Assembly: GCA_046563655.1 (NCBI GenBank)
Contig: CM102283.1
Coordinates: forward strand, 5,270,001 to 5,334,000
Origin: Yuukianura sp. NJ FZ-2021
Taxonomy: Eukaryota
Direction: 5' to 3'
DNA length: 64,000 nucleotides
Shown: positions 1 to 64,000 of the stretch, in pieces
Layout of the letters: each line of letters begins with the position of its first letter
Position numbering within the stretch: position 1 is the stretch's first letter
Translations under genes and position numbers: made by a program
The notes under the pieces: generated by a model
What the model saw: only the letters and a program-made list of their open reading frames with translations
What the model was told of the DNA's origin: nothing
The model's database searches: none

Positions 1-80
1 CTTAATTAGTAACAATTTTCTGCGGTTAACTGTATCTGTAATCTTTCTTCTAGAGGAGGAGATGAGGTCTTTCCTCCCGT
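1..80. repeat. Diverged dispersed repeat fragment, second copy at ~33532-33612
   Basis: cttaattagtaacaattttctgcggttaactgtatctgtaatctttcttct... aligns by eye with cttaattaataacaatttttgcggtcaactgacaatctgtaatctctcttct... at 33532. Identity of the family is unknown. Confidence 0.5.
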
Positions 81-900
81 AAATTTTCCTTGACAACCGA
101 ATTTGTATTGCCTACAACTCCAGATTGTCGAATAATTCCGGGTTTCCAAAAATGTTGTTTTAAACTATTTTTTCTTCCATTTTTGTGTATGCTTTTTCCC
201 TTATTTTTTTTTTTCAAACTCTGAACACTTTAAGTCGCATAGGAATTTAAGAAATTGAGAAAAAAGGCAAAAATTGCCAAAGAAATGGAGGTGAAGTAAA
301 ACCGGTTTCGTTTTTGAAAATTTTGACAAAAAGTTGAAAGAACCCACGAGGGCAACTTGGTACATGTAGCTTTCGTTGTCTCTTTCTGACAGTTCGTGCA
401 TGCTTGCTTACCCTACGGGGTTTAGCATCCTCTATACTAAAATTAGTACCCGAGAAAAATACTTATATTAGTTTCCCAGACTTAAAGTTAGTAGCAATAA
501 ATTTGACAATTTTTCAGCTACTTTTCCATGTATTTTGAACACTAGTAGGTACAACTTGCGGTAGCCGAGGTACAAAGAAGGTTAAGTTAGGGTTATGGGC
601 ACAAATCTTGGTATCTAAATTTTGTGGCAAAACTAAATTCAAATGTCGTATTGTAGCATATTTTGTCGTGGCAAATTGTCATGTCAATTGAAATATACCT
701 ACTTAATACCTACCCGGTATTAAAAACTGAACACAAAACAAATTTTTCCACAGCAAGCTTCATAAGATTTTGATGAAGGGTGCAAGCGACTGATTGTCTC
801 AGTTAGTTGCTCTCTCCTGCCGTGGATGCTAGAATTCCACTAGCTTCCAGGGTGCAAGGTTCAACGACTGCGTGTGGCTCCTAATTTGAAAGAGTATATG

Positions 901-1939
901 TTATTATAATAGCGAAGCTATTATGATAAAAGTGGTTTGTCTGTCTGTCCGTCTGTCTGTCCGTCTGTCTGTCTGTCCGTCTGTCCGGATAAATTATCTC
1001 AGAAACTACTGGTCCGATTTGATTCCGGTTTTCACCAGTGACCATGCCATGACCCGGGCTTGGTCACTATTGAATATGACCCCCGGGTGTCAACTCCTTC
1101 CGGGTCAAAGGTCAAGGTCAACCGGTTTTATACCTGGTAACCCGGAAAATGACCTCTACAAAAGTTGTTCCTCTCATCGAGGGGAACAACTTTTGTGTGT
1201 AATGTGTGACCCTAGGTCACCTGCTTCCGGGTCAAAATGGATTTCAAAGGTCAGTTGTAATGCAAGTGTGGGTAAAAAAAACTCTGCTTGTGAGACAGGA
1301 AAGGCAATTGGCATGGGGCTTGGTTCTCTGCTTAGCAAAAAATCTATTACGCAGTTGACATATACACTTTACACACTCGTGCACTGTGTCCACCGGGTGT
1401 CACCTGTCACTTGCCAGGTGTCACCTGTCACCTGTTACTTGCCGGGTGTCACCTGTCACCTGTTACTTGCCGGGTGTCACCTGTCACCTGTTAATTGCCG
1501 GGTGTCACCTGTCACTTGCCGGGTGTCACCTGTCACGTGCCGCGTGTCACCTGTCACACTCACGTGTCACTTGCCGCGTGTCACCTGTCACCCTCACGTG
1601 TCACTTGCCGGGTGTCACCTGTCAAGCCTCAGCTGTCACGTCTCACCTGTCACCTGTCACGTCTCAGCTGTCACATCTCACCTGTCAACACCCCCTGGGG
1701 GGGGGGGCGGGAAAGTGGGGGGAACACACCCCCACGCCTCCTGGGATGCGGAGCAAAAGAAGCGGGAAAACACAACCCCAACTCCCCTGGCGGGGCGGGA
1801 AAGTTGGGGGAACACACCCCCGCTCACTCTTGGAGGAGGGGGTTCAGGTTAAATCACACAGAAGGGGGCTTCAGTGTGATTTACAAAACTTCCCTATTCT
1901 TCGCTATTATCATTATGGGCGGTTTACAACCGGTTTATT
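901..1939 (+). mobile_element. Non-autonomous Helentron-associated element (HINE / DINE-1-like) with central tandem repeats
   Basis: 5' subterminal repeat ataatagcgaag (906-917) lies within the hairpin ataatagc-gaa-gctattat. Its exact reverse complement cttcgctattat is at 1899-1910. A (GTCY)n microsatellite spans 938-986, an internal palindrome 1158-1196, and central tandem repeats follow. The 3' stem-loop cggtt-tac-aaccg (1920-1932) is followed by a T-rich end. Confidence 0.8.
1388..1688. repeat. Minisatellite of ctgtcac / ttgccgggtgtcac units (7-bp base period) inside the HINE
   Basis: Directly visible tandem gtcacctgtcacttgccgggt repeats, which explain three overlapping repetitive ORFs. 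Confidence 0.9.
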
Positions 1940-4434
1940 GAATTCTGCACTACGTCCATTGTTTCATTGAGAGTGTTAGGTTTGGTGAGAGCAGGGTGTG
2001 GTGTGGATGTGGAGGCTGAGGATCTGTATGAGGAAGCGAAAAGCGTCTTCCATGACTTTTCGTGCGTGTTGTAGAGAGTTTGAGTTTTGGATGGCGTCTT
2101 GATGTGTGGAATTCCCGAAGTTAAAGGTTTTGGAAGAGCGGCTGGGTTAAGGTCAGAGGTTTCCACGAGGAATGGTAACTGGATGACCTGTTCTAGTTGG
2201 CACACGAGAATGTTGACTCTCCGTTTCTCAGATTAGCATGGCCTCTGTGCAGTCTAAATTTTGTATAACCTAAATGGGATAATTAAAGCGAAAAATAGAT
2301 TTTCAATGGAGGACCACGTAGAAACTAAAGCGTAAAAAATGGCTTCTATATTCCTGTTTTACACTCAGATTATAATCGTATAATCGTAACGATACACTGT
2401 TGTAATTTGCCCTAAGCGCATTACCCGCGGATACTTATACATAATTATAAGTATCTTGTATTTTGTATACAAAGTTAGGTATCCTGGACACCGAGGGTAC
2501 CAAGGTACAAAGGTACCAAAGTATCCTTCCCGGATATCAAGTTTATCACAGAACAGAATGTTAAACCCGTTGCCATTGGGGTGAGGTGGTGAGCAGAAGC
2601 ATGAACTGTCTGAGGTGATGTGAAAGTGTTTTTGACAGCAAGAAGGGCAATGGTTACAAGGTCAAAGGCCAAATCGAATAAATTAGTAATTGCCTAATTC
2701 TTTGTACTCGAAAGTTCATTCTGGAAAGAAATGAACACGAACGCTGAATCAGATAAAAACTCGTTTGCCACGAAAGTTCATTCTCCTTATAACCCTTGCT
2801 TACGTGTAAGCATGACAGGGTATTAAGCCATATACGATGGACAAAAAAAGTTAAGCGCAGGCACCAAGTGGCAAGTGATTGGCCGAAGTGGTTTGGTGGA
2901 GTATGGCTGAACTGGCTATTTTGCAATAGATGGTTGGAAAGTGAAAAATTTTGTAGCTTTAAGAACGTACCTACAAAAACCTGAAGAATTTACACTTTTT
3001 TGAAATCCTGAAGAAGGAGAAGTACTAGTAATGCAAATAAACTTGAAATAAAATGTTAAACAGCCGGTTCTTTTTATGTTAGGTCTTGTAAAGAACTAAA
3101 CCTGTTTTAGAACAGTATTTAAAAGCAAATCAAGCATGTTGTTTGAATTCAATGAAAAAACACTAAAATTTCGTTGGTACCGAAAAACATGGGGTCATCT
3201 TTTTGAAAGTAAAATAGAAGCTTATCAGTTAGAAAAACTTGAAAACAAATGGGGTAGTTTTAATTGTTGAAAACTTGAAATTCAAGTGCAGAACCTTTAT
3301 TGAAAAGGGGAAGATGGCGATGGCAGGAGTTCTGTATAACTTATTGTCGCGACACTTCGTCGCATTGGGAAAGCGAGCTTTGAATTGAAATGTAAATCTG
3401 CGTTTCATTTTTTTTTTGCATATTGATTAACTTAACTAAAGAAGAATCTAGTCCTTGTTTAAGGGTAATTGTACCAATTGCAACAAGATGAGCTAAGCTT
3501 GAGTTTCGTACAAAAAGAAACTTCAGAAACGATTCAAACCATTTAAATTGAAATGGTACTGAGGAAATCTAAGGTCAGAGTTCACAAGCCATGAGATCCA
3601 CCTTGTAAATGATAATTCAGAGTGCTTGGCACAAACCTGACGCATTGAAAGGCATGAAAACAGAAATCAACTATTGACTCAAGAGTAATACTTTTCTTCA
3701 AAGCTGGCTCATTTTTTATACATAAAATGGCAACGTTGACACAGTTCTGTTGACATAAACAGAAAAAGTGGCAAAAATAACAACCAAATTGCCCAATGAG
3801 CAACATAGGGCATTTGGTTGTTATTAGTAGGCATTTGGTGATTCTAACTAAAACCAACATATTATGTGATTTGCAAAACTGCAAAAACAATTCTTAGAAA
3901 CGAACATGACCAATTAGTAGTGCGGTGTTTCGAACAATGGAGACAGGCATGGGCTTCTTGAGTATAATACAAAAACTGACATCGCAGAAACATGTTTTAA
4001 TCCCGCCAACATAGTATTAATTGAAAGTGCGGAGTCTTCACTTTTTGCACTTCTTAATTTGCAACACTTCTGCACTGGGTTATGCAAATCTGCTTAAATC
4101 TTTGATGTAACATTGACTGTACTGTAACATTATAACATTAATATACGCGGAATGGTTGAATTTCTGGATACATTTGGATCTGTTTTTGAATCACTTCAAC
4201 CTAAGCAGTTTCTAAGAGCGACACCCGAAAAATTACAATCAACAACTGCACATTAAAAAAAAATGAACTATAACTTCCATCACCGTTTGGTTTTGTGTTT
4301 AGCTAAAAAAGTTCCAGTTCTCCAATCAGGGAAAGCGCTGAAAACAAAATTAACTAAACGCGCTAAGATCTTGATTTTTTCTTGTGATTAAGAAATTCGA
4401 TCAAGATTTCAATTGAGCTTTTTTTAATTTAAAG

Positions 4435-10912
<6,478 letters not shown>

Positions 10913-11102
10913 AAAATTCCTTCACATCATTCAAGTCGGGCCGAGAAACGTGCCAAAGTCTCAATTAGTGTTACTATTTATGTAGTAGATACATGTTACG
11001 ACCAAAACCCGAAGTCGTCGTAACATATAAACCTCTATAGTCAAAAACCAGTGGAATTATTTTATCATAAAACGCTACCGTACTTGCACGTAATATATGG
11101 CC

Positions 11103-11305
11103 CAAGGTTTCTTGACAACCGAATTATATTTTCTGCAACAGGTTGTCCAATAACTCAGCGTTTTCAAATATCTTGCTCCAAACAACTTTTAGCACCAATT
11201 TAGCATCAATCTTATTTACATTACACGGAAAAAATACAAACTTTAAAACTTCGAGTTATTGGAAAACCTGGTGTAGAAAAGTTTTTTTTTTGTTTACAAA
11301 CCTTG
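11103..11305. mobile_element. CAAGG-ended MITE (P- or hAT-type, 8-bp TSD)
   Basis: Ends caaggttt...aaaccttg. Flanks atatggcc / atatgact match at 6/8. Related to copies at 29341, 43379, 35034 and a partial one at ~89-190. Confidence 0.7.
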
Positions 11306-11732
11306 ATATGACTCAATAAACAAAAACGATGTAATAAGTCAACCACAATTTACAAAAGTAGGAAAACCTTAACAGAATTTGCCAAATTGTCGCCGAAAAC
11401 GACTGCGTACACCAGAAGATATCGTTGAAATGGTGAAGCAGTTTATGAGATACACACAAAAGAAACAAAAAAAAATTCTGAATGTCGACTCTAAACTCCA
11501 TGTCATTTGTCCGAGTCATGCCAAAAGTGATCTACTCTTTTACGGGTTTACTTCCATTAGGCTAAAAAAATTATAATAAAAATCGCGGATGACGATGACC
11601 TTTGACCCAGAAAAATTTCACAGATCGAAATCCTATTCAACAGTGGTACGGACCTCAAACATCCAACAAAGTTAATAGTACATTTTGTAGAGTTTTATTT
11701 TGCAACCATAGAAATTTGAAATGTTCCTAGAT

Positions 11733-13275
11733 TCACTTTTTAATGGCAGTTCCCAAATAGTGAGGCGCGACCAAGTTGGATACTGGGTTGAACCAAGCCT
11801 TGTTTGCAATGATGACGCGACCATTCAGAGTCCCTTCAAAAACTTTGGAATCCTGAAATATTTTCGGTACATCCCGAAATTTGCAACCGCAAAAATAAAT
11901 GCCCCAAATGTTTGTCCAGGTTAGAAAGGACTGGATGCGACGATAGACTGGTGACTTGTCAACACAATGTTCAACGAAGTAGTACTTCCCTCCCTGTCCA
12001 AATTTTCATGTTTAACTTTATGTACATAGGTTTTACATAAACGAGTTCTCACCGGAACAAGCACTCTATGGATTTCTTGGAGGACTTTGAAAGAATCATT
12101 GACGGAACAGTGGATGTGGCAAGTGACGACTATGTCCACACTCTCGGACGGAATTTCTGACATGTTCTCTCCGTAACAGATGTAGTGGCCCGTGTGACGA
12201 ATGCCTGGGTACTAAAACGATAGAAAAAAGTGTCATAATTTTTATAAAAAGTGGGGGAAACGCAATTCTGGTTTCCAATATTTGACTTGTGAAGTTTGAG
12301 GAGTTTTCTACTGTATCCGACAAACCTTTTTCAAGTTTTCTTTTAGTGGAGCGGCGAAACTGCCGTTGGGGTCTACCGTTACAAGGTCGGTTCCATCAGG
12401 ATAGTACTGGAAATTGCTTCCTAAAAAAATAAACGTAAGACGTGAGCAAATATTTTTTCGTCCGGAACTTTGAATATGCTTTTCTATTTCAGCTTTTATG
12501 CTTTGGCCTCCAGTCAGAAGATATTAATTACTATCTCCACTTTTAAAATTTCGGGGATACTGTCGATAGTGTAAGAACTTTTTTAACGTATGAAGTTAAA
12601 TTGTATTTTACCACATCCAACTCCAATTTCCAGTAACTTGAGTGGCTGTCCTTCCTTCTTGTCCAATTTTAAACCACTAAACAATTCTGTTTTGAGAGGC
12701 TGGCTGAAGGGAGTGTAGACCACTGAGAAGAACTCAAGAAATATTGCAAAAAGCCTAGAAAACAGTTTAAAATTAGGCTTGTGCAGAATTCAACAGCTCC
12801 AATTAATATGGTCGACAAAATTTGGTCACAAAGTGAGAAGGCCAAACAAGAAAACCTAGCCTAATGCCTAACCAAACATATCTATAATAGTCTACTATTT
12901 GTAACTGCTTGACTTTTCACTTTTTGACCAAATTTCCACCATTTCACTTCCTATGGAACTCCACGATTGAAACTTTATCGCGATAAATTAAATGCATAAA
13001 TTGACTAAAAAATTGAATATCCTCCCCATTGTTTTCAGGCATAACACTGAATACCAAGATGGAAACCTGAGTTGGTAAACAATTTCTCAGCAAATGTATA
13101 CGCCCACATATCATTCCTGTTAGCAATCAATCCTGACTTACCAGTCCCGCATGCCTTCTCCGAGAGATCCAAAAAGAAAAGTTGGTGGAACCAAGATGAA
13201 ATGGAGCGGAAGATAGAATTTCCCGTAACAACTGCGTCCAAATTGGCAGACGCCTTGCCACCAATTAGCTACCAT
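11733..13275 (-). CDS. METTL7/TMT1-like SAM-dependent (thiol) methyltransferase, 5 exons
   Basis: Spliced translation MVANWWQG...PLHFILVPP...WLFAIFLEFFSVVY...KTELFSGL...LLEIGVGCGSNFQYYPDG...VDPN...SESVDIVV...LQEIHRVLVPGGKYYFVEH...APHYLGTAIKK*. The hydrophobic N-terminus and motif I match the METTL7A/B family. Confidence 0.85.
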
Positions 13276-14704
13276 TTTGCGTAGTTATCGATGCGTTCAG
13301 TAATGGCTAGTCCTGTACAGAGTGCAAATTCAAATTCCATTGTGAAGAAAAAATCCTAGTTAAATTTATTTAAATAATTACATTGTTTTCAAAATAATAA
13401 TTATTAAAAACAATTAACTGCTAATTATAATTAAAATTATAACACAAATCGTGTTCTATACAATGACAACTTACTATCTAATCTCGACATTAGCTGCCCT
13501 TTGCCTCCTCCTTGGTTGGTTGCTGGAACTTAACTGCAGAAGGGCAAAACTCCGCTCTCAAAAAGAATTGAATAAGGATTCTTTAGACAGCCTTTATGAA
13601 AGTATTCCAACTTTGTACCGTCGGTATCATTCACACAACCATCTCTTTAACTAATCTTCATTTTTAAACCAAAGAGGAAGAGTCATGAGGTCAACGCGGT
13701 CTGGTCTTAGAATCTAGGGATTGAAATTCGCCCACTTTTGAAAAATTCGAATTCGAGTTTTTTAGAACTTTTGGTGGCACACAGCTTCGAACTGAAATTC
13801 GAAGTTTTAATTTCCAATTCAAAATTGGCTAACCTGTAAAAACAGTGAATAAAAAACTTGCAATTTTTGTTCATTTTTGTGATATGTGCAATGTTTAAAT
13901 TGATATGGTTCACAAGTCAAGTTAGTAATTAAAAAAAATCGTTGAAAAAATTGCTACGTCACGATTTAAACCCATTTCATTTAAGAAACAATAAGAATAT
14001 GAAAGCATCTTGCTGGTTCAGGAAAGTGTGTTTGTCAAATAAGAAAAACAGTTAAATAATTTGAACAAACTCCTAATTTTGACGTGAACGTTAGAAGTAA
14101 ATCGTTTACAATTTCTGTAAGTTTCGTGATTGTAACATATTTTTATTGTCCGAATGTGTTCAAAATATTCGTCTCGCCTCAACTTCCAAATTCGGATGCG
14201 GAGTTTTTTTTTTAAATTGAAATTCGAAAGGAAAAAAAAATAATTTCGATTCGATTCGACGGGTAGCATGTGATTGACTGACGAATACAACCTATGGTCT
14301 TGTTCTAAGGATGGCTTGCTTTTTTTTGTAATTCTGACACTTGTAAGCTTAGCTTCAGTCAAAAAGGAATCCGATCAAACCAGTTTGAAAAGCAAACGTG
14401 TCATCAGTCTCATAATTCCTTAGAACGGAAACCCATTGAAAATTATCAGATTTTTTTAAACGGAAGAAATTTTTAAATTCCAAAAAGTGTCTAAAACTCC
14501 ATATTTTTTTCGGTAAAACTTAAATATACTTACACTATTTTACAAAATTAGCAATTTGTGTACAGAGATTCAGAACATCAAAGAGTATGACGTCATCTCA
14601 TCACGCAGTTGTCACACATAAATTGTTGCAAAAAATGTCCCGTTTATACTAATTTGTTCTAAATTTGTTTACAGGTCATATCCTAAAGAATTCAGAACAG
14701 CACA

Positions 14705-15721
14705 ATGGCTTTATTTACACCGAAAGATGAGCTCGAAACGCTGATACTCAGTCCTTATTTGGTTCAAGGGATTTACGTCATTGCAAAACTCGGAATTCCG
14801 GATCATCTCGAATCCGGACCGAAGTCAACCTTGGAGCTGGCTGCACTTACGGGTACACACGAGCCGAGTCTGTACCAAATGCTACGCACGTTGACCGTTA
14901 TTGGGATCCTCCGAGAGTCGTCACCAAAATTCTTTGAGCTGACTCCACTTTCTGAGCATTTACGTTCCAACCATCCCCGCTCCGTCCGGAATTTTGCACT
15001 GTATCTACAAATGGACGGTTGCCAAGGCTTTCGAGCTCAGCTTGAAAATGCCGTTCGAACGGGCACTTCTGCCTCCGAGCTTGCTCATGGACAACACTAC
15101 TACAAATATCTCGAAACCCACGCTGAAGAGCGGGATACATTCTACAAGCACTTGAATTCTTTGAGCTCAGGCGACACCCGGATATTCTTAGACACTTTGG
15201 ATGTTACCGGTGTTAAAACGCTCGTGGACATTGGCGGTGGGACGGGCGTTCTGACCGAAGCTATTCTCACTGAACATCCATCAATCCAAAGAGGCATAAT
15301 TTTTGAGCTGGGCGCTGCTCTTGCCGCACGAAAGTCCATTCATGGGAAGTCGGCGGCGCTTGGGCGAATGGAATGGGTGGATGGAGATTTGTTCAAGGAC
15401 GAAGTCCCCTCTGGGGGCGACTTATATTTGATTCGATACGTTCTTCACGTCTTCCAAGATGACAAGGCCCTGCTCATTCTAAAAAATATCCGAAGAGCAA
15501 TGAGCGGCAATAGCCGATTGGTCATCGTGGAGCAAGTTTTGGTGTCCAACGATCCGTCGAGTTGGGGAAGCTATTTGGACGCCTTCATGCTGGGAATCCA
15601 TGGGAAAGAAAGAACCAAAGAAGAGTTTACTCAACTGCTGGGCCAAGCAGGGTTTCCCGAGCCTACTTTCATTCCTGTGCCCGGATGTACTTGCTACTTA
15701 ATTGAGTCTAGGTTGGGCTAG
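14705..15721 (+). CDS. Class II small-molecule O-methyltransferase (Methyltransf_2 plus dimerisation domain), intronless CDS, microbial type
   Basis: 338-aa ORF with N-terminal dimerisation HTH (LGIPDHLESGPKSTLELAALTGTHEPSLYQMLRTL), motif I LVDIGGGTG, GDLF, RYVLHVFQDD and GKERTKEEF. A splice-acceptor-like ttgtttacag ends at 14674 in the 5' flank. Confidence 0.9.
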   Translation: MALFTPKDELETLILSPYLVQGIYVIAKLGIPDHLESGPKSTLELAALTGTHEPSLYQMLRTLTVIGILRESSPKFFELTPLSEHLRSNHPRSVRNFALYLQMDGCQGFRAQLENAVRTGTSASELAHGQHYYKYLETHAEERDTFYKHLNSLSSGDTRIFLDTLDVTGVKTLVDIGGGTGVLTEAILTEHPSIQRGIIFELGAALAARKSIHGKSAALGRMEWVDGDLFKDEVPSGGDLYLIRYVLHVFQDDKALLILKNIRRAMSGNSRLVIVEQVLVSNDPSSWGSYLDAFMLGIHGKERTKEEFTQLLGQAGFPEPTFIPVPGCTCYLIESRLG

Positions 15722-17194
15722 TTTCCTAATGGTTGACAAACGTAGAATAAAAATGACTCTGTTTTGTGTGACATGGGAACATTACACTGCATAACATTGC
15801 ACTGATTTATTAAAATAATTTTAAACTGTATTTGGAATGTTTTTTGTGCGATTAGCTTGACTGATTTAAATTTAAAATATTCTCCCAGGGCCCCTTTAAA
15901 TATTAACATTATTCAAAAAACTGACTGTCCAAACTTCATCTTGCTTATCCAAAACAATTTCAAGGCTCTGAACTCGAATGAGATTTTTTTTCCAAAAGTA
16001 ATAAAATCAGAAAGGTAAGAGGCGGTAAGTTATTCCTTTTTTATTGCAAGGAATTTGTACTTTTAGTCACATTCGGCAGTGATTTATGTAACTGTTGAAT
16101 GAATTCCAGGTTTGGGTAAAACCTGTTCAACAATCAAAATCTTTACTGAATATTCATTAGGGACATACAATCATATATGAATCCAGTTTTGAAAACGATT
16201 TTTTTGACGATTTCATTTAACTTCATTAAATGTGTTCTTAATGAAAAATTTGAATCCAGCAGTGGTCCGATTTGGTCGAACAACTTACCGTATTGAAAAA
16301 TCACTACGAAAACTCAAAGAGCGCTGCATCATGAGTGGTTAACTTGCAACTGTCTGATAAGGTGTTAAAATTTGCTCCTGCAACTTGTCCATAGAGAGTG
16401 ACAAATGAACTTGAAAATTTTCTTTAATTTAATCATGTTTTAATAAAAGTGGTTTTAAATAATTATTAAATTCGTAACTCAATTAATTTATATACCTAAT
16501 TAAGTTAAAACTCAATTTCTTTGCCTGATAGGTTCATATGTATTATAAAAAAAGATTTCATGGGCTGTTTGCGTGAAGCTTCAAGATAATTTCGAAAGTC
16601 AAAAATTATCAATTCTATTCAGAGTTCTTTTTTAAAGGGGCAAAGCCGCTAATTCATGGATTTCTTGCGGTTTTAAATAAAATTGCGTAACAGTGATAAA
16701 TTAACTCAAGTTTCCAAAGGCGAGGCTACAAAACCCTATCTAAACGATATTTCGACTAGACATTGAACCTCGTACGTTATAAAATTCAAGTCAATTGAAA
16801 CTCATGAGCTATCAGAAGTCAAAGGTCAGACATCGTCATCTTTGATTACCGCATGATGCGTACAGCGGCGAAAGGAAAGAGATGATTAGCGAATCAAAGA
16901 TGAGACGAATTATGAAATACAACGATGAAACAAAATAATAAGATTGATTGGAAGTTTAAGGAAAATTTCTCAATTCTCAATTTAAACATACTGGAAAAGA
17001 AATTCAACTTTTCACTAAATATAGATTCAAAAACTCAGTACTTGAGAAACAAAATTTTATTGACATCTACTATGCGATTTTTTAAAATGAAATATCAGTT
17101 TTTATACTACGAGAATATTTCAATTTCATCACCAGATTTGAGTTTGAGTTGAGCTGAAATTTACTGGAAAATTTCATTTTTTGCTCAAATTGAT

Positions 17195-20100
17195 TCATAA
17201 AGTTCTTTCCTTCATGACTACGGTAGAGTTGATGGGAGTCATGGCAACTCCTTGTTTTGATTCCAACGTAGGCTTTTTTGCCCCATTTGGCACGATTACT
17301 TCAAAATTTTGTGCTACATTGGCCACGAAGAGGAAGAGAGTGTCCCTGGCTAGGGTTTCTGCCAAACATGCCCGTCGCCCGGTAGAAAATGGCATGAGGG
17401 CTTCATGACGAACAACCGTGGACTCATCAGGACTTAGGAACCGTTCGGGACGGAATTCCTCTACGTCTGGGCCCCATACTTGTGGATCATGGTGGTTAGC
17501 ATGGGTGTTACCATAGATAATTGTTCCTTTGGGAATAGTGTAACCGTGGAATTGCACATCCTCCAATGCTGAATGGGAAACGGACATGGGTACGATGGAT
17601 GAGAGCCGAAAGGTTTCCAATATCACGGCTTCCGTAAAAGGCAAACTAGAACATACACAACAATTGAATGCGTTTTGAAACATTTGAAGTCTGTTGCTAC
17701 TACAAACAAATACATGTTTGAATTTTCTAGGAGTTGGTGTAGTACATAGAAAATAAGTTTCTCAAAACATTTTGGATTTCTTATCGCTAATTTTTAGATT
17801 TTGTCATATTTCTCCTTCTTTAGGTGAATATTTTGATTTTTTTATAAGGAAGAAATCCGACTCATTTTGAGAACTTTTTACAATTTGCATTGCGATGCAA
17901 GTGAAATTGTTTAAAATTTAGTTGGCAAGATTGAGTATTTGTACTATAATTCCATTTACCATTTTCGATCTTTCAAACTGACGTGCCGAGTTCTACCTAC
18001 AACGCGGTCCAATTCTTCATGAAGCTTTTTTTGCACACGCGGATTGTGCAGTAGGAAAAGGTTCACCCATACGATTGTCACCGAAGTCGTGTCCGTTCCC
18101 GCCACAAACAAATCGTGCATCACGGCCATTAAGGATTCCTCTGTTCAAAATATTCCAGTATATTAATTTTTATATAATGTGTACAATGTATTTATGCATC
18201 ATACATTTGCAAGCGTATATCCGTATACGCGTATGTATCTAGCTATGTATACAGTAAAAAGCACGAAAGCCTGCACACTTCAAACGTAGTTTTTTGTTTG
18301 TTTTGCTAAATTATGCGGGGAAAATCGGTTCATGACAAAACCCACAATGAGAATTTTGCGTCAGATTTAGCGTTTTCAACAAAAGTTACGTTTTCGCCTC
18401 CACAATTTTAGCTGTTACCAGGGAAACAAATTTGAGGTGTGCAGGTTTTCGTGCCCCTCACTGTATATGTATTTGCAAGTGTATACCCGTATACGCGTAT
18501 GCATCTAGGTATGTATATATGTATACATGTGTATATACCTTGTATATATACATAAAAGGCATATATGTATATACCTTGTATATAGGTATGTATGCGAATG
18601 AACAGTGAGTGGCAGTTAAAACAGTACACCCCTATTTTGTTTCCGTAGAAACAAGTTGAAAATTAAGTAACCACAGGGGAAAGGTAACTCAAAATGTGGA
18701 ACTTTAGTTACTATAATTCCTTAAAATAGAATTTTTGGAAATCGCGTAATTTCACTGATTACCCCTCACAGTTGCGAAACTTAGGTAGGTTAACGAAGTA
18801 ATCAACTCGATCGCGGTTAGATACCAATGAACCTACGTTGTCGCTTTGTGAATACCTCCAAATTTAGAATGAAAACTTGATTTGACATTCGTTGTTGCCT
18901 TAGTTTCTTGTAGGTAGACATCCACAAAGTCACGAGGAGCGTCTTCTTGAAGTGTTTTCTTGTGTTCTCCAATGATTTGTCTAAACATTTGAAGGCGTGG
19001 GACTTTACTGGCAACGAGTTGAGTCCAGCCACTCCAATTTGGAAAAAGTTTTCCGATTGTGGGATAAAATAAAATGAAAAACGTCTTATAAGATGTAAAC
19101 TCGAGGAGAATCCTAGTCGATCTGAAAAATTGTGAAATTGTGTACTACTCTTGCTGTTAATTAAAACTACATTAAGGATTTTCCAAAAATATAGGAATGA
19201 ATTTAGAACATGAATTCAAAAAGAATTGTATGGCTACCTTGACATTTCATCCAAGATTTTATGCAGCTTCGCATCGTCATGATCGAATCGTTCTCCAGTC
19301 ACAATTCTCCAGAGTGAATTTACCACAGCCAATGATAGTCGATCTTGAAGATTGACTTGGCTTCCGTTTTTCCGTTTAAGCCAATCCATGAATTCGTTCA
19401 CTTCGTCCATAATCAATTCCTCCATTGAACTTTTTCCAAATCCAAAATCCCGTAAATGCCGAAGTGCGAACCGCCTCTGTTCATTCCAAATACTTCCAAC
19501 TGCCGAAATGATCCCATTGTTTTCTCCAAAAATAAAACTTCTCCCTTCAGATTGTATTCTCCCAGAAAACGCAGGTTCATTAAACGCTTCCTTAATTAGT
19601 TTTGTCCCATGGACACATATAGCACTGAGAAAAAAATTCACCAAACAAAACACATTTTTAGAACAGAAGTCATCATAATAGTATGCGAGGGGAATCTATT
19701 AGGAATTAAAAGCAGTAACCGATAAATGCGAAAAATTTTATTATCGTGTTTTCAATTGTAGAATAAAGTTAGGCATCAACTTAAATAGCCGTGATAGCTT
19801 TAGCATTAAATGCTCATTGTTATTTTAACAAAAAAGTCATTAAAAAGCAAACATATGAGCAACTTTATCTTTTTTCCTGAGTTTGTCTGCTTGTCCTGTC
19901 CGTCTGCTGGTCAACTGTGGAACTACTTCATCGATTCTAAATCTGACTTCCCGCATAAACGTTACATTTCCAGGGGTGAATAATCGGTGTTTGGTTTGAC
20001 CGGAAGTGGACAACTTCCGGGTCAAAGGTCAAGGTCAAGTTCTATTTTTTGCGGAAATCGGAAAAATGACCTCTACAAAAGTTGTTCATCTAATGAAGGT

Positions 20101-20557
20101 GAATAACTTTTTGTTTATTTGGCCGTGACCTTTGACCTACGGTTCTAGAGCTACAAACGTTAGAAATTTCAAATTGGTTTTGATACTGGTTAACATTTTT
20201 TCAAAACGATCCAAAATTTACGCGTTGCAATGCCTATTTAGCGTATTTACTTACTTGCTCGGTCCAAATTTGACGCCAACAATTGGTCCATACTTTTTCG
20301 ACAGTTGCTCAAATACAAGGTGTGGGTTTTCTCCAAGTAAAGGTAAGTTTCCCACAATTGGATAAGGACTTGGTCCTACATTTTGTACAATTAGAGAAAT
20401 TAAAAGTGTCGATCATCATCGTTGTATATAAGCTAAATTAAGACTTACCTGGAGGAAAGTTGGATGGCTTTCTTACAAGGAAATAATAAATAACTAAAAA
20501 TGGAATGGCACAATAAAAAATCGCCGGAATAAAAACGTTTGCAATGAAAGTCAGCAT
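17195..20557 (-). CDS. Cytochrome P450, clan 2 (microsomal), 6 exons
   Basis: N-terminal TM anchor followed by FPPGPSPYPIVGNL. C-helix WNEQRRF, I-helix DLFVAGTDTTS, K-helix ETFR, PERF and haem motif FSTGRRACLAE are all present. The exons I traced join in frame. Confidence 0.93.
18252..18463. mobile_element. Tc1-like MITE in P450 intron
   Basis: ~33-bp imperfect TIRs cagtaaaaagcacgaaagcctgcacacttcaaa / tttgaggtgtgcaggttttcgtgcccctcactg with TA flanks. Inserted in a TA-rich local repeat (18205-18251 resembles 18471-18517). Confidence 0.75.
19845..20245 (+). mobile_element. Diverged HINE-family copy in P450 intron 2 (ends approximate)
   Basis: Degenerate GTCY tract (19884-19910), then cttccgggtcaaaggtcaaggtca and ggaaaaatgacctctacaaaagttgttc, shared with the 901-1939 element. 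Confidence 0.65.
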
Positions 20558-22386
20558 CTTGAATCAGTGCTAAACCGTTTTTAAAAAATCTTTTGTACTT
20601 ATTGAGAAAGTGAATCCAATGTCCAGCAGATTCCTCAGCAGAGATGTGATGGAGTGTCGCCTAAAATTAAGTTTAAAAAAACGAATAGTAGTGGAGTGGA
20701 TTTGAAGTAATTTTTGTACTACGCGAGATAGCCTTTGCTGAACCTGTCTGATGATAGCGGTTGTGGGTAGCAATGTTGTTGCAAAAAAAAAATTGTCAGC
20801 CAAAAATAATTTATTGCTGTAAATCTAAATTATTAAAAGTCGAAAGCAAATTGGAAGGGAAGTAGAATGTAAGAACGCCTAAAAGTTCAAAATTGTGCGG
20901 TTCGAAATGAGAGCAATCGCTAGCGAAACCCTTGAAAGCATGTAATGAGTTCAAATTATGAGATAGTGTGAACGTTATGGCTCATTCTAACATAGTTTCG
21001 CAGCGTAAACTCAACTTTGAGCATAAATATTTCTAAAATAAGCTACAGACAAACACGCGAAAATATGTGCAGTCCGACGACGGTTGTGTTCAGTATGTCA
21101 CGAACATGCCTATCCTAAACACTACAGAACTCATAATCAGCGATAAAAAAAGCAGGCGTTCGAAAAAAAAAAAAACGTAAAAAGTTATTTAGATATTTAA
21201 ATCCAAAACTCAGTTGAAAATTTGGTCCGAATTTTAAAAACCGGAAAAACTTAGTCTTGCAAATTAATAGTATTTAACATGATTGCTATCATCACCGTTT
21301 GTTTTCAAAAATTTGGAAGTCTGAAAGTTAAACTTTACCGAACTGGTTTAAAAATTATTTAAACTGGAAACCATTTTGAACTCATTAGCATGCGTCCATG
21401 CGGAGCATCAGGCAAGGAATTCTAATTTTTTGAACAAATCCGCATTACAAACCTATCAAGACGAGATTTAAGAAACAACAACATATAAACCTGTTTTTTT
21501 TTACTAATAACCCAATGAACCATCATAGTACACCCAAATTATGATGCGTGATCACGGCCTCGATATACACGACAAGTATGTTTCTAAGGTGTTAGGAAAC
21601 AGCTTTGGGACCAGTGTTGGAACTACTTTTGCGCAAAATTTTCTGTAAACATTATTTTCGTTTTCATTTGGCTGACTTTTCATTATTTTTTAAAAAAGAA
21701 AAAATGTCGCTTAGGTTCAGGATTAATCCATCAGGATTTTTTTGAATGAACTTTTGAAGGAAGGTTTAGTACAAATTCACATAGCATTGGTTTCAATCAT
21801 TTAAGCAACTTACCCTCGGCACGACAGACAACACTCCACGCACTAAAGTTTATTCGAAAGGAATAGGGCACAGAACAAATGTTTGACAGAAATAAGTACT
21901 ATTGCAAATTAATTAAACTAAAGTGTTGGGTTGAATAGAATTGTAGGCAAACTATGAGTTTGCTTTTGCGGTAGAACCCTCTGTGTTTTATCAGTAAATT
22001 GAATATAGTTGCTACCGCAGCGATTATTCCCGGATCCCGGAAGCTCTAAATTTTTCAGATATGCGGTAATAGCGAAAGGTGAAACGAACATTTTAGTTTT
22101 TAGATCTTTAACGGTTAAAATCTGCAACACCGATTTCGTTATTTTGAAGAAAAAATTATAATTTGTAATCTAAAAAAATGTTTAGTTTATAGGTTAGGTT
22201 AGGTTATATAGTTTAATTAAAGAAAATACCAGATATATTATATCAGACTGACATCGTAAACCAATTTATTTTGATGTTCCGGATTTTTCTGTTTTTGCTT
22301 TGCCTAATTTTGTTTAGAATTGTGTATAGAGAAACTTAATGTCTAATTGTTTAGAGTGAGGTTGAACAGAAAGTGAGTTGTGGTTT

Positions 22387-24329
22387 TCAGATAAATTCAA
22401 ATGAGGCGTAATCGTTTGCGGTGGCTTCCTCAAGTGCTTGAACATACCCAGGCGTCCCACCAATGTAACTCAGTGGTTCAACCTTTTTACCCGGAATGTT
22501 GGCACCTTGATACCAAGAATCTGCATACTGGAAAACCGTTTCGTACCAAATCTGGTGCACGAGCTGCGTCCATTTTTCACTTTCGTCTTGTTTTGCAAGA
22601 ACGCGTTGCTTTCCGTTATACCGCATCCACACAAGGAGTTGGATTAACCACTCGCTTTCAAGTTTTGCCGTTAGAGCAACGGTGGACAAGGCAGCTGTAC
22701 CGTGCGGCCCATTTAGAAACCACATATTCGGAAACTCAGGCGTTGCCATGCCAACGAGCGTTTGGATACCGTTGCTCCAGTGATCTTTGAGCTTCTTACC
22801 CGAACCGTTTTCAATGTCAATGTCAAAAATCCCTCCGGTCACAGCATCGAATCCGGTTGCCATGACAATAATATCAGCAGCAATTTCATCTCCGTTCTCG
22901 AGTCGGACTCCCTGCTGGGTAATTGCTGCTATCGGATTTTTCTTGACGTTCACAATGTCCACGTTTGGCTGATTATAGACTTCAAAGTAGTTGGTTTCTA
23001 GTGAAGGCCGCTTAGCTCCGAATGGGTGCGGTGGTTTTTCTGGGGCTAAAATGCTTTGTTTAATGGGATCGTTAATGCGTGGTAGTGTTTTGCGGCGCCA
23101 ATAGTTGTAGACGTGATTATTTGCGTCTATGTTAAACAAAATGTCATGAAAGTTTTCACGCCAAAATGCAAATCCACCCTCGTTGTACAATTTTTCAAAA
23201 AGTTCTTCCCTTTGCTCTGGCGTAGCATCGCAACAGTTTAGTCCATTCGGGTCTAGGCGCAAAGACGTAGTCGATTTTGCCGACTTGTCTCGGATTTGCG
23301 CAGACTCAACGGCATCTGGAAAGTGCCAATCGTCGCCTCGGAGTTTTTGACGCATCGGAATAGCCAAGTTGGGCGTTCGCTGTAAAACGGTTAAGTGGCC
23401 CACAACCGGCGCCACCTCTTGTATGACTTGAACACCACTTGGTCCGGTTCCAATGACTATTACGCGTTTACCCGTGAAATCAACTTGGCGTTCCTTTTGC
23501 CAGTCCCCTGTGTGATAAATTTCTCCACAAAACTTGTCCATACCCGGAAAGTTCGGTATCTTGAGCTTGGAAGTGATGCCGGTACAGAGGATCAAATGTC
23601 GGCATCGGGTGACTTTTGAATCGGAAGTGGTGACGACCCAATGGTTGAAAGTCGAGTTAAAAACAGCCCCCGTCACACGCGTTTCGAACTGAATGTCTCG
23701 ACTGAAATTGTGTCGCTCGTCCACATGGGCAAAGTAGGCTTGAAGTTCGGCCCAACCAGGAAACCGTTCGGTCCAGTGAAAGTCATATCCGATTTCGGGT
23801 TGATGGAATTGGTAGAGCATGTAGTTAGAATCGACTCGCGCCCCTGGATAGCAGTTCCAGTGCCAAACCCCACCGACCGCCGAACCAGCTTCAAACACTT
23901 TGAAATTGAAACCGAATTTCCGCAAATCGTACAGCATACTGAGTCCTGCAATGAATTTGCAAAATTAGTTGTGATGTAGTACTTTATGAATCTATGGTTT
24001 TATCTATTTAGTCTACAGCATTTTGGTTATGAAAGAAAGCGCAAAAAAAAATTTTGCGGAGATGAGCAAATCGAATTCCTCATTTCTCCTTTCCTTGGTA
24101 TCAAGCAAAACGGCGAGGAGGCAGGAGTACAGGCAGGAGTACAGGCAGGGGAGTTTTATTTATTTTTAGAAAAATAATTTCAACAATGGCAGAACCGAAA
24201 GAATGGTTTAAATGAGGCTTGAAGTAGATGTAACTCTAAAGTTTAATTTTCCTTACCAGCAAAACCCGCTCCGACGACCACTGCGTCTAGAAGGTCGATC
24301 TCCCCATTCATGTGCGTTGAAGGTGCCAT
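22387..24329 (-). CDS. Type I Baeyer-Villiger monooxygenase (copy 1); exons 24257-24329 and 22387-23945
   Basis: Exon 1 encodes MAPSTHMNGEIDLLDAVVVGAGFA(G). BVMO motifs GGVWHWNCYPGARVD and FCGEIYHTGDW are present, with second Rossmann motif GTGPSG, catalytic Arg in AKRPSLE, and ATGFD. Confidence 0.93.
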
Positions 24330-26160
24330 CTTAAATGTAAAGCCGAGCGTTTGGTGCAAATTCTCGTTTTCGATCTACGTATTAGAATTAATGAAAATTA
24401 TTTCTAAAAATTTTCAAAGTTTAAGTTTTATTTGAAACTTGGAAGTACGTGCAGAGTGGGATTGGCAGTATAGGTATTATTTATTTTTTATGTCAAACTG
24501 ATATAAAAATAACGTTTATGCAAGTTACTGATATCTGCAATCCCACCAAAGCACGTGGATAAGTTGACCTGTATATGCCCTCGTCTCTGCAGTGCTGCCA
24601 CCTCACTGAGATAAAGTTGTCACGTTGGACCAACCAAACCCTAAACTGAAGTGCTCTGTGGTTTTAATCGAACCACGCTTTTCATGTTATGGAAACCAGT
24701 CAAATTTAATTTCCTTCAAACCAGTTAAACTCAAACCTTAAACCTGATTGGGTGATTACGAAATTAGATGCCAGAGAAATCTCCCTCCTAAAAGTCAAAG
24801 AAATTTATTTTACTAGTCTCAAATCGTAAAGTGAGGTGACAAATTCCATCAGAATTGTAAAAATTATTTCAAATTCACATCGTTGAACCAATAAATAATT
24901 ATATTTTTAAAACGCGAACATTTCCGATTCAAAAAAGTAAAATTTAAGACTCTGCCGGTTCTAAATATCTATGATAAAAAGTGGTTGAAATGTTTTTTTA
25001 TTTACGTGGAATACTTCCGTGCCTTGTCGCAAACTTTTTTTTTAACAAATCTGATCTTTGGTTGGCTATTGCAGATAAACATTAATCATTGTATTTAACG
25101 ATTTCATGATTTGCATATTAAAATTTGCACTTAAAGGTGATGGTGGTCGTTGGTGGTGATGGACATGCTAAACAGGATGGTGATGCGAAGAATGCATTAA
25201 AAACTGGTTTAGCAACTGTTCAACATTTTTTCTTTTTCAAGGCTCTCAACCGTCGCAAGAAAAGATGTCCAAGAAGTTGCATAAGTAAGATTAGAGTACT
25301 ATAAAATGTTGTCCCATTTTAACAAATTATACAACTTCTTGAATTATTCATTAAACTTGTTCAGCTATTTGAATGAAAAACATGTCACCTTAATAAAATG
25401 GCGCTGACAACTGACTACAAATTTTCCAACTTCTTTTCCATAGACGGAAAACTTGTTATTCTAATTGAGGTGAGTTTGGATCTAGGTAAAACACGTGGTT
25501 GGCTCGGGAAGAATTTCTCATAAAATTCAAAATTCAACGGTATGAATGTTGTTCTAAGTCAGACGGCCTTGCCATACGTTAGAAAAAAAAGCCAAGCATT
25601 TTCATAAACGAAGCGGTGCTGTGACCAGCCCTTTTGCGCTTGTCTGCTTTTGTGCTTGACTGCTGTCGATGTAAATGTGGAATAAATACGAATCAAAGTA
25701 GCTATAATTATAAAGTAGTAGCTGCATTGGATCAGAATTTCATCACTTCGCTTCAATGTATGACATATCGCAAGTCACAATTTCAGCCATCGAACTTCAA
25801 CATCGCAGAAGAAAGAAGAAGTTGAATATTGAGATTCTCTGCAAACGGTTTTCGACGCTTGGATTTCCTGCAAGAAAATTTTTGTTGCGTTTTTACAAAA
25901 AAGTTTACAGCAAATTGTAGTTAAAAGCATTAGATCATGAATGAGCAAAATTATTTGGAGTAATCGTTTCTACAAGTATTCAGTCAACGAGAGCACTCTA
26001 ATTATGAGTCTTTTAGTTCCCACCAGCTATGAATTTTTTACTAACTTCACAAAGCCTATTTCACTGTCATTTGACAAATTGAGCTATACATTGGATACGT
26101 TTCCTCAAATATTTATGAAATAATTCAATTGTGAAGCCGAAACTATGTGGATGCTGATTT

Positions 26161-28800
26161 TTAGAAGAGAACTGCCCAAGGGTCTGCCACTCGTCCGTAG
26201 CAAATGTCCGTAAGTGCCTTAAAGAACTTTCGGAAGATTGGATCCGGTTGGTCCACGGTTGGAATATGGTGATCCTCGCCTTTGTAATGAATTCGCCCAA
26301 CAGGACAAACGGTCCTAAGTGTCGCACTTCCAAAGATTTCCAGCAACTGAAATTCATACAAACGCCAATTTAGAGACGAATCTCGTTTTCATTTCAGAAA
26401 GTCAGTTTAGAAGAATTCTGAAACAGGCAGGGATTTTAGAGTGTATCAAATTGGCTTACTCGGTTTTCTTTGTTTGCTTGAAGTACTTCGTGAATCGTGA
26501 TTGATCGTTCAGAGACTTTGAACTGATTCCACTTTCGTGCCAACTCCAGAACACTTCTTCGGTTGATTCCTGGGAGGATGACGCCATCCAATGGGGGTGT
26601 CACCAATTCTTTCTCTGGAAATATTCAAAATTTTCAATTTCATAAAATGTTAGCTAGAAAGGGAAAGAGAATTGTGATAGTTTTAGTTTTGAAAATCTGA
26701 ATGCCCGGAAAAATTCAAGATGTGTCAAATGTCGCACCTCCATCTTTGTTTTCTAAGAAGACGAAAACATTCATGATTCCAATTTCAGTCAACTGGTGAT
26801 TTTCACCAATGAGCCAAAGAACGTGTTGATGTCCTGATTTTTCAGCAGCTTCCTATAGTATCAATACAAAAATATAAATCCCTTGTCCCAATCCAATTTA
26901 AAACGCTTTAATTTTTTTTATTTTTACTTGAATTGCAACTGTTGGACCATAATTGGCACCAAACTTCGTATCCCCACTTCCGCCCGGCCAACAACGGACA
27001 TACCGCGGATCAGCCAAGAGTGAAAACGGTTTTTCAAATGCTGGAGAGTCAAAAGGAGCCAATGGACAGAGAATGATATACAGAATAGCCTTTTGTGATG
27101 CAGTGGTCCACAGTGAGGGCTGAAAGGTTTGAATTTAAAAAAACTATAGTTAGAAAACTAAAATTACACGTGCAACATGGTTTTGGAAGTTTTTAATGTT
27201 TTTGATCGACGTGCTCCCTACCTCAGTTCCTAAGATTACGGGTCGAACGTATACACTCGACGGTTTTGAGCCATTCAGTGGCATCCAATCCTGCTCCACC
27301 GTCAAAAACCGCTTGAGACATTCAAGAAACTCCGCACCGTCAAATTGAGGCAACCGCATTCGTCTGATGCCGTCAAGGAAACGCGTCACATGCAACTCGG
27401 GCCGGAACAGGCGCAACTTCCCGTCAACTCCACGGAATGCCTTTGTAGCTTCAAATAACTAAAAAAACAGAATCTCATTAGCGTCCGCGCGTAGCAATTT
27501 AGGAAAACACACAACTCATTCATTGGTGTCTGGTGCAATGGTTTGTTTAATTTCTGAATCAGTTTAATGAACTCTCAACAGTCCACAGCTCGTTTCAGAA
27601 TCAGAATTTTAAAAATCATTCTAACAATGCTACTTCATGTGATAATTTTGAAAAAGCGAAGGCTTATATTCGTTTCAGTTAACTTTAATGAACTTTAAGT
27701 TTTAATTCAAGTTTAATTCTTTCAAAATTAAACTTAGAAATATAAAACTAAAGAAAAAGAACTCATCATCTGTAGTCTACAATATAAATCGTTTCCTAAT
27801 AATACATTTTTTGATTTCCTCCCCTTTGCGTGAGTGAACCAAACCTCCTTCCATTGTATCCACACGGTGTATCTACCACTGCCTTTTCTGCAACAACCCA
27901 ACAATTACATGTAGTTCTGTGTTAGGCGTGATGACGATGCGGTTATGGAAGCGTAAGCATATCGCTGTAATCACGCGTTTATCATTCTCTGTGAATACCG
28001 TAATAAAAACAGCTATATGGTCACAGTAGCTGGGTACACGAGTTGCCGTTGTCATCCTGTTAGTGCCTAAGTTATATACAGTAAAGTCTCCAACTTATGA
28101 AATGTGCAAAATACAAAACAAATGGCAATTGCAAAAAAGGGGGTTAGAAAATTTCTTACTCCGAAGTCATATTGCCATTGCAAAATCCACCGAATAAACG
28201 AATTTTGCAATGACAATAGCAAATGGTAAGGAAATTTTCTAAACCTCGTTTGTGCAATTGCCATTTGTTGTGTATTTCGCCGATTTCATAAGTTGGTGAC
28301 CTGACCAGACCACTGTATAAATAATTTTCTCACCTCCATGGCATAGTTGAGAGTTTTGGCCGCTGGATGGATGGAGAGGTTGTGGATGGGTGAAATTCTT
28401 GGTTTTGACCATCCTTCCGTGCTAGTCCAAGAGACTTCGAACATGTGGTCGGTAAAGTCACGTCCAAAAGGCAGATTGGTTGTATCCGGCTTGGGCTGAC
28501 GTTTGGCAGGATCTTGGAGTTGAATTTCCAAATCCGCGGCCTAAAAGAGAGGAAATACAGTAGTGTGGAAAAATAGCCCAGTACGGCGTGAATAACTTTT
28601 AGAAAGACATTGCAGGGAAATAAACCCCGAATTTAAACCTCCAGGCATTAGCGTCTGATTTGGAAAAATGGATTGTTAGCATATAAAAGTATATAATAAT
28701 AAATGGTGCATAGTAATAATAATATTTATAGTAAATTAAAATATACAGTTCATATTTAGAATTTCAAACCTACTTTGAAGGACGGGTGAGAAGTGGCCAT
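26161..28800 (-). CDS. Branched-chain amino acid aminotransferase-like (PLP fold IV), 7 exons, divergent substrate pocket
   Basis: MATSHPSFK|AADLEIQ...FGRDFTDHMF...LRLFRP...VYVRP...RCWPGGSGDTKFGANYGP (catalytic Lys)...TEIGIMN...ILPGINRRSVLEL...YGRVADPWAVLF*. Confidence 0.9.
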
Positions 28801-29340
28801 GTTTCTTGGTGCTTCAAGCGTAGTTGACAAGGAGAGACTGACTGAGTGTCCTTTCTTCTATAGTGGACACATTTTGTGCTTTCCTGCCATACTTTAAAAC
28901 CGAAGCCAAGCCAAATGAAATGAAGATTTAAAAAAAATTGTGGACACTTAGCGGGGATTCACCATTCTGGAGAAATGTAAAATATAATCATCCAGACGAG
29001 AACCTGTTTCAGATTCCGGTTTGGAGTTTCAGAATTCAAATGGAAAGAATCCTGTCCATGTCGCCTGGATTTTGTGTCACATGAATCAAGTATTTAAATA
29101 CTTTACCGTCCCATCGTAGATAAAGCTACAATTCACTCGGAAATTTGAAATTTATCATGAGCGTTTCCAATTGCAACCGTGCATACTAGTGCATTGCCTA
29201 CGAATGTCGCGAAAATTTTTAGGTATCGGAGTTGAAGCTGAACAGAATTGTGTGTGGAAAGCTATACCTACCAAAAATCCCAATTTTTGCTAATGTTTGT
29301 ACTTAATGTTTGATAATGATTGAAATGAGAGACGGCTAAA

Positions 29341-29583
29341 CAAGGTTTCTATAGCAACCGCTGCTTCATAAGGTTAAGCAATAAGTCCTGTTTACGAAAA
29401 AATTCGCTCCAAACAATTTTTTCGCCCAATTTTCGCCCAATCCCATTTGATTGCATATAAATCATTACCATAGGAGGGCACGGCGAACCAAGTTTTGCTA
29501 CTTTTTAAACAAAATTTAAAACGCTTGAGTTATTGCCTAACCTGTTGGAGAAAAAACTATTTTTTTTTTGTTTACAAACCTTG
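29341..29583. mobile_element. CAAGG-ended MITE with perfect 8-bp TSD
   Basis: Ends caaggttt...aaaccttg, with TSD cggctaaa at 29333-29340 and 29584-29591. Confidence 0.85.
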
Positions 29584-30390
29584 CGGCTAAATGCAAGAAC
29601 ACAAAAATTTCAAAATTGCATTTTAAAAGAGAGAATTTGGTGTTGAGTGCGATTGAAATCTTCAAAACATTTTGAGTCCAAAAGTGCTATGATAGTGTAG
29701 GTATGTATGCAAGTATGTTTCTGTAAATTCTGCGAATAGAATAGAGCTGTCGGGAAGACTTCACCAGAATTAATCCACTTTCGCAGTAGTACACTTTTGT
29801 AACAACCCGGTATATTTTTCTGTCTCCGTTTTTCCTCAATTGTTCTTTTGATTTTCATTCTGGGTTATTCAAATGTTTTGAGCTTCTTTTTACAAAGAAA
29901 TAAAATGTTCGACTGTTCTTTTAAGAATTTTTTATTAATTTTTGTTGAATTTCATTTTTCAGCACTTGGCCTTTCAAATTTTCTAAGAATTTTTACGAAA
30001 CCAAATGCGAGGAAAGTTTTAGCCGGACGTGATAAGTGAGAGCCGAGTTACAGTTATTTCCGCCTGCGCATGTGCAGGTACAATGTGATTCCTTCGTCGT
30101 TAGTCGCCCTTAGGTAATAAATAGATGCACCTCGCGAAAAAAAGCAGTCGCACACTGTTACAAAAATTTTGAAAAAAGAACTATGTTTTTTGTTTTCAAG
30201 TTTTACTTTAATTTAATCTCATTTTTTTGAAAAAAAAAAATTAAACGTATTTTACTTGGGCTTGCTCTCTTGGCAAATATTTTTTGAAAGATTTGACCTC
30301 CTGTCATTTGACAGTTATTTAAAGAAATTATATATAACTGTAGACTCTTTTTCGGCTTGTAGGGAGACCTGCGGTAAGCTGTACGAGAAC

Positions 30391-30792
30391 TCAGGGTCGT
30401 TGATTGACCAAGTTGACCCTGATTCTTCGGCCATCTAACTCTTGTTCGTTGAGAGCTTGAATGGCATTGTTCGCCTCTTCGATCGTTTCGAACTGTCAAG
30501 CAGTATAAATATTTGAGTTACTGCATACTATAACTTAAGTAGCCCATAATTACTAATTAGTTATCAATAGATTAAGTCAAATACTCACCGTCACAAATCC
30601 GAACCCGCGACTTCTTCCAGTCTCACGGTCTTTCATGACAATGCTATCCAATATTTGCCCATACGGCTCAAAAGCTTGTCGGAGTGTGTCGTCAGTGGTA
30701 GTCCAGGCCAAATTTCCCACGTACACTTTTGTACCAGCAGAAGCAAAGGAGAATGTCAAAAGACTAATCAGGACGACTTGCAAAAGCGCCAT
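30391..30792 (-). CDS. 101-aa single-RRM protein with N-terminal signal peptide; exons 30589-30792 and 30391-30492
   Basis: [104 protein letters not shown]2 (VYVGNL) and RNP1 (RGFGFVTF) are intact, with a canonical gtgagt...cag intron. Confidence 0.9.
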
Positions 30793-30857
30793 TTTCGGAT
30801 TTAGTTTTCGGAAGTCAAGTCCTCCACAAGACTGAACGCAAGCGACGTAGTCGTGTC

Positions 30858-30865
30858 TTTTTATA
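30858..30865 (-). promoter_or_regulatory. Putative TATA box of the RRM gene
   Basis: TATAAAAA on the minus strand, ~66 bp upstream of the ATG. Confidence 0.5.
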
Positions 30866-31666
30866 TGTCAGTCAATCTATCCTGTATCAGTCAAGCAACA
30901 ATTATTTTCCAATTTTTTCTAATGGGATTTCAATATCATGGTAAATATGGAAACTGTTTCTAACCTTGACCTTAACCTCAACCTGAACCTATCAACCTTG
31001 AAAGCGCCTTTTTAAGTTACTTACGCCTGAAGATGTCTTCGAAATCAGACTGTACAGAAATGGCCGCCACAAGCTCCAATGAATATTACTCAAAATCCGA
31101 GGCAAAGGGATGTAATTAAGATATTTCCTTAGCGTGAGAGCTTTTGTCCCGAAGTGATCAACGACTAACCTCAGACGAACAAAAATCTTTGGCTTAAAAA
31201 ATTGGAACCTTCAAAAGTTATTTCTATCAACTTTTAAACCTTTTCCAAGGTTTTTTGATTGTTTACTAATTCAAATGCCCTTGGGGGCTAACGAAGGCTA
31301 ACGATTGTAAAAAGCTTTTGTACGTTTAATGGCCAGTTCGACCATTGCAGGTTAAAGTTAAACGGAGTTTAGTGCAAACTAGTTCCACCTTTAAACTCAA
31401 TTAACTTAATTATGCGTCAATTAATCTGGACATACAAGGTATCAAAATTCTAAGAGCGACACGGACACAACCTAATACTCATAGTGTTAAAATTTAAAAT
31501 GAATGGAAAAGCAAACTTTTCAATGAGAAATTTCATTTAATTTAATGATTTACAGCTAAAGGGCTAAAGTTTTCACTTAGTTTTCTCTTAAAAATGCACA
31601 TGAGTTTGATTTGAAGCAATTTGGAACTCTTTACTGTTGTAATTTTGGACTCGACAACTCAAATTC

Positions 31667-32351
31667 TTACATAATTTTTGCAAATGAAAGAGAAAAGAAA
31701 AAGTTAGTGACAAGAACCAGGGAAGCCTTGAAACTGGATCGTGACTCTTTAAGAGAAGGAGCCGAGTTGCAGCCATCTTTGTCTGCGCATGTGCAGAGAC
31801 TGATTCCTGTATGGTCATTTGCCCGCACAGTGCTCACGCATTTGCCCACCTTACTTTCAGCCATGTCGCATTTCCTTATGACTTGTTCTCCAGGGTGATC
31901 CAACTGTGCTTTCTCTTTTACGCAAGCGTTCAAGCTAGACTCACATTCTGTGAGATGTTGTTTCAATGGAGTGTACGGATCTTTGCAATCGTGAGCAGTT
32001 GATTGGCTCTGCCCGCACACATAACAAAAGATTCCTACAATTTCAAAAACAAAACTTTTTTTAAATCCTCCTACTTTTAACGCTGTACAAGATTAGATAC
32101 AAATTAAATTAAAACATCAAAGAGAATCATTTTTTTTTTCGAAAAAAAAATAGCTGGAATTTTGCAGTTTTGGTGTAAGCAAGGCCAAACTTAAAAGCCT
32201 ACTTAGGAATTCCGTTCTAATTGAAGTATGATAAAACGAAATCATATTTTCAAAATTTTAAAAAATTTGTTATTTGAAATTAGTACTTACCTAGAACTGT
32301 TGGTGAAGTACAAACCGCCATAAACACTACTATTAAACTCGTCCAAGTCAT
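31667..32351 (-). CDS. Quiver/sleepless-like (Ly6/three-finger) secreted, probably GPI-anchored Cys-rich protein; exons 32291-32351 and 31667-32034
   Basis: Signal peptide MTWTSLIVVFMAVCTSPTVLG, then IFCYVC...C.DP... with 10 Cys ending in CTCADKDGCN, followed by a Ser-rich spacer and hydrophobic C-terminus. Confidence 0.8.
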
Positions 32352-33254
32352 TTCGTGCTGTAACATCCACACTATCAAGCACACTTTGAATTTCTTTGAC
32401 TACAAAATTTTGATTTTCCGCTTTTGTTGAACAAATCCGACTCCATTCAAAAAAAAAAGTTGTTTTATGCGATTCAATAAAAAAAATAAGCCTCTTAGTG
32501 GTGCATGACAACGGCTCCAAATTGTAACATCAGAATCGAATTTGAAACCTTAAGAATAGCTACAACCATTTGAAAATTCTAATACAAAACGGCATGATTT
32601 GAAAAAAGGAAAAACAAATATAAACCTTAACAAATAAAATGGAATGCTTGATTCAAAAGGGCACTGGTTAGTTGACCGCTTGCAGAGCAAAAATCGGAGG
32701 GAAGAGAAAGTTTTTCACACTTTCTTCAAAAATTGTCGAACTCCGTTGAAAAGGAGAATGCTCTCGTGTTGAAAACTCTTTCACTTCCTAGCCAATTTTT
32801 TTTGAGCTGTTCGCCTGTTTTCTTTTCATTTGCATCCATTAGAGGTTCTGGAAGGTGGATTTCACCCTACTGGACCCCATATTTCGCAAATTCAATATCT
32901 GCCTGCCAATTCACAGTTATTCACAATGTTGCTGGATGACTAAACTTCCAGTGGTTTAATTGAAAAAAAAAACACTGCTAATTGATAGGAATACGGGACT
33001 AAGTTTCATCCTAACCTAGTAATATCGAAATTATGCAGTTTTGACACGCCTTCCAGAGCCTTGTAAAACTATGCTGTCCATTTCAGAACTAACAAAGTTA
33101 CACGCATGCATGAAAAGCAGAACGCAAATGCGTAAAAATTTGAATTTCTGTAATGGCAGTCGCAAAAGATATGGAGGGTTACGTTTGGTTTTGGTATCAT
33201 CAAATCAGTGAAGTTGAGCATCCGTTTCCCGTAGAAGTTCGACTAATTCTCCAA

Positions 33255-33540
33255 GAAGCTTTTGAAAAACTTTGGAAAAACAGGTCTCCATGAGATGAAC
33301 AACTTTTGATAAGCCCTTTTTCATCATACTGCACATGGAACCTTTCGACCTTGACATTTGATCCGGAAGGAGTCGAAACATCGGATAATATTCAGTAACG
33401 AACATTCCCGAAACCTCTGTTGTTCAAAAGTGAAAAGTCAAGAAAGATACGGGTAATTTTTAGTGGTTTTCGAGATAATTGCCTCCTACCACGAGACACA
33501 GATAAAATAAAACCATTTGTGGCTTATGCTACTTAATTAA
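33255..33540 (-). mobile_element. Degenerate HINE-family copy (5' part)
   Basis: Minus strand reads aagtagcataagccac...gcaattatctcgaaaacc...ctccttccggatcaaatgtcaaggtc...caaaagttgttcatctcat, colinear with the 58271-58865 copy. Confidence 0.6.
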
Positions 33541-35033
33541 TAACAATTTTTGCGGTCAACTGACAATCTGTAATCTCTCTTCTGCCTGGGAGGATGACGC
33601 CTTTCTCCCATGAATAAAATTTCTTTTCTTGTCCCTGAATCTGAGGTGATGAGAAAGGGGAATCATTTTTTTCGCAGCAAGGAGGACATCCATAATTGAC
33701 TAATTCGGAGTACCCGAAAGTTCGTTCTGGATAGAAGTAAGCACGAACATCGAATCCGGATAAAAACTGGTTTTTCCAGCAATATCCATCTTAAACAACA
33801 TAAGATGTTAAGCCATCTTTGACAAAAAGGTTTGGGAGAGGTGCATTGATGGAGTATTGCTGAACATTTCAGTGGGATTTTTCAGTGAATTGGCTCGGAA
33901 AGTCAGCGATATTTTAGAGGGATTAAAAAAGCGACTTGTTGCCTAACCTGTTAAAGGCAAAATTATTCATAGTTTAGGTTTAATTTTCTTGTTTCTTGAA
34001 AATATATGTTCCAAATCCTTAAAAAACCTGAAAAACTTGAGCCTAATAGGGTAAACAGGGGTACTTGCCTAGTGACCTGCCACCACTCCTTGTTTTCCAG
34101 CACTTGGAAAACTGAATCTTAAAAGCTTTTCGAAATTTGAAATTCAAGAATTCTGGAATTATGGAAATTAGCTTCAACTCATTAGCATGTTTCGAAGTGG
34201 AGTGTGAGATAATTACGAACGAATAACCAGTGAACCTGGTTTTAAATTTTGTATTTTTTATTATGAATAAAAAACTGGTTGTCGATTCCTATTTTAAATA
34301 CTAATGAAATTTATGATGTCCGGACACGTTCTGGCGCTACCAAAATTAAAATTAAATACTATTTGAATTTCCAGATAGAACGTTTTAAGCCTTCAACTAA
34401 AATTTGAATTTCCGGATTACGTTATGGGCTTGTTACAATTGCAACACAAATGCAACACGGGCCTCTTAAAATTTAAATATAAAATTTAAAGGATCCGCAC
34501 TTTGCAGTGATTTTGGATTCTGCACAAATTAAATCGGCCATGAATTTTATTTTGTAGAGGAATCCTTCAGTGTGAAGTGCATGCGAAAGTTTAAATCACA
34601 GGACTAAAATTGTTGAATGTATTTATCATGGACTGATACGATTCGAGAGAACAAAAAGAGGGATGAAAGTGAGTTGGGTGGAAGTGTCCTTGGCAAATTT
34701 TGTCCGTCCACAACACGCGTTAACTCCACTTTAGCTGTGAAGTCGAATTGGAAGAATCCAAGAAAAATGAACGTAACTTCCAACTTCATCAGTGCTGAAC
34801 CCAGCTTCACTTCTGCATCAACTCCATTTTGACGTTAACAAGCCAACGATCCATCCCAGGTGAATAGATTTGATCGTTTAAATATATTATAGTAAATTAA
34901 ATCTAATATATAATAAAAATATAATTGGAAATAACCACTTTAACTATACTGCCTGCAGTAAAAATTGCAATGTCTCTCACGGCTTAGACTTGTATATTTA
35001 AGGCAAAACTTCAGTTTTATTTATGGTAAATTC

Positions 35034-35274
35034 CAAGCGACGAAGTTATTTCGGCAGGTTACACAATAAGTCATTTTTTTCTCCTAAATTTTCGTTGCAA
35101 ACGTTTATTTTTTCACTGATTTTCTTCTAAAGTTGTTGATCACTGTATTTGACAAGTTCTCATTAAACTATCAAATCCAAAAAAAACAAAATAATAATAA
35201 GAAGAGACAGAGGGAGGAGATTGCTCAACCTGTTATTAAGAGAAAAAAACTATATTTTTTGTTTGCCAACCTTG
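35034..35274. mobile_element. Degenerate CAAGG-family MITE upstream of the GS-like gene
   Basis: Right end aacctgtt...aaaaaaactatattttttgtttgccaaccttg matches the other copies. The left end is eroded. Flanks taaattcc / aaaattcc. Confidence 0.5.
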
Positions 35275-35704
35275 AAAATTCCTGTCAGAATCACGATCGA
35301 TTTAAGCGTGCGCGAGGTATTGACTTAGCTGAAACGTCTTTTAATTAAAAAAAAACCTTTCGTGTCAATTTTGCTTTGTATTTTGAATCATAAGTTTCGG
35401 TGATTTTTAGAACATCTGAACATCTCAGACAGCCAGCATCCGACTAGCGTTGAAACGGTATCCGACATTCAAACATTGAATAGGCGTAATCCTACACTCT
35501 TCATCAAGCATAGTCTGTCTAATGGCCGCAAAGGATCAAATTGATCATTTAAAATTGGTTTTTGAACAGCAGTTCACTGAAATTCCAATTTTTTAATTCC
35601 AAAAATAGGTCAAAAATACGATTTTTGATTTTGTCGCTTTGTTCCCATTTGTAATTTTGATGAAGAAGAATATGATTTGATTAACACTTTTTAATTTTTG
35701 TAGC

Positions 35705-36997
35705 ATGGCTTCACCTCTGACGCCCAAGGCAGATGTTGTGCCAAAACACATCCAAGCAACATGGACGGACTTGTCAAATCTCACGCGCTGCCAACTAACT
35801 ACCCGGGAACTCTACAACTCCTACTTCAGCAAAAATGGATTTAGCCAACCCTATTTCATCTTTAGTTTACCGTACATGAATGCACCGCCTTACGAAAGAG
35901 TCACAGAGGAGGTCAGATTTAACATGGACAAGGATACTCCACTTCCACTTCCATGGATGGAAGGAACATCCATTGCATTCGGAAAATTCGAATACAAGGG
36001 CCAACCTTGGGGTTGCTGCCCAAGGAACTTCCTGTCTGCGCAAGAGCAGAAACTCAAATCTGCTGGTATCAACATGCGAATTGGGTTTGAACTGGAATTC
36101 TACTTGCTCAATATGGATGGGACTCCGGTGGATGCAACTGGATATGGAGAACCAATGGCCTTCACAGGGAAGTCATGGACAGTCATTTCAAGCGCGGTGG
36201 ATTTCATGCAGAAATTGGGTATTCCGGTATGGAAGTACCACGGCGAAGCAGGTCCCGGGCAATTCGAAATTTCTATTGGGCCGTTCGAAGGATCGATGCT
36301 GAAAGCCGCCGATTCTCTAGTTCTAGCACGTCAAGCTATTTTTCAAGCTGCAGCGGCCGCTGGGCTCAACGCAACTTTTGCGCCTAGACCAATCCAAGGC
36401 CCTGGCTCATCCGTACACACTACGGTGTCGCTTTGGAGCCCAAACGACGTGAATTTGTTTGAAGTGGATCCGAAGAGAGCCAAGAGCTTCTTGGCCGGAA
36501 TTTTCAATCATCTTCCCAGCTCCATTGTCATTATGTGTGCAAACGGGAATTCTTATGACCGACTTGACCCCTTGGGCTTCTCTGGAGGATTTCACTGCAT
36601 TGGGACAGAAAATAGGAAAGCAGCCATACGATGCTTCAATGACGAAGGTGTGCTGACACGATTTGAAGTCAGGAATCCTGATGGCACTTCAAATCCGCAC
36701 TTGGTCTTGGGGACACTCATTGGGACTGGAATGGACGGCATTGAAAACGGAACGCCACTTTGTCCATTTGTGGAAACAGATCCGCTGTTGCTGCCAGAGC
36801 ATTCTCGCCCGCCAAGACTTCCGATGACATTGGCTAAAGCTATTTCCACTTTTGCTGAATCCAGTTTTAATCGGGAGCTGTACGGAGATGAGCTATTCAA
36901 TCTCCTTTTGCTGGTTCGTAGAGGAGAGGAAGCTTATTGGAGCTCAGCTAATGTTTCAATGAAGGAAAAAATGAACATTGTATTGGAAAAGTACTAA
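35705..36997 (+). CDS. Glutamine-synthetase-like gamma-glutamyl ligase (GSI-like; FluG/PuuA-type catalytic domain), intronless CDS
   Basis: 430-aa ORF with GFELEFYL, HGEAGPGQFEI, ATFAPRP, GSSVHTTVSL, NSYDRL, GTENRKAAIR and RFEVRNPDGTSNPHL. An acceptor-like ttttgtag sits immediately before c-ATG. Confidence 0.88.
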   Translation: MASPLTPKADVVPKHIQATWTDLSNLTRCQLTTRELYNSYFSKNGFSQPYFIFSLPYMNAPPYERVTEEVRFNMDKDTPLPLPWMEGTSIAFGKFEYKGQPWGCCPRNFLSAQEQKLKSAGINMRIGFELEFYLLNMDGTPVDATGYGEPMAFTGKSWTVISSAVDFMQKLGIPVWKYHGEAGPGQFEISIGPFEGSMLKAADSLVLARQAIFQAAAAAGLNATFAPRPIQGPGSSVHTTVSLWSPNDVNLFEVDPKRAKSFLAGIFNHLPSSIVIMCANGNSYDRLDPLGFSGGFHCIGTENRKAAIRCFNDEGVLTRFEVRNPDGTSNPHLVLGTLIGTGMDGIENGTPLCPFVETDPLLLPEHSRPPRLPMTLAKAISTFAESSFNRELYGDELFNLLLLVRRGEEAYWSSANVSMKEKMNIVLEKY

Positions 36998-38719
36998 ATT
37001 TGGCAACAACAAGCATTAGTCACAGTTTTTTCATGAGAGCGTGAATAAGCGTGATACTTTATGACAATTCGACGAGACACCGGAAGCTAATTGATTGCGA
37101 CAAAAGTTTACTAAAACATTCTGTCTATGTCTCCTTATTTTTTTCCGAATTTTTTTTTTCTCAAACGCCAATTTTAAGCAACAATGGTAATTCAATCTGT
37201 GCAATAATAATTTTTATCAATATCACTACAGTTGTAGAAATAAATTCAGACTCGGTGGATTCATAAACTCTGTCTATTAGTACATTATATAAAATGTCCC
37301 TTTGCGTGCAAATGTTAATTGTTTTGCTAACTTTTTAATGTAAAATGCATTTTTTCGTGAATGATTTATTTGTCGAGGAACTTCGACAAAAACTTGTCCT
37401 ACGTTTTTACTCCTTGAATCTACACTTGCAAGGACATGCTTTCTGAATTTTATAATAAAATAAAATTAACATTTTTGTGTGTGTAAAAATCAAATGAAAT
37501 TAATTTAAAATCAAGTTTATAGCTTCTTATTGGTAGGTAAAGGTAACCCATTTCAAATTCTACATGGAGACATATGCTAATGAGTTGGACAAAAATTCCA
37601 AAAAACAGAATTCCTGTATTTCGAGTTTTGAAAAGTTTTTAAGATTCAAATTTCCGACGACAAGGAGGTCATCGGGCACGTCTATGTTGCATGCTAGTAG
37701 GTTCAAGTTTTTCAGGTTTTTTAAGGGTTTAGAACGTAATTTTCAACAATCACTTAAAACTTCAAATTTTAAAGAGTTTTTAATTTTTTTTCGAAAAACA
37801 AGCTTTCGGTGATACTAATGGTTTCTAGTCTTTTATTAAGGTACAGATGGATGAGGCGAAATGTCAAGGAAGATTAATCGTTAAAACTTTGTCTATCGGT
37901 CTGTCACTTGTTTAGTACCAGTTAATGTGAAAAACTCTAAATTTAGCCTCACCCAGGCCGGGAGTCATTATTTTACTGAATGTATTTATGAATGAGGGAT
38001 TTAATTAAAGCCAGAATTAAAGAGCCAATACGTTTACAGTTGTCGTACTTTGTAAACCCAAAATGCATTTTTAAAGCTTCCATTGCAATCAAAAAATCTA
38101 TTTAATACAATGCAATATTCAGATTATGTTTTCTTACATTGGGTTGGAAGAATGTGGATTAAAATAGAAACATCCTCAATAATAAAGTCTAAACACCTAT
38201 AAATTTTTGCTAATTGTTAGTTTTTTCAAAAACTGAGCACGATTTTGGAAAAGTTGTAGCCTCTTGGGAAACTTTTGTGGTTCAACTTTTGTTTTGAATT
38301 TTGAGAATTTGTTTTAGAAAAGACATTTTAAGACATTTTTTTTTTCGCTGTGGTTTTTTTGTTTTTAGAAAGCTGAAACCTTGTAAGTACCTCGATAAGA
38401 TAGCACTTTTAAAATTTATTCCGATATCTCTTCATTGTGGTTTGAACCGGTTTGATCTGCAATTGAAGCCGGTAGATGCATTGCAAAGACGATACAGGTA
38501 CTTATCGTTAGATCTATTCATCACTCACTAAACTGGATACTTTAGGGATAGCAGCCTCGACATTCAGCTAAGGGTAAGAAATGTACCCCCTTAAGTGCCT
38601 CATACATAGACATTACATAAAAGTTGTTCCTTGAATAATTTAGGAACAACTTTCTCAATGCTGATTTGTTAAAATTCTTAAGCAAAATCTTGGAGACCTT
38701 CACGTCTCGCCAGGTTGAG

Positions 38720-39185
38720 GCCACTTTATGTCAAACAAAAACTTAAATCTCAGTCATGTAATCAAAATCCATCTCTACCTACGCACATCCCCCGATTCGG
38801 CTTATCCGTTTCCGAGTTGCAAAGAAACGACCATGCTAGAGGTCACTCTAGGTCTAGGTCAAAGGCAAAGATGAAATCTTGCTTCTTTGGTTGTAAAAAA
38901 TTAATCATTGAAAACTGCTGCCAAATATAATGAATTGCTACAGAATTCCAAAAAGAGAAGAAGATCATATTGACCTCACACCTCGTTGGAGTCCACTTTA
39001 TGTCATTCCGAAACGGGTTTACCGCCATGAAGCCAGGAATTCCCGAAAACCGTTTGAAAAGGAGCCTAATCGTAGTGGAGTTATAACTATTTCAGGCACA
39101 CAGAAAGACAGAGAGACAGACGGACGCACAGGCAGACGAACGGATTGCTGGAAATCAAATAGACGGTATTCATCTGACAAAACTT
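38720..39185 (-). mobile_element. Another HINE/DINE-1-like element (ends approximate)
   Basis: Degenerate (RGAC)n tract at 39101-39143 (GTCY on minus strand), plus ggtcactctaggtctaggtcaaagg core-like motif. Confidence 0.45.
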
Positions 39186-40930
39186 GCGGATTAAGTGAAA
39201 TCTGTCGTAGTAAAACTACAGTATTATGGAACGACCGAATGGTTGGCATTTTGTATTTTAGGTTAGATTTGCACGTTTGGTGTAATTTTTTGAACACGAA
39301 GTTGAATAAAATTGCACCGAAAATCTGTATTTTTTTTTCTTTTTGAAAAATTGAAAATTGTCCTTCGAGTTGCATAGACTAGTTTAAAGAAAGCGTAGGT
39401 ATGAGCTAAATTTTTTTTCGAAAAACTGAAGATAGTAACGTCGAGTAAACAATATACTTTAAAAATGCATGTACAACAAAAACATTTTTGAAAATACAAA
39501 AAATACCGGTTTTAATGCTCATTTTTCCAATTATGTTTGTGTAAAAAATTTACTTAATGTATTGGCGCCAAAATAATTTGTTTGCTGATAGCGTACTAAC
39601 AAGGATCCGCCATGTTCGATGGTTCAAGGGTTACAAATTTGCATAGTGCTGCGTTTCACGTGATTTACCTTTTGGTAAGTAAAATAATGCGTTGTCTAGA
39701 CCGACAAGAATTACGAGGCAACTTTTGATTAAACCAGTTACAAAAGATCAAGGAAGATGGCTGAGAGACTGATTTGACTGCTTTAGTAGTAGGTCTACTT
39801 TTACCGTATGGCATCTAAATGATGGGGATATTCAATGCTTCGTTTTTGGATACTTTGTAAGGGAATTTTTCGTTTCGTTTCCAAACCATTTCTGCGTTTT
39901 CGTTTCCGCCGAGGGATCGAACCTTCATACATAATTCAACATGCATTTCAATCAAGTCAGTGGCTAAAATAATCTGAATGTTGCTTTTTTGGCATGCAAA
40001 TATTATTTAGTGTAGATATTTCTCCACACGAACGACAGTAAATCTCAGGATTTCTCTAAGCTTGAGCTGCATTTTCCCCCATAAAATCTGCAAAATGCAA
40101 TATTTGCTTGATTTGATTTGTGCAAAAGTATATAGAAAAATTTATCGTACGGTTCTCACTGTTCCCAGGTTCCGGACAAACGAATGCAGAAATCATGAAA
40201 CCAGTGAACGACGTTTAGTTATTCGACATCAATGCAGCTTTTGAGGCTGTATATTATTTCGTTTCCAATTTTTTGAGCCGTATTGTTTCAGTTATTTTGT
40301 TGAAACGAAACTAAACGATACAACAGTATCCGCATAACCACATTCTTGAAAAGCTCTCGTTAATATTTTTTATTAGTTTAACTCAAGATAGTTTTTAATT
40401 CTAAAGCCAATTTTACGTTTCGGGCAATCGCACGAAGTTCTAAGAAAGATACGACGGTTCTCGGATAAGGATAAATTTACATAAAAAAAATAATATGTAT
40501 AAATATATTCATAAACTTAAATATTAAAACTGGATTAATACAAATATGCCAGGTTTACATAGAAATATGCACTTTTCCCCCTAGATTTGTGGCATAAAAT
40601 TATTTGTACCGAAAAATGGATTAATTTTGTATTCTGTGCATAATTTATGCATTCATGTTTACACTCAGGTTTTAAAATGTGTGAAATATGTACAATAAAT
40701 TCAACCGAAACAGAAATTAATTTAGTAGTTCGTTGGCAAATACCTTTGCTAGTTAAAGTTACTTTTATAACGTTCTTTCTGAGGAGTGAGGACTGAAAAA
40801 TTCGTACGAGGCCAATTGTATAATCTTTACGGTATTTTTATTAGCTTTGACATTTTTTTTCAATGAAGTAAAGTGTCTAGGGGAAAAGTTTGATTTTTTT
40901 CTTTCATTTCATTTCATTCCCGAAGTCAAG

Positions 40931-43360
40931 ATGGAGCCTGAAGTTGTTGATGCTGTTGTGATCGGGGCTGGATTCTCAGGTAAAATCGCAAACTAATTTT
41001 CACAATTGTTTTATTCATAATTGTTGATTTGTATAATTTTTTCAACTTATAAAGACTTCTGCCAAATTTTGAAACATAAGAACGAGCCTTGAATAAGTTT
41101 TAGTTTCCATAATTCCATGTCATAAGTGCTTCAAACCCAAAAGCGTCTCCATCCATAACAGGCGCGTAACAAATAGTTTTGGCAGGCAAAACAGTTTTCA
41201 ATCATAAACAGGCTTTGTCAAAAAAAAATCCTAAAATCACAAAATCACAATTTTTAATCGTTTTTTTTGGCGCGGTTGTAGAAATATGAAGTAATTGAAA
41301 AATGAATACAACTTTCATAATTTTCATAAGAGAATCAAAGATGCCCTAAAAGGTTGTTTGGTGTTCAAAGCACTGATCACTGCAGTCCATTCAATAATCA
41401 CAGCGCTTTCGGCATTCAGCGCGGAAGAATTAAAAGCGGAGTAAAGGCTCAATTTCGTACGCAGTCAACTCGTAGGTTCAATTTCATAAGCAGTCAATTT
41501 GTATGCTCAATTTCGTCAGCAGCCAATTTGGTAAGCTCAATTTCGTAAGCACGTTTAATTCTTACGCATGCTCGCAATTCGTCAAAAAATAACGAATTCT
41601 ACTGCTTCACATTTTCTAAACATGTTGTGGTCGAGGAAATCCTGGGAGCAACTCGTTCGTTTTTTTTTCTCGTTATTTCGATCATTTTTCTTTTAACGAG
41701 AGGTGTCAAAATATGAACTCGATAAGTCATGGGCCAAATTGTTTTTGTGCCGTAATTCCATAAGACATAATTATTATCGATTATATGCTTTTTTGCAGGG
41801 TTGACCTGTCTGCACGAATTGCGGAAATATGGATTTAGTTGCAAAGTATTTGAAGCTGGAGGGTACTTGGGTGGTACTTGGTACTGGAACTGTTACCCCG
41901 GAGCACGAGTCGACATCGACTACATTTACTACCAGTTCCATCAGGCCGAAATAGGAAGAGATTTTCATTGGACAGAGCGGTTTCCCGGTTGGACCGAACT
42001 TCAAGACTATTTTTCATACATTGATCGACGACACAACTTTAGTCGTGATATTCAATTCAACACTCGTGTCACTGGAGCCAAGTATAACGCAATCAAAAAC
42101 GAATGGGAAGTCAAGACTTCGGACTCGAGAACCACGAGATGTCGCTACTTCATTCTTTGCGTTGGCGCTCAATCTAAACCTTATCGACCAAAATTTGTCG
42201 GGATTGAGTCTTTTCGTGGTCAGTCCTTTCATACGGCCGAGTTAACCGCTGCAAATCAACTTGAGTTCAAAGGCAAGCGGGTTGCTGTAATTGGAACTGG
42301 CGCCAGCGGGGTTCAAGTGATTCAAGAAATTGGCCCGTATGTCCAGCATCTCACTGTACTTCAACGGACTCCCAATACGGCTCTCCCGATGCAACAAAAA
42401 CGCCGAACCGATAAGTGGGAATTTCCAAATGCTGCCGACTATGACGAAATATTTTGTAACAATTTGAAGACGTTTGCTGGAGTGGGCTTGGACCCTGTCC
42501 GAAAGAACTGCATGGACGCCACTCCAGAGGAGCGGGAATCACTCTTTGAGAAGTTGTACGCTCAAGGTGGACTTGCGTTTCGGCTTGCCTCATTTCAAGA
42601 CATGCTTCTCAACCCCGAAGCCAATGAAGAAATTTACAAGTTTTGGATGAAAAAAACGCGGGCCCGGATTACCGATCCGGTGAAACAGAAAATGTTGGCT
42701 CCGGATACCGCTAAGTATCCATTTGCAACTAAAAGACCATGTTTGGAGCAGTCCTACTTTGAAGTTTTCAACCAATCGAATGTGGACTTGATTGATTTGA
42801 GCGAAAACCCAATTGAGAAGGTGAGCGAAAGCGGCTTGAAGTTAAAAATGGGTGACGAGATAAATGTCGACATAATTGTCATGGCAACGGGATTTGATTC
42901 TGTAACGGGGAGTCTGTTGGACATTGACGTTCAGAATGCATCAGGTGAAACTCTGAAGGAACACTGGAAGGACGGCATACGGACTTTGGTTGGCATGGCA
43001 ACCGATGCATTTCCAAACATGTTTATACTTTTCGGGCCACAAGCACCCGCTGATGTTGCCAATGGACCAACGACAGCTAAGATTCAAACTGATTGGCTAG
43101 TTGCTCTCCTTGTATGGATGCGCAGAACTGCTAAAACAAAAGTTGAACCCAAAGTAAGCGCATGCGAAAATTGGGCCAAGTGTGTGCATGCAACGTTTAA
43201 CAAAACGCTGTTTCCATTGGCCAAATCAAATTGGCAAGACGGCTCCAACATTCCAGGGAAGCGAAAGGAACCATTGAGCTTCGGGGGTGGAATTCCATCT
43301 TACATGCGAGCATTGGCAGAGGCTGCTGCGGATGACTACGCCAAATTCAACTTCGCTTAA
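40931..43360 (+). CDS. Type I Baeyer-Villiger monooxygenase (copy 2); exons 40931-40979 and 41799-43360
   Basis: Exon 1 encodes MEPEVVDAVVIGAGFS(G). Motifs GGTWYWNCYPGARVD, fingerprint FRGQSFHTAEL (Trp replaced), GTGASG, TKRPCLE and ATGFD. Colinear paralog of copy 1. Confidence 0.93.
41447..41583. repeat. Minisatellite (~29-bp unit, gctcaatttcgtaagcagtcaatttgta-like) in BVMO2 intron
   Basis: Four to five degenerate tandem copies are visible. Confidence 0.7.
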
Positions 43361-43378
43361 TTACTCCTTCACATTCAG

Positions 43379-43610
43379 CAAGGTTGCTACAGCGACTAAT
43401 TGCATTTCCTACAATAGGTTGTTCATTAACTCCGAGTTTTATAAAACTTTTTGGACCAATTTTGAACCAATTTCCATTAGATTACATACAAATCATTACC
43501 AAAGAAAGGCACAGCGAAGACAGTTTTGCAAATTATTTAGCAAAATTAAAAACTTCGAGTTATTGAATAACCTGTTGTAGAAAAAACAATCTGCTTGTTT
43601 AGCAACTTTG
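43379..43610. mobile_element. CAAGG-ended MITE with perfect 8-bp TSD just after the BVMO2 stop
   Basis: Ends caaggttgcta...tagcaactttg, with TSD acattcag at 43371-43378 and 43611-43618. Confidence 0.85.
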
Positions 43611-45158
43611 ACATTCAGTTTCATCTTGCCTAATTCAACATCATATTCTAATTATTAACGTAACGCCATAATAATTAACGTGTCCCAGAAGTTAATTTCT
43701 CATATTTCTATTTTATTTCTAACCAAAAAAAATTATCTTCTAATTCCAGTTCCAAAAAACGTTCCACCAGACTATTTTTTTAATTTTAAGGGCACAATTT
43801 CTAAGACCCTATGCCTAATATGTCGTAGTCGGTAAAAATTCTGAACATTGGTTATATGTAATGAAGTAAATGCCTATTACTACTTCAGCAAACCGTCTGG
43901 CGGCGTCTGAATCGATTCTTGGTTAAACTGATTTGAATTTCGATTGAAAAGTGTTTATGGCTTCACGTTTCCGAGCACAACTATGAATTTATTAACCTTG
44001 GTTTAACATAGACACTGATTTTTTTTTGGATGTGCTTGAGTTGCGGGAAAAAACGCTCCCCGAAAAATGGCAGCATGACATAAACGATGCAAAGATACGG
44101 ATACGAATAGTAATTTTGCAAAATTCATGCAAACCACAACTTAGAATGGCACAGGTTCACCTCCGAGTTGTTGAAAAGGTCAAAAGGTCAAATAACATCT
44201 AAAATAAAAAAAAATCCACTACCTGATTTGGCGTAAGATAAAGTTATGTTCTTCTTAAGAGAACAAGAATGGATTTTAAATTCTTGCATTATTTTTACAA
44301 CTCCAAGTGGTGACATGTTTCGGTTTTTGAAATGCTTTTCTTGTATGCACGATTTTTTTTTCGGCCACACCTATTCCGAATGCCTGGATTCAAGTTTTTC
44401 CACTACGAAGGAAGCATGTCATGAGGTTACTACATTAAATTGTTTAAACAAAATTTCCATTTTCAAAACTGGATTCAAATAAGTGGTTGTCTGATGCTAA
44501 TGAATATTCGATGAAGATATTAAATGCTTGAACAGGTTTTACGCAAACTGATTGAGCGACATTCCGGACTCAACACTTACGGAATAGTAATGCAATTGGT
44601 AACTATTGTCACTAACTCACAAGAAAAAGTCGAAGGTGAAAGCAAATAGCAAAATAACTGAAAATTGAATCATGGCGCCACAACCAAAGTAACCCATCTT
44701 TATTTGTAAATTAAATATGTCACTTTTTACTTCCTCAATCTAAATTTTAAGTAATACTACAAAAAACTACAAAGTGTGACAGAAAAGTACATGTCTTTTG
44801 CAGAAAAACTCCTTACAATATAGCAATATGTCGTGGAAATGTAAACTTGAATGGCGCCGAGGCTGCAGTGTGGAGACCATAATCTAAATTATTGCAATCA
44901 CCTTGTAATTCCATTCTAATTTATTAATCTTAATATCTGCAACAAAGTGCAACCTGCAACGAGGTTGACGACCTAACCAACTGCTGCGAAAATTAAGCGT
45001 TATATTGTATTTTTATAAATTGGAATTATGAAGCCACTAACCTATAAGTTTGATTGCATATTGCATGTGTTCACTTTACTTCTACTGTTCGCATGCGCCG
45101 TGACTTTATTGGTTCCAGACGTTGAACTACAGACATCAACCACAATAGGCAATTTGAA

Positions 45159-46906
45159 ATGACCGACCTAAATTGTGTCGTCCACTGCATAGTTTTGACA
45201 GTGCTGATCCAAATACTTCCGGTATGTTTTACGCATAAAATTGCCGAGGTCTGCCCAAGCGTAAAGGAAGACTTCAAAGGAGGCGTGGAAGCTCAACAGC
45301 TTAGCGAATGGGCCAAGGAAAACCCAAATCCGCCCATCTCCAGAACGTCTTCCGGAAATCCACAACAAAGTTTGACAGCGACACTCGGTATCGGTAAAAC
45401 CGGTCCACTGCTACTCCAAGACCTAAACTACATCAATCACATGACATCCTTTTGCCAGCGAAAAATTCCAGAACGAGTAGTTCATGCTAAAGGGGCGGGG
45501 GCCTTTGGCTACTTTGTCACGAAAAATCCAGCCATACGGAAGTACACTCGCGCCAAACTGTTCGCTAAAGTCGGTGCAAAAACGCCGGCGGTCGTTCGGT
45601 TTTCAACTCAAACGAGAGAGTCTGGTTCCGCTGATACGATAGCTGAAAATCGTGGATTTGCTATTAAGTTTTACACGGACGAAGGGAACTTTGACCTCAC
45701 CCTGCTCACTTTTCCAGCGTTTGACACGCGAGATCCAATCCTCTTTCCGACAATGAAGAGAGTTACACAGAGAAATCCAAAAACTAATTTAGGTTATGGT
45801 GCCGCTGACTTGGATTTGCTCTTCACCGAACCCGCCAGAATTTTGAACAAGTTAATGGGTGTGAGTGACCTTGCACGACCCAAAAATTATAGAGTAATGG
45901 GTGGGTTTAGTGTGAATACATTTAAACTTACCGGTGGAAGTAGTGGTGAAAAATACTTTGCTAGATTTCAATTGGTGTCCAAACTCCCTTATAAATGGCT
46001 AACTTACGAGAAATATAAAGTATTGGCTGGCAGTGACCCGGACTATATGACACGTGACCTGTATCGAGCTATTGCCCGTAGAAGATTTCCAAAATGGGAC
46101 TTGTACGCTCAAATTTTTAGAGCAGGCGATCTCAAAAATTTGAATTTTAATCCGTTCGATGCCACAAAATACTTACCGGTAAAACAGTTTCCACTTCTAC
46201 ACATCGGCACATTGGTTCTGAATCGAAATCCAGGTGAGACGTATAATATGTACCGTTTTGTACGTACCGTCAAACGTTATGTACGCTACCTAAGAACGTT
46301 TTAATAGCTTTCTGATTCTTTTTTCTCCTCGAAACTTCAGCTAACTTTTTCAATGACGTGGAGCAAGTGGCGTTCAACCCAGGGAAATTGGTGCCAGGTA
46401 TCGAAATTGGTCCAGACCGTATTTTCCAAGGACGAGTTCTTGCATACGAAGTGGCAGCGCGGTATCGTCTAGGATCAAATTTTGAACAACTGCCAGTAAA
46501 CAAACCAAAAGTTCCCGTTCACAATTACGAAAGAGATGGATTCATGAAATACTTTGGAAATGGTGACGGAGGACCCAACTACTTCCCGAATTCATACAAT
46601 GGCCCCTATGTTGACCACAGCTTCGACGACAGTCAAACTCAAATCGACGCTGGAATTATTCATCGCTGGAGTACCAGTGAAGATGACAACTACTCACAAG
46701 TAGGAAAATACTGGCGGGAGGAAATGGACGAAGGGAACCGCTGCAGAAGTGCACAGCATTTGGCCAGATTAGTCCTCGGATCTTCGAAACAAGTTCAGCA
46801 AAGGTTCATCCAGCTCTGGTCAAAGGGTGACCCTCAAATTGGACACATGATCCAAGGAGTGCTAGATCAAAAAGCAAGGAAACGAAAAAATCGGAAATAC
46901 CTTTAG
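45159..46906 (+). CDS. Secreted catalase-like haem protein; exons 45159-46233 and 46341-46906
   Basis: Signal-peptide-like N-terminus, IPERVVHAKGAGAFG (distal His), VRFST, RGFAIKFYTDEGNFDL, NPFDATK, LNRNP|ANFFNDVEQVAFNP, and proximal QGRVLAY...RYRLG (Tyr ligand). Confidence 0.9.
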
Positions 46907-47919
46907 AAATTCTGCGATGTACCTTCGCACTCGAACCCAAGTAGTGAGCGATCCCTCTCCAGCAAAACTGGAAGACTGGGCAACGCCATTAATCAATACG
47001 GTACGCAAATCACTGTCACTGTCTACATTTTCATACGGCAAAAACGAGTTTACAAAAACCATGGTATAGTTCCCCTACAAATCACTTATTGAAAAAAAAA
47101 ACTTAAAATATATGTTAATTTAAATGTGTAAGAAACTGTATATTTTACCCAGTTTATACCACGTTTTTTTTTGTCGGTCTTTTGTGTCGATGTCTTTTCT
47201 TTTTTTTCGATGTATTGGCATGGACCCTTTAGCATTTCGTGAGTTGAACGATTGCAACACTCGTAAATTAGAGTATGATGAGGGCATTCAAGTAGCTTTC
47301 CCAACTCGATGGATCATCATTGGACATGGACACCAAAAGTTGCTCCACGATGACCATGGTTGTCAAAAATATGTTCTAAAAACCCTCGGAATATCGACAA
47401 AAAAAATAAGATTTTTTAAAATCGCCCAAATATTTACTTATTTAACATTATGGGTATGGGCAAATAATACATTCTGAAGATTTTTCATTAAAATCTTCAT
47501 TGCCAGGGGGCAAATGTGGTTAGGTTAATAAACAAAATATTTAGCAACAAAAACCGCTCAAAAATTTTTGATTATCATTATCATTATAAGGTTGGAAATT
47601 AAATATGTTTGACATCCCTGACGATGATGAATCGGCTACAGCCACTCATTACTCTTCGAATATTTTTTAGAATGAGGAAGCGTTTTTGTCATCATGGAAG
47701 ACATGAAGGACTTTAAAGATTAGATTGTAGTTCCTATCTTCTTGAAGGTCATCCTCTGCTCAACCTCGTAAACAGCAGTTAACGTAACGGGATGATAGTA
47801 AGATTTTGTGGCTCCAAAGTTTGTCATACAGTTTCCCATCAACTTTTTTTATAAAGAAAGTCACATTTTCAAAATAAAAATATCTTACTCTTCTGTTTTG
47901 TTTCCGAATTGTTTTGAAA

Positions 47920-49618
47920 ATGCTTCAAAACTACTACTCTTCAACTAAAACACCGGGAGACATTTCCTCCGCCTTTTTAACTGCAAAGGACGTTACATGG
48001 GCACCAAAGTTTAAAACTCTGAAAGACGAAATCAATCCAAAGGATGTTGAAGGTTCGTGGAAGAGGCTTCTGGAAGCATTTGAATTCGAAACTGAACAAA
48101 TTCAAAAACGGGGACCATCCATCGTGCCCCAAATCGATTTCAAGGAAATTCAAAACAACGGAGGGAGAATTCCCGCCGAAAAATTAACAGAGATCAAGAA
48201 GCGCGGAGTTGTTGTGATTCGGAATGTCATCGACAGAGAGACTGTTTTGAATTATAAAAAAGATGTTCAAGAGTATATCGCCAGAAACAAAGACAAAATT
48301 GTTGGATTTCCAAGGAGTAAGAATATTTCGAAAAATATTTATTTGGGAATGGCTTTTGAAAATATTTTTTTCTTCTTATTTTGTAGAAGAGAATCCGCAA
48401 GTGTGGGAAGTATACTGGTCTAAGGCTCAGTTTGAAGCAAGGTCACATGGAAACTTTAACATGGCGGCTGAAGCTATGAATGACCTTTGGCATGCGCCGG
48501 ATGGCACATCGATTGACTTCAAAACCAACGTCATGTACTGCGACAGGCTCAGAATTCGGCAACCGGGTGACAAGAGTTTTGCTTTGGGAGAACATGTCGA
48601 CGGTGGATCAGTTGAACGTTGGTTTAGAATCAAAAATCAAAAATTATATTTCCAAATTTCCGTTTTCATTTTATTTTATGCTTAAAAAGGATGGGAAGAC
48701 CCGGAGTATCGCAAGTGCTACGAGCATATCCTGAATGGCAACTGGGAGTCACATGATGCGTACGATGCGACGCATAGGGTCAACGCAGTACAAGATTTGT
48801 ACAACTGTGCAGGTACTAAATTGTCCAAACTTTTTTTTAATAAAAGTTTTGAAATTGAATTTTGAAGTTTTGTAACTTAGGTGGCTGCACAATGTTCAGA
48901 ACATTTCAAGGGTGGTTGAGTATGTCTGACGTGTCCCCTGGTGGGGGTACGCTCCGCGTCTGTCCACTTGTCAACCTATCGACTGCGTACATAATTCTTC
49001 GGCCTTTCGTATCCGACCTAAGAGATACACCGTAAGCATAATTGCGAAGAGTTTTGCAAAATAGAAAGAAAATTCTTTTAATTTGAAATTCTAGAAATAT
49101 GGCTGGAGCCATTCCAGGAGCACAACAGGATATTCCTGCTGATTTGTTTCCGCACATTGTGAAGGCAATGATTTCAGTTCCAACTGTTGCGCCTGGTGAC
49201 TGCGTCTTCTGGCACTGCGATATGGTCCATGCTGTGGAGGCATGTTGCGGCGGTGTCACAGACAGCAGCGTTTTCTACATTCCTACAGCGCCACTCTGTG
49301 CAAAAAACGTACAATACTTGCGGCGACAAAGATTTGCCTTCGAGAACGGAACGTAATTTATAAAGCACACATTATTTAAAAAAACTAGCAGTTATTTCGG
49401 AGATTTAATTAAGAATTTTTTCTTAACTTGATTTGAGCAGTTCACCACCAGATTTTCCTTTAAACAACTGTGAAGTCACTTTAACTGACAGAGCTCACCC
49501 GGGTGATCTGAGTGACCTTGGTAAACTGACGATGGGATTTAAACCATTTCCGCTGGATGAGTCGTTAAGCACAAGCGCACGATTGGCTGCTGAAGAAGCA
49601 AATGAAATTCTTTTCTAA
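47920..49618 (+). CDS. DUF1479 / Gig2 / YbiU family protein (Fe(II)/2OG oxygenase-like fold), 6 exons
   Basis: Exons ~47920-48316, 48387/48390-48617, 48690-48812, 48881-49031, 49095-49352 and 49441-49618. Motifs IKKRGVVVIRNV, YWSKAQFEARSH, YCDRLRIRQPGD, LGEHVDGGSVERWED, MFRTFQGW, PGDCVFWHCDMVHAVE and SPPDF. Confidence 0.88.
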
Positions 49619-49778
49619 AAAAAACCGGATCTTGAATTTACAATTTTAGAAAACGCAAACTTCAAAGTATGATTTTAATTGTGATTAGGCTAGCGATGTA
49701 ATTAAACAAACACAATTAAACATACTGGATTAGAAACAGTACAGTATTTTACAAAATACCACCATTAGTAGTTTAGAC

Positions 49779-49902
49779 TGACCTTGGTAAACTGACGACC
49801 AGTCGTTGACCACAAACGGAAGATTGGCTGCTCAAGAAGCAAATGAAATTCTTTTCTGGAAAAACGGAGATTTGCAATAATTTTAGAAACGCAAATTTCA
49901 AA
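49779..49902 (+). repeat. Tandem partial duplicate of the DUF1479 last exon and 3' UTR
   Basis: tgaccttggtaaactgacga...gattggctgctcaagaagcaaatgaaattcttttct repeats ~49513-49667 with an internal deletion. Confidence 0.8.
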
Positions 49903-51865
49903 TAAATTCATCCAGGTGTGAAGATACGCAACATACGCTTAATTTGTTCACGATTTGTCTGTCCATTTGCAAGTTACACTGTCACAAATGGTGTTACCTT
50001 GCATATGTGTGGTTATTGGTCTTCTAGAAATATTTGTCGAGTGGCATTACCCAAAACACACTAAAAAATTATCCCTACAAAAGTTGTTCAGCTCCATGAG
50101 ACTATGGTCTTTTTTTACGACCCACGACCCTGGCATATGTCAATTTGAAGGTGGAATCAAAAATGAAACTTTTTTCAAATTCCCTGACGAACCGAACGAT
50201 TTTCATGGTACCGATGACCTCTGAGGCCAATCATATCATCATCTTCAAAAAAAAAGTTAGGATAATGATTTTCGAAATATAAAAAGAGCGTAGAACTAAG
50301 TAAGGCATTGACGGCTATCTAATAACCTCGTTTCATTTGGAAAGGCTGGCAAAAACGAGTATTCGAAACGTTGCATTGTAATACAGCGTCGAACCTCAGT
50401 AGTTCTACTATCTGTCAAAAACTAATCAGTGATTGGTTAATATTGCCGATTGGAATAATACAAACCATATAAAGTTATAGTAAGACATTTGTAAAAATAT
50501 TGCAAATCTGAATTTAAAAAAAAAACACTACCTATGCAAAAAATAATTAAACCGTATTAAAAATAGTGAGAACAATATATCATAAATCTATGGCAGCGTT
50601 TTTTATGTTATCAAGGAATTATTTATCTCCCAGTGCGATATGAATATTTTTCCTTGAGTAGATGATCCATTTAGATGAGTACCATTTAGACCATAAATAC
50701 TACATTACCAGCGCCCACAGTGGTCATAGGGCTAGCACGAAGTAGAGCTCAAGAATGGCATGATAACTCATATATGCAGTGTTGACTGATTGTAAAAGCA
50801 AATGCTTTTATCAAATTCTGGATGGTTCAGTTTTATCAAATTGGAGGATTCGTGAAACTGTGTCGATTGATTGCGAATGCTGTTGCAATCAACCAAGTGT
50901 GTGAATTGCAGTGTAGAAGTGAACAATACAAATTTTGAGAACCTGCAAAATTTATCAAAGCCTGTACCTTTAGGTTACAAGTTAGCATAGGTAACTTTTT
51001 TTTAACTTATTCTTCGTATTACACCAAAAAAAAACAACAAAAAGAGGTAATTTCTGTAACTGGTTGTCTACATAATATCGCACCGAAGCTCGGAATTGTT
51101 AAACTTTCAAAGCGAAGAGATCAGCATGTAGTCGAATTTTCAATTAAAGCTTTCACGATAAATAAATATTGAAATGTCGATACGGGCAGACGTTGTGTCT
51201 TTCAGTAATACTGAAGAAGGACCATTACGCTTGCTTTTTGAAGGACGTGGTGTTGAAAATATTCGAAAAAATTTTAAAGTATTAACTAGTTATTTTTCGC
51301 GGAAATCAATACGTAGGCGACAAATGAACTAGTGTACAAATTCCTACATACATCTGTAGAGGTTCATATGGCCAAAAAGGGGTTGGCTTCACAATAACTA
51401 TCTACACTCTAGTTTTTGCCACCATGTGATAAATAACTGGGGCAACTTGAGATTTGCGAGGGCAGTAGTGGCTTACAGCTCTCAACACAATAAATATTAA
51501 TGAGTATTTGGAAACCTAAAGTATAACTTGACAGTACAGTAACAACCTCAAATAAATAGCAACACTTTTTTTTGCCTTGCAGAAACACCGTGAAACCTAA
51601 CATTTTTGGAGCTTCAACAACTTCAAGGTATACTTCAACAACAAGGGTAAAAATAAACCAATTTAATCAACTTAAAGCAAATTAACTTGACGAATTAAGT
51701 GGTCTATTTCCTCTGATTACATGGCCTCAGAAATAGTGTACAATGTTAAATGTATTGATGTCATGCAAAACAAAGGTATTTCCCAATCGAATAGTGGCCA
51801 GCTCGAAACACATCAACCGCCATGTCTAAATTTTTCACAGCATACCTGTACTTAAGAAGGAAGAG

Positions 51866-54800
51866 ATGGAGCTCGAATTGCTGCTCAGACTGATGAGCGG
51901 AATGCATATAGAGAATTATCCGGCCGCCGTAGTTCAAAGCGCATATTGGGACATGCTCCATGACCACGACAGGGTAATTCTAATTACGCATAAACTTCGA
52001 CTTTATTTTTGTACAATAGTTATTAAAAAATTAAAAAAAACTATTAAACAGAACGCCAAATACAACGAAGCAATCAAACAGTCCGTAGCATCGATTCATA
52101 AATCTGGAAAACAAGCAGTCGCTTTGGACATTGGGACAGGGTGTGGCGTTCTGGCGATGATGGCAGCAAAAGCAGGAGCAGATCATGTATATGCATGTGA
52201 AGTAAGATTCCTCTGGGCATATAACGGGAGCATTTTGACCAGTGTTGGTGGATATCCACTTTTTCGACATTTCATCCAAGGCTGGATATCCAGTGGAAGA
52301 AATGGACAAAATGGATGAATCCAAAGGGGCGGAGCTTTGCCCTCTGAATTTGAATTAATTGAACACAAACAACTAAAAAACGTGAAAACACAGTTCAAAA
52401 ACTATGTATATATCGTTTTTAAATACGTTTTAAATAATATATTAACTATAACCGCGAAAGTAAAGCTTTCTGGTATCATTTCGTAAATTTAAATTTTAAT
52501 TGCTTTGAATTTCGCGCAAAACTTGTGATTTCTTACATCCACTTTTAGTTTCGTCCATTTGGGGTGCGTTTCTTCCAGTGGATATCCACTGGAAGTGGCA
52601 ATTAAGCCACTGGACGTTTAAGCGTCCACCAACACTGATTTTGACGTACACATCGCGTATATGTATATCATGAAAGCTGGTTAAATATTTAGGAAGTAAA
52701 AAGTTTGAGTCAAAAACATTTACGCCAAGTGAAAAGCATGATGCAATCGCTACGTATTTGGCTAGAATATTGAGATTAGTATAATAGTTATTGATTTTTT
52801 TTACATGGGCGTTAAAAGTTTATGCCATGTCATGTTATGGGGTCAAACTCTTAAAGTTGACCTTTGCCATTATTTGGGGATTGTAGTTCCGGATGTTATG
52901 CGATAGAATCAAATGCTGATTAACCTAAAAAATTTTTAAAGGTATTCTTTGGGGTTGTCAGGGGTTATTTTTAAAGTTTTCTTTAGTTGGAATAATTGCA
53001 AAAACAGAACAGTATAGGGCAGTGCTCAAAGGTCTTCTGGAAGGAGTTGACACTTAATGCGACTTGAACCGGCCCGCCGTAAATCTGTGAAACAAAACGC
53101 TAAGAAACTGTTTTCATGAAATTTATGCGCCACAACGTCGCACAAAATTTTCAGTGCGGCTGTGAGGTACTATTTTGTGCATGAGTTGAACCAACATTGC
53201 ATTTACAGTTTTACCGTTTAATTGCACTAAAATCATGTTCCAGTTTGCAGCACTAAAATATCTGAACCGACTGCTCTTAATTTTTTTAAGCAAGATGCAT
53301 ATAATGTATTTTCGATGTTGCCTTGGCAATGTAGTATCAGCGAGCACAGTATTAGCATAACTGACTGCATCAAAGTAATGTTCATTAAATTCAAGGCAAC
53401 TAAACAAAAAGACACACGCGCTTTCTAAGGTAGTCTCACGAGCGGTTTTTTAATATTTTTTGCGATATTTTTTGGTGGGGCGGATTGTTCGGTTTCCAAG
53501 CAAATAAAACGGTATAAAATTTGTGCAAAGGTTGGTTGAGGTAACAATGATGTCTCAGTTGTACCCAGCGTTCAGTATTTTACGCAAATCAACTATTTGT
53601 CATTGCGTTGCATTGAATTCGTAGTAATTATAAGCGTAAAATTTCTCTACTCCATTTTCTAATCCCAAAATCAATGTAAACCACTAGCCCGATGATTGGG
53701 TACACTGAATGGTCACAATGGAGGAATTTGATTTCGTACTCCGACCGAAGGAAAACGTTGTCAGAGGAATGTTTAAAAAACAAACAATCCGCCCCACCAA
53801 AAAATATCGCAAAAATAGCTGAAAAAACCGCTCGTGAGACTAACTTAGAAAGCGCGTGTGTATTTATGTTTAGTTACCTTGATTAAATTCAAATGGCTTC
53901 AAAATTATCACGATTCTTCCCAAGTTGCGCACCTTTGCGATGATACTGTTCAACTGTTCTCAATTATGGACAAAGTGGTAATATTTACAGAACAAAGTCT
54001 ATTACCCAGCGTCATTACAACAGCACAATTTGCGGCTTGTGTGCAACTGCTTATGAGCGTGCATCAAGCTCAAAATTGAATGTTGAGGGTGAGGCGTCAA
54101 ATATTGCTTGTTTAAAATCACACAAGTTTTTTTTCGTAAGTTCAAATTTGAACCCTGTCGAGTACTGCTTACATGTCACGAAATTAAGCCGGGTTCTCAT
54201 CACTCTGATCAACCCCAATTCAACAAGGGAATTAAACCAACTTTCAGAAAATGACAAAATCAAACCACGTTGTTTAAAAATATTTTAAGTGCAATCCACC
54301 AACGAGTTTGAGTGTAACGCCCGATACGGACTTACCGTACTGCCCTCGTGCATGGTGCAAAAATATAATGTCGCCAACTTGAATAATATTTCAGTTGCTC
54401 TTAGCAACAACATATATCGCCTCCGCTGTATTTTTGCATCGTGCACGAGGGCAGTACGGTAAGTCCGTATCGGACGTAACAACAAGGTAGGACGATGCTC
54501 AAGGGTTGAGCATTGGTCTTCTGGAAGGAGTTGTCAATTGATACGACTTTGAAACCGGCTGTGCGCAGAAGTTTGTTTTGCCAATTGCACATTGTAGCAA
54601 GAAATGTTTAACTATTAAGCAACCCCTACATAATGTATTGTCGATATTGCCAATGTAATATAATATTAACGAACACAGCGCTAATTTAACTGCATGAAAA
54701 CGTTGTTCAAATTGAGCTTAGATTTCACTTTGTTCAAAATTATTTTGATGCACAATTCAACACATATATCCCTGGTAGTCATAAGTGTGCAACATACACA

Positions 54801-57800
54801 AAATTAAACGCTATGGGGAAAGATCGAATAGCGTTTCTAGAAAATCAAAAACGGTTCAAGTAACTGCACAATTTCGGACTTGTGTGCAATCGCTTATAAG
54901 TGTGCATCATGCACAGAATTGAACGTTGAGGTGATAGTATCAAAACAGTGTCAATGTACCTTTGCCTTTGCAAGAAAAATTTTAACCCTGACCAGAACTG
55001 TTTACATCTTACGAATTTAAGCCGAAATTTCTTCACTCAAAGCAGGCTAAATTTAACAACGGAATTAAACTAACTGTCCGAAAATGACCAGATCAAAACT
55101 TCGTTTTCAACTTATTTTTGAGCGCAATAGAAACCAAAACGTTTTCAGTGAGCCACGATACTGCGGGTACGTAAAATGGCCACCCACTTCTACGTAGGTA
55201 ATATAACACTTTAAGTGCAATGTAGACCCAAGGAAAACATTTGAGCGATATAAAACTACCCTTACAACATGTGGCTTATGTTTCAGTACAAGGTGTTCTA
55301 AAACGTGCGACGGACAAACAAAGTCGTATCAATAGTCTTGTTCAGCATGCCATAGACATGCGTCTCCAGAAAACTAAACAAGGTAGGGCAATGTTCAAGG
55401 GTTGAGCATAGGTCTTCTGGAGGGAGTTGACAATTTATACGACTTTTAGATCGGCCGGCCGCAAAACCGTGTAAGAATAAGGTGAGAAACCGTTTTCATG
55501 GAATTGATGCACCGAACCATCGCTCAAAATTTTCAGTGCGGAGGTGAGGTTCTATTTTGTGCATGATTTGCACCAGAATTGTGTTGGCAATTCTACCATT
55601 TAATTGCACCAAAATCATGTTTCAGTTTTGAGCCCCAAAATATTTGCACTGAATTGATGTTCTTAATTTGTTGAGCAAGATGCCCATAATGTATTTTCTG
55701 TGTTGCCATGGCAATGTACTACTAGCGAAAACAGCGTAAACCAAACGGCATCAAGACAATATCGAAATTGAGCATTGTGCATGATGCACAAAATTGAACG
55801 CTGAGGAGGATGGGTTGAATATACCTTCTTTGAAATAATCGGTTCAAATACATGTGTCACTATGTGTCAAATTAAGTGCATAAGTTATAGAGTCGAATAT
55901 CGTTTGTTAAATTCAACATTATAAAAATTTCTTGCAAAGGCCAAATTTGAACCCTGTCATGTACTGTTTACATGTTACCAATTTAAGCCGGATTTTCTCC
56001 CCTCTAATCAGTCTTAATTTAACAACGTAACTAAACATAATGCCAGAAAATGACCAGATCAAAACTCCGTTGTTTATAAATACTTTGAGTGCAATCGAAA
56101 CCAAAACTGTTTTGCGGAGCCATGATACTGCGGGTACGTAAAGTAGCCGCCCAATTCTACGTTGTTAATGTACGACTTTAAGTGCAATGTAGACCTAATA
56201 AAAACACTTAAGCGATACAAGACACCCCGTCAATAATGGAGGTAATATTTGAGCGCAAATTGTCCTAAAAAACGTTACGGACAGACAGACAGACAGACAG
56301 ACAAAGTCGTATCAAGTCTTCTTCAGCATGTCGTGGACATGCGTCTCCAGAAGACTAAAACGAGGAGCCACGATACTGCGGGTATGTGGCTCCTATAAAT
56401 TCATGAGCCGTACGTAACCTCCCGGCTGCGATGGGGCTTATGTTTCAGTGTAAAGTTTTTCTAACTAACGTGACGGACGAACGTCGTCGTGTCAAGTCTT
56501 CTTGAGCATGTCGTAGGCATGCGTCTCCAAATAACGAAAACGTAACCCATAACAATGGTACACTGAAAGGCTACGAAATTTTTTTTCTGATATTGTAGGA
56601 GGTTCCGTGGATGGTTCAAGTTGCTACGGATGTTATCAAGGAAAACAATTTGAACAGTCGGATTACGTTGATTGGAAAGTCATCGTTTGATCTTAGCGTT
56701 GGGATGGGAAGAGCAGACGACATGAAAACCAAGGCAAATCTGCTTATTACCGAACTGTTTGCGTCTACAATTTTTGATGAAAGGGTGGTCGAAACCATAA
56801 ACGATGCGAAAAGGCGACTATTGGCGGTAAGAACATTGGCAATATTGAACAAATGATTAGAAGTTTAGACATTTTCAAACTCGACATCTTGCCCATGCCG
56901 CTCACTTTGGAACTGATCAGACCATAGGGTGATTTTGACATCACTTTCTATGCCTTTTCTAGCAATGAAAAGCTTTGTTTCAACCACGTATAAGCTAATT
57001 TGCGTAATTTAGTTATAAACTGATTTTCGTGTTCATTGAATTGCACAGGGTGTGTGCGTAAAAGTAGATGCTGGAAAATAATTTCTTTATTTAAGTACTC
57101 ATGGGGGAAACTATAGTCAATATTATGTATACTAAAATAGTTTTTTCCGAGTGTTTCGCTAAACAGAAACCGTATCTTAGACCAAAATTTGGTGTTCAAT
57201 GTATTTTCCTTTAGCTACCAATGGTGCAAGGTCAGGAAGGTCAGGCCCATACTAAGGAATTGGTCCGTTTTTCCGGATCTATATCAAGTGCACCATCTTG
57301 TTGGTAGTAAGCTTAGACGTTCCCAGCAAATTGTTCTGGTGCTGGACCAATGTCGTCCTCCAACATCTGCAAGTAAATTTCACTGTTGATGTTGCCCTCG
57401 TAGAAAAACGTTCCAACAATTTCAGCGCTAACATTTACTTCTGGTGTAATTTGAGACTAGATGTCAGTCATCCAATGCGGATTTTTCTAAGCCAGTACAT
57501 AATATCAAAACTTTGCAACAAAGTCTCGGTCTAATTTGACTTCAAACAAGTAGGTTCATACCGAAAATCATAGTGGTTCATTCTTTGGTGCATACAAAAG
57601 GTGACCTCTTCAGCAAAGCAGATTTTTGATGCCGACGCTGAATGTTGAAGGCACTTATTTGACATTTCTTCACAAAATTAGGTCTTTTGTTGGAATTTGC
57701 GTTATTTACTACATGCACAAACATCAATTTGCTCGGGATTCACATAAATTTCAGAATTGTCACTGATCTCTGTCTCACTAGAATTTGAGTTCACAAAGGC

Positions 57801-60800
57801 CAAAACATTAGAAAGATTTGGTTATTTGTCGCAAATTTTGGTTTTTGTCGTTTGCACTTTTCCATATTCTCACGGTGCTCTACGTTTTTCACAGCTGCGT
57901 TAATCATTGACGTTGACAAATGAACGGGTTTGTCAAGAGACATTCCGCAAAAAAATCCTGAGGTTTTATGTACTTCACTTGTTAGTAGTAATAATTTTTT
58001 ACTATTTCTGATTTTTCAACAGTCTTTAATTGTCCCATTTTGAAGGAAGACGAAATCCTGGCGTAGCAATCGGTCTGAGAAACCCTAGAAAATTTGTAAA
58101 AGCTTGAAAAAAAATTTTCTTGATACTTATTATCAACAAATTAATTAATTATCAATCAATCAATCAATTTTTATTTGATTTGGCCTTTTGCTCTATCAAT
58201 TACAAATCCTGCAGCTCGTTTAAGTTAAGTAATAAATCAAAGTAGCATAAATCAAATATGTAGGAAAGGTAAAATAAACGGTTGTAAACCGGTGTACGTA
58301 AGTAGCGAAGATAGCGCCCCCCCCCCCGGGAGTGGGGGTGGGTTTCCCCCACTTTCCCGCCACCTTTTTCCGAGTGAGTAGAAATGGGTTCCCCGGGGAT
58401 CCCCCGGGGGTGGGTGGAGATGAGTTCCCCCGGGGGGAATGGAGACAGGTTCCCCCCTGAGGAGTGGAGATGGGTTCACCCGGGGGAGTGGGGGTGGGTT
58501 CCACCACTTCTTCCATTTGGACAACAGGAGAACGCTAAAATTAAAAAAGTTGACCTTTGACCCGGAAGGAGGTCACTTGGGGTCATGTGGTGTACACAAA
58601 AGTTGTTGTACTCGATGAGACGAACAACTTTTGTAGAGGTCATTTTCCGTGTTACCGGGGATTAAACCGGTTGACCTTGACCTTTGACCCGGAAGGAGTT
58701 GACCCACCGGGATGATATTCAATAGTGAACATCACCGGGTCACTAGGTGTCCCGCGGTGAAAACAGATCCCGGAAATGTTTAACCGTTTCCGAGATAATT
58801 GCCGCCAACCGACGGCCGGCCAGACAGACAAGGTCGATGTATAAAGTAGCTTCGCTGCTTAATAAGTAAGATGATGCAATACAGAGTCCATAATAAAATT
58901 TGGGAGATTTGATGATGCGTACAATGGGGAAAATCACGGGAGTCCCCGGGTTCATTGGTCCAGCAGCGTTGGCTCGAACATTGAAAGCGCTCTTTGATTT
59001 AGAATGTGGAGGTTCTTGATAAATGTGATGTCTTTGAAATGGGAACTGACCCAGACAATTGGACATTGGTGCGGTGGGATGTGCAGATGGTTTCGGTGTG
59101 TATTAGTCTGTAGACAGGCCCATAGAGCGTGGTAGTAAGACATTTGGTCCCCACAGAAACTGCAGTACTTTTCTTTGATCTGACCGAGGTCAAGCCATTT
59201 TCGCTTGTTGTAGGTCTGGTTCATGTTCAGTCGGATCTGAATGACTGTTCTGGTGAGGTAGGCTGGGAACCGTTTAGACAGTAATTCCTTCGCTGGGAAA
59301 TCTTCCTCAAGGGTAGAGTAATGTGGTATGGAACGGGACAGCGATGCCCTTCTCTTGTCTGATTCCCGGGAGAAGTTCGCAAGGTTCTTGGTTACTGTTT
59401 TTGTTTTTCATCTGATGTCTTGAATGTTTCCGCCGTCATAGGTGCCCTTTTCCCCGATTTGTGTAAGGGCAGCTCTAAGCTGTAGGCACCAACTGTATTT
59501 TTGGTCAGGGTGGAGTAACGTAACTTTCCTTAGTTGTAGATATGCGTTGTCCGTAAGGTCAGAACAGGCTTTGCGGTGTAATTTTGTGAGCAAGTGCCTG
59601 GCTCTTTTGACAATTTCGAATTCTAAAGGAAGAGACTCTGTTTCTAGCCGTATCAAGTAGCTGGAATTTGTGAACGGTAAGTGGAAAACTCGTTTGTAGT
59701 AGTTTTGTTGAACCGTTTCTACTGTGTTAGAGTGGGGTAGACCCCAGGTTTCACAGCTGTATAAGGCTGTGGATTTTACAAGTGAATTTAGTAGCATCTT
59801 AGCCGTCCATAAGCCGATGTAAGGAGATTTTTTGGGTAAGCCAAAAACTGCTCTTTGTGCTGAAATTCCCTTCTCTACTGCGCTCCTTGCAGCTTTTTGA
59901 AATGTGCCGTTAGATTGGAAAGTCACACCAAGGTACTTATATTCTCCCACTGTTTTTATCCGAGTTCCATTCCAAAAGAACAGGTCCTCTTGTCTTAGTC
60001 TCCCTGATCGACGGAATGGTACTACCTTTGTTTTTGTGGAATTGACATGGAGACCTCTTGTTTTGAAGAAGTTGGAGGCAATTTTGATTTTCTTCTGAGG
60101 CAGCTCCTTGGACTGAGCTGTGATGACAAGGTCATCAGCGTATAGGAGAACATGAATAATGCGGGAGCCCGGAGTGTAGCCTTTGAGTAATGAATTGGTA
60201 AACCTGTTTACGAGGTTTTCAATGAAAGAATTGAAAAAGGTGGGACTGGCAGATTCACCTTGGAGCACCCCTTTCATTATTTTAATGGGGTCCGTGAGTC
60301 CTTCGCTGGTGTTAATTTGCGTAGTGGCGTTGTCATAGAGGCACTTGAATACATTTAGAAATTTAGTTGAGATGCCCACGTTTCCCAGGACCTCCCAGAG
60401 GAGAAAGTGGTTAGGAGTATCAAAAGCCTGGGACGGGTCGACGAATACGACATATAACTCTTTTTGCTTTGAGATCTGACATTGAATCATAGCCATTAAT
60501 GTAAATATGTGCAGGATACAGATTTTCTGAAGCCCGCTTGAAAATCTGAAATTTTGTTGTTGACATTTACCCAGTTGTTGAGTCTAGTGTTCAGCACTTT
60601 AGTAAACAGCTTTAGTATTGTATTCATCAACGATATTGGACGATAATTTCCCGGCTGGTCTTTTGGTCCTTTTTTGTGTATTGGGACTATTCGAATATTA
60701 CACCAATGAGTTGGCAGAATCCCGTTCTGTAGGATATTTTGGAAAAGAGTAACCAGGAATATTAGAATCTTTGGGGTTTCCATAATTCATTCGGGATTCT

Positions 60801-63800
60801 GTCAGGGCCTGTTGCCTTGCGTGTCCTCAACGATTTTGTTGCCATTCTTATCTCAATTGCTGTTACGTCACGATATAGTATTTCATTTTCTATGAACGGT
60901 GTAGGTGATTAATTAATTATTATTAAACAAAATATAATCAAATAATCGAAAAATTATTAGTTGGTATTATTTTCCTGACATGGTAAACATTTTAGGTCAA
61001 CCTTCCCGTGGCAACAAATTTCAAGCGTCTACTTTTACATGCTACACCCTGCATATACTTAAATAATTTTAGTACAGGATGGTCGCTCTGCGACCATGTA
61101 CGCTTTCACGAGCTTTGTTTGCTCTCTCAAGTTCTTTGTTGTGGCGATGCACACGCGAGTACGTACGCGAAATTAACAATTAAAGAACACTGCGTTTACT
61201 ACAGATTCTTGAGAAAACGCGTTGTACTGGAATTGGGGAAGTCATTTCTATTTCAATTTCCATTCCGTTCTCCATAAAGAGCGATACAGCAACTTCGTTC
61301 CCTAAATATTTTTTTTTCGAAATTTTGAATAGAGTTGTTCACCTACGTAACCCTTGGGTTTCAACCCTACGGCCATGCGAATCATGGCTAACAAACAAAC
61401 TAATCAAAAATTTAACGTGTGGAGTTGACGGCTGAAAAAACTGAATTTCCGAGACCACCACGACATAAGTCGAGAGAGTTCGTGCAGAAAGGTATGGTCG
61501 AGAGTTCACTACTATGTTTGAAAAATTATGTAATTTTATTTAAAGGAGGACTGTATTATTATTCCTCACAACTTGGTAATATTTGCACAAGTCGTCGATT
61601 ACCCCGATGTCGGTAAAGAGAATTGGATTCATCCGATGATCTTGACAGATGGAACAGTTATTAATTTTCCTGAGGGAATGAAGACTTGCAGCAGCAAATC
61701 TAACATGACTGCCCCAACGCAAATTTCGTCTCTTACGAAGGATGAGTTCACAGTTTACTCGAATCCTCTGGAACTTTTCAAGTACGTTTTATGTCTATAC
61801 AAGTAACATCTACCACATAGCGGTACTAATTTAAAAAGTACAGTAAAAATAATGGCCGCAATATTTAATTGTGACTCAGTAAAAAATGGTCATTTCAAAA
61901 CCTTTGAACTTTATCATTCATCTGCGTAACGAATACTCAAATTGTGCATAAAATGCGATCGATATTTTTTTTTCATTTAGATTGGAACTTGGTGGTAATG
62001 GATTGGTAAATGAAACAGATATGGTGAGATTGCCTTTCGAAAGTACAGGCACTGGAATTGCTACCGCCATATTTTCATGGTGGACTTTGGAGTTGGACAA
62101 GGAACGAGAAATAAACATAACACTAAAACCGTACTGGGCTGGTGGATCAGCACACGATGTGCGGTATCATTGGAGCCCAGTCGTATACTATGGACAAGCA
62201 GACTTTGAGCTTAAAGAAAACACAAGATATTACTTAGAAGGATTTCGCGGGAAACAGTACTCAGAAGGCAGAATCGACATGTGCTTTCGCATTTCATCAA
62301 GCAGCAACATTATACTTCCAAATCCACAACCTTGGGATAACCGTTGCCAATGCGGATTTCATGGAGTATCTACATACCAAGTTCGCAAATGGAATGATCA
62401 AAAATTGATGGGGCAGTACGTGCTGGCTTTGAAGTCGATGATTGTACCCGGGCATTCAATACTTTTGTGCTTGAGCGACGCTACAGCAACAATTTTGCAT
62501 ATAATAGCGCACTACCTAGGTGCAAAAAAAATTTACGTCAAGCTACGATATAAGACCGATGGTCAGCGAGCTGCTAGATTTGCTGAACTATGTGGTGTAA
62601 ACTCGGGGATAGAATTTGTGACTTCGAATCAGATGCAATCGGTTGCGAAAAAGGTAAGTTAAAACTTTCTTCACAACTTCGATTGTCTTTTGTACGTTTT
62701 TGATTTCAAAAATACGGGTTGTGTATAAATTAGGAATACGAATAATATATAGATCACAACTTTTTTAAATGTAGATATTATTGTGGCGGTAACACAATGA
62801 AGATCAAGTTTACTGCAGTAGTTGTTTGTTGGAAAGGCATCGTGCGATTTAGAGAACAATTTTGCATCGATGCGCAATTAATGTTGAACAAAAGACATTC
62901 TCGTTTGTGCATCTTTCCCTTATACTTTAGAGTTTCAGCATTCGTTTCGAGTAAACTGCGTTGAGACTCTGACGATCTGTAATTTATTATCAAGAGTGCT
63001 TAATTGACCGCCATCTGAGGTCGCTGGAAATTTGTTTATATTTTCTACCAAACAATTTGCCAAATGTTCAAATGTGATATATATCAATAACGCCATTTGA
63101 TCTATACACTGTAAGTACAAAATAATTAACAATTTGAAAATTCTCTAGGTGACTGCTGTAATCGGAGATCCCTTTTTTATGAAAGACCAAGAAAGTCCAA
63201 TGTTTAACCCGTTTTCGACACTGTCTCACGTTGATGATCACGAAATATTGTGGTATCATCTTCGCTATTTTCGTTTTCTGCAAGAAATGGGTCTGACCTC
63301 AAACCAAACACGCCTGTCTCCATTTAAAGCCGTAATTCGTGGTGTTCTCATGCGGTTTGAAAAACTTTCCAGAATCAATACTCCTCTCCGCAGTATTCTA
63401 GAAGGAGAATTCACCATAAATGGATTTGCTGACTCGTACATGGTAGACTTATTCCTTCAAAATTTATCTAATTTATCTACAATTTATTCAGCGATTTATT
63501 TATTTATCTCTTGTTCATCTAATAGCAAATGTATTTTTAAATATTTCAACTTAGGACAAAGCGGTGGAAGACCCGAGCGGAGTGGGCTATGAATTTCTAT
63601 GGCAGTTTCCAGGAATAGCTTGTTGTGAATCCTTCGATATTTTAGACATCCATAACGACGGAGTTCTAATGAAAACATCTACTTCAGAGTGCAAGGCAGA
63701 GCGTGAGGAATTGGAGCCGAATGGATTAGCAATTTGGATTGATTGGCATTTGGCAGAAAATGTCATCGCATCATATGGACCTGCAAGTGACATTGTTGTT

Positions 63801-63944
63801 GGAAATCCAGTCAAATGGACAAATGTAACTAAACAAGCAGTCAAGTTACATCATTGTGGTTGGAAAGATGCTGTGAAGTTTACAACTGAGTACTCCTTGC
63901 TTGCGGCCACTGTTCGGTTTGAATTCAATAATGAGTTTGAGTAA
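51866..63944 (+). CDS. PRMT7-like protein arginine methyltransferase (two tandem modules), divergent; 7 exons identified
   Basis: SAYWDMLHDHDR|NAKY, motif I ALDIGTGCGVLAMMA, VYACE, KANLLITELFASTIFDE (double-E loop), WWTLELD and RYHW (THW-loop position). A second module carries WNDQ, VIGDPFF and NGLAIWIDW. Exons ~51866-51973, 52052-52201, 56599-56826, 61546-61781, 61981-62653, 63149-63442 and 63555-63944. An upstream exon is not excluded. Confidence 0.85.
52240..52637. mobile_element. hAT-type MITE
   Basis: TIR cagtgttggtgga / tccaccaacactg, perfect 8-bp TSD attttgac, and subterminal gtggatatccac palindromes. Confidence 0.88.
53392..53881. mobile_element. Long-TIR CAAGG-ended MITE inserted in the first HINE unit
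   Basis: ~100-bp TIRs (caaggcaactaaac...ggtggggcggattgtt and its reverse complement) with perfect 8-bp TSD attaaatt. Confidence 0.88.
54318..54476. mobile_element. PIF/Harbinger (Tourist-like) MITE
   Basis: ~50-bp TIRs cgcccgatacggacttaccgtactgccctcgtgca... / ...tgcacgagggcagtacggtaagtccgtatcggacg, flanked by TAA on both sides. Confidence 0.78.
58153..60907 (-). mobile_element. 5'-truncated, frameshifted non-LTR retrotransposon (LINE; RTE/RTEX-like, clade uncertain)
   Basis: RT motifs KATGPD, PIHKKG, NYRPISL, QAGFRK, AFD, GVLQGESASP, LLYADD and YKYLGV. C-terminal CSFC...H...C. 3' aataaa plus (attg)n tail. 13-bp TSD attaattaattat at 58140-58152 and 60908-60920. Confidence 0.9.
58271..58865 (-). 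mobile_element. HINE (same family as 901-1939) inserted in the LINE 3' UTR
   Basis: Minus strand has 5' hairpin aagcagcgaagctactt, a short GTCY tract, a core colinear with 987-1235, a G/C-run central region, 3' cttcgctactt and stem-loop cggtt-tac-aaccg. Confidence 0.82.
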
Positions 63945-64000
63945 CAGGAACGTCGGCACAATTGCCTTTCAGTATCATAAGCTTTACATCCGAGCATCAT

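What the first reader, a model, noticed from the sequence alone, without database searches (positions are those of the whole stretch)
30391..30792. Secreted RRM: fungal-type glycine-rich-RBP domain fused to a signal peptide
Seen: the 101-aa product is a 19-aa classical signal peptide ending in A-S-A, directly followed by one intact RRM. It has no Gly-rich tail, and the gene has a TATA box and one clean intron. Established: RRM proteins are almost always nuclear or cytosolic. The sequence [20 protein letters not shown]...[25 protein letters not shown]...[15 protein letters not shown] closely follows fungal (basidiomycete-type) glycine-rich RNA-binding proteins as I recall them. Inference: a fungal gene was captured and re-routed to the secretory pathway. 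It could bind extracellular RNA (gut, haemolymph, saliva), act in cross-kingdom RNA traffic or immunity, or act as an antifungal mimic effector.
Basis: partly seen in the sequence, partly recalled or inferred. Interest (0 to 1): 0.8.

Follow-up and report, generated by a model that had tools for sequence, protein, structure and literature searches.

The report
Secreted fungal-type RNA-binding domain gene
An arthropod-like genome carries an intact small gene whose product is a fungal-type RNA-binding domain placed directly behind an export signal, which suggests that a normally intracellular fungal protein was borrowed and turned into an RNA-binding protein that works outside cells.

Summary
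Confirmed as sequence: a two-exon gene (minus strand, 30792-30391, 96-nt GT-AG intron) encodes a 19-residue signal-peptide-like leader plus one complete RRM, without a glycine tail. The leader is not chance (only 1 of 883 open ATG leaders in the window passes) and cannot be bypassed: a TATA box and initiator 30 nt apart precede the only upstream ATG. The RRM is 69-81% identical to mushroom-fungus glycine-rich RNA-binding proteins, keeps 35 of 36 fungal-conserved columns, and scores 80-84 bits against them versus 52 against CIRBP. Public DNA contigs tie it to an animal-type Ly6/Quiver neighbour. Weak points: the 82-column tree is unresolved (AU tests reject neither animal nor bacterial placement, and CIRBP was not in it), a lone fungal-type copy in a soil bacterium leaves a relay open, and no orthologue, RNA run, SignalP or assay was available. 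Best reading: a fungal-derived, secreted single-stranded-RNA binder acting in gut or body fluid (0.5). The scan had not found this gene before, but noted other signal-peptide gains on borrowed genes in this genome. Closest precedent: the disputed fungal effector RiSP749.

The parts
30859..30865 (-). TATA-like box
   Evidence: only 1 of 69 TATA-like matches in the window with an initiator 28-33 nt downstream
30831..30835 (-). arthropod-type initiator (TCAGT, recalled consensus); predicted start of transcription near 30833, 5' UTR about 41 nt with no ATG
   Evidence: inferred from consensus, no RNA data
30736..30792 (-). 19-codon predicted cleavable signal peptide (residues 1-19, A-S-A at -3..-1); sits where fungal homologues have their start Met
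   Evidence: homologue N-termini
30589..30735 (-). exon 1 part of the RRM (residues 20-68): RNP2 (V23-L28, Y24) and most of RNP1 (R62, F64, F66)
   Evidence: PF00076 profile 1-45, 56.2 bits; fungal GRPs, 80-84 bits
30493..30588 (-). 96-nt phase-0 GT-AG intron, 28% GC, between T68 and F69 of RNP1; not at the intron sites seen in fungal homologues
   Evidence: fungal introns
30391..30492 (-). exon 2 part of the RRM (residues 69-101) and stop codon; no Gly-rich tail, no KDEL-type or GPI-type end
   Evidence: profile 46-70, 22.6 bits
30212..30217 (-). candidate polyadenylation signal (ATTAAA), 173 nt after the stop
   Evidence: consensus match only
31667..32366 (-). context, not part of the gene: upstream animal-type Quiver/Ly6 gene used for the linkage test
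   Evidence: (PF17064, 37 bits); overlapping contigs

Best explanation
A fungal glycine-rich RNA-binding protein (GRP) gene entered the genome of a soil arthropod, probably as a spliced copy, lost its glycine tail, and gained a host-type promoter, an intron and a signal peptide fused exactly at the old start. The only upstream AUG makes the leader, which sends the chain into the ER; cleavage after Ala19 releases a 9.3-kDa, cysteine-free, acidic single RRM that is secreted. Its RNA-binding face is intact, so it most likely works as a stoichiometric binder of single-stranded RNA in an extracellular space (gut lumen of a fungus feeder, haemolymph or a secretion), coating, unfolding or sequestering dietary, fungal or viral RNA. 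Shown: gene structure, leader features, fungal-type RRM with conserved RNA-binding residues, place in animal DNA. Inferred: direction and route of transfer, expression, cleavage and secretion, RNA binding, site and purpose.
For: Gene model and complementary Pfam halves. Leader unique among 883 open ATG leaders; promoter pair unique among 69 TATA matches; no other usable AUG. Summed Hessa insertion score about +1.0 kcal/mol over 19 residues (scale recalled), marginal for a membrane anchor. Identity 69-81% to 18 Agaricomycete GRPs, 54-66% to 4 bacterial, 51-58% to 6 plant/algal, 41-46% to 2 named animal hnRNP-type RRMs; path lengths 0.46-0.74 to the nearest member of each fungal group versus 1.21 (bacteria), 1.55 (plants/algae), 2.56 (animals). 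Exon 1 scores 80-84 bits on the best single-RRM fungal proteins versus 63.9 on plant GRP 4c7q and 52 on CIRBP. 35 of 36 columns conserved in at least 90% of 36 fungal RRMs are kept; median identity to Agaricomycetes 0.72 versus 0.76 among them, while synonymous sites differ at 0.74-0.96 from three fungal-type loci, which points to long purifying selection. Contig depth over the gene resembles that over the neighbour, multi-copy repeats flank it, and contigs from two studies overlap from the leader to the Quiver exon. One listed variant in the leader is synonymous. Precedents for the role: plant GRP7 is found outside cells bound to RNA (PMC9048913, passages); bee MRJP-3 is a secreted RNA protector (PMC8001424, passages); fungal Crp1/Crp2 melt RNA structure (as cited in PMC6658566, passage).
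Against: No orthologue or paralogue with a signal peptide was found, so conservation of the leader across species is untested and the order of events is unknown: the RRM may have been conserved while still intracellular or while still in the donor lineage. The tree is unresolved and AU tests are negative. Without the long PABP row the query pairs with a fungal-type RRM of the soil bacterium Ktedonosporobacter rubrisoli (85/68, unstarred, nested among fungal rows). A lone RRM without its Gly tail usually binds RNA weakly (general knowledge). The one conserved column that changed (Ala to Val at 97) lies just after the last strand, near the RNA-binding face (position recalled from other RRMs). 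Nothing here shows RNA binding, tissue or purpose.
Confidence: 0.5

Rival explanations
1. Secreted, but not for RNA: the fungal-looking RRM is a decoy or mimic that soaks up fungal or bacterial factors aimed at RNA-binding proteins, or is taken up by fungi and interferes with their GRP, or binds ssDNA or another polyanion.
For: Same secretion evidence. Near-complete conservation of the fungal surface would also suit a mimic. A fungal-derived secreted whitefly protein gained a new protein target after transfer (PMC10583550, passages).
Against: No cationic or cell-entry feature: net charge -2, no Cys. The RNP aromatics and Arg are all kept, which RNA binding explains most simply.
Confidence: 0.18
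2. The leader is an uncleaved N-out/C-in anchor, or targeting is leaky, so the RRM works in the cytosol or on the cytosolic ER face as an RNA chaperone (for example in cold stress), like its fungal relatives.
For: The leader has no basic n-region and Lys22 follows it. An intracellular role explains RRM conservation with no new biology; fungal Crp proteins melt RNA structure under stress (PMC6658566, passage). The full-length SP+RRM effector RiSP749 was not secreted in a yeast trap (PMC11085264, section 3.1).
Against: The hydrophobic stretch is short and polar-interrupted (insertion score about +1.0 over 19 residues) and ends in a canonical A-x-A site. No downstream AUG and no strong alternative splice pair can make a leaderless RRM.
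Confidence: 0.14
3. A young or idle acquisition: the gene is intact but barely expressed or not under selection in the host, and the RRM conservation was inherited from an unsampled donor.
For: No orthologue found; the two run labels differ by only 2 letters over the 662-nt piece covering exon 1 and the promoter, so they give no cross-species test. One sample shows a second form with a different 3' end.
Against: A correctly spaced TATA-initiator pair, a good start context, an AT-rich intron at a site not seen in the fungal homologues examined and a strong leader are unlikely to assemble without selection. GC3 0.51 is close to neighbours (0.44-0.51).
Confidence: 0.1
4. Different origin: relay through a soil bacterium or an unsampled protist, or an old opisthokont GRP kept only in this lineage, rather than direct fungal transfer.
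For: Query pairs with the tail-less, intron-less K. rubrisoli RRM in 848 of 1000 bootstrap trees of one data set and shares E42-P43 with it. AU tests do not reject non-fungal placement. This RRM evolves slowly (76% to a Mortierellomycotina protein).
Against: The bacterial copy is more distant (66% versus 81%), has 2 of 5 fungal-diagnostic residues against the query's 5, and is alone in its lineage: 78.5 bits versus at most 56 in the other 150 class genomes searched and 1 of 61 family genomes at E 1e-22. The pair is unstarred, nests among fungal rows and did not appear in the first tree. No named animal or protist single-RRM protein is among the best listed hits.
Confidence: 0.1
5. Fungal contamination or a chimeric assembly.
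For: High identity to fungal proteins; no single listed contig spans both the gene and its neighbour.
Against: Synonymous sites saturated against fungal loci; no fungal protein with this architecture apart from one apparently mis-modelled record; depth like the neighbours, host repeats on both sides, overlapping contigs from two studies reaching the Quiver exon.
Confidence: 0.02

Closest known systems
Fungal glycine-rich RNA-binding proteins (Heterobasidion P0300, Stereum P0317, Trametes P0325, Malassezia P0341; Metarhizium Crp1/Crp2 as cited in PMC6658566)
   Same: Same RRM subfamily: 69-81% identity to 18 Agaricomycete members, 5 of 5 diagnostic residues, same domain boundaries and charge.
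   Different: They start at Met right before the RRM and 26 of 36 carry a Gly-rich tail; this one has a signal peptide instead of the Met, no tail, and a different intron site.
Arabidopsis GRP7 in the apoplast (PMC9048913, passages)
   Same: GRP-type RRM protein found outside cells bound to RNA and affecting extracellular RNA content; plant GRP structure 4c7q is the best single-RRM PDB match (63.9 bits).
   Different: GRP7 keeps its Gly tail and intracellular roles; the paper does not mention a signal peptide (0 occurrences), and it is recalled to have none. Here export would be by the classical route and the gene is foreign to its host.
RiSP749 of Rhizophagus irregularis (PMC11085264, section 3.1 and passages)
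   Same: Predicted signal peptide plus RRM in a eukaryote; homologues without SP exist.
   Different: snRNP-35K-like RRM with NLSs, larger, native to the fungus; its SP is disputed (SignalP 4.1 yes, 5.0 no) and the full-length fusion was not secreted in yeast.
Honeybee MRJP-3 (PMC8001424, review passages)
   Same: Secreted insect protein that binds and protects RNA outside cells.
   Different: Not an RRM and not a transferred gene (yellow/MRJP family, recalled); RNA-binding domain arose within Apis per the review.
Whitefly BtFTSP1 (PMC10583550, passages)
   Same: Fungus-derived gene encoding a secreted protein in an arthropod.
   Different: The fungal homologue was already secreted with a signal peptide; here the donor family is intracellular and the signal is new.
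Animal CIRBP / RBM3
   Same: Single N-terminal RRM of the same broad group.
   Different: Much lower score (52 bits for CIRBP; RBM3 not among the 60 listed, lowest 45 bits), RGG tail and no signal peptide (recalled).

Membership tests
RRM domain (Pfam PF00076) | Score above the curated cut-off over the whole profile | tested here: met
   exon 1 covers profile 1-45 (56.2 bits), exon 2 covers 46-70 (22.6 bits), cut-off 20.7
RRM domain (Pfam PF00076) | RNP2 and RNP1 with aromatic and basic RNA-contact residues | tested here: met
   Y24, R62, F64, F66 present; 35 of 36 fungal-conserved columns kept
RRM domain (Pfam PF00076) | Binds single-stranded RNA | not testable with these tools
   needs a binding assay
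Glycine-rich RNA-binding proteins (GRP7 / fungal GRP type) | GRP-type N-terminal RRM | tested here: met
Glycine-rich RNA-binding proteins (GRP7 / fungal GRP type) | Glycine-rich C-terminal tail | tested here: not met
   stop right after the RRM, no Gly-rich remnant in three frames; 26 of 36 fungal comparators have one
Glycine-rich RNA-binding proteins (GRP7 / fungal GRP type) | Leaderless, intracellular start directly before the RRM | tested here: not met
   19-residue leader, no alternative AUG; 102 of 103 fetched loci have a start codon within 7 codons of the RRM
Animal CIRBP / RBM3 | Closer to CIRBP/RBM3 than to non-animal RRMs | tested here: not met
   52 bits versus 80-84 bits for fungal proteins, exon 1 only
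Animal CIRBP / RBM3 | Nests among them in a tree | tested here: inconclusive
   no CIRBP/RBM3 sequence was on hand for the tree; AU test against animal hnRNP-type rows p 0.42
Classically secreted protein | N-terminal hydrophobic core and (-3,-1) cleavage site at the first AUG | tested here: met
   (own rule, not SignalP)
Classically secreted protein | No further membrane segment, GPI signal or ER-retention end | tested here: met
   best hydropathy windows of 8, 12 and 19 residues all fall in the leader; polar C-terminus read directly
Classically secreted protein | Cleaved and found outside cells | not testable with these tools
   needs proteomics or expression
Horizontally acquired gene | Best matches non-animal by a wide margin | tested here: met
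   no named animal among 240 listed hits (many rows are unnamed); about 30 bits over CIRBP
Horizontally acquired gene | Physically linked to native genes | tested here: met
   overlapping contigs of two studies (30659-31590 and 30920-31720); no single listed piece spans both genes
Horizontally acquired gene | Phylogeny nests it in the donor group with support | tested here: inconclusive
   among fungal rows, no starred clade, AU tests negative
Horizontally acquired gene | Expressed in the host | not testable with these tools
   no RNA holder listed, which is no evidence either way

The most novel reading that the evidence does not exclude
A fungus-eating soil arthropod has turned its food's own RNA chaperone into a dedicated, classically secreted RNA carrier or sponge that captures fungal or mycoviral RNA in the gut or body fluid, either neutralising cross-kingdom small RNAs or delivering RNA for uptake; it would be an animal RRM protein built for the extracellular space, and one case of a wider habit in this genome of giving borrowed intracellular proteins a signal peptide.
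Probability: 0.22. Interest if true: 0.88.

Novelty: new variant of a known kind. Interest (0 to 1): 0.62.

Why it matters
RRMs are the commonest eukaryotic RNA-binding fold and are nearly always nuclear or cytosolic; the known extracellular cases leave cells without a signal peptide or use other folds. How RNA survives and moves in arthropod gut and haemolymph is an open question that limits RNAi-based pest control, and few carriers are known (PMC8001424). A 9-kDa, cysteine-free secreted RRM is easy to make and test, and would give a direct handle on RNA exchange between fungi and the animals that graze on them. It is also a clean example of a transferred gene changing compartment. Gene transfer from fungi to springtails is itself well known (PMC5490193), so the transfer alone is ordinary; the re-routing is the interesting part.

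Tried and rejected
No whole genome is held, so paralogues outside the window could not be sought; none within it. No RNA holder listed. The all-representatives search was swamped by multi-RRM proteins (best 150 of 23,639) and says nothing about orthologues. A search focused on leader plus half RRM returned 1 of 1 candidates, a leaderless fungal-type protein. The ESM Atlas gave only generic RRM clusters under 0.9. Of 390 fetched proteins aligned, 37 had a hydrophobic stretch in a lead of 12 or more residues; by inspection only Rhizoctonia P0349 has it directly before a fungal GRP RRM, and its broken RNP2 start and tail that reads like an out-of-frame Gly tail suggest a gene-model error (inference). 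One of 103 loci had a hydrophobic Met-led upstream stretch (L085, 49% identity), not followed up. A viral carrier: 23 viral loci, best 53% over the mature domain, so no support. Target-site duplications, inverted ends or a poly(A) remnant of retro-insertion: none evident. A leaderless splice form: no strong donor-acceptor pair. Trees could not name the donor; the PABP row was left out of the second tree because of its 3.4 branch. No structure or complex was predicted: the spliced protein cannot be handed to those tools, exon 1 alone is half a domain, and the fold is not in doubt. Literature: no report of this gene or of an animal signal-peptide RRM in 10 searches of an open-access library only. 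The published springtail transfer lists could not be checked: F. candida supplements gave 0 hits but two of three files are cut; for O. cincta one file was not searchable and the other is cut; the metazoan HGT compendium PMC13342648 had no readable supplement (search listing only).

Full report
Observation. Splicing by coordinates gives one in-frame model on the minus strand: exon 1 CDS 30792-30589, a 96-nt phase-0 GT-AG intron 30588-30493 with 28% GC, and exon 2 CDS 30492-30391, 101 residues in all. Four other donor-acceptor pairs were open, but three shift the frame and one deletes two residues of RNP1; the chosen donor is the best consensus match (8 of 9). The two exons match Pfam RRM_1 positions 1-45 and 46-70, each above the cut-off, so the intron splits one complete domain. 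The stop follows the last strand by a few residues and no frame behind it holds a glycine-rich remnant.

The leader is more than chance and cannot be skipped. Residues 1-19 carry no charge, have a best 12-residue hydropathy mean of 2.6 and end in A-S-A. Of 2158 ATGs in the window, 883 are open for 19 codons, 9 of these are hydrophobic and uncharged, and only this one also fits the (-3,-1) rule; among 54,453 open random leaders 72 pass the loose rule and 15 are as strong. The rule is mine, set at this length after seeing the leader, so it shows rarity and does not replace SignalP. A TATA-like box at 30865 is followed 30 nt later by TCAGT, the recalled arthropod initiator; this is the only such pair among 69 TATA-like matches in the window. 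No other ATG lies in the 135 nt upstream and the next Met is residue 53, inside the RRM. A summed insertion score of about +1.0 kcal/mol over 19 residues (scale recalled) is marginal for a membrane anchor. The predicted mature chain is 82 residues, 9.3 kDa, pI 5.0, without Cys or N-glycosylation site, and it begins in the same register as fungal homologues begin after their Met.

The RRM is of the fungal GRP type. With exon 1 as query, 1276 of 1300 candidates of 37-119 residues and 729 of 778 longer candidates passed; among the 120 best of each, named rows are fungi, a few bacteria, plant chloroplast RNPs and one haptophyte, with no named animal, though many rows are unnamed. Best single-RRM fungal scores are 80-84 bits; in the PDB the plant GRP 4c7q scores 63.9 and CIRBP 52, the same order that a real fungal GRP gives (89 and 75 over the whole domain). 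Over the mature domain identity is 69-81% to 18 Agaricomycetes, 61-79% to 8 other basidiomycetes, 58-74% to 6 ascomycetes, 56-76% to 4 early-diverging fungi, 54-66% to 4 bacteria, 51-58% to 6 plants and algae and 41-46% to 2 named animal hnRNP-type RRMs (these 52 rows were picked by hand from about 400 fetched proteins). All 5 columns diagnostic for fungi are matched, against 0-2 in each of 16 non-fungal rows. 35 of 36 columns conserved in 90% of 36 fungal RRMs are kept, the exception being Ala to Val at 97; the query is as close to Agaricomycetes (median 0.72) as they are to each other (0.76), while synonymous sites differ at 0.74-0.96 from three fungal-type loci. That is long purifying selection, but it cannot be split into time in the donor and time in the host.

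Results against a simple fungal story. The tree has 82 columns and no starred clade holds the query. AU tests do not reject grouping it with five animal or animal-like hnRNP rows (p 0.42) or with eight bacterial and land-plant rows (p 0.32), and CIRBP/RBM3 were not available as rows. In the first tree the query's sister was purely fungal in only 225 of 1000 bootstrap trees, most others giving a mixed group. With the long PABP row left out, it pairs with a tail-less RRM of Ktedonosporobacter rubrisoli in 848 of 1000 (85/68, unstarred, nested among fungal rows). That bacterial gene is itself an outlier: 78.5 bits against at most 56 in the other 150 class genomes searched and 1 of 61 family genomes at E 1e-22 (the tallies include the unpublished genome G057, on which no claim rests singly). 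It shares E42-P43 with the query but is only 66% identical, with 23 of 52 identical codons, like fungal loci (10-24 of 48-58). It reads best as a separate capture from fungi, but a relay is not excluded. The donor lineage cannot be named.

Intron history. Fungal locus L036 has an intron within RNP2 and an acceptor just after it, and none at the query's site; several fungal records begin at, or retain an insertion at, two sites (after V-G and before I-V-M). The query lacks these and has its own intron in RNP1. This fits entry as a spliced copy followed by intron gain, but rests on one genomic locus and on gene-model artefacts.

It lies in animal DNA. The window mixes intron-bearing P450, ABC-transporter, PRMT and Quiver/Ly6 genes with intron-poor microbial-looking genes. 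The Quiver gene ends 875 nt upstream and its Atlas look-alikes are animal (0.93-0.94). Five DNA runs of two studies hold the stretch. In the four laid, depth over the gene is like that over the Quiver exon (for example 44-66 versus 45-56 in X1, 2.9-3.8 versus 4.7-5.8 in X4), multi-copy repeats lie on both sides, and a piece of X4 (30659-31590, 2 other letters) overlaps a piece of X1 (30920-31720) that enters the Quiver exon; no single listed piece spans both genes, and X1-X3 may be the source sample. A listed variant in leader codon 18 is synonymous; the variant table was cut, so no polymorphism test was possible. One sample shows a second form joined at 30331/30402; read as a clean deletion it would swap the last three residues for five and leave the RRM whole. 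That the host is a springtail comes from earlier unchecked notes on this genome and from the gene mix; I did not test it.

No relative with the same build was found. Of 390 fetched proteins only a Rhizoctonia record has a hydrophobic leader directly before such an RRM, and it looks mis-modelled; 102 of 103 metagenome and viral loci start within 7 codons of the RRM. The searches favour close word matches and list only the best rows, and small two-exon genes are often not annotated, so this is not absence. The scan's earlier notes hold nothing like this sequence but describe a secreted ADF-H protein and a dehalogenase with a gained signal exon in the same genome, unchecked by me.

Mechanism. Most likely the leader is cleaved and a single acidic RRM is secreted, where it binds short single-stranded RNA with its intact sheet. 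Loss of the Gly tail would remove self-assembly and leave a small soluble binder. In a soil animal that grazes fungi (F. candida ecology and 32.8% of its transfers from fungi: PMC5490193, passages) the obvious ligands are dietary, fungal or viral RNAs in the gut or haemolymph. Precedents: GRP7 outside plant cells bound to RNA (PMC9048913, passages), MRJP-3 protecting RNA in bee jelly (PMC8001424, passages), RNA melting by Metarhizium Crp1/Crp2 (cited in PMC6658566, passage). I give this 0.5. Rivals: secreted decoy or non-RNA ligand 0.18; ER-tethered or cytosolic chaperone 0.14; young or idle gene 0.1; non-fungal route 0.1 (this concerns origin and can hold together with the others); contamination 0.02.

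Novelty. It is not a member of the GRP family in the strict sense (no Gly tail, added leader), though it carries their RRM. A signal peptide on an RRM has one precedent in what I could read, RiSP749, whose signal is disputed and whose full-length fusion was not secreted in yeast (PMC11085264, section 3.1 and passages); a review of mycorrhizal effectors lists other RNA-binding candidates but no RRM (PMC10252856, passages). The whitefly protein BtFTSP1 came from fungi already secreted (PMC10583550, passages). Ten library searches showed no animal case, and the springtail transfer tables could not be fully seen. Verdict: a real, unusual gene; new variant of a known kind; interest 0.62, held down by the lack of orthologues, expression and function.

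Noticed in passing
L104:2001-2279 (+), protein P0016: Ktedonosporobacter rubrisoli carries a fungal-type, tail-less RRM (66% to the query) that has no close match in 150 class or 60 family genomes searched; probably a fungus-to-bacterium transfer.
   Followed up: partly
window 45126-46906 (+): Catalase gene (PF00199) whose first Met starts a hydrophobic leader (12-residue hydropathy 2.9): a candidate secreted catalase, possibly another signal-peptide gain.
   Followed up: no
window 14687-15721, 22387-23964, 35681-36997, 41771-43360, 47878-48685: Cluster of intron-poor, microbial-looking genes among animal genes: O-methyltransferase, two Baeyer-Villiger/FMO-like monooxygenases, glutamine-synthetase-like, Gig2-like. 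Origin not tested.
   Followed up: no
window 29195-30104 and 31286-31451: Repeat-rich inserts on both sides of the gene are absent from some public contigs: polymorphic mobile-element insertions, one 300 nt downstream of the stop and one about 420 nt upstream of the TATA box.
   Followed up: no
window 30331-30402: Contigs of one sample join across the end of the coding sequence: a second allele or paralogue with a different C-terminus and 3' UTR.
   Followed up: partly
window 30040-30077 and 31759-31796: 38-nt direct repeat (82%) between the Quiver exon and non-coding DNA downstream of the RRM gene, inside the polymorphic insert; possibly a captured exon fragment.
   Followed up: no
window 31667-32366 (-): Quiver/sleepless-type Ly6 gene with its own signal-peptide exon and a hydrophobic, GPI-like end; its leader does not resemble the RRM gene's leader by eye.
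   Followed up: partly
P0349 (Rhizoctonia solani): A fungal GRP gene model with a signal-like N-terminus that seems read from intron or flank DNA; shows that pyrimidine-rich sequence before this RRM can mimic a leader. The query's leader DNA is 68% pyrimidine, so an origin from such sequence is possible but untested.
   Followed up: partly
window 59408-60786 (-): Broken non-LTR retrotransposon reverse transcriptase (PF00078) inside the PRMT-like gene region.
   Followed up: no
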